From contig JACKIC010000007.1 of the NCBI GenBank assembly GCA_020638655.1, forward strand, positions 351,849 to 415,848: 64,000 bases of DNA, read 5' to 3'. The translations under genes and the position numbers were made by a program. Every line of letters starts with the position of its first letter. Within the stretch, counting starts at the first letter, position 1. Origin of the DNA: Planctomycetota bacterium (GTDB lineage: Bacteria; Planctomycetota; UBA1135; UBA2386). Under the pieces are notes generated by a model. The model saw nothing but the letters and a program-made list of their open reading frames with translations. It was not told the origin of the DNA and did no database searches. This document shows positions 1 through 64,000 of the stretch, in pieces.

Positions 1-1055
1 TGCTCGCCGCGGTGATGCGCGCGGTCGACCTGCACGCCGACCTGCTGCGCGCGACCATCGCGCACGCCGGCAACGACCATCGCCTCGGCGCCAACGAGGC
101 GCCGCCGGCGATCCTGTCGATCTACCTCGGTGAGCAGCTCACCGACGTCGTCGAGGCGCTGATCGCGGGCACCGGCCGCGGCAGCGAGCGCCGCAAGGAC
201 ACCATGCGCCTGGGCGTCAACACGCTGCCGACGCTGCCGCGCGACGCCACGGACCGCAACCGCACCTCGCCGTTCGCGTTCACCGGCAACAAGTTCGAGT
301 TCCGCGCCGTCGGCTCGACGCAGGCGACCGCCAAGCCCAACGCGGTGCTCAACACGATCGTCGCCGACTCGCTCGCCTTCCTCGCCGACGAGATCGAGAA
401 GCGCCAGGGCGGCAAGGGCGTCGAGGCGGCGATCACCGAGGTCGTCACCGAGGTGTTCAAGCAGCACCAGCGCATCGTGTTCAACGGCAACGGCTACTCG
501 GCCGAGTGGCACCAGGAGGCCGAGAAGCGCGGCCTACCCAACTTCCGCAACGCCGTCGACGCGATCGCCAACCTCGGCGCGAAGAAGAACGTCGAGCTGT
601 TCGAGCGCTTCGGTGTGCTCTCGGCCAAGGAGGCCGAGTCGCGCATGAACATCGCCTTCGAGTCCTACTGCAAGGCGATCGCGATCGAGGCCCAGAGCGC
701 CCTGTCGCTGGCCCGCACCATGGTGCTGCCCGCGGCGCAGAAGTCCCTCGTGACCGTCTCGCAGAGCCTCGCCGCCGCCAAGGGCGCCGGCGCCGCGACC
801 AAGGCCCAGGACAAGCGCCTGCTCGAGATGGCCGCGCGCACCGAGTCGCTGGTCGAAGCCATCGACGCGCTCGCCAAGACGTTCGACTCCGTCGAGCAAC
901 ACGGCGCTTCGCCGCACGAACACGCCAAGGCCTATCGCGACCAGGTGGTGCCGCTGCTCGTCAGCGTGCGTGAGCACGCCGACGTGCTCGAGACCATGGT
1001 CGACGACTCGCTGTGGCCGCTGCCGAAGTACCGCGAGATGTTGTTCCTGCAGTGA
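1..1055 (+). CDS. glnN: Glutamine synthetase type III, C-terminal portion (5' end outside window)
   Basis: The frame of ORF 12..1055 stays open to the window edge. Blocks RNRTSPFAFTGNKFEFRAVGS and NGNGYSAEWHQEAEKRGLPN match the GSIII C-terminal half as I recall it. Confidence 0.8.
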   Translation, partial: LAAVMRAVDLHADLLRATIAHAGNDHRLGANEAPPAILSIYLGEQLTDVVEALIAGTGRGSERRKDTMRLGVNTLPTLPRDATDRNRTSPFAFTGNKFEFRAVGSTQATAKPNAVLNTIVADSLAFLADEIEKRQGGKGVEAAITEVVTEVFKQHQRIVFNGNGYSAEWHQEAEKRGLPNFRNAVDAIANLGAKKNVELFERFGVLSAKEAESRMNIAFESYCKAIAIEAQSALSLARTMVLPAAQKSLVTVSQSLAAAKGAGAATKAQDKRLLEMAARTESLVEAIDALAKTFDSVEQHGASPHEHAKAYRDQVVPLLVSVREHADVLETMVDDSLWPLPKYREMLFLQ

Positions 1056-1128
1056 TCTGGGCAGGCGGAGCCTGCCCAGATGCCCGCAGGAACAAGTGTC
1101 GTCGCCGCGGCTCGGCGTAGCCTGCCGC
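1046..1128. repeat. Intergenic direct repeat, copy 1 (about 83 bp)
   Basis: cctgcagtgatc...cagatgcccgcagg.acaag.gtcgt.gc.gcggctcggcgt.gcctgccgc recurs 177 bp downstream, roughly 85 percent identical by eye. Confidence 0.75.
1055..1081 (+). terminator. Perfect 11-bp stem, 5-nt loop hairpin starting in the glnN stop codon (no U-tract)
   Basis: atctgggcagg-cggag-cctgcccagat read directly. It sits at the 3' end of glnN in a gap between convergent genes. Confidence 0.4.
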
Positions 1129-1145
1129 TGGCGAAACACGCAACA

Positions 1146-1404
1146 GGCGCCGGCACGCCGCGGCGGGTGGGCGTTCGCGCGGTCGGCGAATGGAGGCAAT
1201 TGGCGCCCGTCCGGAACGCGAGCCTGCAGTGATCTTGGCGGACTCAGCCCACCCAGATGCCCGCAGGTACAAGCGTCGTTGCTGCGGCTCGGCGTTGCCT
1301 GCCGCGGTCGAAGCAGAAGCAGCAGCAGCCCCCGATCTGGCGGGCGCCAACGCCTTTCCTGCGCCAGCGTAGCCAACGCCCACCCGCCGGCGCGTGCCGG
1401 CGCC
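1146..1404. repeat. About 30-bp inverted-repeat arms (1146..1175 and 1375..1404) flanking repeat copy 2
   Basis: ggcgccggcacgccgcggcgggtgggcgtt versus aacgcccacccgccggcgcgtgccggcgcc, a near-perfect reverse complement. A second inverted pair lies at about 1186..1208 and 1400..1422. Confidence 0.6.
1223..1305. repeat. Intergenic direct repeat, copy 2 (hairpin part degraded)
   Basis: Same 83-bp element as 1046..1128. The 11-bp hairpin arms are mutated in this copy. Confidence 0.75.
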
Positions 1405-1477
1405 CGTTGCCCCAATTCGCCAACCGCCGCAACGCCGAGCGCCGGCGACAATCGCCGCTGTTACAGATGCAAGCGCG

Positions 1478-2701
1478 CTACGCGCGCTGCAGCTGCAACA
1501 GCGGCATCACGATCGCGATCACGATGCCGGCGACGATCACGGCCAGCAGCACGATGATCAGCGGTTCGATGACGCTGGTGAGCTTCTGCGTGGCGAGGTC
1601 GACCTCTTCGTCGTAGGTCGCGCCGACGCGTTCGAGCATCTCCTCGAGGTTGCCGGCCTGTTCGCCGACGCCGACCATGTAGGAGACGGTGGGGGGGAAG
1701 ACGCCGCTCATCTTCATCGGTGTGGACAGGTCGGTGCCCTCGATGACGCGGTCGTGCACGTCCTGCAGGGCGTTCTGCAGGACCTTGTTGTCGAGCACGC
1801 TCTTGGTCACCTGCAGCGCCTGCAGCGCGGGCACGCCCGAACGCAGCAGGGTCGCCAGCGTGACCGTGAAGCGCGCCATCGACTGCTTGCGCATCAGGTC
1901 GCCGAACACGGGCAGTCGCAGCTTGAAGCGGTCCCAGAGCAGGCTGCCCTTCTCGCTGTGGATGAAGGTCTGGAACGCGATCGTCGCCAGCAGCGCGCCG
2001 ACCAGCACCAGCAGCCAGTAGTTGACGAGGAAGTCCGAGACGGTGATCAGGATCGCCGTGGGCAGCGGCAGCTCCTGGCCGCGGCCCTTGATCAGCTGGG
2101 TGACGCGCGGCACCACGAAGACCATCAGCACGGCGACGACGATGACGCCGACGACCATCATGATCAGCGGGTAGATCAGCGCCGCGCCGACCTTGTTCTT
2201 GAGGCGGGTGGTGGCCTGCAGGAAGCCCGCGAGGCGCACCAGCACCTGGTCGAGCGCGCCCGACGACTCGCCGGCCTTGACCATGTTGGAGTACAGGTCG
2301 GTGAAGTAGGCCGGGTGCTGCAGCACGGCGTCGCCGAACGGCATGCCCTGCGTGACCTTCTCGCGGATGTCGCGGTAGACGCTCTCGATCTTCTTGTCGG
2401 GCGCCTGCTCGATCACCATGCGCAGGGCCTCGGCCAGCGGGATGCCGGCCTGCAGCAGCGACGCCATCTGGCGCGTCACCGCGGCGATCTGCTCGGTGCG
2501 CACCTTGTTGGGCGTCTCGACGCCGGTGACGCCGCGGATGCGCACGGCGCGATCCTTCTTGCCCTTCGCCTCCTTGATGTCGGTGACGAACAGTCGGTCC
2601 TTCTTCAGCTTCTGGCGCGCGTCCCGGGTCGTGTCGGCATCGATGATGCCCTTCTTGACCTTGTTGGCGCCGTCGATCGCTTTGTATTCGAAGATGGGCA
2701 C
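1478..2701 (-). CDS. gspF: Type II secretion system inner-membrane platform protein GspF
   Basis: 407 aa. The N-terminus MPIFEYKAIDGANKVKKGIIDA, the two-repeat T2SSF architecture and hydrophobic segments are typical of GspF/PilC. It follows gspE. Confidence 0.9.
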   Translation of the reverse strand: MPIFEYKAIDGANKVKKGIIDADTTRDARQKLKKDRLFVTDIKEAKGKKDRAVRIRGVTGVETPNKVRTEQIAAVTRQMASLLQAGIPLAEALRMVIEQAPDKKIESVYRDIREKVTQGMPFGDAVLQHPAYFTDLYSNMVKAGESSGALDQVLVRLAGFLQATTRLKNKVGAALIYPLIMMVVGVIVVAVLMVFVVPRVTQLIKGRGQELPLPTAILITVSDFLVNYWLLVLVGALLATIAFQTFIHSEKGSLLWDRFKLRLPVFGDLMRKQSMARFTVTLATLLRSGVPALQALQVTKSVLDNKVLQNALQDVHDRVIEGTDLSTPMKMSGVFPPTVSYMVGVGEQAGNLEEMLERVGATYDEEVDLATQKLTSVIEPLIIVLLAVIVAGIVIAIVMPLLQLQRA

Positions 2702-2768
2702 GTGTCGTTCGTCGCGGGGGCTTTGCTGGTGGCCAGGATGTGCGCCGGGCGGAGAGTCTAGGGCCTGA

Positions 2769-4490
2769 TCACAGCACGTCGAGTTGCGTCACGCGCAACA
2801 CTTCTTCGGGCGTGGTCAGGCCGGCGAGCAGCTTCTCGACGCCGTCCATGCGCAGGGTGCGCAGGCCGCGCTCGAGCGCGCCGCGCTTGATCTGGCTCGC
2901 GGTCGCCTTGTTGATGATCTGTTCCTGCACCACGGGGTCGACGGGCATCACCTCGTAGATGGCGGTGCGGCCGGCGAAGCCCGAGCGGAAACACTCGTCG
3001 CAGCCGCGGCCGATCATCAGCTTGCCGTCCGGGAACTGGTCCCTGGTCAGCTTGAGGTCCTCGAGGAAGTACATCTGCCGCTGGTCGGGCTCGACGGGCT
3101 CGCGGCAGTTCGGGCAGATCGTGCGCAGGAGGCGCTGCGCGATCACGAGCAGCAGCGACGAGGACACCAGGTAGGGCTCGACGCCGATGTCGATCAGGCG
3201 CGAGATCGTCGACGCCGAGTCGTTGGTGTGCACGGTCGAGAACACCAGGTGGCCCGTGAGCGCGGCGCGGATCGCGATGTCGGCGGTCTCGTTGTCGCGG
3301 ACCTCACCGACCATCATCACGTCGGGGTCCTGGCGCAGGAACGAGCGCAGGCCCGCCGCGAAGGTCAGGCCCTTCTTGGTGTTGACCTGCACCTGGCTGA
3401 TGCCGTCGAGGTTGTATTCGACCGGGTCCTCGATGGTCAGGATGTTGAGCTCGGGTGCGTTGATCTCGTCGAGGCACGCGTAGAGCGTCGTGGTCTTGCC
3501 CGAGCCGGTGGGGCCGGTCACGAAGATCACGCCGTGCGAGTAGTGGATGTAGCGCTGGATCGTGCGGTGCGCGTCCTTGGTCAGGCCGATCTGATCGAGC
3601 GAGTAGACCTTGGTGGTCTTGTCGAGGATGCGGAACACGACGCGCTCGCCGCCGGCGACGGGCACCGTGCTGATGCGCACGTCGACGTCGCCGTCACCGA
3701 CGCGGATCGAGGCGCGGCCGTCCTGCGGCAGGCGGCGCTCGGCGATGTCCATCTTGCCCATCACCTTGACGCGGGAGACGATCGCTTCCTGCGCGCGGCG
3801 CGGGATCGACTCCATGTCGTAGAGCACGCCGTCGATGCGCATGCGCACCTGCAGGCGGTCGGCGTAGGGCTGCAGGTGGATGTCCGAGGCGCGCAGCTTG
3901 AGCGCCTGGAACAGCAGCATGTTCACCAGCTTGATGACCGGCGCCTTGTTGGCATCGAGGAGGTCTTCCGACTCCTGGATGTTCTCGGCGATGCTGACGA
4001 TGTCGGTGTCCTTGACGTCCTGCAGCGCCTCGTCGACGCCATCGGCCTTGTGCCGGTAGGCGCGATTGATCAGGCCGGCGATCTCGCTGCGCGGCGCCAG
4101 CACCGCCTCGACCTCGCGCGACAGCATCGTCGCCAGGTCGTCCATGGGCTGCACGTCGAGCGGGCGGTGGGTGGCCACGCGCAGCACGCTGCCGGTGTCC
4201 TCGACCGCTACCAGCCCGTGGGTGCGTGCGAACTGCACCGGCACGCTCTGGATGAACGCCGACGGCACGCCGGTGCCGTCGAGGCTCGGCCGGAACTCGA
4301 GGCCGAGGAACTCGCCGAAGAAGGCCAGGCACTTGGCCTCGGCCAGCAGGTTCTTGCTGATCAGCAGCTGGTCCAGTTGCTGACCGGTCTCGCGCTCGGT
4401 CTTGAGCACGTCGTCGATCTGCGCCTGGGTGAGGCCCGCCTTGCGCAGCAGGCCCTCGCGGATGCGGTCCTGGAAGATCGTGCCGGTCAT
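2769..4490 (-). CDS. gspE: Type II secretion ATPase GspE
   Basis: Walker [16 protein letters not shown], tetracysteine CPNC...CDEC and a T2SSE N-domain. Start taken at MTGTIFQDRIREGLL (87 codons inside ORF 2769..4751), giving an ATGA overlap with the gspD stop. Confidence 0.92.
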   Translation of the reverse strand: MTGTIFQDRIREGLLRKAGLTQAQIDDVLKTERETGQQLDQLLISKNLLAEAKCLAFFGEFLGLEFRPSLDGTGVPSAFIQSVPVQFARTHGLVAVEDTGSVLRVATHRPLDVQPMDDLATMLSREVEAVLAPRSEIAGLINRAYRHKADGVDEALQDVKDTDIVSIAENIQESEDLLDANKAPVIKLVNMLLFQALKLRASDIHLQPYADRLQVRMRIDGVLYDMESIPRRAQEAIVSRVKVMGKMDIAERRLPQDGRASIRVGDGDVDVRISTVPVAGGERVVFRILDKTTKVYSLDQIGLTKDAHRTIQRYIHYSHGVIFVTGPTGSGKTTTLYACLDEINAPELNILTIEDPVEYNLDGISQVQVNTKKGLTFAAGLRSFLRQDPDVMMVGEVRDNETADIAIRAALTGHLVFSTVHTNDSASTISRLIDIGVEPYLVSSSLLLVIAQRLLRTICPNCREPVEPDQRQMYFLEDLKLTRDQFPDGKLMIGRGCDECFRSGFAGRTAIYEVMPVDPVVQEQIINKATASQIKRGALERGLRTLRMDGVEKLLAGLTTPEEVLRVTQLDVL

Positions 4491-6895
4491 CGCGGGGTCA
4501 CTCCGGCGCCGGGGTCCTTGGGCGCGCTCGGCACACCGGGCTTGGTCGTGTTCTCGACCATCGGGGCGCGGCGGTAGGTCGGCATCTCGTATTCGCCCTG
4601 GGCGTCGAGGTCCTCGATCGTCGTGCCGAGGTCCTCGAGCGTGCGCGCCTGCGAGCCGGCGTTGCCGGTCCACTTGCGGTCGATCAGGCGCAGGCGGCGC
4701 TCGCCGATGTAGTCCTGGGCTTCGAGCTTCTTGTTGAGGCTCAGGTGCCACAGGTCCTGGAAGTCGTCCTCGTCGAGGATCGTCGGCGTGACGAAGAAGT
4801 AGAGGTTGGTCTTGTTGGTCGTCGACTCGCTCTTGCGGAACAGGAAGCCGAGGATCGGCAGGTCCTTGAGGAACGGGATGCCGCCGTCGCTGTAGGACTC
4901 GCTGTCCTCGATCACGCCGCCGAGCACCATGGTCGCGTCCGAGGGCATGGTCACCTGGGTCTTGATCGTGCGGCGCAGGGTGACGCCACCGCCGGTCACC
5001 GACGCGGGGTCGTAGGCGCCCACGAAGCGCGACACCTCGAGGCTGATGTTGAGCCGCAGGTAGTTGTTGGGCGAGATCGTCGGCGAGATCTCGAGCGTGA
5101 TACCCGCGTTGCGCGGCGCGCCGATGCCGCTCGACGTGGTCGCGGTGCCCTGGTTCTGGGTCTGCGTCGGACGCTCTTCCTCGGTCTTGACCACGGCGGT
5201 CTCGTTGTTGTTCACGAGCACGCTGGGCAGCGACAGGATGTTGGCGGTGTCGTTGGTCGACAGCGCGTTGACGAGCACGGGCATGCCGAAGTCACCGCCG
5301 CTGATGATGCCGCCCGTGAGACCCTGCAGCGGGTTGTTGAAGTCGGGCAGGCGCGTGTCGGGCAGCCCGTCGTCGTCGGTGTCCTCGAACACCGACTGGC
5401 CGAAGTGCGTGAAGCCGAAGCCGCGCGTGAAGTCGCCGTTGTTCTTGATGTCGAGCAGGCCGAGCTCGACGCCGAAGCGGTCGAGGTCGCCGGTGGTCAG
5501 CTCGACCAGCGCCGCTTCGATCAGCACCTGCGGCTGACGGCGATCGAGGTTGTCGATCAGCGCGAGGATCTGCTTGTACTTGGTCTGCGCAGCCGAGACG
5601 AGCAGGCTGTTGCTCTCCTTGTGCGCCTGGATGACCGTGCGGCGGGTGCGGCGCGCCTGGGAAGCGCCGGCGCCCTGCCCCTGCTGGGCCTGCTGCTCGG
5701 CCTGGTTGTCCTCCTGCATGAACTGGTTCAGGGTCGTGCGCAGGTCTTCGGCGAGCACGTTCTTGAGCCGGATCACGCTGGCCTGGCCGTCGATCGGCTG
5801 GCCCGGCACGTCGAGGCGCGCGATCAGACCCAGCGCCTCGTCGACCTGGTCGCGCTGGCCGCTGAGCACCAGCGACTTCTGCGTCGAGTTGACGACGACC
5901 TTGAGCTGCGGCTGGCCGCTCGCGGCGGCGCCGCCGCCCTGGGCCGCGCCCTGCTCCTGCAGCACCTGCTGGCGGATGCGGCTGCGGCTCTCGAGCACCT
6001 CGGTGAGGATCGGTTCGAGCTCTTCGGGGGCGGCGTGTTCGAGCGTGACCACCTCGACGACGAGGTTGGGCTGCTCGACCGGCACGTCGACGAGCTTGAG
6101 CAGTTCGGACGCGGCGTAGACCTGCGGACCGTAACCCTGCAGCAGCATCGCCGAGTTGTTGCCGACGTTGCCGAGCGTCAGGCCGCCGCTGCCCTGCCCG
6201 GCGCCCGTGGCCGCGAAGAACGGCCGCAGCGCGTTGGTCGCGATCGTCGCGTTGATGTTCTTGAGCGGCACCGTCGTCAGGATCGGCACGCCGGTCTGGT
6301 TGCGGTAGCTGGGCAGGTCGTCGGGCGTCACGTAGCGCGAGCCGTTGGTGATCTCGCGCTGCCGCGGGCCGCCGCCGTAGACCACCTCGAGGATCTCGAG
6401 CGGCCCCTCGCCGCGCGGCACGATCGCGAAGCCCTTGATGTAGAGCATCGTCTGGAAGAACGAGAAGAAGTCCTCCTCGAAGCGCGCGCGCTTGAAGCGC
6501 AGCGTGCCGAGGAAGTTGACCTTCTGGCCGGCCTGGCCGCCCTGCAGCAGCTCCTGGTCGTTGTAGGTGAAGACGCGCCCGGTGACCTCCTTGGCCCAGA
6601 TGATGAACTCGGCCAGCTCCATGCCATTGGTCTCGTTCATCGAGATGGCGATGGTGTCGGTCGCCTCGTCGGGCACCATCGTCGGCGTGCGCTTGTTGGG
6701 GTCCTGGGCCCCCTGGCCGCCGTTCTGATCGCCCTGGTTCTGGGTCCCCTGGTTCTGGGCCAGCGCGACGCCTGTCAGCGTCAGCAGCAGGACCAGGCTG
6801 GAGACCGCTCGCCGCAGGGAGGCGATCAGGCCGGGGTGGCGCTCGGGGCGAGCGGGGGTGGCGACGGGGTCGGGACGCTGAGCGGTTTCGGCCAT
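4487..6895 (-). CDS. gspD: Type II secretion secretin GspD
   Basis: Signal-like LIASLRRAVSSLVLLLTLTGVALAQ, repeated secretin-N modules, and a C-terminal secretin domain (LIEAALVELT...IPFLKDLPILGFLFRKS). Start uncertain: 6895, 6961 or 7042. Codons upstream of 6961 have low third-position GC. Confidence 0.88.
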   Translation of the reverse strand: MAETAQRPDPVATPARPERHPGLIASLRRAVSSLVLLLTLTGVALAQNQGTQNQGDQNGGQGAQDPNKRTPTMVPDEATDTIAISMNETNGMELAEFIIWAKEVTGRVFTYNDQELLQGGQAGQKVNFLGTLRFKRARFEEDFFSFFQTMLYIKGFAIVPRGEGPLEILEVVYGGGPRQREITNGSRYVTPDDLPSYRNQTGVPILTTVPLKNINATIATNALRPFFAATGAGQGSGGLTLGNVGNNSAMLLQGYGPQVYAASELLKLVDVPVEQPNLVVEVVTLEHAAPEELEPILTEVLESRSRIRQQVLQEQGAAQGGGAAASGQPQLKVVVNSTQKSLVLSGQRDQVDEALGLIARLDVPGQPIDGQASVIRLKNVLAEDLRTTLNQFMQEDNQAEQQAQQGQGAGASQARRTRRTVIQAHKESNSLLVSAAQTKYKQILALIDNLDRRQPQVLIEAALVELTTGDLDRFGVELGLLDIKNNGDFTRGFGFTHFGQSVFEDTDDDGLPDTRLPDFNNPLQGLTGGIISGGDFGMPVLVNALSTNDTANILSLPSVLVNNNETAVVKTEEERPTQTQNQGTATTSSGIGAPRNAGITLEISPTISPNNYLRLNISLEVSRFVGAYDPASVTGGGVTLRRTIKTQVTMPSDATMVLGGVIEDSESYSDGGIPFLKDLPILGFLFRKSESTTNKTNLYFFVTPTILDEDDFQDLWHLSLNKKLEAQDYIGERRLRLIDRKWTGNAGSQARTLEDLGTTIEDLDAQGEYEMPTYRRAPMVENTTKPGVPSAPKDPGAGVTPR

Positions 6896-7097
6896 CTTCA
6901 CTGGAACGCGCGGGATGTCCGCTGCGGAGGAACCAATGTCGGCCTCCGACCACGGGGGCATGGTTTTTATTTCCGGTCGATGGAGCAAGGAAGTCGGAAG
7001 TCCTGGTTTCCGAGTTTCCGATTGCACCGTTTCGTCACCCAAGCTTCATTCCTTACGCGTCTTGTGAGGTGACTCGCGACACGCGCGCAGGCCCGGC

Positions 7098-7568
7098 ATG
7101 AAGCTCTCCGAACTCATCACCAGGGATCTCGTCGAACTCCCGCTGCAGGCTGCCGACAAGTGGCAGGCGCTGTCCGTGTTGGCCCGTGTGCCGGTGCGTG
7201 CCGGGCGCTATCCCGAGTCGCTGGTGCCGGCCGTCGAGCAGGCGCTGGTCGCCCGCGAACGCAGCATGACCACCGGCATGGAGCACGGCATCGCGATCCC
7301 GCACGCCGCGCTCGATGGCATCGACGATCTGGTCGCGGTGTTGGGGCTCAGCCCGCAGGGCATTCCGTTCGAGACCCTTGACGGCGCGCCGGCCCGCATC
7401 GTGATCGGCCTCGTGATCCCGCGCAGCAAGAAGCTCGCCCACATCAAGACGCTCGCCGAGATCGCCAAGCTGCTGTCGCGGGCCGAAGTCCGCGAGCGCC
7501 TGCTGCGCTGCGCCGACGCCGACGAGGTGGTGCAGGCGCTGCAGGAACTGCAGGCGCAGCCTCGCTGA
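7098..7568 (+). CDS. PTS EIIA type-2 domain protein (PtsN/EIIA-Ntr-like)
   Basis: 156 aa. GMEHGIAIPHAALDG holds the phosphorylatable His context of EIIA(Fru/Mtl/Ntr). No other PTS genes lie nearby. Confidence 0.7.
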   Translation: MKLSELITRDLVELPLQAADKWQALSVLARVPVRAGRYPESLVPAVEQALVARERSMTTGMEHGIAIPHAALDGIDDLVAVLGLSPQGIPFETLDGAPARIVIGLVIPRSKKLAHIKTLAEIAKLLSRAEVRERLLRCADADEVVQALQELQAQPR

Positions 7569-7630
7569 GTCTGGCTCGCTGAGTCTGGCTCGCTGAGTCT
7601 GGCTCACCGAGTCTGGCTCACCGAGTCTGG
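7561..7630. repeat. 14-bp tandem repeat x5 (ctcgctgagtctgg x3, ctcaccgagtctgg x2)
   Basis: Read directly. The first unit contains the TGA stop of the EIIA-like gene. The array ends about 50 bp before the next start codon. Confidence 0.9.
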
Positions 7631-7682
7631 CGGGGGGAGGGCAGCGGACCGCCGCGGGCGGTATCCTCTGCCGCCCGCACCG

Positions 7683-10202
7683 ATGTCCCGCACCGAGTCC
7701 TCAGCCCTGCCGCACGCCGTGGGAATGGCGGCGCGGACCGACCCGTTCGTGCTCGCGGCGTGGCTGCTGTGGTGCGCGGTCGCCGGCGCCGGGCTGGGCG
7801 TCGTGCACGGTTGTTGTGAGGTGCTGTGGCCGGCGCTGCTGGTGAGCCTCGGCGCCGCGTGCTGCGCTCGCGCCCTGACCGAGAGCGCCGGCGGGCGCAC
7901 CTTCCTCGCGGGGCTCGTCGTCGCCGCGGTCGCCGCGGTGGCGGTGCTCGGCCTCGCGCGCGACGCCACCTGGCCGGGGCCCGCTGAGTTGCTGGCCGGC
8001 GCGGTCGCGATCGGGGCGGCCTTCGGCCGGATCGTCGGCGCGCGCGCGGCGCCGCGGACCAGCGGCGAACTCGCGGCCGCGATCGCCGGTGCGGCGCTGG
8101 CGGCGGCGGCCGCGCACTACACCCCGCTCGCCTGGTCCTGGTTCGGGCCGCAAGCCGTCGTCGCCGCGCCGCTGTTCGGGCTGTTGCTGCTGTTGCCGCT
8201 GCTCGCCGAAGAACGGGCCTCCGGGTGCGCCGGCGCGCACCCGACCGATCGCCTCGCGGTCGCCGTGGCTCTGGTCGCGCTGGTTGGCCTGGGGCTGTGG
8301 GGCACCGACGACGCCGCGGCGCTGCCGTGGCGCGTGGCGCCGGCCGTGCTGTTGCTGCATGGCGCGGCGCTGCCCAGCCGCCGCTTGGTCGCGCTCGGCG
8401 CGGTCGCGGCCCTGGCCGCCGCGCCGATGATCGGCGGCGGCGCGGCGCTGCCGTCGCGCTACACGACCCTGCAGCGCGACGGTCGCGCGACGGCCGTCTA
8501 CGACCGGGCGACCCAGGAACTGCAGTTGCGCTGGGACGACGTGATCCTCGACGGAGCCGGCCCCGATCGGCCGCTGCCGCAGTTGCTGGCGACGTTGTTG
8601 CGCGCGGCTCTGCTGCCCGGTGATCGCGTGCTCCTGGTCGGGCTCGGCTGCGGGCGCCTGCCCGCGGCGCTGGCCGAGGCCGGCATCGGCGAGGTCGACG
8701 CGCTGTCGTTGCGCGCGGTGTCCCCGGCGCTGCGCGCCCGCCTGCAGCTCGACGGCCCGGTGCCGCTGCCGGCCGGCAGCGCGCCGGTGGCGATGCTGCC
8801 GTGTGCGCACGACCGGCCCTGGCGCGCGCAGCTGCGGCGGTTGCCCGCGGGTTCGCGGCAGGCGATCGTGATCGGCGAGCCGCTGCACGAACTCGCCACG
8901 GCGCAGGTCACCTTCGAGGTGCAGCGCGATCTGCGCCGCGTCGCGGGCGCCGGCCTGGTGCTGCAACCGTTCTGGCTCGATCGCGTGCCGTGCGCGCGGT
9001 TGCAGGCCCTGCTCGCGGCGGCGGCGGCGGCGCACGCGTGGAACGGCGTGTTCGCGGTCGGCGACTGCGGCGTGCTGGTGAGCGCCGGTGCGCCGCCGGA
9101 CTTCGCGGCCCGCGGCGCGTGGTCGGACTGGCCCGCGTCGGCGCGCTGGCTGGCCCACCGCGCGCACCTGGGGGGCGCGGCCGACGCGGACCTGGCGCGG
9201 CTGATCGTCGTCGACGCGGCGGCGGTGCCCGCGGCAGTCAGCGAGTTCGACGCCCTGCCGGCGCTCGGGGCGGTCGATCGCGGCGAGGTGCTAGCGCTGC
9301 TCGCGCGCGCGCAGGGCGCGCCGCCCGACGCGGCGTCCTTGCCGCGGCCGGCGGACGACAGTCTGTTCGCCGGATGGAGCCGCGTCGAAGCCGAGACCCG
9401 CCGCGCGGTGGCGACGATCCGCACCCTCGACGGCGAGGCGCTGGGCATGGCGGCGGCCTGGGCGCGCGCGCAGCAGCTCGCGGCCGCCAGTCTGCCGCGC
9501 GGCGCCCCGCGCGCCGAACTGCAGGCGGCGCTCGGCCTGCCCGGCGCCGACGGCGTGCCGCTGCTCGATCCCGGGGCCGCGGCCCTGCGGGCTCATTCGA
9601 TCGACCCGACGTTGTTCCATGAGACCCCGCGGATCTTCGCCGACCTGCCGCGGCCGAAGGCGTCGGCCGGCGACCTCGAGGACCTGGCGCGGTTGCCGGA
9701 GCCCGATCGGCTGGCCGAGCTGGCCAGCGGCACCGACGCGTTCGCGACGGCCCTGCGGGCCCGGTTCCCCAGCGACTGCGCGCGGGCCCTGCTCGCGCGG
9801 CTGCAGGCCGGCCCGCTCGACGAGGGGGCCTCGGTGGCCCTGCGCGAGCTCGCCGATCCGTTCGTCCTGGCCGAGGCCGGCCGCGTCGTCGGCGTGCCGG
9901 CGCGGCGCGCCGAACTGCTCGCCTGGTGGCGCGGCGACCTGCCGATGCCGGTCGCGCTGCAGCCGCTGGTCGTCGAGGCGCCGCTGCGGCTCGCTGCCGC
10001 GCTGCCGCGCCGCCGCGACGCCCGCGCCATGCTCGCGCTCGCCGATCTGCTGCTGTCGGACGATCTGCAGGTGCGCATCCGCGCCGCAGCGGCGCTGCGC
10101 GACGGCCCGGGGGCGGCGATCGCCTACGACCCGGAAGGTCCACCCGAGCAGCGGATCAGTGCGGCGGCGCGGCTGCGCTCGTTGCATAATCGCGCGCCAT
10201 GA
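7683..10202 (+). CDS. Large polytopic membrane protein with a spermidine-synthase/class-I-methyltransferase-like central module and a helical-repeat C-terminus
   Basis: 839 aa. The N-terminal roughly 270 aa are repeated hydrophobic helices. The centre reads YDRATQELQLRWDDVILDG...GDRVLLVGLGCGRLPAALAEAG (Gly-rich Rossmann motif). The C-terminus has HEAT-like LLLSDDLQVRIRAAAALRDG. Its stop overlaps the lpxD start (ATGA). Confidence 0.6.
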   Translation: MSRTESSALPHAVGMAARTDPFVLAAWLLWCAVAGAGLGVVHGCCEVLWPALLVSLGAACCARALTESAGGRTFLAGLVVAAVAAVAVLGLARDATWPGPAELLAGAVAIGAAFGRIVGARAAPRTSGELAAAIAGAALAAAAAHYTPLAWSWFGPQAVVAAPLFGLLLLLPLLAEERASGCAGAHPTDRLAVAVALVALVGLGLWGTDDAAALPWRVAPAVLLLHGAALPSRRLVALGAVAALAAAPMIGGGAALPSRYTTLQRDGRATAVYDRATQELQLRWDDVILDGAGPDRPLPQLLATLLRAALLPGDRVLLVGLGCGRLPAALAEAGIGEVDALSLRAVSPALRARLQLDGPVPLPAGSAPVAMLPCAHDRPWRAQLRRLPAGSRQAIVIGEPLHELATAQVTFEVQRDLRRVAGAGLVLQPFWLDRVPCARLQALLAAAAAAHAWNGVFAVGDCGVLVSAGAPPDFAARGAWSDWPASARWLAHRAHLGGAADADLARLIVVDAAAVPAAVSEFDALPALGAVDRGEVLALLARAQGAPPDAASLPRPADDSLFAGWSRVEAETRRAVATIRTLDGEALGMAAAWARAQQLAAASLPRGAPRAELQAALGLPGADGVPLLDPGAAALRAHSIDPTLFHETPRIFADLPRPKASAGDLEDLARLPEPDRLAELASGTDAFATALRARFPSDCARALLARLQAGPLDEGASVALRELADPFVLAEAGRVVGVPARRAELLAWWRGDLPMPVALQPLVVEAPLRLAAALPRRRDARAMLALADLLLSDDLQVRIRAAAALRDGPGAAIAYDPEGPPEQRISAAARLRSLHNRAP

Positions 10203-11176
10203 CGGATGTCACGGTTGCCGCGATCGCGGCCATGGTCGACGGTCGCCTGCGCGGTGACGGTGAGCGCATCATTCGCGGTCTGGGGGACCTGCGCACCGCG
10301 TCGGGCGACCGGCTCGGCTTCGTGCGCCACCAGCGCTACGCCGAACTCGCGCGCGCCACCAAGGCCGGCGCGGTGCTCTCGGCCATCGATCTGCAGACCC
10401 CGGCCAGCCTCGTGCTCGTCGAGGACGTGCACGTCGCCTACGCCAAGGTGGCGACGTTCTTCCATCCGCCGCCGCGCGCCGTCGAGAACGACGTCCATCC
10501 GCGCGCCTCGGTCGACGACGGCGCCGAGCTCGAGGGCCCCGTGCGCATCGGCGCCAACGCCACGGTCGGCAAGTGCAAGATCGGCGCGGGCACCGTGATC
10601 ATGCCGGGCGTGGTGATCCTCGACGGCGCGGTGATCGGCCGCGACTGCGTGCTCTACCCCAACGTCACCATCTACGGCGGCGTGCGGCTCGGCGATCGCG
10701 TGATCCTGCACGGCGGCACCGTCATCGGCAGCGACGGGTTCGGCTTCGCCCGCGACCAGCAGGGCTGGCTCAAGGTGCCGCAGCTCGGCGGCGTGGTGAT
10801 CGAGGACGACGTCGAGTTCCAGGCCGGCTGCGTCGTCGATCGCGGCGCCCTCGGCGACACCCGGATCGGCGCCGGCAGCAAGTTCGACAACCACTGTCAC
10901 ATCGCCCACAACGTCGTGATCGGTCGCGACGTGGTGATGGCGGCGGGCTGCAGCGTCGCCGGCTCGGCGACCGTCGGCGACCGCTGCATCTTCGCGGGGC
11001 TGGTCGGCATCAACGGCCACTGCAACGTCGCCGCCGACGTGCGCATCGGCGGCGGCACCAACCTGTTCAAGGACCTCAACGAGTCCGGCGACTACATGGG
11101 CAACCCGACGGTGCCGCTCAAGGAGCACGTGCGGATGATGCGCAAACTCAAGCAGATGGGGCGCGAGTCGTCCTGA
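10199..11176 (+). CDS. lpxD: UDP-3-O-acylglucosamine N-acyltransferase
   Basis: 325 aa with the LpxD N-terminal domain followed by a long hexapeptide-repeat left-handed beta-helix region. Confidence 0.9.
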   Translation: MTDVTVAAIAAMVDGRLRGDGERIIRGLGDLRTASGDRLGFVRHQRYAELARATKAGAVLSAIDLQTPASLVLVEDVHVAYAKVATFFHPPPRAVENDVHPRASVDDGAELEGPVRIGANATVGKCKIGAGTVIMPGVVILDGAVIGRDCVLYPNVTIYGGVRLGDRVILHGGTVIGSDGFGFARDQQGWLKVPQLGGVVIEDDVEFQAGCVVDRGALGDTRIGAGSKFDNHCHIAHNVVIGRDVVMAAGCSVAGSATVGDRCIFAGLVGINGHCNVAADVRIGGGTNLFKDLNESGDYMGNPTVPLKEHVRMMRKLKQMGRESS

Positions 11177-11204
11177 GCACGCGGTCCGATCGCGCCGGCT
11201 GCGA

Positions 11205-12281
11205 TCACTGCGGCAGCCACTGGGGCAGGCGCTGGCCGATCGCGGCGCGGATCTCGTCGCGCGCGCGGCGGTAGTGCTGCAGTTCGCCGCCGTAGGGGTC
11301 GGCGATGTCGTGACCGTCCGGGCGCAGCAGGTGCACGCGGCTGGCGACTTCGGGCATCTCGGCGAGGATCGCGCGGCGGTGGCTCTCGCCCAGGCAGTAG
11401 ATGTGGTCGGCGGCCCGCACCAGTTCGTGGTCGATCTGGCGGCTCTGGTGCGCACCGAGGTCGAGACCGATCTCCGCGGCCGCGAGCACGCTGTTCTCGC
11501 TCGCCGGCATGCCGTCGTAGGTGCTGGTGCCGGCGCTCGCGAACGCGTAGCCGCAACTCAGCACCTCGTCCGCGGCCACGCCGAGCTGGCGCGCGGTGAG
11601 GTCGCGCGCGATCGCCTCGGCGAGCGGCGAGCGGCAGGTGTTGCCGGTGCAGACGAACACCACCAGTTCGGCGGCCGTCTCGAACACTTCCCGCGCGGAG
11701 AGGATGCCCTCGCGCAGCACCTGCAGGCGCTGGCCCGCGAGGCGCACCACGGTCGAAGCCGAGCCGAGCGGCGACGGGCCGTCGTCGACGATCAAGGCCA
11801 GGTGCGCGCCGAACTGCGCCTCGATCGCGGCGGCGTCGAGCAGCGGCGGCGTGCCGGTGGCGTTGACGCTGGTCAGCCACAGCGGCTCGCCGGCGGCGGC
11901 GATGACCGCGCGCGTGAACTCGTTGGCCGGGACGCGCATGCCCACGTCGGCGCCGTCGCGGCCCGGCATCACCAGGCTCAGCGGCCCCGGCCAGTAGCGC
12001 TTCACCAGCGGCGTCACACGCGGCGACAGCGGCCCGACCAGCGCTTCGGCCGCAGCGGCATCGGCGAGGTGGAAGGTGAACGGGTGGTCCTCGGCGCGGC
12101 CCTTCATCAACCTGGCGCGGCTCAGGGCCGCGGCGTTGCTCGGCAGCAGCGCGAGCCCGTAGACGGTCTCGGTCGGCAGCACGCAGAGCTCGCCGGCGCG
12201 CAGGTGACGGACCGCCGCGGCGACCAGTTCGGCGCGGTCCGGCGGGGTGAGTTTGCGTCGTGCACACGGCATCGGCGGCAC
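11205..12281 (-). CDS. Fusion: threonylcarbamoyl-AMP synthase (TsaC/YwlC/Sua5-type YrdC domain) plus low-molecular-weight protein phosphatase (YwlE-like)
   Basis: N-terminal half: LPTETVYGLA...YWPGPLSLVM...LWLTSVNATG (YrdC fold). C-terminal half: VFVCTGNTCRSPLAEA (CX5R-S P-loop) and DIADPYGG (general acid). Confidence 0.85.
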   Translation of the reverse strand: MPPMPCARRKLTPPDRAELVAAAVRHLRAGELCVLPTETVYGLALLPSNAAALSRARLMKGRAEDHPFTFHLADAAAAEALVGPLSPRVTPLVKRYWPGPLSLVMPGRDGADVGMRVPANEFTRAVIAAAGEPLWLTSVNATGTPPLLDAAAIEAQFGAHLALIVDDGPSPLGSASTVVRLAGQRLQVLREGILSAREVFETAAELVVFVCTGNTCRSPLAEAIARDLTARQLGVAADEVLSCGYAFASAGTSTYDGMPASENSVLAAAEIGLDLGAHQSRQIDHELVRAADHIYCLGESHRRAILAEMPEVASRVHLLRPDGHDIADPYGGELQHYRRARDEIRAAIGQRLPQWLPQ

Positions 12282-12376
12282 GATACCGGCAACGCCGCCG
12301 AGCCCCAGGACCGGTCGCCGAAACGGCAGCCGGCGCGAGCATTCGCGCGGGCCGGCGCCTATCGTTCTCCGGCTCC

Positions 12377-13122
12377 ATGTCCCAGTCCGTCCGCGAAGAA
12401 CGGCTCACTCGGATCCGCACCCAGCGACTCGCCCGGCTCGGGACCCTGCTCGCCGGGTTCGCCCACGAGGTGCGCAACCCCCTGAGCACCATCGGGCTCA
12501 ACCTGCAGCTGGTGCTCGAGGACTTCGAAGACCCCGAGACGCCGCGCGACAAGCGCACCCAGAAGCGGCTCGGCACCGTGCAGAACGAGGTCAAGCGGCT
12601 GCAGACGATCCTCGAGGAGTTCCTCGGCTTCGCCCGCGCGCCCGAGCCGCGGCTGGTGCCGGTCGACCTCAACGAGAAGTTGCGCGCGTTGATCGAGTTC
12701 CACGAGCCCGACCTGCGCGACGCCGACGTGTCGCTGCGCTTCTATCCAGGCGCCGGCGTCGGCCAGGTGCCGGTCGACTGGGACCACCTGCAGGCCGCCG
12801 TCGTCAACCTGATCCGCAACGCCAAGGAGGCGACGCCGCGCGGCGGCGAGGTGCTGGTCTCGACGGTGCGTGAGCCGGCCGCCGTGCTGCTGCGCGTCAC
12901 CGACACCGGCGCGGGCATCCCCGCCGAGCTGCAGCCGCGCGTGTTCGAGCCCTACTTCAGCACCAAGAAGGCCGGCACCGGGCTCGGTCTGCCGACCGTG
13001 CGGCGCGTCGCCGAAGAGCACGGCGGCACCGTCGGCCTGCAGAGCGACGTCGGCAAGGGCACCCAGTTCACGATCAGCCTGCCGACCCATCCGGTGGTGG
13101 AAGGCGACGGCGAGGGCACGCG

Positions 13123-13126
<4 letters not shown>
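12377..13126 (+). CDS. Soluble histidine kinase with no recognisable sensor domain (HisKA + HATPase_c)
   Basis: H-box LLAGFAHEVRNPLSTI, N-box NLIRNAKEA, G1 DTGAGIP, G2 KKAGTGLGL. Start taken at MSQSVREERL (39 codons inside ORF 12260..). The stop overlaps the next start (ATGA). Confidence 0.85.
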
Positions 13127-14472
<1,346 letters not shown>

Positions 14473-14563
14473 GGGGACTGCTGGCTTCGATGGGGGCGCA
14501 CTTCGGGCCGGTTTTTCCGCGAGGTGTCCCCCGGGCCGCCGCCTACAGTCACCCGACGCGACC

Positions 14564-15547
14564 ATGAGTGAATCCCCAGCCAAGTCCGTGATGCAGGACG
14601 GTCTCGCCTTCGAGCGGCCGCTCAACGAGCTGCAGCAGAAGATCGACGAACTGCGCAAGCTCAAGCAGGACACGCACCTCGACCTCGACGGCGAGATCGA
14701 GCTGCTCGAGGACCGCAAGCGGCGCGAGACCGCCGACGTCTACAGCAAGCTGTCGCCCTGGGAGCGCGTCAACGTCGCGCGACACGCCGACCGGCCGCTG
14801 ACCAGCGACTACATGCAGCTGATGCTCGACGACTTCGTCGAGCTGCACGGCGACCGGGTGTTCGGCGAGGACCGGGCGATCGTGACCGGTCTGGCCAGCA
14901 TGGACGGCGTGCGCTTCCTGCTCGTCGGCCACCGCAAGGGCAAGACCGTCAAGGACCGTCTGGCGTGCAACTTCGGTTGCGCGCACCCCGAGGGCTACCG
15001 CAAGGCGATGCAGAAGATGCGCCTCGCCGAGAAGATGAAGCTGCCGATCGTGACCTTCATCAACACGCCCGGCGCCTATCCGGGCATCGGCGCGGAGGAG
15101 CGCGGCCAGGCCGCGGCGATCGCGCAGAACATCTACGACATGTTCGAGCTGCGGGTGCCGATCGTCTGCCTGGTGATCGGCGAAGGCGGCTCGGGCGGCG
15201 CGCTAGGCATCGGCGTCGGCGACCGCGTCGGCATGCTCGAGAACAGTTACTACTCGGTGATCTCGCCCGAAGGCTGCGCCGCGATTCTCTGGAAGGCGGG
15301 CGACAAGGCCCCCGAGGCCGCCGAGGCGCTCAAGCTGACCAGCAAGGACCTGCGTCGGCTGGGGCTGGTCGACGAGGTGATCGAGGAGCCGCTCGGCGGC
15401 GCGCACCGCGACCCCAAGGGCGCGATCGAGCGCGTCAAGGCGCAGATCCTGACCTGGTTGCGCGAGCTGCAGGCGACGCCGATCGAGGAGCTGTTGGCGC
15501 AGCGCTACCGGAAGTTCCGGTCGATGGGGCAGCCGACCTCGGGCTGA
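14564..15547 (+). CDS. accA: Acetyl-CoA carboxylase carboxyltransferase alpha subunit
   Basis: 327 aa. LDFERPL-type N-terminus, then IVTFINTPGAYPGIGAEERGQAAAIA and VIGEGGSGGALG blocks. Confidence 0.93.
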   Translation: MSESPAKSVMQDGLAFERPLNELQQKIDELRKLKQDTHLDLDGEIELLEDRKRRETADVYSKLSPWERVNVARHADRPLTSDYMQLMLDDFVELHGDRVFGEDRAIVTGLASMDGVRFLLVGHRKGKTVKDRLACNFGCAHPEGYRKAMQKMRLAEKMKLPIVTFINTPGAYPGIGAEERGQAAAIAQNIYDMFELRVPIVCLVIGEGGSGGALGIGVGDRVGMLENSYYSVISPEGCAAILWKAGDKAPEAAEALKLTSKDLRRLGLVDEVIEEPLGGAHRDPKGAIERVKAQILTWLRELQATPIEELLAQRYRKFRSMGQPTSG

Positions 15548-15599
15548 CAGGCAACTTTCCCAGGGTCGCCGCCAGCGCCCGTCGTCCGGGCTCCGTAGC

Positions 15600-16382
15600 A
15601 TGCGGCACCAAACGATGGCGACCGCTCCGCGACCCGACCCAGCCAGTGTTCCCCAGCCGCCCGCAGGCCCGCCGGCGGCCCGCGGCGCCAGCGACGTCTC
15701 GCTGCCCGGGGGGCTGTCCGCGGCCGTGCTGCAGCTTGCCGCCGCGCCGCAGATCGACGACGGCGAGCTGGTGCGGCGCACCCGGGCCGGCCAGGAGGAC
15801 GCGTTCGCGGCGTTGGTCGCGCGCTACCAGAAGCGCGCCTTCTGGATCGCCTTCCACGTCGTCGGCCGCGTCGAGGAGGCGCGCGACGTGGCCCAGGAGG
15901 CGTTCGTGCGGCTGTTCCGCTCGCTCGACAAGTACGACTTCGCGCGCAGCTTCTACACGTGGTTCTACCGCATCGTGATGAACCTCGCGATCGACTACCT
16001 GCGCAAGATCAAGAGCGCGCGCAGCAGCAGCATCGAGGACTTCGTGACGCTGCTGCCCGACGAGCGCGAGCCGCGCGGTTCGCAGGCGCTCGAGCGGGCC
16101 GAGGAGAACGCGCAGGTCTGGACCGTGCTCGAGAAGATCGACCCCAAGCTGCGGGCGGTGATCGTGATGCGCGACATCCACGGCCTGTCGTGCCGCGAGA
16201 TCGCGCCGATCCTGCGCATCACCCACGCCACGGCGCGCTGGCGGCTGCACCGCGGCCGTCAGGTGTTCCGCGAGTACTGGGAACGTCTGGTCTACGACGT
16301 CGACGAGCGGCGCGCACGGCAGGTGCGCGCGCAGGCGGGCAACGAGCCTGGCGAACTCGAGAACGGGAGCTGTGAGCAATGA
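15600..16382 (+). CDS. ECF (sigma-70 family group 4) sigma factor
   Basis: Region 2 (AFAALVARYQKRAFWIAFHVVG...DVAQEAFVRLF) and region 4 (LSCREIAPILRITHATARWRLHRGR). The N-terminus may be shorter. The stop overlaps the next start. Confidence 0.88.
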   Translation: MRHQTMATAPRPDPASVPQPPAGPPAARGASDVSLPGGLSAAVLQLAAAPQIDDGELVRRTRAGQEDAFAALVARYQKRAFWIAFHVVGRVEEARDVAQEAFVRLFRSLDKYDFARSFYTWFYRIVMNLAIDYLRKIKSARSSSIEDFVTLLPDEREPRGSQALERAEENAQVWTVLEKIDPKLRAVIVMRDIHGLSCREIAPILRITHATARWRLHRGRQVFREYWERLVYDVDERRARQVRAQAGNEPGELENGSCEQ

Positions 16383-17047
16383 GCGCGCCCGATCCGTCGC
16401 GTCTGGCCGAGTGCGAGCGGCTCTGCGCCGAGCTGCCGTTGTTCGTCGGTGACGACCTGGGCCGTGACGTGGCCGGCGCCGAGCGCGCGCGCTGGGTGCG
16501 CGAGCACCTGAAGGGTTGTGCGCGGTGCCGCCGCCACGCGAGCGCGCTGCAGCAGGCGCGCAAGGCGCTGCAGCAGTTCGGTCGGGCGACGCCCGACGGG
16601 GTCGACGAGGAGTTCTTCACGGACCTGCACGAGCGGGTCCTGAGCGAGACGGTGCACGCGCCGATCGGTGGGGCGTGGCGCGACCGGGTTTCGATCGGCC
16701 GGCTGTCGGGGCTGGCCGCCGCCGCGATGCTGCTGTTCGCGCTCGGCTTCTGGCTCGTCGATCTGTCGACTGGCGACAGTGTGCTGCGCCGGCCGCCGCT
16801 GGTGCTCGATGCCAGCGCGCCGCGACCGGACGGTGGGCGCGACGACCTGGTGCGCGCCGTGCCCTACGCGGGGGGGCGCGTGGAGCTCAAGCTGCTGGGC
16901 TACCAGGACGGCGGCGCGGTCGGCCAGGGCATGGCCGGTCGGCTCGACCTGCGTCTGCTCGGTGACGAGGCGCGTTTGCCGTCGCGGCAGACTGGCGGAG
17001 CGACGACTGGCGGAGCGGCGGCGGACGGGGCGGCGCAGCACCGCTGA
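16379..17047 (+). CDS. Anti-sigma factor (zf-HC2 type, single-pass membrane)
   Basis: HLKGCARCRRH zinc-finger motif near the N-terminus, one TM segment (LSGLAAAAMLLFALGFWLV), ATGA-coupled to the ECF sigma gene. Confidence 0.75.
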   Translation: MSAPDPSRLAECERLCAELPLFVGDDLGRDVAGAERARWVREHLKGCARCRRHASALQQARKALQQFGRATPDGVDEEFFTDLHERVLSETVHAPIGGAWRDRVSIGRLSGLAAAAMLLFALGFWLVDLSTGDSVLRRPPLVLDASAPRPDGGRDDLVRAVPYAGGRVELKLLGYQDGGAVGQGMAGRLDLRLLGDEARLPSRQTGGATTGGAAADGAAQHR

Positions 17048-17182
17048 GGGCCGCGGCCCCGACCCGGTGGGCCGTTCCGCCGTCGGAGTCTTTGCGCGCC
17101 GGACACGTTGGTGGCCCTTGTGCGGCCTGTCCTCACGGGCGGCCCGCACCGAGTTCTCAGCCACAACCAGGAGATCCCTCAG

Positions 17183-18481
17183 ATGATCGACATGCGTTCC
17201 CTGTTCCTCGTCGCCGGCATGGGGCTGGCGACCTGCCTGCCGGCCCAGGCCGGCAAGTCCGAAGGCAATCACGACGTCGCACCGCCGTCGGCTGCCGGCG
17301 CGAAGGAGAAGGTCGAACGTTCCGTCGCGCAGTGGATCGAGCAGCTCGGCAGCGACAGCTTCCGGTTGCGCGTCGAGGCGGAGAACGCCCTGCGCGACCT
17401 CGGCGACAAGGCCCTGTCGGAGCTCAAGACCGCGGCGGACGAGTCCGACGACAGCGAGGTGCAGTGGCGTGCCCGTCGTCTGGTGCGCCAGATCGAGCGC
17501 GGCGACGCGGCGCCGCAGGGGTTGCAGCGCGACCCGCGCCGGCAGGATCCGCAACCCGGCCAGCTGCCGAAGGTGCAGCCGCCTGCGCCGCAGGCCGGCG
17601 GCAGGCAGCCCGGCGCGGCGCCGGACCAGTTCGACGACATGCAGCGCCGCTTCGACAAGATGTTCGGTGAGCTCGAGCGCGACTTCGGCATCGCGGTGCC
17701 GCGGCGCAGCTTCTTCGGCGACGACTTCTTCAAGGACATCACCGAGCAGATGGAGCAGCTGCGCCAGAACGGCGGTGGCGCCAGCGTGCAGCACGGCATG
17801 TCGATGCAGATCGGCGCCGATGGCGCAGTGCACGTCGAGATCGAGCAGCAGGGCGACGACGGCAAGTCCGAGAAGAAGGTCTACGACGCGCCCAGCCTCG
17901 AGGAGTTCAACAAGCAGTACCCCGGTGTGCTGCAGAACCAGGGTCTCGGCGGCAACGGCCTGCCGTTCCGCTTCTGGGTCGGCCGCGGTGGGCAGCCCGG
18001 CGGCGCGATGCCGCGGCTGATGCCGCGCGTGGGCCAGCCGCAGGTCGACGTGCCGTTCGTCGACGTCACCCCGCAGACCCCGGTGCACGTCGCGGTCGCC
18101 TCGGGTGAGGTGCTCGGCGTGCAGGTGCGCCCCGAGATCGGCGCGGACCTGCGTGAGCACCTCGGGCTCGCGGACGATCAGGGCCTGATGGTCGAGGCGG
18201 TCACGCCCGATTCGCTGGCCAGCACCATGGGGCTGCAGCGCGGCGACATCGTGCTCGAGGTCGCCGGCAACGCGATCGGTGAGCCCGCGGATGTGCGCAA
18301 GGCGCTGGCCGCGGTCGCACCAGGCAAGACCGTCGAGGTCGTGTGCCTGCGCAAGGGCGCGCGCACCACGCTCAAGGCCGAGAAGCCGGCCGCGGTCAAG
18401 CTCGAGAAGGCCGACGAGGCGGGCAAGTCCGCGGGCCGCCTGCAGAAGCGCGAGCGCAAGGACGGCGAGACGATCCGCTGA
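17183..18481 (+). CDS. Secreted PDZ-domain protein downstream of the ECF/anti-sigma pair
   Basis: An AGGAGA motif lies about 8 nt upstream of ATG 17183. Signal peptide MIDMRSLFLVAGMGLATCLPAQA. C-terminal PDZ (GLMVEAVTPDSLASTMGLQRGDIVLEVAG). Confidence 0.7.
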   Translation: MIDMRSLFLVAGMGLATCLPAQAGKSEGNHDVAPPSAAGAKEKVERSVAQWIEQLGSDSFRLRVEAENALRDLGDKALSELKTAADESDDSEVQWRARRLVRQIERGDAAPQGLQRDPRRQDPQPGQLPKVQPPAPQAGGRQPGAAPDQFDDMQRRFDKMFGELERDFGIAVPRRSFFGDDFFKDITEQMEQLRQNGGGASVQHGMSMQIGADGAVHVEIEQQGDDGKSEKKVYDAPSLEEFNKQYPGVLQNQGLGGNGLPFRFWVGRGGQPGGAMPRLMPRVGQPQVDVPFVDVTPQTPVHVAVASGEVLGVQVRPEIGADLREHLGLADDQGLMVEAVTPDSLASTMGLQRGDIVLEVAGNAIGEPADVRKALAAVAPGKTVEVVCLRKGARTTLKAEKPAAVKLEKADEAGKSAGRLQKRERKDGETIR

Positions 18482-18487
18482 GCGGCG

Positions 18488-19549
18488 TCAGCCGGCCGGT
18501 GCGCCGGCCGGCGGCGGCGACTGCCGCAGCCGCAGTTGGCCGCACGCGGCCGAACGATCGGCGCCGCGCTGGCGGCGCACGGTCACCTTGAGGCCGCCGG
18601 CGCGCAGCGCCGCGGCGAAGGCGTCGACCCGCAGCGTCTGCGGGCGGCGCAGGCCCTCGCGGGCGACGATCTCCTCGACCGGGTTCCAGGGGATCAGGTT
18701 CACCGTGCAGGGCAGCTGGCCGAGCAGCGCGATCATCGCGTCGGCATCGCGCGGGCGGTCGTTCTTGCCGTCGAGCAGCACGACCTCGTAGGTGACCTCG
18801 CGACCCTTCTGGCCGAAGTAGCGGTGCGCGGCGGCGACGATCTCGGCGACCGGGCTGGTCGCGGTGGGCACGAGCTGCTTGCGCAACCGGTCGTCGGCGG
18901 CGTGCAGGGACACGGCCAGGTTGTAGGAAGGGTCCGCGGCCGCGAAGCGCTCCATCTGCCGGGGATAGCCCGAGGTGCTGACGGTGATGCGGCGCGCGCC
19001 CATGCCGATGCCGTCCGGGTCGTGGATGCGGCGCAGCGCCGGCAGCAGACCGTCGAGATTGAGCATCGGCTCGCCCATGCCCATCACCACCAGGTTGGTG
19101 AGGCGCCGGCCCTCACCGAGCCGCGCGCGCGCGTGCAGCACCTGCTCGGCGATCTCCGCCGCGGTCAGGTTGCGGCGCACCCCGAACATGCCCGAGGCGC
19201 AGAACACGCAGCCGACGGGGCAGCCGACCTGCGTCGAGATGCACAGCGTGGTCCGTTCGCCGTCGGGGATGATCACGCACTCGACGGTCTCGCCGTCGCC
19301 GAACTCGACCAGCAGCTTCTCGGTGCCGTCCTCGGCGAGGTCGGCGTGGCGCACGCGGGACGCCTGCACCGCATGGGCCGCGGCCAGCGCGTCGCGCAGC
19401 CGGGCCGGAACGTTGCGCATCTGCGCGTAGTCGGTGACGCCGTGCTTCCACAACCAGTGGGCGACCTGGCGCGCCTGGAAGGCCTTGCCGCCGGCCTGGA
19501 CGACCAGGTCCTGCAGTTCGGCGTCCGACAGTTCGGTCAGGGCGGTCAT
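18488..19549 (-). CDS. rlmN: 23S rRNA/tRNA m2A methyltransferase, radical SAM
   Basis: 353 aa with CPVGCVFCASG radical-SAM cluster motif and RlmN-type N- and C-terminal blocks. Confidence 0.92.
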   Translation of the reverse strand: MTALTELSDAELQDLVVQAGGKAFQARQVAHWLWKHGVTDYAQMRNVPARLRDALAAAHAVQASRVRHADLAEDGTEKLLVEFGDGETVECVIIPDGERTTLCISTQVGCPVGCVFCASGMFGVRRNLTAAEIAEQVLHARARLGEGRRLTNLVVMGMGEPMLNLDGLLPALRRIHDPDGIGMGARRITVSTSGYPRQMERFAAADPSYNLAVSLHAADDRLRKQLVPTATSPVAEIVAAAHRYFGQKGREVTYEVVLLDGKNDRPRDADAMIALLGQLPCTVNLIPWNPVEEIVAREGLRRPQTLRVDAFAAALRAGGLKVTVRRQRGADRSAACGQLRLRQSPPPAGAPAG

Positions 19550-19607
19550 CGGGTGCGGCTGGCAGCCGTCCGCAGACGGCGCCCTTGGCGTCCTCGGGCT
19601 GGTGTCC

Positions 19608-20912
<1,305 letters not shown>

Positions 20913-21062
20913 GTTCGGCGCCTCGGTGGGGATTGAGGGAACTCGCGGTCGGGAACGGCCCCGGCCGCCTGCAGTGTAACGTCGCCGGGTGGGGGGACGA
21001 TCGGCGGCCGGTATTTCTTCCGGGTCGTTGGTTTCGACCCGCGTGGTTCACCGCGCTCCGCC

Positions 21063-21662
21063 TCACTTGCTCGTCTGCACGATCTCGTCGATCAGGCCGT
21101 AGTCCTTGGCTTCCTGCGGCCCCATGAAGAAGTCGCGGTCGCTGTCCTTGCTGACCTCGTCGGCGTCGCGGCCGCAGTGCGTGCCGAGGATCTGGCTCAG
21201 CGTCTGCTTGAGGCGCAGGATCTCGTCGGCCTGGATGGAGATGTCCATTGCGGTGCCGCCGACGCCGCCCCACGGCTGGTGGATCATGATGCGCGAGTGC
21301 GGCAACGCGTGGCGCTTGCCCTTGTTGCCCGCCGCGAGCAGCACGGCGCCCATCGAGGCGGCCTGGCCGATGCAGTAGGTCGCGACGGGGCACTGCACGA
21401 ACTGGATCGTGTCGTAGATCGCCAGGCCCGCCGTGACGCTGCCGCCCGGCGTGTTCAGGAACAGGTTGATGTCCTGGCTCTTGTTCTCCTTCTGCAGGAA
21501 CAGGAGCTGGGCGATCACCGAGTTGGCGACGCCGTCGTCGATCGGCGAGCCGATGAAGACGATGCGATCCTCGAGCAGGCGGCTGTAGATGTCGTACTGC
21601 CGTTCGCCGCGGCCGGTCTTCTCGATGACGAAGGGGATGATGTAGTCGTTGGCGATGCTCAT
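21063..21662 (-). CDS. clpP: ATP-dependent Clp protease proteolytic subunit
   Basis: [12 protein letters not shown] (active-site Ser) and IMIHQP (His). Start taken at [14 protein letters not shown], 49 codons inside ORF 21063..21809. Confidence 0.96.
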
Positions 21663-21839
21663 GGGCGCAGGTTCGCTGGGAACGTGGGTCGCTCGGTCAG
21701 TGCTTGGGTGTCGCGGGCGCTGCTGTCGCGCCGTTGGAAGGTGGCCGCTCGTCGTCGGCGGCACCCCCCGGACCGGCGGTGCCGTGCGGCCGGGTGGCCG
21801 GGCGGGCACCGCTGCTCATGGGCGGAGTCGCGACTTCGA

Positions 21840-23153
21840 TCAACTGCCCTTCTTATCGACGATCGTGGCTTTCTCTCTGAGGAAATCACGGACCTTGCGC
21901 TCGAGCAGGCCCAACCGCAGCTCGCCGAGCTGCTTGTTCTGCTCGAGGTGGTCGCGCACCTGGGCGGCGCTGATCACCCGGCCCTCGCCGCTGTTGGCGG
22001 CGGCGATGGCCCGCAGTTCGGCGTCGACGTCGCCCTCGGTCACGAACAGCTTCTGCTGCTTGGCGACCGACTCGATCAGGAAGAACAGGCGCACGCGGCG
22101 CTCGGCGTCCTGCTGGGCCTCGGCGTCCGACTCCTCGATCTTCTTGCCGATCTCCTCCTCGGACATGCCGTTCTGCTTCATGCGCTCGGCGAAGGATGCC
22201 AGGCTGGCATGCTTCTGCTCCTCGACGAGCGAGGGCGGCAGCTGGATCTGGTGCGCCTCGAGCAGCTTGCCCAGGCACTGCTCCTCCTGGCGCTGCTTGC
22301 CCAGGCGCTGCTTCTCCTGGCCGATGCGGGCGCCGAGGTCGGCGCGCAGCGCGGCGACGTCGTCGAACTCCAGGCCCTTGGCGAGGGCCTCGTCGATCGG
22401 CGCCGGCATCACGCGCAGCACCTCGTGCACCTGCAGCGTCGCGGTGCCCTTCTGGCCGCGCACCGCGGTCTTCTCGAAGGTCTCCGGGAACGTCAGCGGC
22501 ACCTCGCGGCTGTCGCCGGCCTTGGCGCCAAGCGTCGCGGTCTTGTAGGCCTCGGGTTCGGCGCCGTGCAGGGCGATGCGCGTGTTCAGCTGCACGCCCT
22601 TGCGCTCGTGCACGACCTCGCCGCCTTCGGTGCGGAAGGTCATGTCGCAGCGCAGGAAGTCGCCGTCCTCGGCCGGCTCGGTGGTCGGCTGGATCGACCG
22701 CTTCTGGTGCGCGATCTCCTTGAGCGCGTTGTCGATGTCGGCCTCGGTGGCCTCGGTCTCGACCGCGTCGATCTGCAGGCCGGTGACCGTGCCGAGCTCG
22801 AACTCGGGTCGCACGTCGATGCGGGCCGTGAACTGCAGCTGCGTGCCCGGCGCGACGGTGATGTTCTCGAACTCGTCGATCGTGATGCGACCGACGGGGT
22901 TCAGGTCCTTGCTGCGCACGGCTTCGCCGAAGAAGCGGTTGAGCAGCTGCTCCTTGGCCTCGGCGAGGATGCCGTCGCCGAAGCGCTTCTGGATCACGTG
23001 CCGCGGCACCTTGCCGGCGCGGAAGCCCTTGATCTGGATCTGCTTCTGCGCCGCTCCATACATCTGCTCGATCTGTTCGTCGACGAGCGCAGGGGGCACG
23101 GTGATGGTGAGAGCGCGGCTGCAGGGGCCGGTCTCGGCGACCTGGACTTCCAT
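21840..23153 (-). CDS. tig: Trigger factor
   Basis: MEVQVAETGPCSRALTITVP start, GFRAGKVP ribosome-binding signature, tig-clpP-clpX gene order. Confidence 0.93.
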   Translation of the reverse strand: MEVQVAETGPCSRALTITVPPALVDEQIEQMYGAAQKQIQIKGFRAGKVPRHVIQKRFGDGILAEAKEQLLNRFFGEAVRSKDLNPVGRITIDEFENITVAPGTQLQFTARIDVRPEFELGTVTGLQIDAVETEATEADIDNALKEIAHQKRSIQPTTEPAEDGDFLRCDMTFRTEGGEVVHERKGVQLNTRIALHGAEPEAYKTATLGAKAGDSREVPLTFPETFEKTAVRGQKGTATLQVHEVLRVMPAPIDEALAKGLEFDDVAALRADLGARIGQEKQRLGKQRQEEQCLGKLLEAHQIQLPPSLVEEQKHASLASFAERMKQNGMSEEEIGKKIEESDAEAQQDAERRVRLFFLIESVAKQQKLFVTEGDVDAELRAIAAANSGEGRVISAAQVRDHLEQNKQLGELRLGLLERKVRDFLREKATIVDKKGS

Positions 23154-23226
23154 GGTGTGTCGGAGCTTGGCGAATGGGGGGCGACGGCTCCCAGGCAGCG
23201 GGACCCGGCGCGAATTGGGGGCGAGC

Positions 23227-23255
23227 ATCTTGGCGGGGGCGTGGGGCCCGGTCAA
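23227..23255 (-). promoter_or_regulatory. Candidate sigma-70-type promoter for tig (TTGACC-N17-CAAGAT on the minus strand)
   Basis: Hexamers read directly with 17-nt spacing, about 75 nt upstream of the tig ATG. The -35 TTG is the false start used by the ORF track. Confidence 0.3.
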
Positions 23256-23316
23256 GGCGACAACGGGTTCGCGGCCGAATGCGGCCCTGGGGGGGCGGGG
23301 CGCCGGCGGGGGGCGG

Positions 23317-24624
23317 CTACTTGGGGGCCTGTTCCTTGGCCTGCTGCTGCAGGAACGAGCGCACCTTCTCCTGGTCGAGCAGCACCCGCACCGCCTCGTC
23401 GTCCTGGCCGATCGCGACGATGTCGGCGACCAGCATGCCCGAGTTCTTCATGTGCTTGATCGCGTTCGAGGTCTTGCGGCGATGGGCCTCGCACTTGATC
23501 AGGCCGACGTAGGCGCGGCGCGACATCGACGGGCCGTTGGTGAACTCGAGGATCTTCTCGTAGTCGTCGGCCGCATCGGCGAACTCGCCGATCTCGAACT
23601 GCAGGCTCGCGCGCAGCTCGAACAGGGTCGCGTCGCGGCGCCGGTTGGGCTTGCGCAGCAGGTCGGTCAGCTGGCGCGTGACCTTGGTGACGCCCTGCTT
23701 CTCGCCGAGCGAGCGCATGGTCACCGCCGCCTCGACGCTGATCGAGCTCGGCTCGCCGTCGACGATCAGCTCCTGCAGGCGCCGCACCGTCGGTTCGTGG
23801 TCGTGCGGCGCGATCGTGGCGAGGCTGCGCACCAGTCGGCGGGTGTCCTGGTAGTCGAGCTTCTCGCGGTCGAGCAGCGGCAACAACGCCCGCGCGACGG
23901 CGTCGTTGCCGCGCACCGCGGCGGCGAAGTAGTCGATGTAGAGCGCCAGCAGCCGCTCGTCGGTCTCGGTGGCGAGCGCCTGCGCCACGGTGGTCGCGAC
24001 CTGCGGCGGTCGCGCGGCGACCAGATAGCGCAGCACCTCCTCGCGCACGCCGCGGTCGCTCGAGCCGAGCATGCCGACGACCTTGCCCGCGACCTGCGCG
24101 GCCTCGCGTTGGCGCAGCCCGCGCAGCACCAGCAGCCGTTCGTCGCCGGTGGTGCGCTCGAACAGGTCGCCGAGCACCTGCGCGGCGCGCGGCGTGTCGG
24201 CGTGGCCGAGCAGCCGGATCGCGTGCTCGCGGGCGGTGCCGGCCTTGCCGTTGGCCATCTCCGTCAGCGCGTCGAGGAACGACGCGGGGTCGAGGTGCTC
24301 GAGCACCCGGCGGCAGTTGGCGGCGAGGTTGCGCGAGGCGTCGCCGCCCTGCACGGGCTGCAGCTTCTCGAGCAGGAGCGGCACGATCGAGTCGCCGAGC
24401 GCCGCGACCTCCTTGATCTTCTTGTCGAGGAAGTCCGGGTTGTTGCGGTAGTCCAGGGCCAGGTCGGCCCAGAACGGCAGCAGCGCCTTCTCCTGCTCGG
24501 GGCGGACCCGCTCGGCGCGCGCGCGCGCGACCTTGGCCAGTTCGGCCAGGGACACCTGCGCCGCCGAGAACTGGCCCAGCGACAGCGAACACGACAGCAC
24601 CAGCAGCGACCACCTCACGGACAT
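23317..24624 (-). CDS. Secreted HEAT/ARM-like helical-repeat protein
   Basis: Signal peptide MSVRWSLLVLSCSLSLGQFSAAQ. Repeated LL..L.D.d..VR helical motifs. ORF 23317..26250 upstream of this Met is the antisense shadow of mnmG. Confidence 0.6.
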   Translation of the reverse strand: MSVRWSLLVLSCSLSLGQFSAAQVSLAELAKVARARAERVRPEQEKALLPFWADLALDYRNNPDFLDKKIKEVAALGDSIVPLLLEKLQPVQGGDASRNLAANCRRVLEHLDPASFLDALTEMANGKAGTAREHAIRLLGHADTPRAAQVLGDLFERTTGDERLLVLRGLRQREAAQVAGKVVGMLGSSDRGVREEVLRYLVAARPPQVATTVAQALATETDERLLALYIDYFAAAVRGNDAVARALLPLLDREKLDYQDTRRLVRSLATIAPHDHEPTVRRLQELIVDGEPSSISVEAAVTMRSLGEKQGVTKVTRQLTDLLRKPNRRRDATLFELRASLQFEIGEFADAADDYEKILEFTNGPSMSRRAYVGLIKCEAHRRKTSNAIKHMKNSGMLVADIVAIGQDDEAVRVLLDQEKVRSFLQQQAKEQAPK

Positions 24625-24840
24625 GGCCGCAGATCCTAGCAAACGGTGGCGCACAAGTGCCGCCGCGATCTTGCCGATAGCAGGGGCATGTGGAACTACG
24701 TCCTGCGCCACTACCAGCTGCTGCGCGCGATCTACGCCCGTTCGACGCCCGACCACGGCTGAGCAGGCGGACCCCGCCGCCGGCCCGTCCGGGCCACTGC
24801 GCCCTTGCGCGGCGCCCGTCCGCCGCGTAGCGGTGGCGCG

Positions 24841-26649
24841 GTGACCGCGGACTTCGACGTGCTGGTGATCGGTGGTGGCCACGCCGGCGTGGAGGCGGCG
24901 ACGGCCGCGGCGCGACTCGGCTGCCGCACCGGCATGGTCGTGCTCGACCCGGCGGCGATCGGCCGCATGTCGTGCAACCCCGCGATCGGCGGCCTGGCCA
25001 AGGGCCAGCTGGTGCGGGAGGTCGACGCGCTCGGCGGCGAGATGGGGCTGTGCACCGACAACACCGGCATCCAGTTCCGCATGCTGAACACCAGCAAGGG
25101 GCCCGCGGTGCGCTCGCCGCGCGCGCAGTGCGACCGGCGCGACTACAACCGGGTGATGGTGCAGCGCGTGCTCGGCTACGCCAACCTGCAGGTGATCGCC
25201 GGCGAGGCCGTGCGGCTGCTGCCGCGCGCCGGCGGCGAGGCGATCGACGGCGTCGAGCTGGCTGATGGCCAGCGCCTGCTGGCCAAGGCCGTGGTGCTGA
25301 CCACGGGCACGTTCCTCGGCGGGCGCCTGTTCGCGGGTGCGTGGGACGAGCCGGGCGGTCGCTACGGCGAACGTCCCGCGGCGGCGATCAGCACCTCGCT
25401 GCGCGAGCTCGGGCTGCGGCTCGGGCGGCACAAGACCGGCACGCCACCGCGCCTGCGCCGCGACTCGATCGACTTCGGCGGCCTCGAGGAACAGCCCGGC
25501 GACGCGGCGCCGCAGCCGTTCTCGTTCCGCACCGCGCGGCTGCAGGTCGAGCAGCTGCCGTGCTGGCTGACCCGCACCACCGCGGCGACGCACGCGGTGA
25601 TCCGCGAGCACGCGCACCTGTCGCCGATGTTCGCGGGCCGCATCGTCGGCGTCGGCCCGCGCTACTGCCCGAGCGTCGAGGACAAGGTCGTGCGCTTCGC
25701 CGAGCAGCCGTCGCACGTCGTGTTCCTCGAGCCCGAGGGGCGCGACAGCGACGAGGTCTATCCCAACGGCCTGTCGACGAGCCTGCCCGAGGACGTGCAG
25801 CTGCAGTTCCTGCGCACGATCCCGGGGCTCGAACGCGTCGAGGTGCTGCGGCCGGGCTACGCGGTCGAATACGACTACATCCTCACCGACCAGATCCGCG
25901 GCGACCTGCACACCGCGGCGCTGCGCGGCCTGTTCGCGGCCGGGCAGATCAATGGCACCAGCGGCTACGAAGAGGCCGCGGGGCAGGGCCTCGTCGCCGG
26001 TCTCAACGCGGCGCGGTTCGCGCGCGGCCAGGAGCCCGTGGTCTTCGATCGCGCGACTGCCTACCTCGGCGTGATGGTCGACGACCTCTGCCGCGTCAAC
26101 CCGAGCGAGCCGTACCGGATGTTCACGAGCCGCGCCGAGTTCCGCCTGCTGCTGCGCAGCGACAACGCCGATCGCCGGCTGACGCCGCTCGGCGAACGGC
26201 TCGGCCTCGTCGATCCCGCCGCGGCCGCCGCGGTGCGCGACAAGGAGCACCGCATCCGTGGCGCCCTGCGCTGGCTCGAGCAGGCGCGCCGTCAGGGGCG
26301 CACGCTGACCGAATGGCTGCGCCGGCCCGAGGTGACCACCGCCGACCTGCTGGCGTGGGACGAGACGTTCGCGGGCATGACCCTGTCGAGCGCCGAGCTC
26401 AACGAGGTCGAGGCCGAGGTCAAGTACGCGGGCTACATCGATCGCCAGGCGATGGAGGTCGAGCGGCTGCAGCGGCTCGAGGGCAAACGCATCCCCGATG
26501 CGTTCGACTACGTCGCCCTGCCGGGGCTCAGCAACGAGGCGCGCGCGCGCCTGCAGCAGCGGCGGCCGCTGACGCTCGGCGAGGCATCGCGCATCGCGGG
26601 GGTGCGCCAGGCCGACGTGCAGCTGCTGCTGGTCGCGATCAGCCGCTGA
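24841..26649 (+). CDS. mnmG: tRNA uridine-5-carboxymethylaminomethyl modification enzyme MnmG (GidA)
   Basis: FDVLVIGGGHAGVEAA FAD motif followed by GGLAKGQLVREVDALGG. GTG start at 24841 preferred over the TTG at 24805. Confidence 0.95.
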   Translation: MTADFDVLVIGGGHAGVEAATAAARLGCRTGMVVLDPAAIGRMSCNPAIGGLAKGQLVREVDALGGEMGLCTDNTGIQFRMLNTSKGPAVRSPRAQCDRRDYNRVMVQRVLGYANLQVIAGEAVRLLPRAGGEAIDGVELADGQRLLAKAVVLTTGTFLGGRLFAGAWDEPGGRYGERPAAAISTSLRELGLRLGRHKTGTPPRLRRDSIDFGGLEEQPGDAAPQPFSFRTARLQVEQLPCWLTRTTAATHAVIREHAHLSPMFAGRIVGVGPRYCPSVEDKVVRFAEQPSHVVFLEPEGRDSDEVYPNGLSTSLPEDVQLQFLRTIPGLERVEVLRPGYAVEYDYILTDQIRGDLHTAALRGLFAAGQINGTSGYEEAAGQGLVAGLNAARFARGQEPVVFDRATAYLGVMVDDLCRVNPSEPYRMFTSRAEFRLLLRSDNADRRLTPLGERLGLVDPAAAAAVRDKEHRIRGALRWLEQARRQGRTLTEWLRRPEVTTADLLAWDETFAGMTLSSAELNEVEAEVKYAGYIDRQAMEVERLQRLEGKRIPDAFDYVALPGLSNEARARLQQRRPLTLGEASRIAGVRQADVQLLLVAISR

Positions 26650-26661
26650 GCGCGGCGCCGC

Positions 26662-27252
26662 TCACATCTGCAGCACGAACTTGACCAGCGCCTCGGTGTC
26701 GTCGCCGGGCACGCTGCGGCGCGCCTTCTCGACCCGCTCGCGCGCGTCCTTCTCGCTGTAGCCGAGCGTGATCAGCGCCGCGATCGCGTCGTCGGCGGTG
26801 CGCGACGGCAGCGGCCGGCTCGGCGAGGCGCCGGCCTCGACCTCGAGCTGCAGCTTGTGCATCGCGTCGCGCAGCTCCAGACAGATGCGTTCGGAGGTCT
26901 TCTGGCCGACGCCCTTGACGCGCTTGAGCGCGGGGCTGTCGCCGGCGGCGATCGCCGCGGCGAGGTCGTGCGGCGAGTAGACGCTGAGCAGGGCCAGCGC
27001 GATCGTCGGGCCGACGCCGGACACCGACAGCACCTTGCGCGCGATCTCGCGTTCGGCGCGCGTCGAGAACGCCAGCAGCGACGGCACGCTGTCGACGACG
27101 TGCAGCAGGGTGAACAGCTGGTGCTCCGCGCCGACCTGCAGCTCACCGGCGGTGTGCAGGGAGATGCGGCACTCGTAGCCGACCCCGCCGCAGCGCACCA
27201 CGGCGCGCGAGGCGTGCTTCTCGACGATCGGGCCGATCAGGTGGTCGTACAT
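26662..27252 (-). CDS. ruvA: Holliday junction DNA helicase subunit RuvA
   Basis: 196 aa. MYDHLIGPIVEK start, tandem HhH motifs (VSGVGPTIALALL, VKGVGQKTSERI), C-terminal domain III. Confidence 0.93.
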   Translation of the reverse strand: MYDHLIGPIVEKHASRAVVRCGGVGYECRISLHTAGELQVGAEHQLFTLLHVVDSVPSLLAFSTRAEREIARKVLSVSGVGPTIALALLSVYSPHDLAAAIAAGDSPALKRVKGVGQKTSERICLELRDAMHKLQLEVEAGASPSRPLPSRTADDAIAALITLGYSEKDARERVEKARRSVPGDDTEALVKFVLQM

Positions 27253-27305
27253 GCAGCGCCGTGCTGGCGGGCGCCGCAGCGCCCGCGTTCAGCGACCCGA
27301 GCCGA

Positions 27306-28622
27306 TCAGCCGCGCAGCGACAGACCCAGCTCGTCGAGCTTGGTCTTGATCTCGTTGAGCGAGGTCTGGCCGAAGTTCGGGCAGGCCAGCAGCTCGGCTT
27401 CGGTCTTGCTCGACAGGTCGCCGATCGTGCGGATCTTGAGCAGGTCGACGATGCGGCGGCTGCGCACCGACAGGTCCAGCTCGGTGATCGGCCGACGGAT
27501 CGGGTCCGGGCTCTCGGGGTCCGGCGCCTCTTCGGTGTGCACGACGGGCTCGCTGGCCTCGCCGAGGTCCTTGCTCATGAGCTCGTCGGCGGTCATGCCC
27601 AGGCGCAGCCCCTTGATCTTGAGGATGTCCTTGATCTCGTTGAGCGAGGTCTCGCCGAAGTTCTTGTAGCTGAGCAGCTCGGCCTCGGTCTTCTTCACCA
27701 GGTCGCCGAGCGACTTGATGTTCATCTTCGCGAGGCAGTTGCGGCTGCGCACCGACAGCTCGAAGTCGTTGATCGGGGTGCGCAGGAGCTTGTTGCGCTT
27801 GTCGTCGCGGCGCTCCTGGTCCTCGTCGTAGTACATGTTCAGCGCGGCGGCGGCGTCGCGGCGGAACAGGCGCGCGCGCGCGTTCTCCGGGTTGGCCTGC
27901 AGCGCCAGGTCGAAGCACTGCATCGCGCGGCGGTAGTTGCCGATGTCCTCGTAGAGGATGCCCAGGTTGACGACGCAGGCGGCGTTGACGGGCGGCAGCA
28001 TCAGCGCGCGCTCGTAGAGCTCGCGGGCCTCCTCGTCCTCGCCGCGCAGGTCGACGTTCACGGCCAGGCGGAACAGCGCGTAGCGGTGGTTGGGGTCGAG
28101 CGCCAGCACGTCGTCGTAGCAGGCGATCGCGCCTTCGCTGTCGCGGCGCAGTTCGCGCACGCGGCCGTCGAAGTACTTGCGGTCGGTTTCGCCGAGGTGG
28201 GTGCCGAGCTTGGCCAGGTCGGCCGCCAGGCGTTCGCCGTCGCCGATCGAGTCGAGCGCGCGCAGCCACGACAGCGCCTGCGCGGCGTCGGTGCTGCGCT
28301 TGGCGAGGATCGAGTCGACCTGGTCGATGTGGCCGAGCGCGGCGTGGTTGTCGGCGAGGCACAGGGCCACGGCCGGGTTGCTGCGTTCAGGTTCGAGCAG
28401 CGCCACCGACTCGGCGTGGCGGCCGAGCGCCCACAGCGCGACGCCGCGGGCGACGCCCTTGGCCATCGGCGTGCTGAGCCAGTCGCGCAACTCCTCGACG
28501 GAGTCGACCGTCTGGAACACCGCCTTGCGGAAGGCGTCGAGCTTGGCCTGATTGATTTCCCCGGCGAGCAGCGCCGAGGGGTCGAGCGAAGGAAGGGGTT
28601 CGTTCGTGACCGTGTCCGTCAT
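27306..28622 (-). CDS. TPR-repeat protein with two tandem RNA polymerase alpha-subunit C-terminal domains
   Basis: The N-terminal roughly 270 aa are TPR-like. Then LLRTPINDFELSVRSRNCLAKMNIKSLGDLVKKTEAELLSYKNFGETSLNEIKDILKIKGLRLGM and ITELDLSVRSRRIVDLLKIRTIGDLSSKTEAELLACPNFGQTSLNEIKTKLDELGLSL. Both align with E. coli alpha-CTD ([48 protein letters not shown]). Confidence 0.85.
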   Translation of the reverse strand: MTDTVTNEPLPSLDPSALLAGEINQAKLDAFRKAVFQTVDSVEELRDWLSTPMAKGVARGVALWALGRHAESVALLEPERSNPAVALCLADNHAALGHIDQVDSILAKRSTDAAQALSWLRALDSIGDGERLAADLAKLGTHLGETDRKYFDGRVRELRRDSEGAIACYDDVLALDPNHRYALFRLAVNVDLRGEDEEARELYERALMLPPVNAACVVNLGILYEDIGNYRRAMQCFDLALQANPENARARLFRRDAAAALNMYYDEDQERRDDKRNKLLRTPINDFELSVRSRNCLAKMNIKSLGDLVKKTEAELLSYKNFGETSLNEIKDILKIKGLRLGMTADELMSKDLGEASEPVVHTEEAPDPESPDPIRRPITELDLSVRSRRIVDLLKIRTIGDLSSKTEAELLACPNFGQTSLNEIKTKLDELGLSLRG

Positions 28623-28727
28623 CGATGGTCCTGCGTGTACGCACCGCGACGGTCTGCAGCGACATGCTGCACCCGGCGCGGGCGGCCGAATTGGGGCGGG
28701 AAGGTTAGGGGAGGGGGCCCTATCCGG

Positions 28728-30014
28728 TCAAGCGCGGCGCGGAACTGTGGCACAAACCTTGTGGTAGACGGCCACCAGGTCGGCGGTCATCGCCGCGAAG
28801 CCGCGCGCGCACCCGCGCGCCGCGCCGGCGAGGCGCCGGACCTCGCCCCGGTCCGCGGCCAGCCTGGCCAGGGCGCCGGCCCAGGCGTCCACGTCGCCCG
28901 GCGGCAGGACCAGCCCGGCCACCCCGTCTTCGACCGCGTCCTGCAGGCCGCCGACGCGGCTGACCAGCACCGGCCGACCGGCGGCGAGCGCCTCGCGCAC
29001 CGTGAGACCGAAGGCCTCGTGCCAAAGCGCCGGGGCCGCCAGCACGTCGATGCCGGCCAGGATGCGCGGCAACTCGGCCAGTCCGTAGGGGCCGTGGTAG
29101 CGGACCTCGTCGCCGGGCCGCAGTGCGGCGAAGCAGCGGGTCAGGTAGCCGTCGTCGCCGTGGTAGGGCACCGCGTTGCCGAAGGCCTCGATCGTGATCG
29201 CGCCCGGCGGCAGCTGGCGCCGCGCCGCCAACAGCACGTGCAGGCCCTTGCTCGGCATCAGCGTACCGAGGTAGCCGACGCGCAGCGGCCCGGGGCCGGC
29301 GGCGGGGGGCGGCAGGTGCTGCAGCGCCTCGGTGTCGACGCCGTTCTCGACGACCGTGAACCGCGCTTCGGGCACGCCCAGGGCCGCGAACGGCGGGATC
29401 GCGCGCCGGCTCGGCACGACCAGCGCCTGCGGCAGCGACAACGCCTGCAGCGCGCGCGCCTGCAACGCGGTGACCACCGCCTCGCGGTCGTCGTCGCGCA
29501 ACCAGAACGGGAACGTCGCCTGCAGGCACGAGGCGCAGCGCTCGGGCGCGGCGGTCTCGCAGCGTTCTCCGCGGTGGTGGAACATCTGGCCGCGCGGGCA
29601 GAACAGCCAGTAGTCGTGCAGGGTCAGCACGGTCGGCACGCCGGCGTCGCGCAGCACCGCCAGCGAATCGGTCGACATGCCGGTCAGGTGGTGCACGTGG
29701 GCGACGTCGAAGGTCTCGCCGGCGGCTGCGCGTTCGTCCAGGAACGACGCCAGCGCGGTCGCCATCGGCGCGCACGTGTACATCGCCTCGAGCGAATCGA
29801 CCCCCTGCCAGCGGTAGGCGACCCGGGTGACGCGGGGGTTGCCCGGCGCGCCGAGCCGGTGTTCGCCCTGGGCCAGCTCCGGCAGGTTGCCCCGCGCGTA
29901 GACGTGCACCTGGTGCCCGGCCCGGGCCAGTTCGGTGGCGAGGCCGAACACGTGCTGCTCGACGCCGCCGATGCTGTCGGGGGGGTAGCCGTGGCAGAGC
30001 AGCAGGATGCGCAT
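28728..30014 (-). CDS. Glycosyltransferase, GT-B fold (family 4-like)
   Basis: MRILLLCHGYPPDSIGGVEQH start and the C-terminal EAFGLTVREALAAGRPVLVSRVGGLQDAV motif. Start is 12 codons inside ORF 28728..30050. Confidence 0.85.
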   Translation of the reverse strand: MRILLLCHGYPPDSIGGVEQHVFGLATELARAGHQVHVYARGNLPELAQGEHRLGAPGNPRVTRVAYRWQGVDSLEAMYTCAPMATALASFLDERAAAGETFDVAHVHHLTGMSTDSLAVLRDAGVPTVLTLHDYWLFCPRGQMFHHRGERCETAAPERCASCLQATFPFWLRDDDREAVVTALQARALQALSLPQALVVPSRRAIPPFAALGVPEARFTVVENGVDTEALQHLPPPAAGPGPLRVGYLGTLMPSKGLHVLLAARRQLPPGAITIEAFGNAVPYHGDDGYLTRCFAALRPGDEVRYHGPYGLAELPRILAGIDVLAAPALWHEAFGLTVREALAAGRPVLVSRVGGLQDAVEDGVAGLVLPPGDVDAWAGALARLAADRGEVRRLAGAARGCARGFAAMTADLVAVYHKVCATVPRRA

Positions 30015-30101
30015 CAACCGCACAGTGCCGCGCCTGCGGCGGCCCGTCAAACCTGACCGCCCGCGGGTCGCCGGGAGTTGTGCGCGAGGCCGGGTTGGCG
30101 T

Positions 30102-30130
30102 TTGACGGCGACGCGATGCGGCGCTACGGT
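30102..30130 (+). promoter_or_regulatory. Candidate sigma-70-type promoter for rpmH (TTGACG-N17-TACGGT)
   Basis: Read directly, about 65 nt upstream of the rpmH ATG. Confidence 0.3.
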
Positions 30131-30193
30131 CCTCGCCCCCATTCCGGGTGCGGCGCTCGAACGAGCCCGCCGCCCGGCCCCGGAGTCCATCGC

Positions 30194-30328
30194 ATGAAGC
30201 TCAAGGTCCGTCGTTCGAAGATGAAGCGCCTCAAGAAGGTCGGCTTCCGTACCCGCAGCAAGACCGCCGGTGGCCGCAAGGTCATCAAGCGCAAGATCCG
30301 TCGCTCCGGCAAGTTCCGGGTCGGCTAG
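30194..30328 (+). CDS. rpmH: 50S ribosomal protein L34
   Basis: 44 aa: MKLKVRRSKMKRLKKVGFRTRSKTAGGRKVIKRKIRRSGKFRVG. It fits the L34 pattern (K/R-rich, GFR.R..T..GR.V...RR..GR). It is the internal Met of ORF 30080..30328. Confidence 0.85.
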   Translation: MKLKVRRSKMKRLKKVGFRTRSKTAGGRKVIKRKIRRSGKFRVG

Positions 30329-30791
30329 TCGGAGCGCCGGGCGGCGCGCCGGCGCCCCCTGGTCCACGTTCCGTGCTCCGCGCATCGCGCGGAGAAGCTG
30401 CTGCCCAGGGTCGCATGGCCCCGGGCAGGTGCATGTACGGCGCGATGGTCCGGCGCGCCGCTGACGCTGCGGCGTAGCGCTTGGGCCCTTGGCCGCGGCA
30501 GGATTCCTGCTGGCGCCGCCAGAATGGAGCGAAGGAAACCGCGGCTCCTGGGATCCATGACCGTGAGCGTGCGACGGTCTCGCCGCCGGCGCTCGCCCCC
30601 CGAAGAGAGTTCTCCCGAGACCAGGCGCGATCCAAGGTGCGCGAAGGCCTCGTGGCGGGTGGGGGGGCGGCCATCGGGCCCCATTCGGGAACCGGGCTAC
30701 GGGCAGCCGGGCTACAGGAAGATGCTCGGCCTGCGCCCGGGAATGGGCGCCGCGCCGGATTGGCGGCCGACTGTGGGCCAGCCGTATCGGA

Positions 30792-31547
30792 TCAGCCCGG
30801 CAGCTGGTTCTTGAGGAACGCCATGTCGGCGGCGAACTGCTGCAGCGCGCCGCGGTCGGCCTCGCTGATCTTGGTGAACTTGGCGGTGACGCGGATCGCG
30901 TCGTCGCCCGAGGGCTCGGTCGTGTCGACCACGGCGCCCAGCTCGAAGAAGCTGCGCTTGATCATCTTGACCTGGAACTTCAGGTGCACGTCGCCGCCGG
31001 CGAAGAACAGCTGCTTGGCCTGGTCGGCGCTGATGCCGGCCTTCTTGCCGCTCCAGACGAAGTGCACGCGCGCACCGTCGACGTTGAGCATCGTGCCGAG
31101 CAGCGTCTTCTTGCCGCCGATCATCTTGTTGCGGATCTCGTCCTCGAACGTGATCAGCACGCGCTCGCGGTCGACCGGGGCCTCGCCGGTCAGCTCGCGC
31201 TGGTTGAGGTGCTTGATGATCGCCTTGGTGGCGTCCTGCTCGCTGTCGTAGAGCGTGATCAGCTTGTCGATGCCGACCTTGCTGATCACGTCGCGCACGA
31301 ACGGCGACGGCTGCGCGACGACCAGCTCCCCACCCTCGGCGCGGCAGCGCTTGAAGGCCTTGATCACGGCGCCCAGGGCGGTGGAGTTGATGAACTTCAC
31401 CAGCCGCATGTCGAGGATCAGGTGGTTGATGCCACGCTCGACGAGGCCTTCCACTTCTTCCATCAGGGCTGGACAGTAGAAGGTGTCGAACTCGCCCTTG
31501 AGGGTGAGGACGGCGTAGTCATCGTGCTGCGACTTGTCGATCTTCAT
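30792..31547 (-). CDS. STAS-domain (anti-sigma-factor antagonist-like) protein with an extra roughly 130-aa C-terminal beta-rich domain
   Basis: The N-terminal roughly 110 aa match SpoIIAA/RsbV (YAVLTLKGEFD..., LDMRLVKFINSTALGAVI carries the phospho-Ser position). The C-terminal part (GTMLNVDGARVHF...) is PilZ-like at best and lacks RxxxR. Confidence 0.7.
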   Translation of the reverse strand: MKIDKSQHDDYAVLTLKGEFDTFYCPALMEEVEGLVERGINHLILDMRLVKFINSTALGAVIKAFKRCRAEGGELVVAQPSPFVRDVISKVGIDKLITLYDSEQDATKAIIKHLNQRELTGEAPVDRERVLITFEDEIRNKMIGGKKTLLGTMLNVDGARVHFVWSGKKAGISADQAKQLFFAGGDVHLKFQVKMIKRSFFELGAVVDTTEPSGDDAIRVTAKFTKISEADRGALQQFAADMAFLKNQLPG

Positions 31548-31681
31548 GGTTGGCTTGCGGCTCGGGTCTGCGACGGGAGTCTTGGGGCGCAGATTCTGGC
31601 GTTGGGCCGGCCCATCCGCAACGGCGGCCGCCTTTTCCCTAGGTGCGCGAGCTGGCTTCGCCGGCTAGATTGGCCTCGCCG

Positions 31682-33022
31682 ATGAAACGGTTATGGTTCT
31701 GGAAGCGGGCCGAAACGGGCAAGAACGAGCGCGGTCCGGTCGACGCGCGCGAGGGGTCGACCCTGTTGACCGGGGACCCCGACGAGGATTCCCGGTCGCT
31801 CGAGATCCTGCTCGACACGATCGCGGCGGTGACCCTCAACATCGACCTCGACGCGGTGCTGCGCGACATCGTCTCGCGGTCGCTGCTGGTGACGCGGGCC
31901 GAGCGCGCGATCCTGCTGCTCGGCGACACTCCCGACGAACTCAAGGTCCGGGTCGCCCAGGACCGCGAGGGGGAGGCGCTGCAGGGGGATCTGCAGTGGA
32001 GCCGCAGCCTGGTTCGCAAGTGCCTGGAGGAAGAGGTCGCCGTGCGTTCGGTGGTGCAGTCCGACCAGCAGGCGCTCGAACTCGGCCAGTCGGTCTACGA
32101 CCTCAAGCTGCGCGCCGTGATGTGCGCTCCGATGCTCGCCCGGGACCGCGTGATCGGCGTCATCTACGTCGACTCGCGCGCCGTGCGCCGCGAGTTCTCG
32201 GCCCGCGACCTGGCGCTGTTCGGCGCGATCTCGGCGCAGCTCGCCATCGCCGTCGAGAACGCTCGCCTGCACGCCGACTCGCTCGAGAAGGTGCGTCTGC
32301 AGAAGGACGTCGAGATCGCTCGCCGCATCCAGCAGCACCTGCTGCCCAAGCTGCCCGAGGACTGCGACGGTCTCGACATCAGCGTGCGTTACGAAGCGGC
32401 CGAGCAGGCGTCGGGTGACACCTACGACCTGGTGTCGTTGCCGGACGGCCGCCTCGCCATCGTCATCGGCGACGTCACCGGCCACGGCGTCGGCGCGGCG
32501 CTGCTGACCCACGCCGTGCAGGCGGCATTGCGCAGCTACCTCGAGACCATCGACGACCCCAGCGAGATCGTCACGCGGCTCAACCGCCGCCTCGTCGACG
32601 GTGTCGAGACCGGCAACTTCATGTCGCTGCTGCTGGTGATCCTCGACCCGCACAAGCGCACCCTGCAGTACGTCAACGCCGGACACCCGGGGCTCGTGCT
32701 GTGCGGCGAAGGCGGCTGTCGCGTGCTCGACAAGACCGGCATGGTGCTCGGCGTCGTCGGCGACCAGACCTACGAGGTCAGTCCCGTCGTGCAGCTGACG
32801 GCCGGCGACCTGCTGTTCCTGCACACCGACGGCGTCGACGAGACCATGTCGCCGTCGCGCGAGACCTTCGGGCTCGAACGGCTCTGCGCGGTGTTGCAGA
32901 AGCACCGCGCCAGCAGCGCCGAAGCCGTGCTCGCGCACGTCGACGCGGCGATCGCCGAACACGTCGGCGAGTCCGTCGCCCTCGAAGACGACGTCACCAT
33001 GATCGCCGTGAAGGTGCTCTAG
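31682..33022 (+). CDS. GAF-domain PP2C-type (SpoIIE/RsbU family) serine phosphatase
   Basis: GAF region (ILLL..., VIGVIYVDS) then RIQQHLLP...SGDTYDLV...IVIGDVTGHGVGAALL...LHTDGV. An alternative start lies at 31643. Confidence 0.88.
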   Translation: MKRLWFWKRAETGKNERGPVDAREGSTLLTGDPDEDSRSLEILLDTIAAVTLNIDLDAVLRDIVSRSLLVTRAERAILLLGDTPDELKVRVAQDREGEALQGDLQWSRSLVRKCLEEEVAVRSVVQSDQQALELGQSVYDLKLRAVMCAPMLARDRVIGVIYVDSRAVRREFSARDLALFGAISAQLAIAVENARLHADSLEKVRLQKDVEIARRIQQHLLPKLPEDCDGLDISVRYEAAEQASGDTYDLVSLPDGRLAIVIGDVTGHGVGAALLTHAVQAALRSYLETIDDPSEIVTRLNRRLVDGVETGNFMSLLLVILDPHKRTLQYVNAGHPGLVLCGEGGCRVLDKTGMVLGVVGDQTYEVSPVVQLTAGDLLFLHTDGVDETMSPSRETFGLERLCAVLQKHRASSAEAVLAHVDAAIAEHVGESVALEDDVTMIAVKVL

Positions 33023-33522
33023 CGCCGCCTGCCGTCCGCCAACGCGTCGAGGGACCACGAGGCGAGCGCGGCGAACCCGGCGAAGGTCAGGTAACCCGCG
33101 GGATTCGCGGCGGCGAAGATCACGGGCATCGCCGCGCAATAGCCGATTCGGCCGTTCCCGAGCAGGGTCCAGGGCAGCAGGATCACTTCCGCCAGGGCGC
33201 CGGCGATCAGTGGGGCCAGTACGTAGCCCAGCAGCAGCCATCGAAGGCGCCGCGGCGGGTGTGCCTCGACGAGCGCGCCCACGGCCGCGCCGGCCAGCGC
33301 GAACGCCGTCGCGAAGACGAGCAGGAAGGCGAGCAGGCCGGACAGGCCGAGCAGCGGGCGGTCGGGCGCCGAGGGCGATGCTGCGACCTGCAGCGCGGCG
33401 ACGCCGCTCCAGAGCACGAAGGTGAGTCCGCAGGCCAGGGCGTAGCGGGCCATCCGGGCCCGGCCGCCGCGCTCCTTGCGGGTCACGGGCACGGGCTCCG
33501 TTGCTGGTTCTCTCACGGGCAT
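33019..33522 (-). CDS. Small polytopic membrane protein, function unknown
   Basis: The C-terminal 144-167 aa of ORF 33019..34911 form 4 hydrophobic helices. The rest of that ORF is antisense to the next gene. Start is 33453 or 33522. Confidence 0.45.
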   Translation of the reverse strand: MPVREPATEPVPVTRKERGGRARMARYALACGLTFVLWSGVAALQVAASPSAPDRPLLGLSGLLAFLLVFATAFALAGAAVGALVEAHPPRRLRWLLLGYVLAPLIAGALAEVILLPWTLLGNGRIGYCAAMPVIFAAANPAGYLTFAGFAALASWSLDALADGRRR

Positions 33523-33763
33523 GGCTCGCGCGCCGGATCGGTCCGTGCCGGCGATGGCCAGCACGACGGGCCAGCCGAGGATAGCCGCCCGCCGGCGTTG
33601 CGTCGCCTGGTCCGGGTCGTGCCCGTCGCTCGTGCTTGCGACCGGAACGATGCCCTTGTAGACCCTTGCCGCCGATCGTTGGCGCCCTCGCTGCCATCTG
33701 GGTGACGAACAGGGTGAGGCACGCAGCGCACCGCAAGTCTGCTGCGCGCACGAGAACTGGTGG

Positions 33764-33796
33764 CCCGGGTCCTGCGCAGCGACCGCAGGACCCGGG
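33764..33796. promoter_or_regulatory. Perfect 13-bp inverted repeat (cccgggtcctgcg-N7-cgcaggacccggg) between divergent genes
   Basis: Read directly. It lies just upstream of the GTG 33832 start I prefer for the downstream gene. Confidence 0.5.
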
Positions 33797-33831
33797 TGGA
33801 CGAACCCGAGGACTGTCGCCGTCGAATCGCC

Positions 33832-34797
33832 GTGACCACCAACAAGACCATCACGCCCCGCTCGCGCCGTCGCGGGCCCCTCGTGTTCCTGCCGTTGCTG
33901 CTGCTGGCCTTCGTCGGTGGCTACTACGTGTTCGGCTGGTTCTCGGCCCGCAGCTCCGCCGCCGCGGCGCGCGCCGAGCTGCTGCGCGAGGTCGACGACG
34001 AGCTCGCCAAGGAGCCCGTCGACACGAGCGCGTTGTCGCGCCTCGTGGCGCGCATCGACAAGCTCGAGGACCACACCTCGGCCGCCGACCTGCTCGCCGC
34101 CCAGGCGCGGATCGAGCTGGTGCGCGGCCGCCCCGAGCGCGCCTTCGACCTGTTCTCCTCGGTCGGCAACCAGCCCGAGGCCAGCGAGGCCGATCGGCGT
34201 CTGTTGACCGCGATCCTGCTGCGGCGGCACGAGGCGGGCGGCACCGACAAGGCGATGACCGAGGGTTGGCTGCGCGACGCGGCGACGCGGGCCCTGGCCA
34301 TCGCCGAGCGCACGGGCAATACGAACGACTGGTTCGTCGCCTGGCAGGCCTCGGTGCGCCTCGACGACGCGGACGCGGTGAAGCGCTGTCGCGAGCAGCT
34401 GGCCGCGATCGACGCGGAGTCGCGCGAGGCGCGGCTGGCGGCCGCGGCGGCGGCCTTCCGGGCCGACGGCCCCGCCGACGTGCTGTACGCGCTGCGCGGC
34501 GAGTTCACGGTGGTGCCGATCGAGCTGGCGGTGATGGTCGCGATGGCGCAGTTGCAGGCGGGTGAGACCGCCGCCGCCGTGACCGAGATCGAGGCCCTGC
34601 TCAACCGCGCTCCCGGCCTGATCGGGGTGCGCGTCGCGGCCGCGATCGTGTTCCACGTCTGTGTGCTCAACAGCCAGGACGACGCCGGCAAACAACGCTG
34701 GCGTCCGCGTCGCGACGCGCAGCTCGACTGGCTGCTCGAGAACGCGCCGCCCGACGACAAACGCCGCGAGACCTGGAGCCAGATGAAGCAGCAGTGA
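33832..34797 (+). CDS. N-terminally membrane-anchored helical (TPR-like) protein, function unknown
   Basis: VTTNKTITPRSRRRGPLVFLPLLLLAFVGGYYVFGW anchor followed by an alpha-helical Ala/Leu/Arg-rich region. The ORF track start 33760 would translate through the palindrome. Confidence 0.5.
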   Translation: MTTNKTITPRSRRRGPLVFLPLLLLAFVGGYYVFGWFSARSSAAAARAELLREVDDELAKEPVDTSALSRLVARIDKLEDHTSAADLLAAQARIELVRGRPERAFDLFSSVGNQPEASEADRRLLTAILLRRHEAGGTDKAMTEGWLRDAATRALAIAERTGNTNDWFVAWQASVRLDDADAVKRCREQLAAIDAESREARLAAAAAAFRADGPADVLYALRGEFTVVPIELAVMVAMAQLQAGETAAAVTEIEALLNRAPGLIGVRVAAAIVFHVCVLNSQDDAGKQRWRPRRDAQLDWLLENAPPDDKRRETWSQMKQQ

Positions 34798-34804
34798 CGT
34801 CCGC

Positions 34805-35626
34805 TTACCCGCGGTTCGCCAGCAGCGCGGCGAGGGCGGCGAGCAGCGGCGCCACCAGCCAGCGCGGCACCCCGCGGTGGTGCGCGATGTGCGACAGGTG
34901 CCGGCGATCACCGACCCACGGCGGCAGCCGCAGCCACAGCCGCGCGCTGATCACCTGCACGAAGTCGGCGAGCTGCACGCCGGCGGCGAGCAGTTCGATC
35001 GGCGCCACGAGCGCGCGCGCGCCGACGGCCAGGCCCGCGGCCATGCCGAGCAGGTAGGCGCCGGCGTCGCCGAGGAACAGCCGGGGCCGCGGCCAGTTCC
35101 ACGGCAACAGCCCGAGCGCCGCGAAACCGACCGCCGCGAACGGCCCGCCGCCGCCGATGGACAACAGGGTGACCGCCGACAGGCTCGTCGCGACGCCGTC
35201 CATGTTGTCGAGGAAGTTGGTGGCGTTGCAGAGCACGAAGGCCAGCGCGGCCAGCAGCAGCCAGTCGCCGGGCGCCTGCAGCGGGGCGCAGGACTGGCTG
35301 GCGCCGATCAGCGCGGCGACGGCGAGCAGCGCGCCCTTGACGCGCCAGTCGAGCCCCTCGCCGTGTTCCTTGCCGCGGTCGTCGGCGAAGCCCGTCGCGG
35401 TCGCGATGGCCAGGGCCAGCAAGGTCGCGGCGTGTTCCAGCGACGCGAACCACCACAGCACACACGGCAACAGCACGACGCCCGCCAGCGGGATCGGCCG
35501 GTCGTGCTGCTTGCGCGGCAGGCTCGGCGGGTCGTCGGGCAGGAAGCCCCACCGATGGCCGTTGACCCACAGCGCCAGGCCGCAGCCGGCGCCCGCGATC
35601 AGGGCGGCGTAGGCTGGGTGCAGCAT
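34805..35626 (-). CDS. Polyprenyl-phosphate HexNAc-1-phosphate transferase family protein (MraY/WecA-like), short form
   Basis: 273 aa, polytopic. GFADDRGK and CNATNFLDNMDGVA motifs are typical of the family. Start MLHPAYAALIAG shares one base with the nadD stop (TGATG). Confidence 0.75.
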   Translation of the reverse strand: MLHPAYAALIAGAGCGLALWVNGHRWGFLPDDPPSLPRKQHDRPIPLAGVVLLPCVLWWFASLEHAATLLALAIATATGFADDRGKEHGEGLDWRVKGALLAVAALIGASQSCAPLQAPGDWLLLAALAFVLCNATNFLDNMDGVATSLSAVTLLSIGGGGPFAAVGFAALGLLPWNWPRPRLFLGDAGAYLLGMAAGLAVGARALVAPIELLAAGVQLADFVQVISARLWLRLPPWVGDRRHLSHIAHHRGVPRWLVAPLLAALAALLANRG

Positions 35627-36273
35627 CAGGGTCGGTAGAGCCCGTGGTGGTCGATGTAGGTCAGCACGTCGGGGTGGATTTCGGCCAGCGACCGGTCGCC
35701 GGCGCGCAGCCGCCGGCGCAACGCGGTCGAGTTGACGTCGTCGGCGGGCAGTTGGAGCACGTGCTCGAGCAGGTGCTCCTTCTCGTCGTCCGACAGGTCG
35801 AGGCCGTCGAGGTCGGCCGCGGCGACCGGATGGCCGGCGCGGGGGTAGGTGACGATCGTCGCCAGTTCGAGCAGCCGGTGGTGTCGGTACCAGGTCGGCA
35901 GCAGCGGCAGGTTGTCGCTGCCGATCAGGAAGTAGATCGCGCGATCGGGGTGCTCGCGGCGCAGCTCCTCGAGGGTGTCGACCGTGAACGACAGGCCGCC
36001 GCGCCGGATCTCGCGCGCGTCGACCCGGACCCGCGGCTGGTCGGCGAACGCCCGCTCGCACATCGCCAGCCGGTCGGCGGCGGGGGTCACGCCGCGGTCC
36101 TGTTTGTGGGGGTGGTCGCCGGCGGGGATCACCAGCAGACGGTCGATCGGCAGCTGGGCGAGCGCCGCGGCGGCCAGCCGGGCGTGGCTGGAGTGTGGGG
36201 GGTCGAACGTGCCGCCGAGCACGGCCAGACCCGGGGGCGCTCCGGGGGCGGGGTCAACAGCCGCGCGGTCCAT
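35626..36273 (-). CDS. nadD: Nicotinate-nucleotide adenylyltransferase
   Basis: LAVLGGTFDPPHSSHARLA (GxFxPxHxxH) and a C-terminal ISST-like region (VNSTALRRRL). Confidence 0.9.
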   Translation of the reverse strand: MDRAAVDPAPGAPPGLAVLGGTFDPPHSSHARLAAAALAQLPIDRLLVIPAGDHPHKQDRGVTPAADRLAMCERAFADQPRVRVDAREIRRGGLSFTVDTLEELRREHPDRAIYFLIGSDNLPLLPTWYRHHRLLELATIVTYPRAGHPVAAADLDGLDLSDDEKEHLLEHVLQLPADDVNSTALRRRLRAGDRSLAEIHPDVLTYIDHHGLYRP

Positions 36274-36450
36274 CTGCGGCGCGAGCGTAACTGTCGGGAT
36301 CTGCCCACAGGAACGGCGAAGTTGCGTCGATCAGGGGTTGCTTGGCGACTTTCCGGTCGCTAGTTTCCGCCTCCCCGGCGCGATCTCCCCGCGCTCTCTC
36401 CCATTCGCAGACCCCATCTGCAGTCCGAGTCTGCTTACCCAAGACCCCGC

Positions 36451-36813
36451 ATGAACATGCGCAAGCTTGCATTCGTCCTCTGCCTGCTGCCCCTCGGTGC
36501 TTGCTCCCTGACGTGGGAAGGCCAGGGCAACAATCTCACCGCCGAGCAGAAGGCTCGCGGCATCAAGGACGTCGCGGCGCTGAGCAGCGACTACGAGACC
36601 CAGGCCTACTACCGCGGTCTGCGCCGTCGCACCGACGGCATCAACAATGCGTTCGGCCGCGACCTCGGCAAGATCCAGTCGTTCTTCGACCGCCACTTCT
36701 GGAACTACGACGAGAACGATCCGTACGTGAACTACCCGTCGGACACCGGCAAGCTCGATCACGCCGGTCACTTCCTGATCGGCACCACGACGGGCTTCGT
36801 CTCGCCGCGGTGA
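36451..36813 (+). CDS. Small lipoprotein, function unknown
   Basis: MNMRKLAFVLCLLPLGACS lipobox. 120 aa. Visibly lower GC than its neighbours. Confidence 0.65.
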   Translation: MNMRKLAFVLCLLPLGACSLTWEGQGNNLTAEQKARGIKDVAALSSDYETQAYYRGLRRRTDGINNAFGRDLGKIQSFFDRHFWNYDENDPYVNYPSDTGKLDHAGHFLIGTTTGFVSPR

Positions 36814-36847
36814 CCAGACTGGTCGGCGCAGGCCGACCAGGCTGGTC
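36813..36847 (+). terminator. 16-bp-stem hairpin (1 mismatch) starting at the lipoprotein gene stop; it contains two GACCAG-N-CTGGTC palindromes
   Basis: gaccagactggtcggc-gca-ggccgaccaggctggtc read directly. No U-tract. Confidence 0.4.
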
Positions 36848-36950
36848 AGTGTTGTTCGGCAGCTGCGCTGACAACAACGGCGATTCGGCCAACGGAGGAC
36901 GCAGCTGCAGGGGGTGCTTCGCACCCCGGCCCGGGCGAGTTGGCGCGGCC
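36826..36950. repeat. Structured intergenic repeat, copy 1 (about 125 bp)
   Basis: gcgcaggccgaccaggctggtc...ggcagctgcgc..caacaacggcgattcggccaacgga.gacgcagctgc.g.ggggtgcttcgcaccccggcccgggcgagttggcgcggcc. Contains the ggggtgc-ttc-gcacccc hairpin and the gcagctgcg/cgcagctgc inverted pair. Confidence 0.85.
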
Positions 36951-36960
36951 GAGGATCTCG

Positions 36961-37100
36961 GCGCAGACCGACCAGGCTGGTCGTGTCATTGGCAGCAGTG
37001 TTGCTTGGCAGCTGCGCCGGCAACAACGGCGATTCGGCCAACGGATGACGCAGCTGCGGTGGGGTGCTTCGCACCCCGGCCCGGGCGAGTTGGCGCGGCC
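36961..37100. repeat. Structured intergenic repeat, copy 2 (about 140 bp, with a 15-bp insertion)
   Basis: Near-identical to copy 1 over the 3' 90 bp (offset 150 bp). The same hairpins are retained. Confidence 0.85.
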
Positions 37101-37169
37101 GCAGTTCTTGCGGCTTGAGACCCCTGGGCTGCATGGCCGACCGCGCGCAGAAGATGCGTGTGCTCGCGC

Positions 37170-37823
37170 CTAGCCCTTGCCGCGCTGCCACACCGCGATG
37201 ACGCGTTGGCGCGCCGCGGGCTCGGGCAGGTCGTATCGCAACAACTGCGTGCGGCGGAACGGGCCCAGGCGTTCGGGCGCGTCGGCATCGGCGTCGAGCC
37301 ACAGACAGAGGTGGCCGCCGGGGCGCGTGAGCGGCGCGGCGAGTTCGGCGACGAGTTCGGGCTTGCCGACGGCGCGCGCGGTGACGAGGTCGAAGGCGTG
37401 GCGCAGCTCGCGCTGCAGGGCCGGTGCCTGCGCGGCATCGAGCTGCACGGCGTCGGCGTTGCCGATGCCTGCCGTGACCAGGCACGAGCCGATCGAGCGC
37501 ACCTTTTTGCCGGTGCGGTCCATGAGGGTCACCGAAGCGCGCGAATGCAGCGCGGCGACGGCGACGCCGGGAAAGCCGTTGCCGGTGCCGATGTCGAGCG
37601 CGTGCTGCGGCGAAAGGCCCGTGCGCGCGAACGCCAGCCCGTCGAGCGCGTGCAGGACCACGGCCTGCTCGCGGTCGCGCACGGCGGTCAGGTTGATCTG
37701 CTCGTTGAGCTGCAGCATCGCGTCGAGATAGCGCAGCAGCCGCTCGGCGCCGGCCTGCGGCAGGTCGGGCGCGAACGGCGCGGCCAGGCGGAGCAGGGCA
37801 GCGGCATCGGTGGGGGCGGTCAC
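37170..37823 (-). CDS. rsmG: 16S rRNA m7G527 methyltransferase RsmG (GidB)
   Basis: LLRYLDAMLQLNEQINLTAVRD, DIGTGNGFPGVAVA SAM motif. GTG start at 37823 preferred; the ORF-track start 37958 would read through the 12-bp repeats and overlap miaA. Confidence 0.88.
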   Translation of the reverse strand: MTAPTDAAALLRLAAPFAPDLPQAGAERLLRYLDAMLQLNEQINLTAVRDREQAVVLHALDGLAFARTGLSPQHALDIGTGNGFPGVAVAALHSRASVTLMDRTGKKVRSIGSCLVTAGIGNADAVQLDAAQAPALQRELRHAFDLVTARAVGKPELVAELAAPLTRPGGHLCLWLDADADAPERLGPFRRTQLLRYDLPEPAARQRVIAVWQRGKG

Positions 37824-37868
37824 GGGCGGGATCTTGGCGCTTGGGCGGGCCAGCGCAACGGCCGGATG

Positions 37869-37917
37869 TCGGGGATTGCGGCGGGGATTGCGGCGGGGAT
37901 CGCGCCGGGGATCACGC
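37869..37917. repeat. 12-bp tandem repeat x4 (cggggattgcgg x2, cggggatcgcgc, cggggatcacgc)
   Basis: Read directly. The last unit contains the miaA stop codon. The array lies between miaA and rsmG, both on the minus strand. Confidence 0.85.
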
Positions 37918-38838
37918 GTCGGCCTGCAGCGCCGCATGCAACGCGGCGGTGCCAGCATCGGGCTCCAGCCAGCGCGCCTGCTGCAGGCGCCGCAGCCAGG
38001 TGGTCTGGCGGCGGATCAGCCGGTGCGTGTTGCGGCGGATGCGGTTGCGCAGCTCCTCGCGGTCCTTGTAGCGGCCGCGCAGGAAGTCGCGGCACTCGGC
38101 GTAGCCGATCGCCGCGCCCGCGGTCACCGAGAAGCCGCCCTGCTGCTCGATGCGTTCGGTCTCGGCGAGCAGGCCGGCGTCGAGCATCCACTCGGTGCGG
38201 GCCTTGACGCGCTCGTGCAGGTCGTCGCGTTGCCGTTGCACGGCGACGATGCGGCACGGCCGCTGCCACTCCTCGCGGTCGAAGTGCTGTTGCTGGCTGC
38301 TGATCGGCTTGCCGGTCAACTGCAGGACCTCGTGGGCGCGCACCAGCCGGCGCAGGTCGTGGCGGTGGATGCGGGCGGCGGCGTCCGGATCCAGGTGCTG
38401 CAACTCGGCGTGCAGGCAGCCGGGCTCGGCGCGTTCGCGGTCTTCGAGTGCTGCGCGCAACTCGGCGTCGGCGGGCGGGGTCTGCATCAGCCCCTTGAAG
38501 AACGCCATCAGGTAGAGCGGGGTGCCACCGACGAACAGGGCCCGGCGGCCCCGCCGCTGCACGTCCTGCAGCGCGGCCGCAGCGGCCTCGCACCAGCGCG
38601 CCGTGTCGAACGACTCGCTCGGCTCCACCAGATCGAGCAGGTGGTGGGGCACCGCGGCGCGCTCGGCGGCCGTCGGTTTCGCCGTGCCGATGTCCATGTG
38701 CCGGTAGACCGCCATCGAGTCCATCGACAGGATCTCGAGGCCCTGCTCGGCCGCGAACTGCAGGGCCAGCGCGGTCTTTCCCGAGGCCGTGGGGCCGGTC
38801 ACGACCCAGAGCGGCGGTGCTGCGGAGGCGGGTTCCAA
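37912..38838 (-). CDS. miaA: tRNA dimethylallyltransferase
   Basis: LWVVTGPTASGKTALAL P-loop, SMDSMAVYRHMDIGTAKP, HHLLDL. Confidence 0.93.
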   Translation of the reverse strand: MEPASAAPPLWVVTGPTASGKTALALQFAAEQGLEILSMDSMAVYRHMDIGTAKPTAAERAAVPHHLLDLVEPSESFDTARWCEAAAAALQDVQRRGRRALFVGGTPLYLMAFFKGLMQTPPADAELRAALEDRERAEPGCLHAELQHLDPDAAARIHRHDLRRLVRAHEVLQLTGKPISSQQQHFDREEWQRPCRIVAVQRQRDDLHERVKARTEWMLDAGLLAETERIEQQGGFSVTAGAAIGYAECRDFLRGRYKDREELRNRIRRNTHRLIRRQTTWLRRLQQARWLEPDAGTAALHAALQADA

Positions 38839-38908
38839 AGTGGAGGGGCGAACTTACCGCGTGGGGCTTTGCGCGCCAGCGCCCGGATGCTTACCGTTCT
38901 CGCCCCCG

Positions 38909-39685
38909 ATGATCGCGTTCGTATCCGACATCCACAGCAACATGGCAGCGCTGTCCGTCTGCCTCGCGGAGATCGAGCGCCTGGGGTGCTCCCGGATCAT
39001 CTGCCTGGGCGACGTGATCGGCTACGGCCCCGAGCCGCGCGAGACCCTGGCCACGATCATGGACCGGGCCGAGTTCTCGCTGCTGGGCAACCACGAGCAC
39101 GGGGCGATGTTCTACGCCTCGGACTTCAACCCGCGCGCGCGCGCCGCGATCGACTGGACCCGCGACCAACTCAGTCGCCGCGACCGGCCGCGCGAGGAGA
39201 ACATGAAGTTCTGGAACTACCTCGACGGCATGCCGCGTGAGCACCGCGAGGGGCGCATGCTGCTCGTGCACGGCTCGCCGCGCGACCCGGTGCGTGAGTA
39301 CCTGGTGCCGCGCGACGCCGTCGACGCCCAGAAGATGAGCGAGTGCTTCGCCAAGATGGCGGACGCGGACCTCTGCTTCGTCGGCCACAGCCACGTGCCG
39401 GGGGTCTACCTCGAGTCCGGTCAATTCCTGCTGCCGAGCGACATCGGCATGCAGTGGCAGGTCGACGGACGCGCCATGGTCAACATCGGCTCGGTGGGCC
39501 AGCCGCGCGACGGGGACCGTCGCCTGTCGTTCGTGACCTACGAGCCCGGAGACGGACCGCTCGGCACGAGCGGCGTGGTGCGCTTCCATCGGCTCGAGTA
39601 CGACGTCGAGGGCACCATGGCGAAGATCCGCGCCATTTCCGAATTGCCGGACTACCTGGCCGATCGCCTCGCCCAAGGGCGCTGA
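38909..39685 (+). CDS. Metallophosphoesterase (calcineurin-like) family protein
   Basis: MIAFVSDIHSN, CLGDVIGYGPEP, LLGNHE and VHGSP motifs. Start is 40 codons inside ORF 38789.. Confidence 0.85.
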   Translation: MIAFVSDIHSNMAALSVCLAEIERLGCSRIICLGDVIGYGPEPRETLATIMDRAEFSLLGNHEHGAMFYASDFNPRARAAIDWTRDQLSRRDRPREENMKFWNYLDGMPREHREGRMLLVHGSPRDPVREYLVPRDAVDAQKMSECFAKMADADLCFVGHSHVPGVYLESGQFLLPSDIGMQWQVDGRAMVNIGSVGQPRDGDRRLSFVTYEPGDGPLGTSGVVRFHRLEYDVEGTMAKIRAISELPDYLADRLAQGR

Positions 39686-39758
39686 TCGCCGGCCTGCGGT
39701 CCGGTCCGTTGACTTACACGAGCGCCTGCGCCGCTCCCTGCCGCTGCGATTTCCCTCG

Positions 39759-41444
39759 ATGCTGACGCTGCTCCGATCGTTGTTCGTTTCGTCGTTCGCC
39801 GCCCTGGCTCTCGCCCAGGGCCAGTCGCCGGCGCCGGAGCCGTTCCTGCACGAGTTCGGCGCGCCCGGGGAGCGCGGCAGCTTCCGCGCGCAGTTCCACC
39901 CGGTCGGCGGCGGCATGGTGTTCCTGCAGACGATGGACCACTTCGTCACGCTGGCGGCCGCGCGCCACGAGGCGCACACCCCGGACGACTACCTGCTGCT
40001 TGCCTACAACGGCCGCGACCACGGGCTGCGTCTCGTCGGCAAGCCGTCGGCCACCAAGTTCCCCGAAGAGCTCTACAAGGCCGTCTGGCAGGTCGCCGAG
40101 ACCCCCGACTCGGTGACCTTCACGCTCGACTCCGGCAACGGCCTGGTGTTGCGGCGCACGCTGCGCCACGACCCCAAGAACCGCGGCTTTCTGATCGAGA
40201 TCGCGCTGCGCAACAACAACGCCGCGGCCGGCGACCAGATCGAGTTCGAACTGGTCGGCCCGGCGCTCGTGGTGCAGCAGGGCTCGCAGCTGATCGGCCA
40301 GCAGTCGGTCGGCATCGTCGCGCTGCCCGACGGCACCAGCGAGCACGTCGCGCCCAAGGCCGGGGTGGTGCAGCGCTTCGAACTCGACCCCAGGCAGATG
40401 GTGTTCGCGGGTTCGACCAACCGCTTCTTCGGCGCGTTCCTCGACCCGCGCGACGCCGGCGCCCGCGCGGCGCTGACCTCGATCGCGGTCGACACCGTGC
40501 CGGTCGAGGGGCAGCAGGACACCGAGATCGGGCAGCACGCCAACTCCGCGGTGCGCCTGCGCTACGGCATGGCGCTGACGGTGCCCGAACAGGGCGCCGA
40601 GACCCTCGCCACCTACGGCCTCTACCTGGGCCCCAAGTCGTTCCGCGAGTTCGAGACGCTCGACGCGCCCGAGCGTTACCTGCCGATCCTCGACGTCGAC
40701 CTCAACCCGCCGTGCTGCGGCATCGACGTGCCCGGCGGTCGGTTCATGGCCAAGTCGCTGATCAAGCTGCTCGGCTGGTTCCACGACCTGATCGGCAACT
40801 GGGGTCTGGCGATCATCATGCTGACGGTGCTGGTGCGCGGCTCGATGTCGCCGCTGAACTTCCGCATGCAGAAGTCGATGCGCGCCTACTCGGCGCGCAT
40901 GGCGGTGCTCAAGCCGAAGATGGACGCGCTCAAGAAGCAGTTCGGCGACGACCAGAAGGCCTACCAGCAGGCGATGATCGCGTTCCAGCGCGAGCACAAG
41001 GTGATGCCGCCGCTCGGCGGCTGCCTGCCGATCTTCCTGACGATGCCGATCTACATCGGCCTGTTCACCGCGCTGCGCACCGCCTACGACGTGCGCCAGC
41101 AGCCGTTCGTGGGCTGGATCACCGACCTCAGCAGCCCCGACGCGCTGTTCGACCTGCCGTTCTTCCCGCACCACTTCAACCTGCTGCCGCTGCTGTGGAT
41201 GGCCTGCTTCGTATTCCTGCAGACGCGCACGCCGCTGCCGACGGACCCGCAGCAGCGCCAGATGCAGTCGATCATGCGCTGGATGCCGCTGATGTTCGGC
41301 TTCATGCTCTACGGCTACGCCTCGGCGCTGATGCTCTACATGGTGACGTCGATGCTGTGGTCGATGGTCGAGTCGGCGATCGTGCGCAAGATCCTCGGCC
41401 CGGTCGATCCCAACGTCGCGTCGATGACGCCGACGGTGATGTGA
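39759..41444 (+). CDS. yidC: Membrane protein insertase YidC
   Basis: 561 aa. Large periplasmic P1 domain, then the conserved core WGLAIIMLTVLVRGSMSPLNFRMQKSM...GGCLPIFLTMPIYIGLF. Confidence 0.93.
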   Translation: MLTLLRSLFVSSFAALALAQGQSPAPEPFLHEFGAPGERGSFRAQFHPVGGGMVFLQTMDHFVTLAAARHEAHTPDDYLLLAYNGRDHGLRLVGKPSATKFPEELYKAVWQVAETPDSVTFTLDSGNGLVLRRTLRHDPKNRGFLIEIALRNNNAAAGDQIEFELVGPALVVQQGSQLIGQQSVGIVALPDGTSEHVAPKAGVVQRFELDPRQMVFAGSTNRFFGAFLDPRDAGARAALTSIAVDTVPVEGQQDTEIGQHANSAVRLRYGMALTVPEQGAETLATYGLYLGPKSFREFETLDAPERYLPILDVDLNPPCCGIDVPGGRFMAKSLIKLLGWFHDLIGNWGLAIIMLTVLVRGSMSPLNFRMQKSMRAYSARMAVLKPKMDALKKQFGDDQKAYQQAMIAFQREHKVMPPLGGCLPIFLTMPIYIGLFTALRTAYDVRQQPFVGWITDLSSPDALFDLPFFPHHFNLLPLLWMACFVFLQTRTPLPTDPQQRQMQSIMRWMPLMFGFMLYGYASALMLYMVTSMLWSMVESAIVRKILGPVDPNVASMTPTVM

Positions 41445-41459
41445 CGCGCGCTGCCGGCT

Positions 41460-42494
41460 TCAGGCCGGCAGCAGGAAGTCGATCGTGATCGCGGCGCGGC
41501 CGGTGCGCCGCGCGGTCGCCTGGCCGCGGTGGCCGAGCACGACGGTCTGCACCAGGAACAGGCCCAGCCCGTGGCTCTGGCCCTGTAGCAGGCGGCTGGG
41601 GTAGTAGGGCTCGAACGTCTGCGGCAGCCGCCACTGCTCGAGCGGCGGGCCCGCGGCGGCGAGGCGCAGCTGCACGATGCCCGCGCGCAGCAGCAGGCTG
41701 AGTTCGGCGCGCGCGCCGCCACGCGCGAGGCCGTCGGCGAACTCGAGCGCGGCGCGGGCCGCGGCGGCGAGCTGCTCGGGGTCGCCGTCGAGCACGCACG
41801 GGGCGCTCGGCAGGTCCACTGCCGCCTGCTCGGGCTGCTGGCGCGGCCGGGCCGCGATCGCCTGCTGCACGAGGTCGGCGAGGTCGACGCGGGCGCGGCG
41901 CTGCGGGCCGCCCGCGGCCACCGACAGCAGACGCAGCCGATCGACCGAGGCCTGGATGCGCGCGATGCCCTGCATCGCCGCGTCGAGCTGGTCGCGCCGC
42001 GCCGCGTCGGTCGGGTCGAGGCCCGCGCGCAGCAGCTGCAGGTGCCCCGACAGGAACATCAGCGGGTTGTTGATCTCGTCGGCGATGCCGTGCGCGAGGT
42101 CGACGAACACCTCGGCGCGCGGCCGGTCGCTGCCTTGCAGCGCCTGCTCGACGACCGCGGCGAGCTGGCCGGGGGCGTGCGGGTAGAGCAGCAGGCGGCC
42201 GCCGATGCGGGTCGCGTGCGCCGCCTGCTGCAGTTCGCCCTCGGGGCTCGTGACCAGCACGATCGCGAGCGCGGGCCACAGCTGCCGCAGCAGCCGCAGC
42301 GCGCCGACTTCCTCGGCGGGCTCGGGACCCAGCTGCACCAGCAGCAGCTCGGGTTGGTATCGCGCCAGGCTGTCGGTGTCGTCGCAGACGTTGGCGAAGC
42401 AGCGCACCTCGGGCCGCAGCGGCAACTGCCGCAGCGCGCCGACGAGGTCGTCGGCGACGCCCCCGACGACGGCGATACGCACGCTGCGTTCCAT
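41460..42494 (-). CDS. REC-like + HisKA-like + HATPase_c-like protein with both phospho-acceptor positions substituted (pseudo-kinase candidate)
   Basis: Receiver-like N-terminus reads IAVVGGVADD and ELLLVQLGPEP where DD and D are canonical. The H-box reads LAHGIADEINNPL versus the common G(V/I)AHEINNPL. G1 reads AAAGPPL versus DNGxGI. G2 is SHGLGL. Start taken at MERSVRIAVVGG. Confidence 0.6.
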   Translation of the reverse strand: MERSVRIAVVGGVADDLVGALRQLPLRPEVRCFANVCDDTDSLARYQPELLLVQLGPEPAEEVGALRLLRQLWPALAIVLVTSPEGELQQAAHATRIGGRLLLYPHAPGQLAAVVEQALQGSDRPRAEVFVDLAHGIADEINNPLMFLSGHLQLLRAGLDPTDAARRDQLDAAMQGIARIQASVDRLRLLSVAAGGPQRRARVDLADLVQQAIAARPRQQPEQAAVDLPSAPCVLDGDPEQLAAAARAALEFADGLARGGARAELSLLLRAGIVQLRLAAAGPPLEQWRLPQTFEPYYPSRLLQGQSHGLGLFLVQTVVLGHRGQATARRTGRAAITIDFLLPA

Positions 42495-42647
42495 GGTTGC
42501 GAAGTCCTGGTTGCGCCCATCCCGGTGCGGCATGCGGGGATGGAAGGGCCGGAGGGTAGCCGGGGGCGTGTCCGGTGTCACCATACATGCACAGTCGGCA
42601 GCCCGTCTGGCTATAGCCGGCCCGCGTTTCCCTCCGATAACAGCGTC

Positions 42648-43037
42648 GTGACCGGTGATCGGGACCAACACTCGGGTTCGGCTGGCGGCGGCGGGCCCGA
42701 CGGCCCCGACGGCCCGCGGTTCCGCCTGCGCAAGGTCGCCGGGCCGGTCGCCGGCAGCGAGCCGGCGCCGGAGGTTCGGTTGCACCGCGAGTTCAAGGGG
42801 CTCACCGTCGCCGACCTGATGCGCCTGGAGATCGCCGAGCGGTTGCCTGGTCAGGTGCAGAAGGCGCTGCGGCAGATCCAGCACGGCCAGTTCGCCGCCG
42901 CCGATGACGCGCTGCCGGGCGCGTTCCCGCCGATCTTCGCGGGCCCGGGCAGTCGTCGCCGTCGCCGGTCCGGCGCGTGGCTGGTCGTCGCCCTGCTCGG
43001 CGCTTCGGTGGCGGCGGCCGCGTGGTGGTGGGCGTGA
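42648..43037 (+). CDS. Small C-terminally anchored protein, function unknown (start very uncertain)
   Basis: The high third-position-GC stretch FKGLTVADLMRLEIAERLPGQVQKALRQIQHGQF ends in RRRRRSGAWLVVALLGASVAAAAWWWA (TM). Upstream of about 42650 the third-position GC drops. Confidence 0.35.
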   Translation: MTGDRDQHSGSAGGGGPDGPDGPRFRLRKVAGPVAGSEPAPEVRLHREFKGLTVADLMRLEIAERLPGQVQKALRQIQHGQFAAADDALPGAFPPIFAGPGSRRRRRSGAWLVVALLGASVAAAAWWWA

Positions 43038-43080
43038 AGGTTCGACAGAACCCTCGCGGATGGGGCGCCGGCGTTGCACG

Positions 43081-44109
43081 ATGCGGGGCCGCATGGTGAC
43101 CCCGGGCTCGCTGCCGCATGCCGATCACGCCGAAGGCCACACCGCTCCTGGCGGCGCGCCCGAGATCAGCGTCGTCGTGCCCATCTACAACGAGCGCGAC
43201 AACATCGCGCCGCTGCACGCGGCGCTGACCTATGCGCTCGCGGCGCTGCACCGCAGCTACGAGATCCTGTTCGTCGACGACGGCAGCACCGACGGCACCG
43301 CCGACGTGATGCGCGCCTGCGCCGCCACCGACCCGCACCTGCGGCTCGTGTTCTTTCGGCGCAACTACGGCCAGACCCCGGCGATGGCGGCCGGCTTCCG
43401 CGCCTGCCGGGGGCGCATCGTGGTGTCGATGGACGGCGACCTGCAGAACGATCCCGCCGACATCCCGCGGCTCGTCGCGCGGCTCGACGACGGCTTCGAC
43501 GTCGTCTGTGGTTGGCGCCGCCACCGCCAGGACCGCATGGCGACGCGCCTCTTGCCGAGCCGCATCGCCAACTTCCTGATCGCGCGGGTGACCGGCGCGC
43601 GCATCCACGACACCGGCTGCTCGCTCAAGGCCTACCGCGGCTGGGTGGTGCGCAGCCTGCACCTCTACTCCGACATGCACCGCTTCCTCGCCGCGCTCGG
43701 CGCCGGCATCGGCGCGCGCATCACCGAGGTGCCGGTGCGCCACCACGCGCGTCGCGCCGGCCAGTCGAAGTACGGGCTCGGTCGCATCTTCCGCGTGCTC
43801 GCCGACCTGGTCGGCATCAAGATGCTGATCCAGTTCGCGGCGCATCCGATCCGCTGGTTCACGCTGCTGTCGCTGCCGCTGTTCGTGCTCGCGCCGTTGA
43901 TGTTCGCGCTCGGCTTCGTCAAGGTCACGCGCGAAGGGCAGTGGCTGCTGTTCGGCGACTACGACATGGCCGCGGTCGCGGCCGGCAGCGTCGCGCTGCT
44001 GTTCGCGATGAACGTGTTCCTGCTCGGGTTCCTGGCCGAGCTGCAGATCAAGGTGTCCAAGTTCTTCCGGCAGCGGATCTCGATCACGGCGCGCGAGGCG
44101 AGTCGATGA
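43081..44109 (+). CDS. GT2 polyprenyl-phosphate glycosyltransferase (GtrB/DPM1/ArnC-like) with C-terminal TM helices
   Basis: ISVVVPIYNERDNI, ILFVDDGSTDGT, VVSMDGDLQNDP (DxD), two C-terminal TM helices. Alternative starts at 43060 and 43093. Confidence 0.88.
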   Translation: MRGRMVTPGSLPHADHAEGHTAPGGAPEISVVVPIYNERDNIAPLHAALTYALAALHRSYEILFVDDGSTDGTADVMRACAATDPHLRLVFFRRNYGQTPAMAAGFRACRGRIVVSMDGDLQNDPADIPRLVARLDDGFDVVCGWRRHRQDRMATRLLPSRIANFLIARVTGARIHDTGCSLKAYRGWVVRSLHLYSDMHRFLAALGAGIGARITEVPVRHHARRAGQSKYGLGRIFRVLADLVGIKMLIQFAAHPIRWFTLLSLPLFVLAPLMFALGFVKVTREGQWLLFGDYDMAAVAAGSVALLFAMNVFLLGFLAELQIKVSKFFRQRISITAREASR

Positions 44110-46265
44110 ACGAGATGGTCCAGCCGATGGCCGCCGCGCCCGCGCCGCTGGTGTCGGTGGTGGTCGCGGTCAGCGGTCCCGAGGCCAACCCCGCGCCCGT
44201 GGTCGAGGGCATCGGTCCGGCGCTGCTGCGCGCGGGCTATCGCTGCGAGTTCGTCTTCGTGCTCGACGGTCCGGCCGGCCGCGTCGAGGCGCAGCTGCGC
44301 GAGCTGCAGGAGCAGTGGCAGCTGCGCATCGTGCAGCTCCAGGGCGGCGGCCTCGGCGAGTCGATCGCGCTGTCGGCGGGCGTCGCCAAGGCCGAGGGCG
44401 ACTACATCCTCAACGTGCCGCCGTACCTGCAGCTCGAGCCCGAGGAGGTCACCAAGGTGATCGCCGCGCTCGAGGCCGGCGCCGACTGCGTCGCGACCTG
44501 GCGCCGATCCCGCATCGATCCGTGGCTCAACCAGCTGCAGTCGCGACTGTTCAACTGGGCCCTGCGGTTGATCATGAAGACCTCGTTCCACGACCTGAAC
44601 TCGGGCACGCGCGGCTTCCGCCGGCAGGTGCTCGAGGAGGTCGCGGTCTACGGCGAGCTGTACCGGTTCTTGCCGGTGATGGCGCAGCGGCAGGGCTTCA
44701 AGGTGGTGGAGGTCGAGGTCCGGCACCGCGAGGAGAAGGGCCGCGCCGGCTTCTACGGGATCGGCGTCTACCTGCGCCGGATGCTCGACATCCTCGCGAT
44801 CACCTTCCTCACCCGCTTCACGCAGCGGCCGCTGCGGTTCTTCGGCTACCTCGGCTTCGCGGCGATCGCGGTCGGCGCGCCGATCGCGATCGCCTACCTG
44901 TACTGGCGCTTCACCGTCGTGAACTACTCGCTGGCCGACAAGCCGGCGTTCGTGATCGGCGCGATCCTCGCAGCGTTCGGCGTGCAGCTGATCGGCTTCG
45001 GGCTGGTCGGCGAGATCATCATCTTCACGCAGGCGCCCAACCTGCGTGACTACAAGGTCGACGAGGTCGTCGAAGGTGGCGCGGCGCAGATCGGCGAAGA
45101 GAAGCACCACGCCGAGATCCACCCCGAGGTCCACGCGGCGCGCAGCGACCGCGTCGGCCCCCCCGAGGGCGCCGCGGCCGCCGAGCCGGTCGAGGCGCCG
45201 TCGCGCGTGCGCGAGCTGCTGCCCGGCGAGGACGCGCGCTGGGACGCGTTCGTGAGCCGCCACCCGCAGGGCACGTTCTTCCACCTCAGCGGTTGGTCGC
45301 GCGTCGTCCAGGAGACCTTCAAGCACAAGCCGTATCCGCTCGTCGTCGAGCAGGGCCGGCGCTGGCTCGGCGTGTTGCCGATGTTCCTCGCCAAGAGCCC
45401 GTTCCTCGGGCGCAACCTGGTGAGCCTGCCGTACGCCGTCTACGGCGGGGTGCTCAGCGAGACCGCCGCCGCCCAGGCCGCGCTGATGGCGCGCGCCGAG
45501 GCGCTCGGCCGCGAGCTGTCGGTCGGCTACGTCGAACTGCGGCACCTCGAGCCGCGCAGCACCGAGCACCCGCGCTCGGAGCTGTACGTGACGTTCCGCT
45601 GCGATCTGCCCGACGACCCCGCCGAGGTCATGGCGCGCATCCCCAAGAAGGCTCGCGCCGAGGTGCGCCGCGCCCGTGCCCCGCTCGCGCCGGCGACCGA
45701 CAAGACGCCGCCGTGTTACGGCATCGTGGTCACGCCCGACGGCTCGGTCGACGAGCTGTTCGCCCTGTTCGCGGAGAACAAGCGGCGCCTGGGTTCGCCG
45801 ACCCTGCCCAAGCGCTGGTTCGGCGCGATCGTCGACGAGTTCGGCAAGGCGGTGGTGATCCACCGCGCCGTCGATCCCAGCGGGCGCACGCTCGCCGCGG
45901 TGATGAGCTTCTGCTTCCGCGACACGGTCTACGCCTACTACTCCGGCTCGCTGACCGGCATCAACGACACCGGCGTCAACAACCTGATCTACTGCGCGAT
46001 CATGGAGTGGGCGGTGGAGCAGGGTTACACGCGCTTCGACTTCGGCCGCAGCCGCGTCGATTCGGGGCCGGCGAAGTTCAAGAAGAACATGGGCTTCGCC
46101 GCGGAGCCGCTGCACTACGAGTATCTGCTGCTCGGCGACGGCGCCAAGCTGCCGGAGTTCCACCCGAGCAATCCGCGGTTGGCCCTGCCGCGGCGGCTGT
46201 GGTCGCGGCTGCCGATGCCGGTCGCGAACTTGCTCGGCGCGCGGTTCTCGCGCTACCTTCCGTGA
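44106..46265 (+). CDS. Fusion protein: GT2-like domain lacking the acidic motifs + 2 TM helices + FemAB-family (PEP-CTERM-associated type) acyl/aminoacyl-transferase-like domain
   Basis: ATGA overlap with the upstream GT2. The N-domain is colinear with the upstream GT2 but reads FVFVLDGPAG and ILNVPPYLQLEP. TM helices: FFGYLGFAAIAVGAPIAIAYLYW and FVIGAILAAFGVQLIGFGLVGEIIIF. C-domain: WDAFVSRHPQGTFFHLSGWSRVV...GVLPMFLAKSPFLGRNLVSLPYAVYGG...YYSGS. The reading frame is continuous with no stop. Confidence 0.8.
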   Translation: MNEMVQPMAAAPAPLVSVVVAVSGPEANPAPVVEGIGPALLRAGYRCEFVFVLDGPAGRVEAQLRELQEQWQLRIVQLQGGGLGESIALSAGVAKAEGDYILNVPPYLQLEPEEVTKVIAALEAGADCVATWRRSRIDPWLNQLQSRLFNWALRLIMKTSFHDLNSGTRGFRRQVLEEVAVYGELYRFLPVMAQRQGFKVVEVEVRHREEKGRAGFYGIGVYLRRMLDILAITFLTRFTQRPLRFFGYLGFAAIAVGAPIAIAYLYWRFTVVNYSLADKPAFVIGAILAAFGVQLIGFGLVGEIIIFTQAPNLRDYKVDEVVEGGAAQIGEEKHHAEIHPEVHAARSDRVGPPEGAAAAEPVEAPSRVRELLPGEDARWDAFVSRHPQGTFFHLSGWSRVVQETFKHKPYPLVVEQGRRWLGVLPMFLAKSPFLGRNLVSLPYAVYGGVLSETAAAQAALMARAEALGRELSVGYVELRHLEPRSTEHPRSELYVTFRCDLPDDPAEVMARIPKKARAEVRRARAPLAPATDKTPPCYGIVVTPDGSVDELFALFAENKRRLGSPTLPKRWFGAIVDEFGKAVVIHRAVDPSGRTLAAVMSFCFRDTVYAYYSGSLTGINDTGVNNLIYCAIMEWAVEQGYTRFDFGRSRVDSGPAKFKKNMGFAAEPLHYEYLLLGDGAKLPEFHPSNPRLALPRRLWSRLPMPVANLLGARFSRYLP

Positions 46266-46270
46266 CCGCC

Positions 46271-46552
46271 ATGACCGCCGCGAAACCGCCAGTACCTCCC
46301 AGCCCGCCGTCGCGCCCGCGGCCGGTCGGCTCGACGAACGTCGAGCACACCAAGTGGTCGCCCGGGTTGATCGGCTTCTACCTGAGCTGCGCCGGCGTCG
46401 CGCTCGGCGCCACCTTCGCGGCGTCGGGGCACTTCTTCTTCGGCAACGACGTCTGGCTGCTGGTCGGCGGGCTGCTGTCGGTCGTCAGCTGCGTCACCTG
46501 CTACTACTCGCTGCGCGCGGCGCGGCGGGCGCCCGGCTCACGCCCCGAGTAG
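46271..46552 (+). CDS. Small two-TM membrane protein, function unknown
   Basis: 93 aa. LIGFYLSCAGVALGATFAASGHFFF and VWLLVGGLLSVVSCVTCYYSL. The start lies within 10 nt of the upstream stop (a GTGA alternative is at 46262). Confidence 0.45.
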   Translation: MTAAKPPVPPSPPSRPRPVGSTNVEHTKWSPGLIGFYLSCAGVALGATFAASGHFFFGNDVWLLVGGLLSVVSCVTCYYSLRAARRAPGSRPE

Positions 46553-47104
46553 CCAGTCGACGGCCGCGGCGAGGTCGGCGGCTTCGTGGTCCGGTTCCAT
46601 GCCGGCCTCGCGCAGCAGCGCCCGCTGTTCGGCCGCGGGTTTGCCCGAGCGCACGTGGATCGTGGTCAGCGGCAGGCCGCGGCCCATCAGCAGGTCGCGG
46701 GCGCTGTCGCCGATCAGCACCCCGCCGGCGAACTGCAGGCCGAGCAGTTCCCTGGCTTCGTGCAGCAGGCCGGGCGCCGGCTTGCGGCAGTCACAGGCAT
46801 GGCCGTAGCCGTGGCCGCCGTCGGGCAGGTGGGGGCAGTGCAGATAGGCGCGCGGCAGGCGGTGCAGGCGCTCGTGCAGCGTCGCGTGGATGTGGGCGAG
46901 GTCCGCTTCGGTGTAGAGGCCGCGCGCGATGCCGCTCTGGTTGGTGACCACGACGATCTCGTAGTCCGCCGCGTGCAGCCGGTGCAGCGCGTCGACCACG
47001 CCGGGGAGCACGACCAGGCCTGTGACGTCGCGCACGAAGCTGACCTCGGCGTTGATCGTGCCGTCGCGGTCGAGGAAGGCGACCTTCTTGCCGCGCGGTG
47101 TCAC
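46538..47104 (-). CDS. gmhB: D-glycero-D-manno-heptose 1,7-bisphosphate phosphatase (HAD family)
   Basis: FLDRDGTIN (DxDxT), VVVTNQSGIARG, the zinc-site-like CPHLPDGGHGYGHACDCRKP, and GDSARD. GTG start overlaps the upstream stop (GTGA). Confidence 0.85.
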   Translation of the reverse strand: MTPRGKKVAFLDRDGTINAEVSFVRDVTGLVVLPGVVDALHRLHAADYEIVVVTNQSGIARGLYTEADLAHIHATLHERLHRLPRAYLHCPHLPDGGHGYGHACDCRKPAPGLLHEARELLGLQFAGGVLIGDSARDLLMGRGLPLTTIHVRSGKPAAEQRALLREAGMEPDHEAADLAAAVDWLLGA

Positions 47105-47568
47105 GGCTGCCGCATGGGAGTGCTGCCGCGGCCTTGTTGCAGCAGGTCGAAGCCGAGCAGCGGCTCGTCCTCGCCGTAGAGCCTGCAGTGCAGCTCGCCG
47201 GGCACGATCGCAGCGCGCACGGCGAACGGGAACACGAAGTCGCCGGCGGTCCAGAACAGCGGCAGCGGGGGCAGCACGTCCTCGTAGGCGCCGTCGATCC
47301 ACTTCGAGGTGTAGGTCTCGGTGTACTGCACCAAGAGCCGCTGCTCGGGCCGGTAGCCCTTCTTCTCCAGGCGGATGGCGTGGTTGCCGCCGAGGATGTC
47401 GCCGAGGGACAGGTTCGCGGGCGTGGTCAGGCCGGTGTCGACGCCATCGACCAGGATCCGGGCGCCGAGCGGGTCGCTCGTCACCAGCACGTACTCCTCG
47501 TTGTGGAACCACGTGCAGCCGCCGCACAGGTTGAGCAGGGCGAGGGTCGTGAGCCGGCGCATCGACAT
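47101..47568 (-). CDS. PEGA-domain lipoprotein
   Basis: MSMRRLTTLALLNLCGGC lipobox, then SDPLGARILVDGVDTGLTTPANLSL...HAIRLEKKGYRPE (PEGA pattern). Confidence 0.7.
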   Translation of the reverse strand: MSMRRLTTLALLNLCGGCTWFHNEEYVLVTSDPLGARILVDGVDTGLTTPANLSLGDILGGNHAIRLEKKGYRPEQRLLVQYTETYTSKWIDGAYEDVLPPLPLFWTAGDFVFPFAVRAAIVPGELHCRLYGEDEPLLGFDLLQQGRGSTPMRQP

Positions 47569-47785
47569 GGTCCGGATCCTATCGGCTGCGCGCGCCCCGG
47601 TCGCGCAATGGCTCGGCGCCGGCGCGCCGCCGCCGCTGCGGGAGCCCGCGAAAGACCGCTCGCCTTTGGCCATGAATCCGGTAGCATCGTGCCCCTGTCA
47701 ACGTCTGCCGGTCGCGGGGCGGTCATCCCGGCGATCCATTCCGGCCGGCGCACCACGAGCCCAGGGCGGGCTCCTCGGAGGTCAC

Positions 47786-49018
47786 ATGGTCGTTCGAAAC
47801 AACTGGCGAGCCGCCGCGGTCACGGCGCCTCGTCTCGCCGCGGCGCGCGCCGCGACTCTGCTCTTCCTCGTCGGCATCGGGGCGATCGGCAGCGCGACGC
47901 TGCAGGCTCAGACCCCTGGCTCGCAAGAGCCCGGCCAGAATCCCGGCAGCACGACTCCCGGCAGCACGGTCGAAGCCAGCGCCGCAAAGTCTGCCGACGC
48001 GCAGTTGGGCCGCGTCGTCGCCGAGAAGGTGCAGCTGCGTTGCTGGCCGAGCCAGGTCGCGACACCGCCGATGTTCGAGGACGAGCTGGTCAAGGACGAG
48101 GTCGTCAACGTCGGCGCCGTCGAAGGCGGCTTCCGCCAGGTGATCCTGCCGCTCGGCCCGGTCGGCTACGTCAGCAAGAAGTTCACCGTGACCGGGGCCG
48201 ACGGCGCCGTCGTCACCAAGGGCAACGGCGTGTCGTTCCGCTACCGCCCGCGCAGCACCGAAGCGCCGGTCGACTACCTCGCGGACGCGACGCCGCTGGC
48301 GATCGTCGGCGAGGACGGCGACTGGTGGCGCGCGCGCGCCGCCGGCGTGAAAGCCTGGTTGCCCGAGGCCGAGGTGCAGCTGGTGACGACCCCGAGCGCC
48401 GCCGATCGCGACGCCCTGGCGAAGTCGACGGCCCGTTACCAGGCCGAGGTGCAGGCGCGCCTCGACGCGATCGCGCAACAGGCCAAGGTGGCCGCGCAGA
48501 ACGATGCCGACCTCGCCGCGGTCAAGGTGGTCGAGGACGCGTTCGCGACCGAGATCACCAAGCCCGCGACCGAGCAGAAGTTCGAGCCGCTGACGGTCGC
48601 GCTCGACAAGCTGACTGCGACGCTGAGCGAAGAATCGGCGGCGCGCCCGGCGATCGCCTCGCTGCAGAAGCGCATCGAGACGCAGCGCTGGATCGCCGAG
48701 GCCCTGATCATCCAACAGGACAAGCCGGTGCCGGCAACCGACGTGCAGCCCGTGGTGCAGCCCAAGGACGAGCTCGACCGCTTCCAGTCGATCGGTTGGC
48801 TGCGCTACGAGTCGACCTTCGGCGCGCCGGGCACCTACTACCTCGAGAAGGGCGGCAAGCGCCTGCACGTCGTGACCTGCGCGAGTGGCCGATACGACCT
48901 GGCCCTGTTCCTCGATCGTGAGGTCGGGCTGATCGGCCCGCGTCGCCGGCCGAACACCGAGGGGGTCAGCAACCTCGATGTCGAGCGCATCGAGGTGCTC
49001 GGCGTGCCCAAGCACTGA
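47786..49018 (+). CDS. Secreted protein with SH3b-like beta domains and a central coiled coil
   Basis: A GGAGG motif precedes ATG 47786. Signal peptide ...AATLLFLVGIGAIGSATLQAQ. Repeated V.LRC.P....g..v.v...GW..v motifs. Confidence 0.6.
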   Translation: MVVRNNWRAAAVTAPRLAAARAATLLFLVGIGAIGSATLQAQTPGSQEPGQNPGSTTPGSTVEASAAKSADAQLGRVVAEKVQLRCWPSQVATPPMFEDELVKDEVVNVGAVEGGFRQVILPLGPVGYVSKKFTVTGADGAVVTKGNGVSFRYRPRSTEAPVDYLADATPLAIVGEDGDWWRARAAGVKAWLPEAEVQLVTTPSAADRDALAKSTARYQAEVQARLDAIAQQAKVAAQNDADLAAVKVVEDAFATEITKPATEQKFEPLTVALDKLTATLSEESAARPAIASLQKRIETQRWIAEALIIQQDKPVPATDVQPVVQPKDELDRFQSIGWLRYESTFGAPGTYYLEKGGKRLHVVTCASGRYDLALFLDREVGLIGPRRRPNTEGVSNLDVERIEVLGVPKH

Positions 49019-49058
49019 GTTCGAGCCGCCGGCAGCATCGGCCCCTTGTCATGGGGCG

Positions 49059-50726
49059 ATGCTGCGTCGCGGAACGGGACCGCAGCCGGACGGCGCGGAT
49101 TGCCGAAGGAGGCTGACGAGCCCCTTCGTTCCGCACCGAGTGTCCACGACCGACCGAGTTCCCGCCGCACCGCGCCGTTCCTGCCCATCGCGGTGGGTTG
49201 GGCTCGCCGCGTCGCTGCTGGCCGCCGCGGCGATGCCGGCCCAGGCGCCCGCGCCGCCCGGCGCGTCGGTGCCCCGTGTGCACTGGCTGCAGGAAGGCGA
49301 GGTCCGCCTGCAGCGCGAGGACCCGCTGCTCGCGTGGCAGGCGTTCGAGCGTGCGCTCACCGAGGGCGCGGCCACCGCGTCCTGCCAGCTCGGCCTGGGC
49401 CGGGTGCATCTGATGCTGGGGCGCGCGACCGCGGCCGAACGCTGCGCCGCGGCGGCGTTGCTCGCCGAGCCCGACAACCAGAGCGGCATGGCCTTGCGGG
49501 TGCTGGCCCAGATCCGGGCGCGGGAGTTCGACGCCGCGGCGCGCACCGCGGGGCAGTTCGTGCTGCGCGTCGACGACCCGGGTGCCGAGTTGCTCGCGGC
49601 CCGCGGCTCGGCGCTGTTCCGGGTGCAGCGCACCGACGAGGCCGCCACCACCTACCAGGTCGTGGTGGCGCTCGAACACGACCACGCCGAGGCGCACCTG
49701 CGCCTGGGGTCGGGGCTGTTGCCGCCGACCGAGGTGCGCATCGGGGACGACCTGCGCGACGCCGTGGCCGCGGCGCGCAGCGGCGAGCTGCGGAAGTGCA
49801 TCACCACGCTGCAGCGCGTCGTGCAGCGCGAGCCGGGCAACCCGGTCGCCCACCGGCTGCTCGGTGAGGCGCTGTTCAACCAGCGGTTCGCCAGCAGCAT
49901 GGCGGCGACCGACGAGGCCTTCCGGGTGCTGGCGGCCGCGATGCCCAGGCCGCAGGTCAAGGACGTGCCGACCGCCGACTTCATCCGTGGCTACGCCGAG
50001 CTCGACCGCACCCGCGCCGCGGTGGTCGATGGCGCGGTCGCGCTGTTCGCGTCCCGCCTGCCCAAGCTGATCGCCGTCGGCGGCAGCCACGACCTGCTGC
50101 GCGAACTCGACCGGACCACCGACGCGCCGACGCGCGCGAACCTGCGCGGCCGGCGCACCTTCGACGGCCGGGTGTGGGACGACGTGCGCGGCATCGGCGG
50201 TCTGACCGCGGCGACCGGCATCGAGGCCCTCGACGAGAGCGCGCAGTTCGGCTTCGACACGCTCGCGCACGAACTCGCGCACCAGGTGCATTTCTTCGCC
50301 TTCAACCCGCTGCAGCGGGCGCGCATCAAGGCGCTCTACAACCGCGCGCTGCAGGACGACATGTGCCTGGACTACTACGCCGCGAGCAACGAGGCCGAGT
50401 ACTTCGGTCAGGGCGTCGAGGCGTTCCGCAGCCTGGCCAAACGGCCCGGCGGCGAGACCACACATGGGCACACGCGGTTCGAGCTGTACCGCGTCGACAA
50501 GCCGCTGCACGACTTCATCGCCGGCCTGGTCGACTTCGACCCGCTCGCCGGCAAGGAGCGCCCGGCGGTGCTGCGCGCCGCCTACGCGGTGGCGCTGCGT
50601 TGCGGCCGGCCCGCCGACGCGGTCACCGCCGCCGAGCTGCTGGACGCCGGCGCCGAGCGCGACCGCCTGCTCGAGCAGGCGCAGGAGGCGGTGCGCCAGG
50701 CCGAGCTGCGGATCGAAGAGCGCTGA
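49059..50726 (+). CDS. Secreted TPR-repeat protein with a C-terminal HExxH zinc-peptidase-like domain (MtfA/M90-like)
   Basis: TPR region, then TLAHELAHQVHFF and YYAASNEAEYFGQGVEAF, which resemble the M90 HEFAH...YGATNPAEFFAV pattern. Start uncertain. Confidence 0.55.
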   Translation: MLRRGTGPQPDGADCRRRLTSPFVPHRVSTTDRVPAAPRRSCPSRWVGLAASLLAAAAMPAQAPAPPGASVPRVHWLQEGEVRLQREDPLLAWQAFERALTEGAATASCQLGLGRVHLMLGRATAAERCAAAALLAEPDNQSGMALRVLAQIRAREFDAAARTAGQFVLRVDDPGAELLAARGSALFRVQRTDEAATTYQVVVALEHDHAEAHLRLGSGLLPPTEVRIGDDLRDAVAAARSGELRKCITTLQRVVQREPGNPVAHRLLGEALFNQRFASSMAATDEAFRVLAAAMPRPQVKDVPTADFIRGYAELDRTRAAVVDGAVALFASRLPKLIAVGGSHDLLRELDRTTDAPTRANLRGRRTFDGRVWDDVRGIGGLTAATGIEALDESAQFGFDTLAHELAHQVHFFAFNPLQRARIKALYNRALQDDMCLDYYAASNEAEYFGQGVEAFRSLAKRPGGETTHGHTRFELYRVDKPLHDFIAGLVDFDPLAGKERPAVLRAAYAVALRCGRPADAVTAAELLDAGAERDRLLEQAQEAVRQAELRIEER

Positions 50727-50779
50727 GCTTTCCCGCGGTTGGCTGTCACGATCGTGCCCCTTCTGGGCACAAGGCAGCG

Positions 50780-51454
50780 ATGACAGCTGTCGACATCTAC
50801 GGGCCGCGCGAGCGCATCCTGCAGTTGGGGGAGCCCCGGCTCAGCGACGCCGAATGCCTCGCGCTGCTGCTGCGCACCGGGGTCAGCGGCGAGGCCGCCG
50901 AGCAGATGGGCCAGCGGCTGCTGCGCCGCTTCGGCGGCCTGCCGGGGCTGGCGCTGGCCAGCGTTCGCCAGGTGGCCAAGGAACCCAAGGTCGGCGCGGT
51001 GCGCGCCGCGGCGATCGGCGCGGCGTTCGGTCTGGCGCGGCGGCTCGCCGAGTCGGCGCTGCGCCCCGGCGCCGTCGTGCGGCACAGCGCCGACGTGGCG
51101 CGCATCGTACGGGACTCGGTGCGCGGCTCGCGGCGCGAGAGCTTCTTCGCGGTGCTGCTCGACACGCGGCACCGCGTGCAGGGCCTGCACGTGGTCAGCA
51201 CCGGCGGTCTGGACGGGGCGCCCGTGCATCCGCGCGAGGTCTTCGGGCCGGCGCTGCGCGACGGCGCCGCGGCGATCGTGGTCGCCCACAACCACCCCTC
51301 GGGCGACGCCACGCCGAGCCCCGAGGACCGCGGCGTCACCGGGCGATTGCGCGAGGTCGGCGAACTCGTGGGCATCGAGTTGCTCGACCACCTGGTGGTG
51401 GGGGCCGAGCGCTACTTCAGCTTCGCCGAGGAGCGGTTCCTGGCGCTCGCGTGA
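50780..51454 (+). CDS. radC: RadC-family JAMM-motif protein
   Basis: 224 aa. HhH N-terminus (LSDAECLALLLRTGVSG) and IVVAHNHPSGDATPSPED (JAMM). Confidence 0.9.
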   Translation: MTAVDIYGPRERILQLGEPRLSDAECLALLLRTGVSGEAAEQMGQRLLRRFGGLPGLALASVRQVAKEPKVGAVRAAAIGAAFGLARRLAESALRPGAVVRHSADVARIVRDSVRGSRRESFFAVLLDTRHRVQGLHVVSTGGLDGAPVHPREVFGPALRDGAAAIVVAHNHPSGDATPSPEDRGVTGRLREVGELVGIELLDHLVVGAERYFSFAEERFLALA

Positions 51455-51594
51455 GCGCGCCGCGCCCGTCAGCGCTCTCCGCCGGGATCGCCGATGGGAT
51501 CGGTGCCCGAGCCCTTACGCAAGGCCGTGCGAGCATCGTCCTCGTCGCGGCATGGTTCCCGGCTACACTTCCCGACCTGCTCCGGATCCGCCAC

Positions 51595-52923
51595 ATGTCC
51601 ACGTCAGTATTCCAAGCCCGCCTCGCGGTCGCCCTCTTCGCCGCCAGCGCGACCACGCTGCTCACAGCCCAGGGCACGCAGGACGCGGCGCCCGTCGGCC
51701 AGCCCGCGCGCTGCGGCACGCCCAACACCTTCCAGGGCGGCTCGTTCCTCGACAACCCGGACTGCGACTTCTACCAGACCAACCCGAGCCAGACCTACGC
51801 GCCGACCAGCGTGCAGCGCATCCCGGTGGTCGTGCACGTGATCCAGAACAGCTCGGGCACCGGCAACCTCGGCAACGCCCTGGTGCAGAGCCAGATCACG
51901 GTGCTCAACGAGGACTTCCGCGCGATGAGCGGTACGGCGGGCGCGAACGGCGTCGACAGCCAGATCGAGTTCTTCCTCGCCACGACCGATCCGAACGGTC
52001 AGCCGACGACCGGCATCGTGCACTACACCAACAACACGTGGTTCACCGACGCCGGCGGCTACTACAACTCGATCGCCTGGAACCCGCAGCGCTACCTCAA
52101 CATCTACACCAACAACGCCGGCGGCGGCGGCGTGCTGGGCTACGTGCCGGCGATCCCGCAGTCGGGCAACATCGCGGGCACCGCGGCCGATCGTGTCGTG
52201 ATCCTCTATTCGGCGTTCGGTCGGCCGGGGCTCGGCGGCTCGCCCTACAACCTCGGCCGCACCTGCACGCACGAGGTCGGGCACTACCTGGGCTTGTTCC
52301 ACACCTTCGACAGCGGCTGCGGCTCGTCTTCGGCGTGTTACACGAGCGGCGATCGCATCTGCGACACCAACCCCGAGTCGCAGCCGCGCTACGGCTGCCC
52401 GACCACGGCGACCAGCTGCGGCAGCCTGGACCCGGTGCGCAACTACATGGACTACACCAACGACTCCTGCATGACCGGCTTCTCGGCCGAGCAGGTGCGG
52501 CGCATGCGCTGCACGTTGGTCAGCTACCGTCCCAACCTGGCGCAGCCGGCCGGGCCGATCGCGTCGGCGACCTCGCGCAGCGGCGCCGGCAACCTCAACT
52601 CGGCCTTCTTCGCGACCGCCCCGCGGCTCGGCATGCAGGCCTCGATGAACGTGGTGACGTTCAACACGCCCTACTCCCTGGCGATGGTGCTCGGCTACAC
52701 CGGCGCGGCCAGCCAGCCGTTCAACGGCTACACGGTCCTGATCGACACGCTGTCCGCGCCGGTGCTGCAGATGCCGCTGATGGCCAGCGCGACGGTGGTG
52801 TCCTGGACCTACGCCGTGCCCAACGATCCCGCGCTCGGGGGCCTGCAGATCAAGAGTCAGGGGCTGATGCTCGGCCAGACCTTCGCGCTCACCAACGCGA
52901 TGGATCTGGTGCTCGGCAACTGA
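51595..52923 (+). CDS. Secreted zinc metalloprotease, M43 (pappalysin/ulilysin-like) family, with an uncharacterised C-terminal domain
   Basis: Signal peptide MSTSVFQARLAVALFAASATTLLTAQG, CTHEVGHYLGLFHTF (HExxHxxGxxH), Met-turn NYMDYT, multiple Cys. Confidence 0.85.
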   Translation: MSTSVFQARLAVALFAASATTLLTAQGTQDAAPVGQPARCGTPNTFQGGSFLDNPDCDFYQTNPSQTYAPTSVQRIPVVVHVIQNSSGTGNLGNALVQSQITVLNEDFRAMSGTAGANGVDSQIEFFLATTDPNGQPTTGIVHYTNNTWFTDAGGYYNSIAWNPQRYLNIYTNNAGGGGVLGYVPAIPQSGNIAGTAADRVVILYSAFGRPGLGGSPYNLGRTCTHEVGHYLGLFHTFDSGCGSSSACYTSGDRICDTNPESQPRYGCPTTATSCGSLDPVRNYMDYTNDSCMTGFSAEQVRRMRCTLVSYRPNLAQPAGPIASATSRSGAGNLNSAFFATAPRLGMQASMNVVTFNTPYSLAMVLGYTGAASQPFNGYTVLIDTLSAPVLQMPLMASATVVSWTYAVPNDPALGGLQIKSQGLMLGQTFALTNAMDLVLGN

Positions 52924-52969
52924 CCTTTCTGGCGCCGGCGGCGGTGGTGCGGTATGTGACGATGCCGCG

Positions 52970-54574
52970 TTGAACGACTCGTCCCGAACGTCAACCCGGA
53001 TGCCGACCGAAGCCCTGCCTGTCGAAGACCACCCCGCTGGCATGGATGTCCAGCCGCGGTTCACGGCGCGCCACGGGCTGTGGCTCATCGCGGCGACCCT
53101 GCTCGCGGCGGCGCTGCGGCTGTGGCACCTGGGCGAGTGGTCGTTCTGGGTCGACGAGGCGCACACCTGGCGCGACGTGACCTGGCCGCTGGAGGGCGGA
53201 TCGGGCTTCCTGGGCACCGACCGCGGCAAGTACCCGCTGGCTTTCCTGCTGCTGCACGGGCTGCGCAGCGCCGGCCTGCTCGGCGACGACGAGTTCTCGC
53301 TGCGGCTGCCGTTCGCGCTGCTCGGCATCGCCTCGGTGCCGCTGCTGGCGCTGTGCGGGCGCCGGCTCGTCGGCCCGACCGCCGCCGTGGTCGCGGCGCT
53401 GCTCTGCGCCGTGCACCCGTGGCACATCTTCTGGAGCCAGAATGCGCGCGGCTACATGCTCGTGTTCGTGGCCTCGATCGTGGTCGTCGACCGCGCCGTG
53501 TGCTGGACCCAGCATCGGCGCAAGCGCGACCTGGTCCTGGGCGTGCTCGCGCTGCTGGTCGCCGCGCTGAGCCACCCGACCGGCCTGATCCTCGGCGTCG
53601 GCGTGGGCGCGTTCGTGCTGCTGCTGCCGTTCGCGGGCGCCGACGGGCAACGCCTGCTGCTGGTCGCCGGCATCACCCTCGCGGTCGTGACCGCGGGCTC
53701 GATCCTGATGGCGAAGTTCGGGCCGTACCAGGAGTTCATGGGGTCCAAGGGCACCCCCGCGCCGCTGCACTTCCCGCAGACGGTGGCCTACTACTTCCGC
53801 CCGGCGCTGCTGCTGGCGGCGCTCGGGGGGCTGGTGCTCGCGGGGCTGTGGTGGTCGTCGCTGCGCGGCCTGCTGGTCACGTGCATGCTGCTGGCGCCGT
53901 TCATCGTCCTGCTCGCCATCGGCGGTTCGCTGGTCAAGGCGACCGCGCGCTATGCGTTCTGCACCCTGCCGCTGTGGTTGTTGCTGGCCGGCAAGGCCGG
54001 CGCGCCGTGGCTCGAAGGCGCGCGCGCGAAGGCCGTCCTGCGCACCCTGCCGGCGGCGCTGGTCGGCGCGATCGTCGCGTGCGACCTGGTCACCGAGACG
54101 ATCGCGTACCACCACGAGCAGTTCGGCCAGCGGCCGCGGTGGCGCGAGGCCTGCACGTTCGCGGCCGAGCACGCCCGGGCCCGTGGCGGGCGCGGGGCGC
54201 TGCGCGTGTTGACGATCCTGCACCCGCCCACGGCCTACTACCTGCAGCGCTACCACTGGACCGCGGAAGGCGCGAACATGTACCCCTTGGTCGATCTCGA
54301 GGCGCTGCTGAGGTCGCGCATCGAAGACGGGGAGGGGCCGGCGGGTGCGGAGCACCAGGGCCACCCCTTCCTGCGGCAGCAGCAGGCCGCCGCCGATTCG
54401 CGCGGCGAGGCGCTCGTGGTGATGGTGAAGCTGCCGGAGCTGGCGGAGATCGACGCCGGCGGCGCCTTCCTGCGGGCCTTGCAGGAGGGGTTCGAGCTGG
54501 CGCTCTACCTGCCGTGTTGGGTCGGCCCCAAGGACGAGAGCCTCTACGTGTACGTGCCGAGAGGAGAACGATGA
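52970..54574 (+). CDS. GT-C fold glycosyltransferase (GT39/ArnT/PMT-like), polytopic
   Basis: LRLWHLGEWSFWVDEAHTW (the DE motif in the first periplasmic loop), more than 10 hydrophobic helices, soluble C-terminal domain. The stop overlaps the next start (ATGA). Confidence 0.65.
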   Translation: MNDSSRTSTRMPTEALPVEDHPAGMDVQPRFTARHGLWLIAATLLAAALRLWHLGEWSFWVDEAHTWRDVTWPLEGGSGFLGTDRGKYPLAFLLLHGLRSAGLLGDDEFSLRLPFALLGIASVPLLALCGRRLVGPTAAVVAALLCAVHPWHIFWSQNARGYMLVFVASIVVVDRAVCWTQHRRKRDLVLGVLALLVAALSHPTGLILGVGVGAFVLLLPFAGADGQRLLLVAGITLAVVTAGSILMAKFGPYQEFMGSKGTPAPLHFPQTVAYYFRPALLLAALGGLVLAGLWWSSLRGLLVTCMLLAPFIVLLAIGGSLVKATARYAFCTLPLWLLLAGKAGAPWLEGARAKAVLRTLPAALVGAIVACDLVTETIAYHHEQFGQRPRWREACTFAAEHARARGGRGALRVLTILHPPTAYYLQRYHWTAEGANMYPLVDLEALLRSRIEDGEGPAGAEHQGHPFLRQQQAAADSRGEALVVMVKLPELAEIDAGGAFLRALQEGFELALYLPCWVGPKDESLYVYVPRGER

Positions 54575-56253
54575 CGAGCCTGTGGCGGTCGAAGTCCTGG
54601 TCGAAGTGGTTGCCCGCGGCGCTGGTCCTGTGGTGGTGCGGGGCAGCCTGTCAGGTGGCCGGCTCGGCGCCGACCGATGCGGCCCCGACGGCGGACGTCT
54701 GCGTCTACGGCTCGACCTCGGCCGGCGTGATCGCGGCGATCGAATGCGCACAGCAGGGGCACTCGGTGGTGCTGCTCGACTGCGACGGCTGGATCGGCGG
54801 ACTGACCACCTCGGGCCTGGGCGCGACCGATGTCGGCAACAAGGACGCGATCGGCGGGCTGGCGCGCGAGTTCTACCGCCGCGTGCGCAGACACTACGAC
54901 CGGCCCCAGGCATGGACCGCGCAGCGGCGCGACGAGTTCCGCGGCCGCGGTCACGACGCCGGCGGTGACGCGGCCTGGACCTTCGAACCGAGCGTCGCGC
55001 AGGCGGTGTTCGCCGAGATGCTGCGCGAGCAACGCGTCGAGGTGCGCACCGCGCGGCTCGACCGCGGCGGCGGCGGCGTGCACAAGGACGGCGCGGTGCT
55101 GCGCTCGCTGCGCTGCGAAGACGGCGATGTGGTCACCGCGCGCGTGTTCCTGGACTGCACCTACGAGGGCGACCTGTTGGCCGAGGCGGGCTGCTCGTTC
55201 GTCGTCGGCCGCGAGTCGAACGCGCGCTACGGCGAGACCCTCAACGGCGTGCAGACGAAGAACGCGACCAAACATCAGTTCACCGTGCGCGTCGACCCCT
55301 ACGTGGTGCCGGGGGACCCGGGCAGCGGCCTGCTGCCGCACGTGCAGCCCGGCGGCCCCGGAGCCGAGGGGGACGGGGACCACCGCGTGCAGGCCTACTG
55401 CTTCCGCATCTGTGCGACCGACGTGCCGGCCAATCGCTTGCCGTGGCCGAAGCCCGACGGCTACGACGCCGCCGAGTTCGAGGTGCTGCTGCGCTACTTC
55501 GAGGCCGGCAGCACGATGCCGCCGTGGCATCCGGTGTGGATGCCCAACCGCAAGACCGACAGCAACAACAACGGCGCGTTCTCGACCGATCACCTGGGCG
55601 CCAACTACGACTACGCGACCGCGGACTACGCGACGCGCGCGCGGATCGTCGCCGAGCACCGGCGATACCAGCAGGGCCTGCTGTGGACCCTGGCCCACGA
55701 ACCCCGCGTGCCGGCCAAGGTGCGCGCCGAGTTCGAGCGCTTCGGGCTGGCGCGCGACGAGTTCCGTGCGACCGACAACTGGCCGCCGCTGCTCTACGTG
55801 CGCGAGGGGCGGCGCCTGCTGGGGGAGCAGGTCGTCACCGAGGACCACTGCATGGGCCGCGCCGTCGCCGCGGACCCGGTCGGCATGGGCGCCTACGCGA
55901 TGGACAGCCACAACGTGCAGCGCTACGTCGCCGCCGACGGCAGCGTGCGCAACGAGGGGGACGTGCAGGTGCGCGTGCCGGCGCCCTACGGCATCTCCTA
56001 TCGGGCCCTCGTTCCGCAACGCGAGCAGGCCAGCAACCTGCTCGTGCCGGTGTGCGTGAGCGCGAGCCACATCGCCTACGGCTCGATCCGCATGGAGCCG
56101 GTGTTCATGGTGCTGGGGCAATCGGCGGCGATCGCCGCCGATCTGGCGCTGCGCGGCGGAATTGCCGTGCAGGACGTCGACTACGCGGCCCTGCGCGCCC
56201 GGTTGCTCGCCGCGGGCCAGGTGCTCGCCTGGCCGCCGGGCGAATCGCGCTGA
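54571..56253 (+). CDS. Secreted FAD-dependent oxidoreductase (FAD_oxidored / xanthan-lyase-like family)
   Basis: Signal/anchor WLPAALVLWWCGAAC, then VCVYGSTSAGVIAAIECAQQGHSVVLLDCDGWIGGLTTSG dinucleotide-binding motif. Confidence 0.75.
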   Translation: MTSLWRSKSWSKWLPAALVLWWCGAACQVAGSAPTDAAPTADVCVYGSTSAGVIAAIECAQQGHSVVLLDCDGWIGGLTTSGLGATDVGNKDAIGGLAREFYRRVRRHYDRPQAWTAQRRDEFRGRGHDAGGDAAWTFEPSVAQAVFAEMLREQRVEVRTARLDRGGGGVHKDGAVLRSLRCEDGDVVTARVFLDCTYEGDLLAEAGCSFVVGRESNARYGETLNGVQTKNATKHQFTVRVDPYVVPGDPGSGLLPHVQPGGPGAEGDGDHRVQAYCFRICATDVPANRLPWPKPDGYDAAEFEVLLRYFEAGSTMPPWHPVWMPNRKTDSNNNGAFSTDHLGANYDYATADYATRARIVAEHRRYQQGLLWTLAHEPRVPAKVRAEFERFGLARDEFRATDNWPPLLYVREGRRLLGEQVVTEDHCMGRAVAADPVGMGAYAMDSHNVQRYVAADGSVRNEGDVQVRVPAPYGISYRALVPQREQASNLLVPVCVSASHIAYGSIRMEPVFMVLGQSAAIAADLALRGGIAVQDVDYAALRARLLAAGQVLAWPPGESR

Positions 56254-56298
56254 CCGCGCGACTTGCGCAGCGAGGTGGTCCTGGCCGATCATGCGGTC

Positions 56299-57483
56299 AT
56301 GAAACACGCCGTGCGCATGGGGCTGATCCTGGGGGCGCTAGCCCCGCTCGTCGCGCAGGAGCCCGCCAAGTTCGAGCCCAGCGAATTCGTGCGCTTCGTC
56401 AAGGAGGGCGACGGCGGCCACCTCGACACGGCGGTCACGACCTACAAGAAGGGTGACGTCGAGGTGATCCTCTACGGCGCCGTGCACATCGCCGACGCGG
56501 CCGTCTACGAGGCGCTCAACGACCGCTTCACCACCTGCGACGCGCTGCTATACGAGCTGGTCGGCCCGGCGAACTACCGCCCCAGCCGCGACGTGGCCGA
56601 GCGCGGCACGAGTCCGATCTCGCTGCTGCAGCAGGCGCTCAAGAACTCGATGGAGCTGTCGTTCCAGCTCGACGCGATCGACTACTCGCCGGCCAACTTC
56701 GTGCACGCCGACATGACCCCCGAGGAGTTCGAGGAGAGCATGAACGAGCGCGGCGAGAGCATCCTCTCGATCATGATCGACATGATGCTGGCGGGCGCGC
56801 AGCGGCAGCGCGAGCTGGCCGAGGAGGGGGGCGAACCCGCGCCGGAGATCGACCTGGTCAAGGCGTTCCGTTCGGGAGAGGGCCGGCACACGCTGCGCAT
56901 GGTGTTCGCCGAGCAGATGCAGCAGATCGAGGTGATGGCCGTCGGGGGCAAGGACGGCAGCACCCTGCTCGAGGGCCGCAACGAGAAGTGCCTGAAGGTG
57001 CTGCGGGAGGAGCTCGAGAAGGGCCACAAGCGCATCGGCATCTACTACGGGGCCGCGCACCTGCCGCACATGGAGCGGCGCCTGGTGCAGGACATGGGTT
57101 TCGTGCGCACCGGCCAGGAATGGCTGGTCGCGTGGGACTGCAAGAAGCGCCCGGACCCGAAGTACAACCGCGCGCTCGTCAAGCAGCGCCGGCAGTGCCG
57201 CACCGAGCTGGACGCGCTGGCCCTGGTGGCGCGCGACTACCGCCGCAAGGTGCGCCCCGACGAGGTGCCCGACGTGGCGCGGCTGGCCTCGACGCCGCGC
57301 GAAGCCGACGCGATGTGGTACGCCGGCCCGCGCCAGGACCCGTGGGGCAACGACTACGTGCTGCGCAAGCGCAGCGTCGGCATCCGCTGGGAGGTGCTCA
57401 GCGCCGGTCAGGACGGCGAACTCGGCACCGACGACGATCTGGTGGCGCAGGAGCCGCGCGGCGGCGGCCTGTTCGGGCGTTGA
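56299..57483 (+). CDS. Secreted TraB/GumN-family domain fused to a GspG (major pseudopilin) C-terminal globular domain
   Basis: Signal peptide MKHAVRMGLILGALAPLVAQ. TraB/GumN-like ILYGAVHIADAAVY...SMELSFQLD...YYGAAHL. C-terminus ...DPWGNDYVLRKRSVGIRWEVLSAGQDGELGTDDDLV aligns with GspG DPWGRPYQY...FSLGADGKEGGEG.DADI. Confidence 0.65.
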   Translation: MKHAVRMGLILGALAPLVAQEPAKFEPSEFVRFVKEGDGGHLDTAVTTYKKGDVEVILYGAVHIADAAVYEALNDRFTTCDALLYELVGPANYRPSRDVAERGTSPISLLQQALKNSMELSFQLDAIDYSPANFVHADMTPEEFEESMNERGESILSIMIDMMLAGAQRQRELAEEGGEPAPEIDLVKAFRSGEGRHTLRMVFAEQMQQIEVMAVGGKDGSTLLEGRNEKCLKVLREELEKGHKRIGIYYGAAHLPHMERRLVQDMGFVRTGQEWLVAWDCKKRPDPKYNRALVKQRRQCRTELDALALVARDYRRKVRPDEVPDVARLASTPREADAMWYAGPRQDPWGNDYVLRKRSVGIRWEVLSAGQDGELGTDDDLVAQEPRGGGLFGR

Positions 57484-57507
57484 CCGTCCGGTCGTCCGGC
57501 GCGCGCC

Positions 57508-59109
57508 CTATTGCTTGCCGAGCTCGCGGGGCCGGTCCTTGTCGTTGGCCGCGTCCCAGCCGGTCCAGCACGCGGTGCGCGCGATCGCTTCCATGCTGAC
57601 GTAGTCGAGCTTGTCGGGCGAGTCGGTGACCTTGTGGTAGTCGGGGTGTTCCCCGTCGCAGAAGAACACCACCGGCACGCCCAGGCGCGCGAAGTTGTAG
57701 TGGTCGCTGCGTTGGTAGTACTGGTCGCCGCTGCTGAAGGTGATGCCGAACTTCGCGCCGATGGCGACGCCGTTCTGCACCAGGGTCGAGAACTTCTCGT
57801 GGTCCTGGCTCGGCGTGATCTGCATGCCGATCTTGCCGCTGCCGACCTTGTCGGCGTCGGTCACCGCGCGCCCGATCATGTCGATGTTGATGTCGGCGAC
57901 GATCTTCTCGAGCGGCCAGGTCGGGTTCTCGCTGAACCAGTGCGAGCCCCACAGGCCGAGCTCCTCGCCGCTGACCGACAGGAAGATCACCGAGCGCGCC
58001 GGCCGCTCGTCGCTCTTCGCGAACGCCTCGGCGATCTCGAGCAGGCCGGAGGTGCCGCTGGCGTTGTCGTCGGCGCCGTTGAAGACGTCCCCGTCGAGGC
58101 GCCGGCCGACGTGGTCGTGGTGCGCCGAGAACACCACGGCCTCGCTCTTCTTGTTGGTGCCGGGCAGGTAGGCGACGACGTTGCAGGCCTTGGCCTTGTC
58201 GTCCGCCTTGACGACGATCGTGAGCTTGCCGGTCGCCTTCTCGTTGGTGATCGCGGTCTTGGGCGCGCCGTCCTCGTCGAGTTCGACGCCGACGTGCTCG
58301 AGCAGCAGCCGGCTCTGCGCCGCCGACAGGATCAGCAGCGGGATGCGCATGCCCAGGTCGCGCCCGCCGGAGCCGTAGCGCAGCTGCGCGTGGTCGGGCA
58401 GCAGGCCTCGATAGTTGAGCGTGTTGCCGAACGAGCCCTGGTCGTCGAGCAGGCAGACGACGCCCGCGTCGGCGCCCTTGTTGGCGAGCTGTTGGGCGAC
58501 CTTGACGTAGCGGCCGACGGCTTGCAGGTCGTTGCCGGGGCCCTGGCGCCCAGCGCCCTCGTCGCCGTCGCGCGCGCGGGGCTTGCTGAACACGACGAGC
58601 GGGATCTTGCGCGAGAGGCCGCCCTGCACCTGGTCGGGCGCGCCGTTGCCGCACCACACGAAGCGGCCGGACAGGTTGACCTTGTCCTTGTCGGACGAGT
58701 GCAGCACGGCGAAGTCGGTGTTGAGCTTCTTGCCGCCGATGGTCAGCGCCGTGCTCTTGTCGAGGTAGACGCGCTCGAGCGGGTAGTTCTGTACGAAGCC
58801 CTTCTTGTCGCCCAGCGGCGACAGGCCGAGCCTGGCGAAGTGGGCGGCGATGTAGTCGGCGGTGGCCTGCTGGCCCGTGCTCGAGGTGTAGCGCCCGGCG
58901 CGCGCGTCGTCGGCGAGCCAGTAGGCGTGCGTGCGCAGATCGCCGCGGTCGATCCGGTCGAGCAGGGGCGGGGCGCCTTCGGGAAGCGCGGACGCCGGGC
59001 CGAGCTCGGGCAGCGTCGGCGCGGCGCCCGTCTTCGGCGCGTCCTGCGCCCACAGGGTGCAGCCGAGCAGCAGCGGCAGCCACGGGCCGGCGGTGTTCGA
59101 GGGTCGCAT
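57508..59109 (-). CDS. Secreted M28-family aminopeptidase with PA domain
   Basis: Signal peptide ...PWLPLLLGCTLWAQ, FSAHHDHVG, GADDNASGTSGLLE, SGEELGLWGS, and the C-terminal HPDYH metal ligand. Confidence 0.85.
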   Translation of the reverse strand: MRPSNTAGPWLPLLLGCTLWAQDAPKTGAAPTLPELGPASALPEGAPPLLDRIDRGDLRTHAYWLADDARAGRYTSSTGQQATADYIAAHFARLGLSPLGDKKGFVQNYPLERVYLDKSTALTIGGKKLNTDFAVLHSSDKDKVNLSGRFVWCGNGAPDQVQGGLSRKIPLVVFSKPRARDGDEGAGRQGPGNDLQAVGRYVKVAQQLANKGADAGVVCLLDDQGSFGNTLNYRGLLPDHAQLRYGSGGRDLGMRIPLLILSAAQSRLLLEHVGVELDEDGAPKTAITNEKATGKLTIVVKADDKAKACNVVAYLPGTNKKSEAVVFSAHHDHVGRRLDGDVFNGADDNASGTSGLLEIAEAFAKSDERPARSVIFLSVSGEELGLWGSHWFSENPTWPLEKIVADINIDMIGRAVTDADKVGSGKIGMQITPSQDHEKFSTLVQNGVAIGAKFGITFSSGDQYYQRSDHYNFARLGVPVVFFCDGEHPDYHKVTDSPDKLDYVSMEAIARTACWTGWDAANDKDRPRELGKQ

Positions 59110-59137
59110 GGGCCGGGCAGTCTACCCGCTCGGCCGC

Positions 59138-60646
59138 TCAGCCGTCCGCGTCGTCGCCGCCGCTGTCGAGCAGCCGCCGCAGCCGGCCAGGATCGAGGTG
59201 CACGGTGAGGCTGCGGGTCTGCGACGGCACCACGGCCCCGGCCGGCAGCCCCTTGGGCTTGCGCACGTGCTTCTTGTGCGTGTAGACGACCTCGATGCGG
59301 TGCTCGCCGCGGGCCTTGCTGAAGTGCACGGCCAGGGTGCCGGCGTCGAGCAGCGTCTCGAGGCTCGCGGTCTTGTTCTTCGGCAGCCGGATCACGACGT
59401 GCGAGCCGGGGCGGCCGCCGCCGACGTGCAGCCACAGGTCGTTGCCATTGGCGACGCGCATCGTCAGCCGGTCGTTCTGTTCGTTGTTGCGGCCGACGAG
59501 GATCTGGTAGCCCTCGATCGAGACGAAGCGGCGGAAGTTCTCGCCGGGCGGCGGGGCCTTGGCCTTGGTGGCGGCGCGCGGGCGCGACGCGGTGGCCTTG
59601 GGGATCGCGCCGAGCCCCTCGAGCGCGCCGCGCCACTCCGCCAGCGCCGCGGCGGGCACCTCGGCGCCGTCGGCGGGCAGCTGCCGCAGCACTTCGTGCA
59701 GCGCCGCGGCCTGCGCCTGGGCCTCCTGTAGGCGACGTTCGGCGATCGCGCGACCGTCCTCGAGGCGGCGGGCCTTCTCGTAGAGCGCCTGGGCCTGGGG
59801 CATCACCGGCTTGCTCGGGTCGAGCTCGATGGTCGAGGAGCCGCCGCCGTCGACGTCGGGAACGGTCATGCGATCGGCGCCGCGCCGCACGGTGTGCGCG
59901 TAGGCGAGCATCAGGTCGGCGGTGCTGCGCAGTTGCGCGGCCCGGTCGGTGTCGGCCAGCTGGCGCGCCAGGCCCTCGACCTTGTGGCCGAGCTTGCCGA
60001 GCGCGCGCTGCGCGGCGCGTCGCAGGGCGTCGACGTCGGCGCGCAGGTCCGCGGTCTGGTCGAGTTCGCCGAAGTGCGCGTCGATCGCCGCCAGCACCGG
60101 TGCGGCGAAGCGCGGCGGCGGCTCGGGCGGTGGGGCGCCCGCGGCCGGCGGCGGCGCGTAGGCGTCGCCCGGCCGCAGCCGGCGCACCGCGGTGACCACC
60201 TCGCGCGACAGCACCAGGGCCTTGCCCTCGCTGTCGCACAGGCACCACAGGCCGCGGGAGCCGAACAGCTCGACGACCAGGCGTCGGTCGCCGGCGGGGG
60301 TGGCGAAGCCGAACTGGCAGCGCCGCTCGCCGTCGCTGGCCGCGATCCAGCGCAGTTCGGCGTCGGCCAGCTCCCTGGCCAGCAGGTCGGTCGCGGTGCC
60401 GCGGCGGCGCGCGTCCTTGCCGAAGCGTCGCGCGGTCAGCGTGACCCGGGCGCGGGGGCCGCCCGGGGCGACGTGCAGGAAGTGCTTGTGGCCGCCTTCC
60501 TGCTGCAGCACGAGCAGCAGATCGTCGTGGTTCGTCAGCCCGATCGCCTCGAGCACGCGCGCGCCGACCAGCGGCTGCAGCTCGGCGACGGCGGCGGCGA
60601 GCTCGCCCGCACTGAGCCCACGCGGGACCTCGGCGGGCGCGGTCAT
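59138..60646 (-). CDS. rqcH: NFACT-family protein (RqcH/FbpA-like ribosome quality-control factor)
   Basis: N-terminal NFACT-N, central coiled coil, C-terminal NFACT-R (DUF814): GYQILVGRNNEQNDRLTMRVANGNDLWLHVGGGRPGSHVVI. Confidence 0.8.
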   Translation of the reverse strand: MTAPAEVPRGLSAGELAAAVAELQPLVGARVLEAIGLTNHDDLLLVLQQEGGHKHFLHVAPGGPRARVTLTARRFGKDARRRGTATDLLARELADAELRWIAASDGERRCQFGFATPAGDRRLVVELFGSRGLWCLCDSEGKALVLSREVVTAVRRLRPGDAYAPPPAAGAPPPEPPPRFAAPVLAAIDAHFGELDQTADLRADVDALRRAAQRALGKLGHKVEGLARQLADTDRAAQLRSTADLMLAYAHTVRRGADRMTVPDVDGGGSSTIELDPSKPVMPQAQALYEKARRLEDGRAIAERRLQEAQAQAAALHEVLRQLPADGAEVPAAALAEWRGALEGLGAIPKATASRPRAATKAKAPPPGENFRRFVSIEGYQILVGRNNEQNDRLTMRVANGNDLWLHVGGGRPGSHVVIRLPKNKTASLETLLDAGTLAVHFSKARGEHRIEVVYTHKKHVRKPKGLPAGAVVPSQTRSLTVHLDPGRLRRLLDSGGDDADG

Positions 60647-60648
60647 CC

Positions 60649-61116
60649 CTACTTCTTGAGTTCCTCGACCGGGTCGTAGATCCAGCCGTAGGCGGCGTAG
60701 TCGTAGGCAACCAGGCCTTCGGGGAAGAACAGCTCGAGCTCGCGCGCGGCGGCCTCGGGGCTGTCACTGCCGTGCACCAGGTTGTAGCTGCGGCTGACGC
60801 CGAAGTCGCCGCGGATGGTGCCGGGGGCGGCGTCCGCGCCGAAGGTGGCGCCCATCAGGTTGCGGCAGATCTTGATCGCGTCGATGCCCTCGAGGGCGAG
60901 GGCGACCACCGGCGAGCTGGTCATGAACTTGACCAGGCCCGGGTAGAACTTGCGCTCCTTGTGGGCCTCGTAGTGCTTGGCCGCCAGCTCGGGCGTGATC
61001 TGCATCAGCTTCATCGCGGCGATCTTCAGGCCCTTCTGTTCGAAGCGGCTCAGGACCTGGCCGACGAGGCCCCGCTGGACGGCGTCGGGCTTGAGGAGGA
61101 TGAGGGTGCGTTCCAT
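60649..61116 (-). CDS. ndk: Nucleoside diphosphate kinase
   Basis: MERTLILLKPDAVQRGLVG..., NLVHGSDS (active-site His). Start is inside ORF 60649..61470. Confidence 0.95.
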   Translation of the reverse strand: MERTLILLKPDAVQRGLVGQVLSRFEQKGLKIAAMKLMQITPELAAKHYEAHKERKFYPGLVKFMTSSPVVALALEGIDAIKICRNLMGATFGADAAPGTIRGDFGVSRSYNLVHGSDSPEAAARELELFFPEGLVAYDYAAYGWIYDPVEELKK

Positions 61117-61171
61117 GTTCGGATCGGGTTCGGTTTGGATTCGAGGCTGGGCTGGCAGTGAAAGGGCGAAG

Positions 61172-61858
61172 ATGATAGCGACCATGACCGTCAGGCTGCG
61201 AGGCATTTCGCCGTTCCCTGGGCCCGCGAGGGGCCGTGCCGCTGGCGCGCGGGCGCGGCCCTGGCTGCTGCTCGCCGCGGCGGCGCTGCCCGGTCTGGCC
61301 GGTTGCCTCAGCGACCGCTCCAACACGATCTCGCGCACGGCGCGCATGCGGGAGATCGAGGCCGAGCGGGTCGTCGCCGACCGCGTGCAGCGCGAACTGG
61401 CGATCCTGCGGCAGCTCACCGAGGACAACCGCGAGTCGATCGCCGATGCCAAGGCGCAGTCGATCGCCACCAGTTCCGAACTGCGCGCGGTGATCGCTGC
61501 GCTGAACCACCAGCTCGATCAGCTCCGGGCCGCGGAGCAGGACCTCGAGGCCGCGAAGAAGCGCGCCGCCGCGATCGAGGCGGAACTCGCGCCGGTGCGG
61601 GCGCTCGAGGGCCAGATCGCCGAGCGCGACAAGCGCCGGCAGGAGCTCGCCGCGCAGCTCGCGGCGCTCGAGGCGCAGGTCGCCGCCGCCGAGCAGCAGC
61701 TGGGCGCGAGGCAGGCCGAACTGCAGCCCAAGCTGCAGGCGCTGCAGCAGCAGCAGGCCGCGATGGACAAGCTCGCGCAGGCGATCGCCGCGGCGCAGGC
61801 CGCGGCCGGGGCGATGGCGCCCGCCGCGCCGCCGGTGCCAGAACCTGCGAAGAAGTGA
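61172..61858 (+). CDS. Coiled-coil lipoprotein, Ala/Gln/Glu-rich
   Basis: LLLAAAALPGLAGC lipobox followed by about 170 aa of heptad-like A/Q/E/L sequence. Start is 61172 or 61184. Confidence 0.6.
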   Translation: MIATMTVRLRGISPFPGPARGRAAGARARPWLLLAAAALPGLAGCLSDRSNTISRTARMREIEAERVVADRVQRELAILRQLTEDNRESIADAKAQSIATSSELRAVIAALNHQLDQLRAAEQDLEAAKKRAAAIEAELAPVRALEGQIAERDKRRQELAAQLAALEAQVAAAEQQLGARQAELQPKLQALQQQQAAMDKLAQAIAAAQAAAGAMAPAAPPVPEPAKK

Positions 61859-61877
61859 ACCCGCGAAGAAGTGACCG

Positions 61878-63290
61878 CTACGGCCACTCGTGGTGGAACA
61901 TCTCGCCGGCCGGGCGGTCCGTGCGCTCGAACGTGTGCGCGCCGAACAGGTCGCGCTGCGCCTGGGTGAGGTTCTGCGGCAGGCGCGCCCGCCGGTACGA
62001 GTCGTAGTAGGAGAGGCTCGCGCCCATCGCCAGGATCGGCACGCCGTGTTCGGCGGCCAGCGCGACGACGCGGCGCCAGGCGGGTTGGTGTTCCTGCAGG
62101 AAGCCGCCGAGCTCGGGGTCGAGCAGCAGGTTCGGCAGCCGCTTCTGCTTGGCGAACGCGGCCTGGATGCTGCGCAGGAAGCGCGCGCGGATGATGCAGC
62201 CGCCCTTCCAGATGCGCGCGATCTCGCCGTAGTCGAGGCCCCAGCTCTTGTCGGCGTCGGCGGCGGCGAGCAGCTCGAGGCCCTGCGCGTACGAGCAGAT
62301 CTTGCTGCAGTAGAGGGCGTCGCGCACCGCGTCGAGCACGGCCTGATCGAAGCGCGCCGCCGGGTCGGGGCCGCGCAGCCGTTCGCTCGCGGCGATGCGC
62401 TCGGCCTTGCGCGCGCTCAGGTAGCGCGCTTCGACCGCGGCCTGCATCGTCGGCGCCGGGATCCCGTAGCGCAGCGCGATCTCGCTGGTCCAGCGGCCGG
62501 TGCCCTTCTGGCCGGCGCGGTCGACGATCACGTCGACCATCGGCGCGCCCGTGTCCGGGTCGTCGGCGGCGAGGATGCGCGCGGTGATCTCGATCAGGAA
62601 CGACTCGAGGAAGCCCTTGTTCCACTCGGCGAAGGTGCCCGCCATCTGCTTGGGTGTCATGCCGAGCACGTTCTGCATCAGGTCGTAACACTCGGCGATC
62701 AGCTGCATGTCGCCGTACTCGATGCCGTTGTGGACCATCTTGACGAAGTGGCCTGCGGCGCCGGTGCCGATGTGCGTCACGCACGGCCCGTCCTCGACCT
62801 GCGCGGCGATCTTCTCGAGGATCGGGCGCAGGTCCGCATAGGCGGACGCGTCGCCGCCGGGCATCAGGCTCGGACCGTTGAGCGCGCCTTCCTCACCGCC
62901 CGAGACGCCCATGCCGACGAAGCGGAAGCCCTGGGCCGACAGCTCGCGGCTGCGCCGCTCGGTGTCGTCGGGGTGCGAATTGCCGCCGTCGATGATCAGG
63001 TCGCCGGGCGACAGGTGCGGCAGGAACGAGGCGATCGTGTCGTCGACGGGCTGACCGGCCTTGACCAGCAGCAGCAGCTTGCGCGGGCGCGCCAGCGAGG
63101 CGGCGACCTCCGCGGGGGTCTTGGCGCCGACCATCTTCTCGCCCTTGCCGAGGCGGGCGAGCGTGGCCTCGGTCTTGTCGTACGAGCGGTTGTAGACGGT
63201 GACCGGGAACCCGTTGCGGGCGATGTTGAGAGCCAGGTTCTGGCCCATCACGGCCAGACCGACGACACAGATCTGCGAGGAACCTTCCAT
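61878..63290 (-). CDS. gnd: 6-phosphogluconate dehydrogenase, decarboxylating
   Basis: 470 aa. ICVVGLAVMGQNLALNIARNGF NADP motif, GMGVSGGEEGA, IIRARFL. Confidence 0.95.
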   Translation of the reverse strand: MEGSSQICVVGLAVMGQNLALNIARNGFPVTVYNRSYDKTEATLARLGKGEKMVGAKTPAEVAASLARPRKLLLLVKAGQPVDDTIASFLPHLSPGDLIIDGGNSHPDDTERRSRELSAQGFRFVGMGVSGGEEGALNGPSLMPGGDASAYADLRPILEKIAAQVEDGPCVTHIGTGAAGHFVKMVHNGIEYGDMQLIAECYDLMQNVLGMTPKQMAGTFAEWNKGFLESFLIEITARILAADDPDTGAPMVDVIVDRAGQKGTGRWTSEIALRYGIPAPTMQAAVEARYLSARKAERIAASERLRGPDPAARFDQAVLDAVRDALYCSKICSYAQGLELLAAADADKSWGLDYGEIARIWKGGCIIRARFLRSIQAAFAKQKRLPNLLLDPELGGFLQEHQPAWRRVVALAAEHGVPILAMGASLSYYDSYRRARLPQNLTQAQRDLFGAHTFERTDRPAGEMFHHEWP

Positions 63291-63367
63291 GGGACGGGCG
63301 CGACTCTATCGCGCCCGTCGGCATCGCTCCGCAGCCTTTTCCCGTTCCCGCCGGGGCGCCGTCGGAC

Positions 63368-64000
63368 TCACCGCCCCGGAGTCGTCGCGGCCTTGCTGGC
63401 CTTGTCGATGCTGCTCGCTTCGTTCACGCTCGCGAGCCACGCCGGCCACTTGGTGGGGTTGTCGCCGGGATCGCTGGCGGCGACCTTGCCGAGGGCGCGG
63501 CGGTAGGCCTGCAGCACCATGCGCACCTCGGAGACGCCGACGACCGTCACGTCGAGCACCGTGCCGCTCGCCAGCACGTCGATCTTCGGATCGGCGATGA
63601 ACGACGCCGAGGCGACCTCGACGTCGAAGTCGCGGATGTAGGCCTGCTGGTTGAGGATCGCGATGTGGCCGCGCACGCCGCCGTTGCCGCCCCCGCCGCC
63701 GGCCACCGCGGTGTTGGCGCTGGGCGCGGCGGCGACCAGCAGCGGCAGGGCGTCGCGGTGGCCGAGGTTGCCGAACGCCTCGGCGGTGCGCACGCGCACC
63801 TCGGCGGCCTGGTGCATCAGGCCCGGCGCGAGGTAGCTGACGACCGCGGCGGCCTGGGTGGTGGGCACGAGCCCGATCGCGCCTTCGCGCACGTCCTTGT
63901 CGCGATCGATGATCGCGGTGCGCCAGACGAAGCGGTCGTTGCCCGCGGCCGGCCGGGCCTGCAGGGCCTCGACGGCGGCTAGCCGCTCGCGGTCGCTGCT
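63368..64000 (-). CDS. HEAT-repeat-like protein, C-terminal portion (5' end outside window)
   Basis: The frame stays open upstream of the Met at 63892 to the window edge. VRVRTAEAFGNLGHRDALPLLV is a HEAT-like repeat. Confidence 0.5.
   Translation of the reverse strand, partial: SSDRERLAAVEALQARPAAGNDRFVWRTAIIDRDKDVREGAIGLVPTTQAAAVVSYLAPGLMHQAAEVRVRTAEAFGNLGHRDALPLLVAAAPSANTAVAGGGGGNGGVRGHIAILNQQAYIRDFDVEVASASFIADPKIDVLASGTVLDVTVVGVSEVRMVLQAYRRALGKVAASDPGDNPTKWPAWLASVNEASSIDKASKAATTPGR

Follow-up and report, generated by a model that had tools for sequence, protein, structure and literature searches.

The gene examined here starts at an ATG codon on the minus strand and encodes a 438-residue protein in which a tetratricopeptide repeat (TPR) scaffold precedes two copies of the C-terminal domain (CTD) of the RNA polymerase α subunit. 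Its parts, together with the neighbouring ruvA, are collected in Table 1; the window in which they lie is the whole 64-kb stretch of DNA that was analysed. Scans of that window for tRNAs and Rfam families gave no matches. The product is identical (100%) to a database protein (P0001) annotated as 'MAG: tetratricopeptide repeat protein [Planctomycetes bacterium]' and is acidic overall, with a net charge of -15 and a pI of 5.1. That the open reading frame might be spurious or mis-annotated could be ruled out, as hundreds of genomes keep the gene.

Table 1. Positions in the window of the TPR-αCTD gene, its parts and the downstream ruvA gene
Feature	Positions	Strand	Evidence
TPR-αCTD-αCTD protein, complete CDS, 438 aa + stop	27306..28622	-	ORF list, Pfam architecture
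Helical-repeat (TPR-like) scaffold, about seven hairpins, residues 25-247	27882..28550	-	AlphaFold2, Foldseek, Pfam, alignments
Long connector helix, residues 248-282, runs into CTD1	27777..27881	-	AlphaFold2 model, alignments
α-CTD module 1 (CTD1), residues 283-343	27594..27776	-	Pfam, PDB phmmer, Foldseek, conservation
Acidic proline-rich variable linker, residues 344-377, predicted disordered	27492..27593	-	pLDDT, charge, alignment
α-CTD module 2 (CTD2), residues 378-438	27309..27491	-	Pfam, PDB matches, conservation
33-nt motif copy in CTD2, encodes NFGQTSLNEIK	27345..27377	-	Nucleotide comparison
33-nt motif copy in CTD1, encodes NFGETSLNEIK	27630..27662	-	Nucleotide comparison
ruvA, 196 aa, 53 nt downstream of the TPR-αCTD gene	26662..27252	-	Pfam RuvA_N, HHH_5, RuvA_C

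The TPR scaffold and the two α-CTD modules

Pfam TPR profiles score above their cutoffs at residues ~150-255 (TPR_2, 53 bits against 27; TPR_1, 47.8 against 27.8; TPR_8, 42.6 against 25.7), and AlphaFold2 models residues 25-247 as 14 helices with pLDDT values of 84-94. The Foldseek matches of the full-length model include consensus TPR (CTPR), APC/C, OGT, and PEX5 TPR proteins; because such matches dominated the list, the C-terminal half was modelled apart. Family alignments reveal that the ~150 N-terminal residues are variable and that residues ~145-250 are strongly conserved. The rigid connector, modelled as one helix (residues 248-280), carries the family motif RA.L[FY]..DA.A...MYYDED.ER..D.RN..L, which is near-invariant among close relatives and conserved among distant ones. 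The linker between the two modules has a net charge of -7, falls below a pLDDT of 50 at residues 355-364, and occupies variable columns of the alignment.

Over the whole protein, the Pfam profile RNA_pol_A_CTD (PF03118) reaches 140.1 bits against a cutoff of 23.8 (E=1.9e-41) in two stretches, the first of which covers residues 273-335. A phmmer search of the PDB matched CTD1 to the α-CTDs of Pseudomonas, Caulobacter, and E. coli with E values of about 1e-17, and the PDB matches for CTD2 span residues 364-437. The model of residues 254-438 has a mean pLDDT of 77.4 and four helices in each module, both of which are predicted to adopt the compact α-CTD fold with its two helix-hairpin-helix-like motifs. 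Its top Foldseek matches in the PDB are exclusively RNA polymerase α-CTDs, with target-normalised TM scores of 0.81-0.94 against isolated α-CTD chains and rmsd values of 0.6-1.2 Å over ~66 residues at 51-56% identity. An earlier note, made from the DNA sequence, had described a TPR protein with two α-CTD modules and had proposed structure prediction as a check on the fold; the description is borne out by Pfam, the AlphaFold2 model, and Foldseek. The RuvA-type helix-hairpin-helix profile HHH_5 remained below its cutoff on this protein (15.4 bits against 27, E=0.026).

The same note held that the protein is not the polymerase subunit itself, and several lines of evidence agree. Pfam finds no match to RNA_pol_L or RNA_pol_A_bac, the domains of the α N-terminal half, anywhere in the protein. 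Eight NCBIfam RpoA equivalogs align through just their C-terminal ~70-90 positions (~216-329) and score 81.9-153.9 bits against cutoffs of 227.8-523 (in one case 153.9 against 302). When E. coli RpoA was compared with the 64-kb window by tblastn, matches were found at the two CTDs only, and residues 1-232 gave nothing significant. The local neighbours are a GT4 glycosyltransferase, ruvA, and mnmG rather than the members of an rpsM-rpsK-(rpsD)-rpoA-rplQ cluster. Lacking the N-terminal domain and lying outside the ribosomal-protein/rpoA cluster, the protein cannot be α itself.

Pairwise alignment to E. coli α places the equivalents of R265, G296, and S299 at R292, G323, and S326 in CTD1 and at R387, G418, and S421 in CTD2, whereas K297/K298 are replaced by E324-T325 and Q419-T420, respectively. 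The earlier note had read both the retention and the replacement from the sequence, and both prove to be conserved family-wide. Per-position conservation was computed over 32 diverse family members, among which Glu stands at position 297 of CTD1 with a frequency of 0.91 and Thr at position 298 with a frequency of 0.94 in either module; by contrast, the three genuine α-CTDs aligned (Pseudomonas, Caulobacter, and E. coli) keep K/R-K. On these alignments, the E-T and Q-T pairs are a conserved family signature and not noise. In E. coli α, K298 reportedly makes an important contact to the DNA backbone.

The two modules differ in what else they retain. CTD1 keeps the equivalents of D259, E261, R265, N268, C269, N294, G296, and S299, with Arg in place of A267, as well as those of T285, E286, and E288. 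Across the 32 members, the R265, N294, G296, and E286 equivalents of CTD1 are invariant and those of D259, E261, N268, C269, and S299 are conserved at 0.84-0.97. At the level of residues, the '265 determinant' of CTD1 thus has its R, N, C, G, and S at 0.91-1.00 and Thr for K298, and the '261 determinant' (D259, E261) is present as D286 (0.84) and E288 (0.91). In α, the acidic '261 determinant' contacts sigma region 4. CTD2 retains the R265, N294, G296, and S299 equivalents; within its '265 determinant', R, G, and S are conserved, N268 and C269 are variable, and K298 is again Thr, and its '261 determinant' positions are weakly conserved (0.44 and 0.34). Mean identity across the family is 69% between CTD1 sequences and 50% between CTD2 sequences, compared with a mean column identity of 36% for the whole alignment.

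Conservation within the protein peaks in CTD1, which is 52% identical to the E. coli α-CTD, the usual level between orthologous α-CTDs of different phyla. Conservation like that of a genuine α-CTD is what would be expected if the ancestral interaction surfaces were still in use. The charge of the module is of a different kind, CTD1 being basic (net charge +3, pI 9.3) and the E. coli α-CTD slightly acidic (-1, pI 5.7). Taken together, the conserved replacement of K297/K298 and the substitution of Arg for A267 suggest that DNA is bound in a changed mode and not by a plain copy of UP-element recognition.

Age of the duplication and extent of the family

The sequences encoding the two modules form a direct repeat of 156 nt (27336-27491 and 27621-27776) that is 76% identical at a spacing of 285 nt, and the modules share 49% identity as proteins. 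Within the repeat, the two motif copies of Table 1 match at 32 of 33 nt. The near-identity of about 30 nt reported in the earlier note is therefore real; the recent duplication or gene conversion that the note took it to imply finds no support. Of the 64 modules in 32 diverse members, 60 have the corresponding module of another species as their nearest neighbour, from which it follows that the duplication is older than the radiation of the family; by these comparisons, CTD1 and CTD2 form separate lineages in all members. Moreover, the motif pair recurs in the orthologous loci, where 11 of the 13 closest have it at 28-31/33 identity and the other two at 25/33 and 27/33, and on both grounds a recent duplication was rejected. 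Orthologues share the match because NFG[EQ]TSLNEIK is conserved and is written in preferred GC3 codons. Identical codons between the modules do occur in modest excess (30 of 34, where 21.7±2.6 are expected; z=3.5 under the gene's own codon usage), and on this count small-scale conversion is possible, although not required.

The search for a TPR domain combined with two RNA_pol_A_CTD domains, which the earlier note had recommended, leads to a large family in the Planctomycetota with generic database names. It comprises 409 clusters at 50% identity with E<=1e-30, is present in at least 594 species genomes, and has a length of ~430-470 residues in nearly all of the best 150 clusters. NCBI names its members 'DNA-directed RNA polymerase subunit alpha C-terminal domain-containing protein' or 'tetratricopeptide repeat protein'. 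Among 80 retrieved genomes, all that are classified belong to the Planctomycetota, except one labelled Anaerolineales. A homologue search with the member at one locus (L066) returned short-form MAG proteins only, assigned to the Phycisphaerae wherever a class is named. The window protein bears the full signature of the family in its architecture, its length, the motifs MYYDED.ER, NFGETSL (CTD1), and NFGQTSL (CTD2), and its place upstream of ruvA, the genomic context taken to define the family being a position upstream of ruvA and/or of spoIID-tgt-yajC. These data show a single orthologous housekeeping family that extends over the whole of the Planctomycetota and is almost absent outside them. 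Full-text searches of the literature yielded no functional study of the architecture of a TPR domain with two α-CTDs, in keeping with the note's remark that no characterised example was known, and the Tuwongella proteome paper makes no mention of the protein.

Gene neighbourhood and the probable counterpart in Planctopirus limnophila

The neighbours of the gene were identified in 83 related loci by HMM searches of all stop-to-stop open reading frames. In 51 of these loci, ruvA lies directly downstream on the same strand, and 34 of the 51 involve members less than 50% identical to the window protein, a distance at which the GT4 and mnmG neighbours are not conserved. Taken over all 52 same-strand pairs, the median gap to ruvA is 26.5 nt, and a scan of positions 26500-30300 for terminators and promoters found no match, including between the TPR-αCTD gene and ruvA. 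It is probable that ruvA is its co-transcribed partner. Seventeen other loci have spoIID-tgt-yajC downstream without ruvA, and two (L036 and L055) have the order family gene-ruvA-...-spoIID-tgt-yajC. A functionally mixed ruvAB-queA-tgt-yajC supercluster is known from other bacteria, and the order in those two loci resembles it; the genes may therefore be adjacent because they share housekeeping expression, not because they share a function. Usually the TPR-αCTD gene heads an old housekeeping gene cluster. Neither this operon-like link to ruvA nor the phylum-wide size of the family had been picked up in the earlier note.

In Planctopirus limnophila, Plim_0602 is the probable orthologue, as judged from its annotation, the length inferred for its product, its phyletic distribution, and a neighbouring gene. 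It was scored as essential in a TraDIS study, with an insertion index of 0.000738 (PMC10632474, Supplementary Data 2 and 6); this index corresponds to a single insertion over 1355 bp and so gives a product of ~451 residues. Plim_0602 was reported to have matches in 42 of the 45 Planctomycetes, in 42 of the 79 PVC genomes, and in none of the 4655 prokaryotes (PMC10632474), and two genes from it there is a SpoIID/LytB gene (PMC10632474), the context that is also seen in 17 family loci. The likely orthologue is one of the ~100 essential genes of this species that were reported as specific to Planctomycetes and of unknown function (PMC10632474). The TPR-αCTD gene is probably essential. The true rpoA of P. 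limnophila is a different gene from Plim_0602, namely Plim_0499 in the rpoA cluster; its index of 4/1010 corresponds to ~336 residues, long enough for a CTD of its own. It follows that the TPR-αCTD protein adds to α and does not replace the CTD of α, and a split α in which it would supply the sole CTD was rejected on the same ground. Both ruvA and ruvC are also essential in P. limnophila (PMC10632474), where ruvA (Plim_2446) is far from Plim_0602.

Candidate roles in transcription and genome maintenance

The best explanation, to which we would give a probability of roughly 0.4, is that the protein is a lineage-specific adaptor associated with DNA and RNA polymerase. CTD1, which is basic and has the minor-groove Arg, most of the '265 determinant', and the '261 determinant', would sit, like a genuine α-CTD, on DNA and/or on the surfaces of α-CTD partners; CTD2, being flexibly tethered, would contribute a further, weaker contact; and the TPR domain would recruit or hold a partner, TPR superhelices commonly serving to bind peptides or proteins. 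The likely role of such an adaptor would be that of a general factor comparable to the essential, phylum-specific transcription factors CarD and RbpA of the Actinobacteria and GrgA of Chlamydia. Against it stand the Thr at position 298 of both modules and the Glu at position 297 of CTD1, the acidity of the protein as a whole (net charge -15, pI 5.1), and the absence of transcription genes among the conserved neighbours ruvA, spoIID, tgt, and yajC. We regard as unlikely the proposal that the protein is an essential, phylum-specific general factor that would supply paired α-CTD-like modules in trans, docking next to sigma region 4 and on the DNA upstream in the manner of a third and a fourth α-CTD and coupling RNA polymerase to a TPR-bound partner. 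The earlier note had raised mimicry of the α-CTD or competition with it, which is one among several readings compatible with the data. It is also quite improbable that the modules are decoys of this kind, which would bind DNA poorly because of the K297E/Q and K298T changes and would sequester, or compete for, activators or the sigma region 4 that contacts the real α-CTD, with the TPR domain adding regulation or oligomerisation. The family-wide E/Q-T at 297/298, where the three genuine α-CTDs have K/R-K, would suit such a decoy, as would the retained D259, E261, T285, E286, and E288 equivalents of CTD1 and the acidity of both the linker and the protein; however, a pure protein decoy has no known need for the (near-)invariant DNA-contact R265, N268, C269, G296, and S299 equivalents of CTD1, and CTD2, too, keeps R265, G296, and S299. 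Also at odds with a decoy are the Arg added at A267, beside the DNA-contacting residues, and the basic character of CTD1, and it would be an odd function for a near-universal, probably essential housekeeping gene.

Two further readings dispense with the polymerase. An accessory role in RuvA-linked recombination or repair, in which the two (HhH)2-type modules would bind branched or duplex DNA non-specifically in the manner of RuvA domain II and the TPR domain would contact RuvA, RuvB, or another repair protein, is suggested by the 51 of 83 loci with ruvA next downstream on the same strand (34 in members less than 50% identical), the median gap of 26.5 nt over 52 pairs, the lack of a terminator-like site between the genes in the window, and the loss of the GT4 and mnmG neighbours at the same distance. 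The essentiality of ruvA and ruvC in P. limnophila, like that of Plim_0602, is in line with such a role, and so is the shared fold class, the α-CTD and RuvA domain II reportedly both being of the SAM-like/(HhH)2 type (SCOP a.60). We nevertheless consider this role unlikely: 17 loci have spoIID-tgt-yajC without ruvA, Plim_2446 is far from Plim_0602, the L036 and L055 arrangements resemble the mixed ruvAB-queA-tgt-yajC supercluster, and the modules are α-CTDs by sequence (E about 1e-17), not RuvA-type (HHH_5 E=0.026). The protein might instead organise the nucleoid independently of RNA polymerase, its tethered modules and a self-associating TPR domain bridging or coating DNA. Two separately tethered modules of a DNA-binding type would lend themselves to this, in a phylum-wide, probably essential protein of the Planctomycetota, which have an unusual condensed nucleoid and are not known to have FtsZ. 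Yet the acidity of the protein counts against it, oligomerisation is an assumption of the reading, and a generic DNA bridger would not need the protein-contact D259, E261, E286, and E288 equivalents of α that CTD1 keeps; we consider it distinctly unlikely.

To our knowledge, few regulatory surfaces of bacterial transcription have been studied as well as the α-CTD, which is almost always discussed within RpoA. Here it is duplicated, moved to a TPR scaffold, and held under strong purifying selection across a phylum. The domain is the same as that of RpoA by sequence (140 bits in total) and predicted fold, and CTD1 shares its determinant residues; the protein differs in having no α N-terminal domain, in carrying tandem CTDs on a TPR scaffold, and in the changes of K297/K298 to E/Q-T and of A267 to Arg, and its gene lies outside the rpoA cluster, with a separate rpoA of normal length in at least P. 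limnophila. Should the protein act at promoters, it would count as a general transcription factor of a new kind and would show how planctomycete transcription departs from the E. coli model; if paired modules are supplied in trans, it would represent a new class of RNA polymerase accessory subunit, exapted from the C-terminal domain of α itself; and if the protein works with RuvA or on the nucleoid, the α-CTD fold would have been reused for genome maintenance. As P. limnophila has genetic tools, the protein is a genetically tractable target.

CarD, RbpA, and GrgA share with the window protein a spread that is lineage-restricted but near-universal inside the phylum, essentiality, which is probable for the window protein, and a pairing of DNA-contacting with protein-interaction modules; there is no relation of sequence or fold, and the analogy is one of proposed role only. 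SARP/AfsR-type and RNPP regulators follow the same logic of a DNA-contacting module with a TPR domain for a partner or ligand, but the window protein has its TPR domain first and an α-CTD instead of a winged helix or HTH, and they are pathway-specific regulators whereas its gene is a probably single-copy housekeeping gene. RuvA domain II and other (HhH)2 modules are of the same fold class and bind the DNA backbone and minor groove through paired helix-hairpin-helix motifs without strong sequence specificity, and the gene usually adjoins ruvA; the window protein, however, has α-CTD-type sequence and is without the tetramerisation and RuvB-binding domains. The BREX protein PglW has a local match to the same domain (positions 784-859, E=1.3e-07), and a PglW-related defence component was considered and rejected, given a match of only 70 residues (PADLOC 29.9 bits; NCBIfam 29.8 against a cutoff of 990), no kinase or further PglW domain, a different architecture, and housekeeping neighbours in place of a defence system. 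Local α-CTD-like matches, far below the family cutoffs, also occur with the stand-alone family PRK07758 (36.9 bits) and at the β′ C terminus of PRK14906 (positions 1316-1375).

Architecture and predicted fold

The Pfam model RNA_pol_A_CTD matches the family protein twice (140.1 bits against a cutoff of 23.8, E = 1.9e-41, best stretch at residues 273-335), defining the modules referred to here as CTD1 and CTD2, and several TPR families score above threshold over residues ~150-255. In profile searches of NCBIfam and Pfam, no curated family covers the whole protein. The NCBIfam equivalog models for RpoA align solely by the final 70-90 positions, with scores far under their cutoffs, and tblastn of E. 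coli RpoA against the window matched the two C-terminal modules alone, with no significant match to alpha residues 1-232 anywhere in the 64 kb, from which rpoA itself is absent. These results exclude that the protein is the polymerase subunit. In alignment with E. coli alpha, whose residue numbers are used here, R265 corresponds to R292 in CTD1 and R387 in CTD2, G296 to G323 and G418, and S299 to S326 and S421, with K297-K298 replaced by E324-T325 and Q419-T420.

An AlphaFold2 model of the full protein (mean pLDDT 82.7) contains 14 helices, or about seven TPR-like hairpins, in residues 25-243, followed by a single long helix (248-280), CTD1 (283-343) and CTD2 (378-436). The acidic linker between the modules is predicted to be disordered (pLDDT <50 at 355-364). 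By computation, this linker carries a net charge of -7, CTD1 is basic (net +3, pI 9.3), CTD2 is neutral, and the whole protein has a net charge of -15 and a pI of 5.1. Because Foldseek returned only TPR proteins when queried with the full model, residues 254-438 were modelled on their own with 31 homologues; every top PDB match was then an RNA polymerase alpha-CTD, from Caulobacter, E. coli, Vibrio, Bacillus and Streptomyces. These superpose with target-normalised TM-scores of 0.81-0.94 (isolated alpha-CTD chains) and an rmsd of 0.6-1.2 Å over ~66 residues, at 51-56% identity. An earlier note on this DNA had described the same retained and replaced residues, had ruled out the polymerase subunit and would have counted a structure prediction lacking the alpha-CTD fold as a refutation; the residues and the exclusion of the subunit are borne out, and the prediction does recover the fold.

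Coordinates of the features discussed (positions in the window unless a locus is named)
Feature	Position	Strand	Remarks
TPR-2x alpha-CTD ORF	27306-28622	-	ATG start, 438 residues
Short-form member	L066:5872-6867	+	also proteins P0271-P0389 (database homologues)
453-aa ORF	23252-24613	-	between trigger factor and mnmG
Tandem repeat of 14-nt CTCGCTGAGTCTGG	7561-7631		five copies, 96% matches, intergenic
Ala-rich ORF	7683-10202	+	839 aa
STAS protein of divergent pair	30792-31547	-	~145-residue C-terminal extension
Phosphatase of divergent pair	31643-33022	+	GAF + SpoIIE (PP2C)
Other housekeeping region	2769-7042	-	ordinary chromosomal content
Other housekeeping region	13123-14472	+	ordinary chromosomal content
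Other housekeeping region	15600-16382	+	ordinary chromosomal content

Distribution, conservation and age of the duplication

An identical protein is deposited at NCBI as 'MAG: tetratricopeptide repeat protein [Planctomycetes bacterium]' (469,646-bp contig). The best 120 database matches share 72-86% identity, are nearly all 434-445 aa long, and are named either as TPR proteins or as 'DNA-directed RNA polymerase subunit alpha C-terminal domain-containing protein'; the JGI name for these homologues, subunit alpha, is wrong. A search of 1.84 billion representatives, clustered at 50% identity, gave 409 clusters at E ≤ 1e-30, the best 150 of which are almost all 430-470 aa with full-length matches at 36-64% identity. 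When a single genome was scanned for each species, at least 594 species proved to have a relative. Among 80 loci fetched from that scan, those that are classified carry labels of Planctomycetota or of groups within it (Phycisphaerae, Sedimentisphaerales, Tepidisphaeraceae, Fontivita pretiosa, Brocadiia, Pirellulales, Gemmatales and Planctomycetales), apart from one Anaerolineales and a few entries named 'bacterium'. MAGs labelled Phycisphaerae commonly have a short form, ~320-330 aa in length, in which the two modules follow just 3-4 TPRs. The component domains are textbook and the architecture is already in databases under generic names in thousands of copies, so nothing here is peculiar to the window. 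One contig of a MAG labelled Candidatus Kuenenia stuttgartiensis (L006, CAMAUH010000013.1) carries a 78%-identical copy at 67% GC, with the GT4/ruvA/mnmG synteny of the window's high-GC clade; it is probably mis-binned or mislabelled.

Among close relatives there is hardly any variation over residues ~180-438, in contrast to the first ~150, which vary. Across 32 diverse members, mean column identity is 36% over the whole alignment, and mean pairwise identity is 69% for CTD1 and 50% for CTD2. CTD1 averages 52% identity to the E. coli alpha-CTD, about the usual value between orthologous alpha-CTDs of different phyla. Invariant or nearly so in CTD1 are the equivalents of the DNA-binding residues R265, N268, C269, N294, G296 and S299, of T285, E286 and E288, and of the acidic D259 and E261, which in alpha contact sigma region 4. 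Conservation also extends to three changes in CTD1 that are specific to the family (A267 to R, 0.97; K297 to E, 0.91; K298 to T, 0.94). CTD2 keeps R265, N294, G296 and S299, has T at 298, and is variable at the N268 and C269 equivalents. Three genuine alpha-CTDs from the PDB matches read NLGKKSL (in a chain that we take to be from Pseudomonas), NFGRKSL (Caulobacter) and NLGKKSL (E. coli), all with Ala at 267.

At the DNA level, the modules form a 156-nt direct repeat of 76% identity, 285 nt apart, within which 27345-27377 and 27630-27662 agree at 32 of 33 nt. The near-identical stretch of about 30 nt to which the earlier note drew attention is thus real, but the recent duplication or gene conversion that it was taken to imply is not upheld. 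The two modules share only 49% protein identity, for 60 of the 64 modules compared (32 diverse members) the nearest neighbour is the same module from a different species, and NFGETSL in CTD1 and NFGQTSL in CTD2 recur almost everywhere; the duplication is therefore older than the radiation of the family. Nor does the 33-nt identity signal a recent event, because the stretch encodes NFG[EQ]TSLNEIK, a peptide that ranks among the best conserved in the domain, in preferred GC-ending codons, and because in 11 of the 13 closest orthologous loci (L001-L013) the two motifs of a locus agree at 28-31 of 33 bases (25 and 27 in the remaining two). Identical residues share a codon in 30 of 34 cases, against 21.7±2.6 expected from window codon usage; taking the expectation from the codon usage of the gene itself gives a z-score of 3.5 (family mean 1.2). 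There may be small conversion tracts between the modules of this gene, although conserved positions with a stronger codon bias would equally produce such an excess.

Gene neighbourhood and the Planctopirus limnophila gene

In the window, ruvA lies 53 nt 3' of the family gene on the same strand, with mnmG convergent beyond it and a GT4 glycosyltransferase gene upstream, and a scan of 26500-30300 gave no terminator-like site. Across 83 related loci, ruvA directly follows the family gene with the same orientation in 51, is 1.3 kb away in one and convergent in two; the median gap is 26.5 nt (52 same-strand pairs), and 34 of the close same-strand pairs belong to members <50% identical to the window protein. 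The GT4 and mnmG neighbours are conserved among close relatives only. The ruvA linkage is real and operon-like. In 17 other loci spoIID lies downstream, usually followed by tgt and yajC, and spoIID is likewise the usual next gene, instead of ruvA, for the short form. Two loci (L036 and L055) carry both arrangements, with ruvA next to the family gene and spoIID and tgt after ~2 kb (yajC next in L036), which joins the two contexts and suggests that they derive from one ancestral housekeeping cluster. Since the cluster ruvAB-queA-tgt-yajC(-secDF), widely conserved in other bacteria, is functionally mixed, linkage to ruvA is weaker evidence of shared function than first appears.

Both ruvA and ruvC are non-essential in E. 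coli. In TraDIS data for P. limnophila, they are scored essential (Plim_2446 and Plim_2444, with the unnamed Plim_2445 between; PMC10632474), as is Plim_0602, at an insertion index of 0.000738007 (PMC10632474 Supplementary Data 2 and 6). This index equals 1/1355, implying a 1356-bp gene of ~451 codons, and lengths worked out in this way for the neighbouring genes are sensible. The Supplementary Data record matches to Plim_0602 in 42 of 45 Planctomycetes, 42 of 79 PVC genomes and none of 4655 prokaryotic species, and Plim_0600, a SpoIID/LytB gene, lies two genes away, in agreement with the family context. The annotation and length of Plim_0602, together with its phyletic pattern and neighbour, lead us to infer that this gene, which the text of PMC10632474 does not discuss, is a family member. 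The true rpoA is Plim_0499, within the ribosomal-protein cluster (PMC10632474); its index of 4/1010 corresponds to ~336 aa, with room for its own CTD.

Possible roles, and other features of the window

The family protein is phylum-wide, of a single lineage and strongly constrained, combining a TPR scaffold with two alpha-CTD-derived modules, and its gene usually has the same orientation as ruvA and nearly adjoins it. As CTD1 keeps the DNA-contact and sigma-contact residues as well as a true orthologue would, the most economical interpretation is that its surfaces are still used. We tentatively favour, at a probability of about 0.4, an adaptor associated with DNA and/or RNA polymerase, in which the DNA- and sigma-contact surfaces that CTD1 inherited from alpha would remain in use and the TPR domain would hold a partner. 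The conserved K298T and K297E/Q could be read as a loss that leaves the modules only the protein contacts of alpha-CTD, as in a decoy, the mimic or competitor suggested in the earlier note, a role that we consider rather improbable; the R265, G296 and S299 equivalents are invariant in both modules, which speaks against a pure decoy. Together with the compensating A267R, the changes at 297 and 298 argue for a modified DNA-binding mode.

The linkage to ruvA supports an accessory role in recombination, which we consider unlikely; the alternative spoIID-tgt-yajC arrangement and the separation of Plim_0602 from ruvA in P. limnophila dilute that support. The anatomy of the protein is compatible with nucleoid organisation, a role that we consider rather improbable. 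Literature on the TPR-2x alpha-CTD architecture gave no functional study, in agreement with the earlier view that it has no characterised example. An essential, phylum-specific protein in which alpha's regulatory domain occurs twice would be of interest to the fields of bacterial transcription and planctomycete cell biology.

Elsewhere in the window, the 453-aa ORF has no Pfam match and a syntenic 429-aa gene in two of the closest loci (L001 and L003) shows no more than a faint match to HEAT_2; it appears to be a conserved uncharacterised protein. Other genes encode a T2SS/T4P-type ATPase, a secretin, LpxD, an NtrC-type sigma-54 activator, AccA, an ECF sigma factor, RlmN, ClpX, trigger factor and YidC, and scans for tRNA genes and Rfam matches found none in the window. 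The tandem repeat stands just 5' of the Ala-rich ORF, which has no Pfam match and begins with hydrophobic stretches suggestive of membrane spans; most of this ORF falls within the GC maximum of the window (78.7%, 8-10 kb). The divergent pair resembles a partner-switching module, and close relatives, for instance L004, L005, L008, L010 and L014, also have the STAS gene in the vicinity of the family gene.

Follow-up and report, generated by a model that had tools for sequence, protein, structure and literature searches.

A planctomycete gene fusing a DxD-less GT2 glycosyltransferase to a FemAB/VimA-like domain, in an envelope-glycan cassette that may aminoacylate a polyprenyl-phosphate-linked amino sugar

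The Wbp/Vim pathway of P. gingivalis and T. forsythia, in which VimA carries out aminoacyl transfer and VimE is a CE4 deacetylase, provides the linking sugar for the T9SS sortase PorU (PMC7468200). Genetic data indicate that VimA, for which an acetyl-CoA transferase function had earlier been suggested (cited in PMC7468200), determines the amino acid (Ser or Gly) N-linked to the deacetylated amino sugar, and swapping VimA between species resulted in a Ser to Gly change on the sugar (PMC7468200). P. gingivalis VimA falls in TIGR03019 by CDD search, and the same authors speculated that the exosortase acceptor is a product of the VimA-like proteins associated with PEP-CTERM (PMC7468200). Glycyl transfer to an amino sugar is also carried out by Sba18/Sbb17 (Orf11-type; PDB 9wqw-9wqy), soluble actinomycete enzymes of secondary metabolism that act on streptothrisamine in an aminoacyl-tRNA-dependent manner (PMC12945691). 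In peptidoglycan branching by FemX/FemA/FemB and MurM, the S. aureus substrate is undecaprenyl-linked and the product is the sortase nucleophile; the FK motif of FemX holds the catalytic Lys K305 (PMC12945691). MprF, composed of an LPG_synthase_TM flippase and an aminoacyl-tRNA-dependent lipid aminoacylase, modifies the head group of phosphatidylglycerol at the cytoplasmic face prior to flipping. In the ArnC-ArnD-ArnE/F-ArnT pathway for lipid A aminoarabinose, a polyprenyl-phosphate (Pren-P) GT2 loads an N-blocked amino sugar on undecaprenyl phosphate; editing takes place while the sugar is bound to the lipid, and small membrane proteins then flip it for transfer by a PMT-type GT-C enzyme. The same logic is followed by LgmA-C of Bordetella and FlmF2/NaxD/FlmK of Francisella, and in none of the three systems do we know of a dead GT2 paralogue.

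Here we describe a locus found in a 64,000-nucleotide stretch of DNA from a Planctomycetota bacterium (the window). Our preferred reading, to which we give a probability of roughly 45%, is that the locus represents a lineage-specific, fused form of a conserved cassette for envelope glycans, one whose role would be to aminoacylate an amino sugar carried on polyprenyl phosphate. The features are as follows:

41460..42494, minus strand: histidine-kinase-like protein with a receiver-like N-terminus, divergent from the operon
42648..43037, plus strand: small ORF of 129 aa (GTG start as read), directly 5′ of gene 1, with a C-terminal hydrophobic tail LVVALLGASVAAAAWWWA
43081..44109, plus strand: gene 1, DxD-bearing polyprenyl-phosphate GT2 (ArnC/GtrB/DPMS type), 342 aa
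44106..46265, plus strand: gene 2, 719 aa, its ATG overlapping the stop of gene 1 (ATGA), zero internal stops
44106..45059, plus strand: gene 2 residues 1-318, DxD-less GT-A-like domain, juxtamembrane helices and two TM helices
45060..45203, plus strand: gene 2 residues 319-366, variable low-complexity linker
45204..46265, plus strand: gene 2 residues 367-719, FemAB/VimA-like double-GNAT transferase domain (TIGR03019)
46271..46552, plus strand: gene 3, 93 aa, two hydrophobic helices, starting 5 nt past the gene 2 stop
46538..47104, minus strand: GmhB-like HAD-IIIA phosphatase, 188 aa, GTG start at 47104 overlapping the PEGA stop, convergent with the operon
47101..47568, minus strand: PEGA-domain protein (PF08308, 3.3e-9) with an N-terminal signal-like sequence, convergent with the operon
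52868..54574, plus strand: PMT_2 GT-C membrane glycosyltransferase (PF13231, 29.9 bits; cut-off 26.1)

ORF and motif reading reproduced the layout given in a preliminary description of this DNA: the ATGA junction, the GT2 motifs and the uninterrupted GT2-Fem frame, a two-TM protein within 10 nt of gene 2, a small tail-bearing protein before the operon, convergent gmhB and PEGA genes, a nearby GT-C transferase, and a divergent pseudo-kinase, which has Asp in place of the H-box His. Homologues of the 129-aa ORF were found by tblastn at the equivalent position in 59 related loci (~46-83% identity), and gene 3 is kept 3′ of the fusion in 59 related loci. The former matched no Pfam family in a Pfam search, and the latter matched no family in Pfam and NCBIfam profile searches. 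No sigma-54 promoter was found 5′ of the operon.

Analysis of gene 1 revealed the motifs FVDDGSTDG and MDGDLQND, a match to PF00535 (1e-31, 110 bits) and a closest relationship to Salmonella ArnC (PDB 9bhc; E = 1.3e-50). All nine ArnC residues compared, whose substrate or metal roles were taken from bioRxiv 10.1101/2025.01.29.634835, are retained (D48, N77, D100, D102, Q104, R128, R131, R137 and R205). From its sequence gene 1 thus looks like a competent polyprenyl-phosphate glycosyltransferase, as had been proposed. It was ruled out as an ArnC equivalog (181 bits vs a cut-off of 529).

Where gene 1 has acidic motifs, gene 2 reads FVLDGPAG and NVPPYLQLEP. Residues 12-322 or 16-322 of gene 2, depending on the alignment, match ArnC (NCBIfam PRK10714, 89 bits; PDB 9hwj, 5.5e-26), in agreement with the colinearity with gene 1 and the loss of acidic motifs noticed previously. 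The possibility that a careful alignment would restore the Asp residues had been raised; the ArnC alignment places P105 and Y107 at these positions, both Asp being absent. Four of the nine ArnC residues are retained (D54, Q109, R133 and R136), the invariant D54 corresponding to the uracil-binding Asp D48, and five are changed (D100 to P105, D102 to Y107, N77 to G82, R137 to N142 and R205 to E210). The resulting P-x-Y is part of a PPYLQxEP motif invariant in 30 orthologues. Since one of the two DxD Asp residues has been proposed as the catalytic base for all Pren-P GTs (bioRxiv 10.1101/2025.01.29.634835), the N-terminal half of gene 2 is left without metal ligand and proposed catalytic base. 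This domain is 27% identical to gene 1 and its PF00535 score drops to 42 bits, vs 110 bits for gene 1. AlphaFold pLDDT values were moderate for the GT-A-like domain (45-90), below 50 for the linker and around 90 for the Fem domain. Mean pairwise identity among orthologues was 0.77-0.79 for the dead domain, 0.77 for the Fem domain and 0.24 for the linker, whose length also varies. The dead domain is therefore conserved as strongly as the Fem domain, which indicates purifying selection and not decay. Altogether, it looks like a non-catalytic paralogue of gene 1, with some nucleotide binding or metal-independent activity being possible because D54 and Q109 are retained.

DxD-less GT2 proteins constitute a widespread family in their own right. 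Stand-alone members show a non-acidic aromatic substitution (x-Y/F/W-x-Q), and the first DxD position varies across the family (P, A, T, S, G). The family as a whole lacks equivalents of the DxD, N77 and R205, but has kept its TM and juxtamembrane helices as well as two arginines on the UndP side. One member (P0240), in which PF00535 gives no match, has the dead GT2 fused to an MprF-type LPG_synthase_TM domain (109 bits). The family is thus joined either to a Fem-like domain, as in gene 2, or to the domain of the MprF flippase; on the other hand, MprF has no GT2 module, its synthase domain (DUF2156) belongs to another family, and its substrate is phosphatidylglycerol instead of the polyprenyl-phosphate sugar proposed here.

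The C-terminal part of gene 2 (residues 377-719) passed the TIGR03019 pepcterm_femAB model with 328 bits (curated cut-off 260) and matched PF13480 (Acetyltransf_6) at 2e-14. The previous assignment to the PEP-CTERM-associated FemAB family holds, whereas its qualification as uncharacterised does not, since VimA, of the same family, has been studied genetically (PMC7468200); P. gingivalis VimA is the nearest genetically studied relative of the domain. A Foldseek search revealed as nearest solved folds Sba18/Sbb17 (TM 0.74-0.77; ~16% identity), in structures containing the bound amino-sugar substrate streptothrisamine, and then FemX, all of them aminoacyl-tRNA-dependent transferases. Sba18/Sbb17 provide a precedent for Fem-like aminoacylation of the amine of an amino sugar, although they work without a lipid carrier. 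The A3 profile matched S. aureus FemX at 3e-18, and F658-K659 of gene 2 aligns to the FK motif of this double-GNAT family, the Lys being invariant and the Phe present in at least 90% of A3. The domain belongs to another subfamily, as it failed the FemX equivalog (NF047883, 20 bits vs a cut-off of 500) and the PF02388 FemAB family (16 bits, cut-off 24).

A stop or frameshift between the GT2 and Fem parts, mentioned before as an objection to the fusion, is not borne out: the frame is open, with identical architecture, in at least 120 independent 90%-identity protein clusters and in 65 genome loci/species, so the fusion is not an assembly artefact. Nearly all carriers are labelled Planctomycetota. 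However, the fusion is not the basic unit: the GT2, DxD-less GT2 and FemAB-like genes occur unfused and overlapping in L070/L071, L152 and many metagenomes, with the Fem-like gene adjoining the DxD-less GT2 in 30 of 50 unfused loci. Start/stop overlaps were observed in this window and in L070, L152, L153, L154 and L155. The fused gene arose secondarily, when two adjacent genes of a wider cassette became joined in a particular lineage. A DxD-bearing GT2 on the same strand directly precedes the DxD-less one in 56/57 metagenome and 55/59 genome loci, counted by a distance criterion with a fixed gene-length estimate among loci with enough upstream sequence; the five loci scored otherwise each list an upstream DxD-bearing GT2 that this estimate places too far away. 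Pairing of the DxD-less GT2 with a DxD-bearing one is thus all but universal where the upstream sequence is long enough.

The gene-neighbourhood analysis suggested earlier showed that the active GT2, the small ORFs and the HAD, PEGA and PMT_2 genes recur around the cassette. The HAD-IIIA phosphatase scored over cut-off for TIGR01662 and TIGR01656, under cut-off for PRK08942 GmhB (141 bits vs 178), and matched PDB GmhB 2gmw at 2.8e-30; its gene is linked to the cassette also in distant and unfused loci. The PEGA gene adjoins it in distant loci L061, L063, L064, L070 and L154/L155, and in the first three a PMT_2 homologue lies directly beside the PEGA gene, the linkage of GT-C, HAD and PEGA genes persisting there at 42-47% identity. 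The PMT_2 gene also recurs in unfused cassette loci. The histidine-kinase-like protein matched HisKA with 32 bits and HATPase_c with 19.7 bits, the latter under cut-off; its Asp for the phospho-acceptor His lies in 'ADEINNPL' or a close variant in 49/54 homologues, and its gene adjoins the cassette in 50/67 genome loci. Much of this synteny was drawn from one related clade, and part of it may therefore be inherited and not selected. A CE4 deacetylase gene directly follows the dead GT2 in L153, L129, L134 and L136. Upstream of the fusion, at a distance of 7-10 kb, six sister loci (L029, L036, L039, L040, L052 and L065) carry an exosortase-EpsI gene (TIGR02602, 120.8 bits; cut-off 105.55) along with genes for a CE4 deacetylase and for a sigma-54 response regulator whose match to the PrsR model stays under cut-off. 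The 64-kb window contains no exosortase, CE4 deacetylase or ORF with a PEP-CTERM tail, so the sorting link is drawn from the sister lineages only. No aminotransferase or deacetylase was seen in this locus.

According to our preferred reading, gene 1 would work at the cytoplasmic face of the membrane, taking a sugar, probably N-acetylated or otherwise amino-substituted, from its nucleotide donor and loading it on polyprenyl phosphate. As for gene 2, its N-terminal half would be an ancient paralogue that lost transfer catalysis but retains the membrane part and some of the lipid-phosphate side, and would serve gene 1 either as a partner subunit or as a scaffold that binds lipid. Both ArnC and GtrB form tetramers, and we consider a scaffold role, in a hetero-oligomer with gene 1 that we infer, no less likely than a role in presenting the lipid. 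The flexible linker may keep the cytoplasmic FemX/VimA-like transferase near the site of lipid-sugar synthesis, where it would place an amino acid, most likely from aminoacyl-tRNA, on the lipid-linked sugar, whose amine acceptor is assumed. The modified sugar would be flipped over the membrane, with the 93-aa two-TM protein as candidate flippase, and transferred to a putative envelope acceptor by the linked PMT_2 enzyme; PMT_2 GT-C transferases are of the kind that consumes polyprenyl-phosphate sugars. Of the mechanism first put forward, joint action of the dead GT2, gene 1 and the Fem domain on a lipid-linked sugar agrees with the residue losses, the pairing, the Fem adjacency or fusion and the PMT_2 linkage, whereas the fusion is not the basic unit and the sister loci hint at a purpose more specific than a general decoration. 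The scheme resembles the Arn pathway in loading, on-lipid editing, flipping and transfer, the cassette GT-C being in the same Pfam clan family (PMT_2); in contrast, the editing enzyme is Fem-like and not a deformylase/deacetylase, and no ArnA, ArnB or ArnD homologues were seen. What the scheme would have in common with MprF is the attachment of an amino acid to a membrane lipid head group on the cytoplasmic side before flipping.

An alternative, which we consider unlikely, gives the DxD-less GT2 an enzymatic activity of its own: as a metal-independent or otherwise modified GT-A it would attach a second sugar or draw on another donor, yielding a lipid-linked disaccharide that is then acylated. 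Metal-independent GT-A enzymes such as GT14 C2GnT exist, and the strong conservation of the domain (0.77 mean identity), its invariant D54, Q109, R133 and R136 (the last two matching ArnC R128 and R131), and the invariant PPYLQxEP in place of DADLQ would fit such a role. However, both DxD Asp, including the proposed catalytic base, and the N77 and R205 equivalents are gone, the variability of the first DxD position is unexpected for a new catalytic residue, the PF00535 score falls from gene 1 to gene 2 and vanishes in P0240, and strict pairing of this sort, with the other paralogue intact, is what non-catalytic partners typically show.

Other explanations concern the Fem domain. It is doubtful that it acts as an acyl-CoA-dependent N- or O-acyltransferase (acetyl or short acyl) producing an acylated instead of aminoacylated lipid-linked sugar, as its GNAT-family Pfam assignment (PF13480), the former annotation of VimA and the presence of acetyl-CoA-dependent Eis proteins among the lower Foldseek ranks would allow: the Eis matches (TM 0.35-0.41) lie far under the top ones (0.65-0.77), the top sequence and fold matches are all aminoacyl-tRNA-dependent, the catalytic Lys of the FK motif is invariant, and the VimA swap changed the amino acid on the sugar. 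Homology to the S. aureus lipid II:glycine glycyltransferase FemX, and a membrane tether deriving from an undecaprenyl-phosphate-binding enzyme, could instead suggest that the domain works on lipid II, adding a side chain or cross-bridge for peptidoglycan, with the dead GT2 as mere anchor and gene 1 and the GT-C unrelated. We find this highly improbable, given that TIGR03019 was passed and the FemX and FemAB models were not, that mur, mra and pbp genes are absent from the cassette, and that its linkage is to Pren-P GT, GT-C, CE4 deacetylase and exosortase genes, with cell-wall genes not among them.

The aminoacylation of a lipid-linked amino sugar, which we favour, shares with the Wbp/Vim pathway the TIGR03019 transferase, a proposed chemistry in which an amino sugar is deacetylated and then N-aminoacylated, and, in sister loci, a CE4 deacetylase and a sortase-like enzyme. 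On the contrary, the Wbp/Vim pathway has neither the paired active and dead Pren-P GT2 nor the GT-C, and VimA is soluble and stand-alone; tethering of the Fem domain to a Pren-P-GT-like membrane module implies a monosaccharide on lipid as substrate. The exosortase and CE4 genes near the cassette in sister loci point to a purpose more specific than general decoration before export. By analogy with FemXAB and sortase, and with VimA and the T9SS sortase, a free alpha-amino group could be the exosortase nucleophile for anchoring PEP-CTERM proteins. If our reading is true, the aminoacylated lipid-linked sugar may possibly serve to make the anchor onto which exosortases attach proteins.

The open reading frames listed in the preliminary description for the 42.6-47.6 kb segment were recovered when the frames of the window, whose G+C content is about 71%, were read. 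The genes considered here are the following:

41460-42494, minus strand: histidine-kinase-like gene, divergent from the operon
42648-43037: small ORF of 129 aa with a C-terminal hydrophobic tail, preceding gene 1
43081-44109, plus strand: gene 1, 342 aa, family 2 glycosyltransferase (GT2; PF00535, 1e-31) with the motifs FVDDGSTDG and MDGDLQND
44106-46265, plus strand: gene 2, 719 aa, with an ATGA overlap with the gene 1 stop and no internal stop
46271-46552: gene 3, 93 aa, with two hydrophobic helices, starting 5 nt past the gene 2 stop
46538-47104, minus strand: GmhB-like HAD-IIIA phosphatase, convergent to the operon, with a GTGA overlap with the stop of the PEGA gene
47101-47568, minus strand: PEGA protein, convergent to the operon
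52868-54574, plus strand: GT-C protein (Pfam PMT_2)

Both the 129-aa and the 93-aa ORFs are positionally conserved in 59 related loci. The HAD phosphatase contains a CPH...CDCRKP loop, a candidate for the Zn-binding Cys loop of GmhB, has GmhB as its best relative in the PDB (2.8e-30) and passes the HAD-IIIA models, with scores below the cut-offs of PRK08942 (141 bits, cut-off 178) and TIGR00213 (105, cut-off 150). The PMT_2 match of the GT-C protein was a marginal pass (29.9 bits vs a gathering score of 26.1), and comparison of its sequence with the PDB gave no match. An SH3-domain protein (47780-49018, plus strand) and a TPR protein with a weak PrsT match (48978-50726, plus strand; 33 bits) sit between the PEGA and GT-C genes in the window and its close relatives, and are absent from distant loci, where PEGA and GT-C are adjacent. 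Elsewhere in the window, the segment 7569-10202 (about 79% G+C, long overlapping ORFs on both strands) looks like a low-complexity coding region rich in Pro, Ala and Arg.

Gene 1 had been described as a polyprenyl-phosphate glycosyltransferase (Pren-P GT), and this assignment was confirmed by its PF00535 match (110.6 bits), followed by juxtamembrane helices and two TM helices, and by the retention of nine functional residues of ArnC. The protein aligns with residues 8-281 of ArnC and 25-299 of GtrB. In a cryo-EM study of ArnC, D48, N77, D100, D102, Q104, R128, R131, R137 and R205 are listed as holding the donor, the metal and undecaprenyl phosphate, and the first Asp of the DxD motif has been proposed as the catalytic base in all Pren-P GTs (bioRxiv 10.1101/2025.01.29.634835). 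All nine residues are kept in gene 1 in the HMMER alignment, where its MDGDLQN, DDG, RRNYGQ, WRRHRQD...R and ARRAGQSKY motifs are aligned to the functional residues of ArnC. Orthology with ArnC itself, the UndP-L-Ara4FN transferase, was rejected on the score against PRK10714 (181 bits vs an equivalog cut-off of 529).

The N-terminal part of gene 2 shares this layout. An alignment with ArnC-type enzymes covers its residues 16-322 (NCBIfam PRK10714, 89 bits), the ArnC structure 9hwj was matched over residues 12-322 (5.5e-26) with colinear GT-A, juxtamembrane and two-TM regions, and the first half of the AlphaFold model retrieved ArnC and GtrB in Foldseek (E = 1e-14). Identity with gene 1 in BLASTP is 27% across 300 aa. 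Four of the nine ArnC residues are kept (D54, Q109, R133 and R136, equivalent to D48, Q104, R128 and R131) and five are replaced (N77 by G82, D100 by P105, D102 by Y107, R137 by N142 and R205 by E210). The VPPYLQLEP segment of gene 2 falls under MDGDLQNDP of gene 1 in the BLASTP alignment, and P-P-Y is placed under D-A-D/D-G-D both there and in HMMER alignments with three ArnC structures; the possibility that a careful alignment would restore the Asp residues was therefore rejected, and the loss of the acidic motif reported in the preliminary description stands.

The altered motif is itself conserved: 30 orthologues, 68-84% identical to the window protein, show no variation at D54 or P105/Y107/L108/Q109/E111/P112. 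Among orthologues the GT-A-like part and the Fem-like domain have the same mean pairwise identity, 0.77, against 0.79 for the juxtamembrane and TM region and 0.24 for the linker; given these values, the DxD-less domain is constrained as strongly as the Fem-like domain. Judged from these alignments, the DxD-less domain has been maintained and put to a new use rather than left to decay. In the AlphaFold model of gene 2 (mean pLDDT 73.5), values were about 90 for the Fem-like domain, 45-90 for the GT-A-like part and below 40 for the linker.

Residues 377-719 of gene 2 match TIGR03019, the FemAB family XrtA/PEP-CTERM system-associated protein model, over all its positions (1-330 of 330) and above its cut-off (328.4 bits vs 260.35). 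With the second half of the AlphaFold model, Foldseek retrieved Sba18 and Sbb17 (TM 0.74-0.77) and the FemX proteins of Weissella and Staphylococcus, in a range of 0.65-0.77; Sba18 and Sbb17 are aminoacyl-tRNA-dependent peptide synthases solved with the amino-sugar substrate streptothrisamine. A profile built from 30 diverse TIGR03019-type domains (A3) matched S. aureus FemX (3e-18), Sbb17 (2e-13) and Weissella FemX (1e-9), and the GPAKFKKNMGF segment of gene 2 lines up with the FK pair of S. aureus FemX and Sbb17/Sba18. The pair corresponds to F304-K305 of FemX_Wv; across the profile its Lys is invariant and its Phe occurs in at least 90% of the domains. Of the residues in the FemX active site, K305 alone is reactive (PMC12945691). 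The domain combines a double-GNAT fold with the Phe-Lys pair of FemABX-type transferases, and homology suggests aminoacyl-tRNA as its probable donor. Membership of the peptidoglycan FemX family was rejected (PF02388, 16.2 bits vs 24; NF047883, 20 vs 500).

In the literature searched, the only experimentally studied protein tied to TIGR03019 is VimA of Porphyromonas gingivalis. When P. gingivalis VimA was replaced by the Tannerella forsythia gene, the amino acid on the 2-N-aminoacyl-3-N-acetyl-uronic 'linking sugar' changed from Ser to Gly (PMC7468200). The authors of that work proposed that the CE4 protein VimE deacetylates the linking sugar beforehand, and that VimA-like proteins associated with PEP-CTERM may produce, for exosortase, a sugar modified with an amino acid (PMC7468200).

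A word-indexed search returned 281 relatives of the gene 2 protein, the best 120 of which are 64-99% identical to it, nearly all about 700-760 aa long and with both Pfam domains; the named sources among these 120 are Planctomycetes MAGs. A scan of one genome per GTDB species detected the fusion in 65 loci, nearly all labelled Planctomycetota. A frameshift or assembly artefact was rejected, since the same open architecture recurs in 65 genome loci and over 120 independent clusters; gene 2 encodes a real fusion protein, as first read. Among the fusion-bearing MAGs, several go under the names Brocadiaceae, Kuenenia stuttgartiensis, Singulisphaera or Luminiphilus. Identity between their loci and the other Planctomycetota loci is 60-85%, and the names seem to reflect mistakes in automatic assignment or binning. 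A library of 1.84 billion clusters at 50% identity contained only three full-length fusion clusters (P0121, P0122 and P0125) and hundreds of stand-alone proteins matching one half or the other. Loss of the DxD generalises to the stand-alone DxD-less proteins: N-half relatives with 35-45% identity read SPQYVQVDP, LPPYLQVDP, LTPYLQIEP or LASYIQIEP. In other loci the two halves are encoded by unfused neighbouring genes; the window protein is therefore a Rosetta-stone fusion of two adjacent genes, and the joining is genuine but a secondary event.

A profile of the stand-alone DxD-less proteins (A2) retrieved 597 proteins and 80 metagenome loci, five of them fused, from Planctomycetota, Gammaproteobacteria (Salinisphaera aquimarina, Aquisalimonadaceae) and Candidatus Polarisedimenticolaceae. 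When each GT2-like ORF in all loci was sorted by the residues in its DxD columns, the DxD-less protein was directly preceded by a same-strand, DxD-bearing GT2 in 56 of 57 metagenome and 55 of 59 genome loci, counting by the distance criterion of the script those loci whose upstream sequence extends for 900 nt or more. In each of the five loci scored as unpaired, a DxD-bearing GT2 is listed upstream, placed too far away by a fixed gene-length estimate.

The partners downstream of the putatively dead GT2 are of several kinds. A Fem-like gene lies directly downstream in 30 of the 50 unfused loci with enough downstream sequence. In L070/L071 and L152, GT2, DxD-less GT2 and a stand-alone Acetyltransf_6/FemAB_like gene follow one another with overlapping starts and stops, and in L070/L071 the HAD and PEGA genes come next on the opposite strand. 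A CE4 polysaccharide deacetylase with DUF3473 accompanies the dead GT2 in L129, L134, L136 and L153; in the last of these it follows the dead GT2 and precedes a histidine kinase, a sigma-54 response regulator and a TPR protein, the gene order described for PrsK, PrsR and PrsT. The dead GT2 is fused in P0240 to an MprF-type LPG_synthase_TM domain (PF03706, 109 bits), and in S. aquimarina (L068, 9100-12086) it is followed by a 649-aa protein without a family and then a separate LPG_synthase_TM protein. This arrangement looks like a Fem-less variant of the cassette, present in a cultured organism.

In the most distant fusion loci (L061, L063 and L064; 42-47% identity), the genes run in the order GT2, fusion, HAD (minus strand) and PEGA (minus strand), with the PMT_2 GT-C gene directly next to PEGA, and HAD, PEGA and PMT_2 recur in unfused loci too. 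Two conserved cassette members, the GmhB-like phosphatase and the PEGA protein, have no step in the mechanism proposed below. The upstream genes YidC, MiaA, RsmG and NadD-like were rejected as part of the system and taken for housekeeping genes that close relatives have in common. Other genes occupy that side in more distant loci (YidC, MiaA and RsmG are absent from L061, L063 and L064). At L154 (173-3591, minus strand), miaA and rsmG, immediately upstream of the cassette, are separated by an insertion that encodes an asparagine-synthase-type amidotransferase and a Wzx-like flippase; in its domain type, the former agrees with the WbpS/eps_aminotran_1 enzymes that have been discussed together with VimA.

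Six fusion loci (L029, L036, L039, L040, L052 and L065) carry an exosortase-EpsI gene (TIGR02602, 120.8 bits vs a cut-off of 105.55) and a CE4 deacetylase 7-10 kb upstream. Their upstream 10 kb contain, in order, these two genes, a conserved protein of about 1350 aa without a Pfam or NCBIfam family, a sigma-54 response regulator (PEP_resp_reg, 405 bits, under the cut-off of 502) and the kinase-like gene. The exosortase (285-1898, plus strand, in L040) has a fused EpsI-like C-terminal domain and passes only the general exosortase model, its best score on a specific type being 167 bits on XrtD, far under the cut-off of 400; it may represent an unclassified planctomycete type. No exosortase, CE4 deacetylase or PEP-CTERM tail was found within the 64-kb window.

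In the kinase-like protein at 41460-42494, Asp replaces the phospho-acceptor His of the H-box (ADEINNPL vs HE[LI]xxPL) in 49 of 54 homologues, and a His four residues upstream of this Asp is Arg in many of them. With this loss the protein is a conserved pseudo-kinase or a non-canonical one; its N-terminus is receiver-like, and it adjoins a sigma-54 response regulator in sister loci. As PrsR-like regulators adjoin the cassette elsewhere, a sigma-54 promoter was sought at the operon; fewer matches to TGGCAC-N5-TTGC occurred than chance would give, and 42495-43080 contained no convincing one. A histidine kinase and a sigma-54 response regulator are also encoded 30 kb from the cassette (12251-14472, plus strand), the latter scoring 386 bits on the model of PrsR, the PEP-CTERM-box regulator (cut-off 502), with no exosortase nearby in the window.

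We propose a five-step model, whose chemistry we infer and which is set on the architecture, residue pattern, constraint, linkage and fold described here; it is the most likely reading, with a probability of roughly 0.45. Gene 1 would form a polyprenyl-phosphate sugar, and the dead paralogue would join gene 1 or bind its lipid product; ArnC-type Pren-P GTs are tetramers (bioRxiv 10.1101/2025.01.29.634835). The tethered Fem/VimA-like domain would then aminoacylate the polyprenyl-phosphate sugar. Homology with ArnC and GtrB places the GT-A domain and the C-terminus that follows TM2 in the cytoplasm; the Fem-like domain is therefore predicted to be cytoplasmic, where aminoacyl-tRNA is available. 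The product would be flipped, with gene 3 as a candidate, and used by the PMT_2 GT-C enzyme, and its free amino group may serve as exosortase acceptor, a step that parallels FemXAB with sortase and VimA with PorU.

Other readings of both domains were weighed against this model. The DxD-less domain might be a re-tooled, metal-independent transferase: it keeps the equivalents of D48, Q104, R128 and R131 under strong constraint and has lost both Asp residues of the DxD, the first of them the proposed base, next to a live paralogue, and we regard this as quite unlikely. For the Fem-like domain, a variant of the main model in which acyl-CoA replaces aminoacyl-tRNA appears unlikely, the closest structures being aminoacyl-tRNA-dependent enzymes. 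Action on lipid II, which the resemblance to FemX would suggest, is very improbable, the peptidoglycan FemX models scoring below their cut-offs. A broader, tentative reading, possible but doubtful, is that DxD-less paralogues would be obligate non-catalytic subunits of heteromeric Pren-P GTs; that they might hand the nascent lipid-linked amino sugar to a docked or fused CE4 deacetylase, Fem/VimA-like aminoacyl-tRNA transferase or MprF-type flippase domain; and that the aminoacyl-sugar delivered by the GT-C enzyme might be the long-sought nucleophile for exosortase attachment of PEP-CTERM proteins.

Exosortase/PEP-CTERM sorting was reportedly predicted in 2006, and to our knowledge the acceptor molecule is still unidentified; no paper identifying it was found in the literature searched. 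The fusion family is already in public databases under the automatic name 'FemAB family PEP-CTERM system-associated protein', which ignores the GT2-like half. The initial view that the architecture was undescribed held in the literature searched, which contains no description of the fusion, of the dead Pren-P GT family or of the obligate pairing. Nothing relevant to the architecture or to dead Pren-P GT paralogues was found there except the VimA paper (PMC7468200) and Haft 2006, and the ArnC, GtrB and other literature searched contained no live/dead Pren-P GT pairing. The components are of known kinds, and the idea linking an aminoacyl-sugar to exosortase is already published as speculation; the novelty lies in a family of putatively dead partner proteins, strictly paired with a live GT2 and fused in some cases to a Fem-like domain and in others to LPG_synthase_TM, and, by implication, in editing on a polyprenyl-phosphate monosaccharide.

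The cassette offers a concrete, testable route to a candidate exosortase acceptor, an amino acid on a polyprenyl-phosphate-linked sugar, and points to the site of the step, at the cytoplasmic face on the lipid carrier, and to the proteins involved. It also appears to define a widespread family of putatively dead Pren-P GTs always paired with a live paralogue, which bears on the organisation and regulation of the tetrameric Pren-P GTs, and would take aminoacyl-tRNA-dependent chemistry of the Fem type, known from peptidoglycan and antibiotics, further towards lipid-linked glycans of the envelope in an uncultured lineage of phylum level.

Follow-up and report, generated by a model that had tools for sequence, protein, structure and literature searches.

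[quoted passage not shown] The question is posed by an open reading frame (ORF) of a Planctomycetota bacterium (contig JACKIC010000007.1, assembly GCA_020638655.1), located in a window of 64,000 nucleotides, by which the whole stretch of DNA analysed is meant. This ORF is a real gene: it runs from an ATG start through 394 codons to a TGA stop, has a GC3 of 0.95 and a GC2 of 0.42 in a window of ~70% GC, and the identical 394-aa protein has been called by NCBI (P0001). Scans for promoters and terminators around the gene found none. The protein contains three parts, namely a signal-peptide-like N-terminus, a TraB/PrgY/GumN domain of the TIKI superfamily and a GspG globular head (Table 1), and its full-length AF2 model has a pLDDT of 83.7 and a pTM of 0.71. 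The reading that we favour, and regard as probable, is that of a Sec-exported TraB/PrgY/Tiki hydrolase equipped with a non-polymerising pilin-head accessory module.

Table 1. Features of the fusion gene and of its two upstream neighbours, with positions in the window and the basis of each assignment
Feature	Position	Strand	Basis
Whole gene, TraB/Tiki-like hydrolase plus leaderless GspG head	56299..57483	+	ORF/coding statistics, NCBI P0001, two Pfam domains, AF2
Signal-peptide-like N-terminus MKHAVRMGLILGALAPLVAQ	56299..56358	+	Basic n-region, 12-residue h-region, A-Q-E near likely cleavage site
TraB/PrgY/GumN (TIKI-superfamily) domain, aa 27-289, including family-specific N-terminal β-hairpin	56377..57165	+	PF01963, domain model
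First GxxH motif, G60-A-V-H63	56476..56487	+	H63 invariant in both alignments
E86 in L-Y-E-L, candidate catalytic Glu	56554..56556	+	Invariant in both alignments
H136-A-D138 in N-F-V-H-A-D, family-specific; candidate extra metal/catalytic ligands	56704..56712	+	Invariant in both alignments
R227-N228, TIKI-type conserved basic residue	56977..56982	+	Invariant; positional equivalence inferred from sequence
Second GxxH motif, G251-A-A-H254	57049..57060	+	G251 and H254 invariant in both alignments
Leaderless GspG-head module, aa 290-388 (α1-C-like long helix, shortened α-β loop, small β-sheet, Ca loop)	57166..57462	+	PF08334, profile, Foldseek
DPWG motif, aa 347-350	57337..57348	+	Invariant in family (40 relatives)
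Predicted Ca2+-binding loop SAGQDGELGTDDD, aa 368-380	57400..57438	+	Spacing identical to PulG/OutG ligands
C-terminal tail QEPRGGGLFGR	57448..57480	+	Conserved in family alignment; low model confidence
PMT_2-type (GT-C) glycosyltransferase gene, upstream, co-directional	52970..54574	+	PF13231
FAD-dependent oxidoreductase gene, upstream, co-directional	54604..56253	+	PF12831, E = 1e-108

The N-terminus fits the Sec signal proposed in the sequence-only reading, as judged by hydropathy and by eye. Its h-region (aa 8-19) has a Kyte-Doolittle mean of 2.24 and is the sole hydrophobic stretch of the 394 residues, while the '...AQE' pattern near the likely cleavage site recurs across the alignment of fusion proteins. 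The fusion family has two invariant cysteines, C231 and C281, as would suit a protein located outside the cytoplasm. The protein is thus predicted to be exported, and to be either periplasmic or secreted.

The TraB/GumN assignment of the N-terminal domain was borne out, albeit narrowly at the level of Pfam. PF01963 (TraB_PrgY_gumN; gathering cut-off, GA, 26.8 bits) scores 27.7 bits over the whole protein, 0.9 bits above its cut-off, and 29.4 bits with the N-domain alone. It is the only Pfam family matched, in 39 of 53 diverse relatives (best E = 1.9e-8), and in the relative P0172 the match covers positions 13-260 of the 263 in the model. The assignment, marginal at the sequence level, is backed by the conservation of motifs and by weak fold matches. 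Conservation was scored in two alignments, one of 40 fusion proteins (A1) and one of 53 diverse N-domain proteins (A3). In both, the TIKI-type catalytic set is invariant, comprising G60-x-x-H63, E86 and G251-x-x-H254, with one Glu assigned; the GxxH motif is reportedly that defined by Sanchez-Pulido and Ponting in 2013. Equally invariant is R227(-N228), placed from sequence only as the basic residue expected beside a TIKI active site. The hallmarks of these enzymes are a 2His/Glu set, given as '2His/2Glu' in RRSP and Ere, and a basic residue that is conserved close to the active site (PMC6254334). The domain therefore shares its two GxxH motifs, its Glu and its Arg(-Asn) with the TIKI superfamily, which includes Tiki1/2, PrgY, TraB, TRABD, the erythromycin esterases, ChaN and RRSP, and differs from these members in an additional invariant N-F-V-H-A-D motif, an N-terminal β-hairpin and the C-terminal pilin head.

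At the level of structure, the N-domain modelled alone (pLDDT 91.6, pTM 0.89) displays alternating strands and helices, as would be expected of the α/β fold of the TIKI superfamily, in which helices flank a parallel sheet, but has no confident match to a solved TIKI structure. Foldseek with the whole model gave no confident fold match for the N-domain, and the PDB matches remained weak when it was modelled alone. The best of them was a subunit of Tetrahymena complex IV (prob 0.89, with a TM of only 0.2-0.3), a complex that has been reported, as a whole, to include a TraB-family subunit; the Ere-family entries 2rad, 2qgm and 6xcq appeared among the matches at prob ≤0.18 only, and Ere-family matches to the N-domain alone stayed at ≤0.15. 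No N-domain homologue was found among PDB sequences with the single sequence, the A1 profile or the diverse A3 profile, and the casein kinase matches seen in the PDB at E ~0.6 lie at chance level. Together, the motifs and the domain family suggest a hydrolase of the TraB/PrgY/Tiki superfamily that is probably catalytic. Its location would be extracytoplasmic, as for Tiki and PrgY; the fusion is, however, predicted to be a soluble protein with a signal peptide, whereas PrgY is membrane-localised and Tiki is membrane-tethered (reported to be GPI-anchored). The branch of the superfamily to which the domain appears to belong is large, strongly conserved and very divergent, with ~770 clusters at 50% identity (E ≤ 1e-30) in >565 species genomes, and its invariant residues offer clear targets for mutagenesis.

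The C-terminal module is a true GspG homologue, with a similarity far above chance. T2SSG (PF08334) exceeds its gathering cut-off, as PF01963 does, scoring 28.1 bits (GA 21) over aa 312-380, and the resemblance first noticed in the sequence proved significant in profile searches, in which a profile of 17 modules recovered the solved GspG chains of the PDB at E = 2.8e-14 to 1e-11 over nearly the whole soluble domain. The head is modelled with a pLDDT of 88-96, and Foldseek with the C-terminal part of the AF2 model returned GspG/PulG/EpsG/XcpT at prob 1.00 over 100-112 aligned columns, with target-normalised TM values of 0.57-0.64 to 3g20, 5o2y, 1t92, 4lw9, 3gn9, 3fu1 and 2kep. In sequence, the head is 35% identical to residues 46-134 of the genuine pseudopilin P0278. 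It shares with GspG/PulG/EpsG/XcpT (PF08334; TIGR01710) an α1-C-like helix, a small β-sheet, the DPWG motif and a D-x4-T-x-D-D Ca2+ loop, while its α-β loop is shorter than that of classical GspG (~12 gap residues in the profile alignment). The DPWG motif and the acidic, Ca-binding-like loop that had been singled out from the sequence are both present and conserved across 40 relatives, D-x-W-G being invariant in 17/17 modules, tandem copies included. Within the loop, the 40-relative alignment shows no variation at D372, D379 and D380 and a conservation of at least 90% at T377; D372, T377 and D380 (+D379) correspond, with the same spacing, to the PulG/OutG residues D117, S/T122 and D125 (+D124), whose identities as Ca2+ ligands are taken from PMC13081927. 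The head is hence likely to bind Ca2+.

In front of the head, the fusion differs from GspG in lacking the prepilin leader, the N-methylated Phe, Glu5 and the hydrophobic α1-N. A regular-expression scan for the prepilin motif G[FMYWILV][TS][LIVM][LIVMT]E was empty both in the protein and in all six-frame ORFs of the window, in agreement with the absence of a G-F-T-L-I-E leader noted earlier. Directly before the head stands ...WDCKKRPDPKYNRALVKQRR, and aa 270-310 are strongly hydrophilic (Kyte-Doolittle 19-residue means of -0.35 to -2.1), so that hydropathy reveals no hydrophobic α1-N helix of ~20 residues in this region. The missing class III leader and the missing α1-N support the proposal that the protein is unable to polymerise as a pilin. 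They also weigh against taking it at its database name. Many relatives are called "type II secretion system protein GspG" by NCBI, JGI likewise uses GspG, and these names, together with the Pfam T2SSG match, are what would speak for a genuine major pseudopilin. Yet with the gspG equivalog model TIGR01710, whose cut-off is 88.85, the protein reaches 22.3 bits over model positions 91-129 only, the head is placed C-terminal to a 290-residue enzyme domain, and the gene lies outside any T2SS gene cluster. Refuted by the features tested (leader, α1-N, equivalog score and gene location), this identification retains practically no credibility. Given the equivalog score, the name 'GspG' is a misnomer, an artefact of domain-based naming, and the fusion protein is not a structural component of the T2SS. 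A systematic database error is thereby corrected, as hundreds of proteins of ~400-630 aa bear the name "type II secretion system protein GspG" and cannot be pseudopilins, a misnaming through which T2SS genes can be overcounted in MAGs of Planctomycetota.

The fusion architecture is real, is conserved in one uncultured Planctomycetota clade and is not rare. More than 550 near-full-length relatives were found, every one of them in uncultured Planctomycetota MAGs. The sequence-only reading had allowed that the architecture might turn out to be widespread and already annotated; it is indeed widespread within this one clade, but the annotation that it carries is the misleading 'GspG', and no description of a TraB/GumN-pseudopilin fusion was found in the literature searched. 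Some relatives carry 2-4 tandem leaderless heads behind the same N-domain, an arrangement that suggests an accessory or binding module able to be repeated, and not a one-to-one mimic. Searched against a database of 5.8 billion proteins, the module profile matched mainly ordinary pseudopilins and small proteins and revealed no other enzyme-head fusion, within a reach limited by the word-index prefilter. Small leaderless-head proteins (P0280, P0283, P0296, P0340/P0352/P0390, P0316, P0324 and P0378) are found in Aminicenantales, Polyangiaceae, Kofleriaceae and Longimicrobiales. They share with the fusion the head itself, with its D-x-W-G and G-P-D...T-A-D-D loop, the lack of a prepilin leader and the lack of nearby T2SS genes; they differ from it in having no enzyme domain and in carrying a lipobox, a signal peptide or a plain TM anchor, some of them with two tandem heads. 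The head thus behaves as a mobile, repeatable module, and the pseudopilin head with its predicted Ca2+ site can occur outside filaments, on an enzyme, in tandem or as small lipoproteins.

A comparison can be drawn with the modular type IV pilins, in which, as outlined for Streptococcus sanguinis PilB and its vWA module (10.1101/2021.01.27.428410), a pilin and a functional domain are likewise combined in one polypeptide. Modular pilins keep the leader and α1-N, polymerise and display the extra domain on the filament. The fusion inverts this logic, since it has lost the polymerising part and carries the pilin head as the appended domain. Occurrence outside filaments is an under-appreciated fate of pilin domains, the inverse of "modular pilins".

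The gene context gives no functional clue to the fusion. Most fusion loci that have upstream DNA show a PMT_2 gene there, co-directional with the fusion gene, and roughly half of the fusion loci have the FAD-dependent oxidoreductase gene between PMT_2 and the fusion gene; in the window, its stop lies 45 nt ahead of the ATG of the fusion gene. The conserved neighbours also include the housekeeping genes NDK, 6PGD and NFACT, so that the synteny may simply reflect descent. With these genes in the block, and with no PMT_2 detected upstream in L028-L031, the fusion loci that diverge most, the co-direction of the PMT_2 and oxidoreductase genes was rejected as an operon clue. Clustering the neighbours of 51 stand-alone N-domain genes, among them a TIM-barrel isomerase-like gene, ArfB, a PQQ-propeller and an aminotransferase, revealed no functional partner, only lineage-specific synteny.

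The gspDEF machine reported at 1.5-7 kb of the window was confirmed, with gspF, gspE and a secretin gene, and it lies ~50 kb from the fusion gene. On its presence rested the proposal that the leaderless head docks on the binders of the pseudopilus, i.e. the assembly platform, the periplasmic domains of the secretin or the minor pseudopilins, and either delivers the TraB domain to the T2SS or acts as a decoy that modulates secretion. The close structural and sequence likeness of the head to real GspG heads is in keeping with this proposal, as is the implication of the α3-β1 loop and surface of the GspG head in T2SS specificity (PMC13081927). However, synteny with the T2SS is lacking: none of the 85 loci searched (33 with the fusion and 52 others) has a GspD/E/F homologue less than 6 kb from the gene, and no T2SS or pilus genes were found near the stand-alone leaderless heads of other phyla. 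The 2-4 tandem heads of relatives and the shorter α-β loop also stand against docking. Moreover, most known contacts between pseudopilins and the T2SS machine involve the α1-N helix, which is missing here. Although a lack of gene linkage does not imply a lack of physical contact with T2SS or pilus proteins, and Planctomycetota have many genes for pilin-like proteins elsewhere in the genome, docking on gspDEF partners and the decoy role were left unsupported, and we consider them unlikely.

The T2SS might be involved in another way, if the head were an export tag and the enzyme a T2SS substrate recognised via its pseudopilin-like surface. T2SS substrates fold in the periplasm and share no universal linear signal, and the Sec-type N-terminus and the T2SS of the genome would both be compatible with such a route. 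We nevertheless know of no precedent for a pseudopilin head as a T2SS export tag, and the missing T2SS synteny counts here as well. In addition, head-less relatives are abundant, and those such as P0124 and P0172 have lipoprotein-type or ordinary signal peptides, which suggests that the N-domain works untagged in the periplasm or at the membrane. Export through such a tag is accordingly very doubtful.

A further alternative places the target in the filaments, the head recognising pilin-like proteins or filaments by head-to-head contacts and one to four heads bringing a periplasmic TIKI-type protease to pilins, pseudopilins or type IV filament subunits for trimming, turnover and recycling, or quality control. 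The characterised TIKI/TraB members have N-terminal or short hydrophobic peptides as their targets, namely the N-terminus of Wnt for Tiki and a pheromone derived from a signal peptide for PrgY, and the identity to P0278 makes the heads look like descendants of pseudopilins of the clade itself. Planctomycetota encode very many pilin-like proteins, and tandem heads would raise the avidity for a polymer. This is set against the absence of pilin genes adjoining the fusion gene and the far greater abundance of the stand-alone N-domain, ~750 clusters at 50% identity having no head, which implies that the basic job of the enzyme needs none. Filament targeting is therefore improbable in our estimation; if it were true, type IV filament systems would be subject to a level of control not known before, in a phylum unusually rich in pilin-like proteins, and a head directed at either pilin-like proteins or T2SS parts would offer a new handle on the regulation of type IV filaments.

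The favoured reading, a Sec-exported hydrolase with an accessory pilin head, would work as follows. The enzyme, which is most likely to be a peptidase or an esterase that requires a metal, would be exported by Sec and act in the periplasm or as a secreted protein. Its GspG head, stabilised by Ca2+, would have been taken over with neither the class III leader nor α1-N, and would therefore be unable to enter the membrane, to be cleaved by prepilin peptidase or to polymerise. As an accessory module, the head may bind a partner or substrate, or stabilise the enzyme. A working model for this arrangement is provided by RRSP, the Ras/Rap1-specific endopeptidase of MARTX toxins, as TIKI enzymes carry diverse appended domains that promote their function, such as the N lobe of RRSP, and the TIKI core of RRSP relies on its appended non-catalytic domain for localisation and substrate recruitment (PMC6254334). 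By analogy, an accessory role of the pilin head seems plausible. RRSP differs in that its appended domain is unrelated, being an N-terminal four-helix membrane-localisation domain, and in that it is a cytosolic toxin effector and metal-independent.

Beyond the head, the protein ends in a short conserved tail, for which a role as a PEP-CTERM or GlyGly-CTERM-type sorting signal was rejected, the tail having no transmembrane segment after it. In the AF2 model, aa 390-394 have a pLDDT below 50. Most family members keep the consensus QEP-R-x-GGL-x-x-R, and some stop at QEPRGR/K.

The open reading frame that encodes the fusion protein is a genuine gene, with codon statistics typical of coding sequence in a window of about 70% GC (GC3 0.95, GC2 0.42), and NCBI lists the same 394-aa protein for a Planctomycetes MAG (P0001); overlapping ORFs in other frames were dismissed as the usual high-GC artefacts. 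Pfam recognizes exactly two domains in the product, both above their curated cut-offs, TraB_PrgY_gumN (PF01963, 27.7 bits against 26.8) and T2SSG (PF08334, aa 312-380, 28.1 bits against 21), which is the TraB/GumN plus GspG-head architecture proposed in the sequence-only reading. Its AlphaFold2 model has a mean pLDDT of 83.7 (88-96 in the head module) and a pTM of 0.71. The putative catalytic domain (aa 21-289) is acidic, with a pI of about 5.0, and the pilin-head module (aa 290-394) is basic, with a pI of about 9.0.

The C-terminal region is a true GspG head. As a single sequence, the target matches solved GspG chains weakly (E ~0.2); a profile built from 17 modules, drawn from the target and from relatives with several modules, finds GspG/PulG chains at E = 2.8e-14 to 1e-11 with positions 6-92 of its 98 aligned, and Foldseek pairs the model with the EHEC, Klebsiella, Vibrio and Pseudomonas major pseudopilins at probability 1.00 (target-normalized TM 0.57-0.64), so that the likeness first noticed without database searches is significant. 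The head module is 35% identical to residues 46-134 of P0278, a genuine leader-bearing pseudopilin, that is, to all of P0278 beyond its hydrophobic helix. In PulG/OutG, Ca2+ is bound by the side chains of D117, S/T122 and D125, with a possible contribution from D124 (PMC13081927); D372, T377, D380 and D379 of the target correspond to these in identical spacing and form a predicted Ca2+ site. These residues and the DPWG motif (aa 347-350) show little or no variation among 40 relatives and the tandem copies; the sequence-only reading had already remarked upon the motif and the Ca-binding-like loop. Classical GspG differs in an alpha-beta loop about 12 residues longer, seen as gaps in the profile alignment.

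Nevertheless, the target has none of the features needed for membrane insertion, prepilin processing and polymerization. A prepilin-peptidase motif is absent from it and from all reading frames of the 64-kb window, the 40 residues upstream of the head are strongly hydrophilic, and the sole hydrophobic segment (aa 8-19) has the n-h-c layout of a signal peptide with a conserved A-Q-E at its end. The earlier claim of a protein with an ordinary, here predicted, signal peptide that cannot polymerize is thus upheld. With the NCBIfam gspG equivalog model the target reaches 22.3 bits, where the cut-off is 88.85, and, since the motif and the helix are also absent, a true GspG is ruled out. Two cysteines, Cys231 and Cys281, are invariant, and 32 of 40 family members also have Cys300, a pattern that suggests a disulfide in an extracytoplasmic protein. 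The tail QEPRGGGLFGR (aa 384-394, window 57448-57480) follows a consensus, QEP-R-x-G-G-L-x-x-R, kept in most single-head members, while some members terminate at QEPRGR/K; with no TM segment after it, a PEP-CTERM or GlyGly-CTERM signal is ruled out.

PF01963 is the only Pfam family matched by the N-domain (aa ~27-289); 39 of 53 diverse relatives match it, one of them over nearly the whole model. G60-x-x-H63, E86, H136-A-D138, R227-N228, G251-x-x-H254 and W279 do not vary, either among the fusion proteins or among diverse stand-alone relatives of 34-59% identity. The GxxH wording of the TIKI motifs reportedly stems from bioinformatic papers of 2013. The TIKI superfamily is marked by a pair of His-containing motifs together with a catalytic Glu and a basic residue nearby (PMC6254334). 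Modelled alone, the domain reaches pLDDT 91.6 and pTM 0.89; its top structure matches, to a Tetrahymena complex IV subunit, are weak (probability 0.89/0.80, TM 0.2-0.3); that assembly reportedly includes a TraB-family subunit, which may be the matched chain. Erythromycin-esterase-family entries recur at low probability, and no sequence homologue was found among solved structures. Sequence and motifs support assignment as a divergent TraB/PrgY/GumN member; at the level of the fold, solved TIKI structures match weakly.

Among the candidates scored in a word-indexed search, 559 proteins reached E<=1e-3; the best 120 of these, from Planctomycetota MAGs, are all near-full-length (query coverage 91-100%, identity 58-87%, 362-585 aa, mostly 390-420 aa), and many bear the name 'type II secretion system protein GspG' (NCBI) or 'T2SS protein G' (JGI). 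To the concern that the architecture might be widespread and already annotated, the answer is therefore divided: it is not rare, with at least 559 matches, but its database label is wrong. When 1.84 billion representatives were searched exhaustively with a profile, 3031 matched at E<=1e-3, 766 of them at E<=1e-30; of the top 150, only about a dozen cover the head, and the remainder, of ~280-350 aa, match in the N-domain only, several N-domain-only proteins having lipoprotein-type signals. Relatives are encoded in at least 565 species-representative genomes; among the best 80, about 30 have the fusion, all of them uncultured Planctomycetota. Proteins without the head are found in Pirellulaceae, Phycisphaerales, Tepidisphaeraceae, Verrucomicrobia and a few Gammaproteobacteria. 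In the longer fusion representatives the leaderless head is repeated in tandem, with two, three (P0030) or four (P0121) copies. Small leaderless heads, as lipoproteins, two-head signal-peptide proteins or TM-anchored proteins, come from Aminicenantales (25 contigs), Polyangiaceae, Kofleriaceae and Longimicrobiales. Given the tandem copies, N-domain-only forms and small leaderless forms, the head is a mobile, repeatable domain. Its closest relatives outside the family are ordinary pseudopilins (130-150 aa, N_methyl plus T2SSG), and it was most likely captured from a pseudopilin gene. The small proteins P0280, P0283, P0296, P0340/P0352/P0390, P0316, P0324 and P0378 (100-170 aa) have one or two heads, preceded by a lipobox, a signal peptide or a plain TM anchor.

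Protein-coding features of the window
Feature	Position	Strand	Remarks
gspF	1481-2701	-	T2SSF (Pfam)
gspE	2772-4751	-	T2SSE with MshEN domain (Pfam)
secretin gene	4490-7042	-	Secretin and Secretin_N (Pfam)
ORF, 839 aa	7683-10199	+	within a 78.7% GC stretch, 8-10 kb
pappalysin-type M43-domain protein, 819 aa	50464-52920	+	predicted exported peptidase
fusion gene	56299-57483	+	ATG 45 nt downstream of preceding gene's stop; TGA end
M28 peptidase, 533 aa	57508-59109	-	predicted exported; convergent with the fusion gene; same position in about half of fusion loci
NFACT-family (RqcH-like) protein, 502 aa	59138-60646	-	matches NFACT_N in the C-terminal third of the model only, plus NFACT-R_1
ndk-containing longest ORF, 273 aa	60649-61470	-	NDK domain from residue 120

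The gspDEF genes mentioned in the sequence-only reading are indeed present, as a compact cluster (window 1478-7042, minus strand), and lie ~50 kb from the target. No pseudopilin gene adjoins them, and as the whole window is devoid of prepilin leader motifs, the pilin genes of this machine must be elsewhere. Gene order is conserved across the 33 fusion loci, with a PMT_2 glycosyltransferase, (an FAD oxidoreductase) and the fusion gene on one strand, followed in convergent orientation by (an M28 peptidase), NFACT, NDK and 6PGD, and no GspD/E/F homologue occurs within 6 kb of the gene in these or in the other 52 loci searched; nor are T2SS or pilus genes found near three stand-alone leaderless heads of other phyla. 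That the head docks onto gspDEF partners or serves as a decoy, as first suggested, is favoured by nothing found here and is unlikely. Unrelated housekeeping genes stand together in the conserved block, and in the most divergent fusion loci no upstream PMT_2 was detected; the block is therefore read as inherited synteny rather than a functional operon, although the fusion gene may be co-transcribed with the two genes before it. The genes around head-less homologues are specific to each lineage and uninformative. The M43 and M28 predicted exported peptidases flank the target region.

The best-supported reading is an exported TIKI/TraB-type hydrolase with a non-polymerizing, pilin-derived accessory head, which, stabilized by Ca2+, would serve partner or substrate binding or stabilization. 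Of its elements, the architecture, the conservation, the fold of the head, its modular repetition, the loss of assembly determinants and the lack of T2SS linkage are shown, and export, catalysis, Ca2+ binding and the role of the head are inferred. TIKI enzymes tend to carry appended substrate-recruiting domains, as in RRSP, whose N lobe recruits the substrate (PMC6254334), a parallel to the role proposed for the head. A head directing the protease to pilin-like proteins or filaments would fit the peptide/N-terminus-directed activities of PrgY and Tiki, and tandem heads would raise avidity; this idea is purely speculative and unlikely. For the accessory-head hydrolase, both domains are of known kinds, and the fusion is without link to a system. 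In the literature searched, no description was found of the fusion or of tandem or stand-alone leaderless heads, which appear in databases solely under the wrong name; in practice, the finding serves to correct the 'GspG' annotation and draws attention to pilin heads as free domains.

Elsewhere in the window, the NFACT-family gene adjoins ndk, an arrangement kept throughout the clade, and its product may be an N-terminally reduced bacterial ribosome-quality-control factor. The ndk product called by NCBI and in related loci has 155 aa, and the upstream extension of the longest ORF is probably an untranslated high-GC artefact. The 839-aa ORF, without a Pfam match, has an extreme Ala/Leu/Arg/Gly content (A 24%, L 15%) and several N-terminal hydrophobic segments, and its G-L-G-C-G-R-L-P stretch recalls a methyltransferase or spermidine-synthase-like fold.
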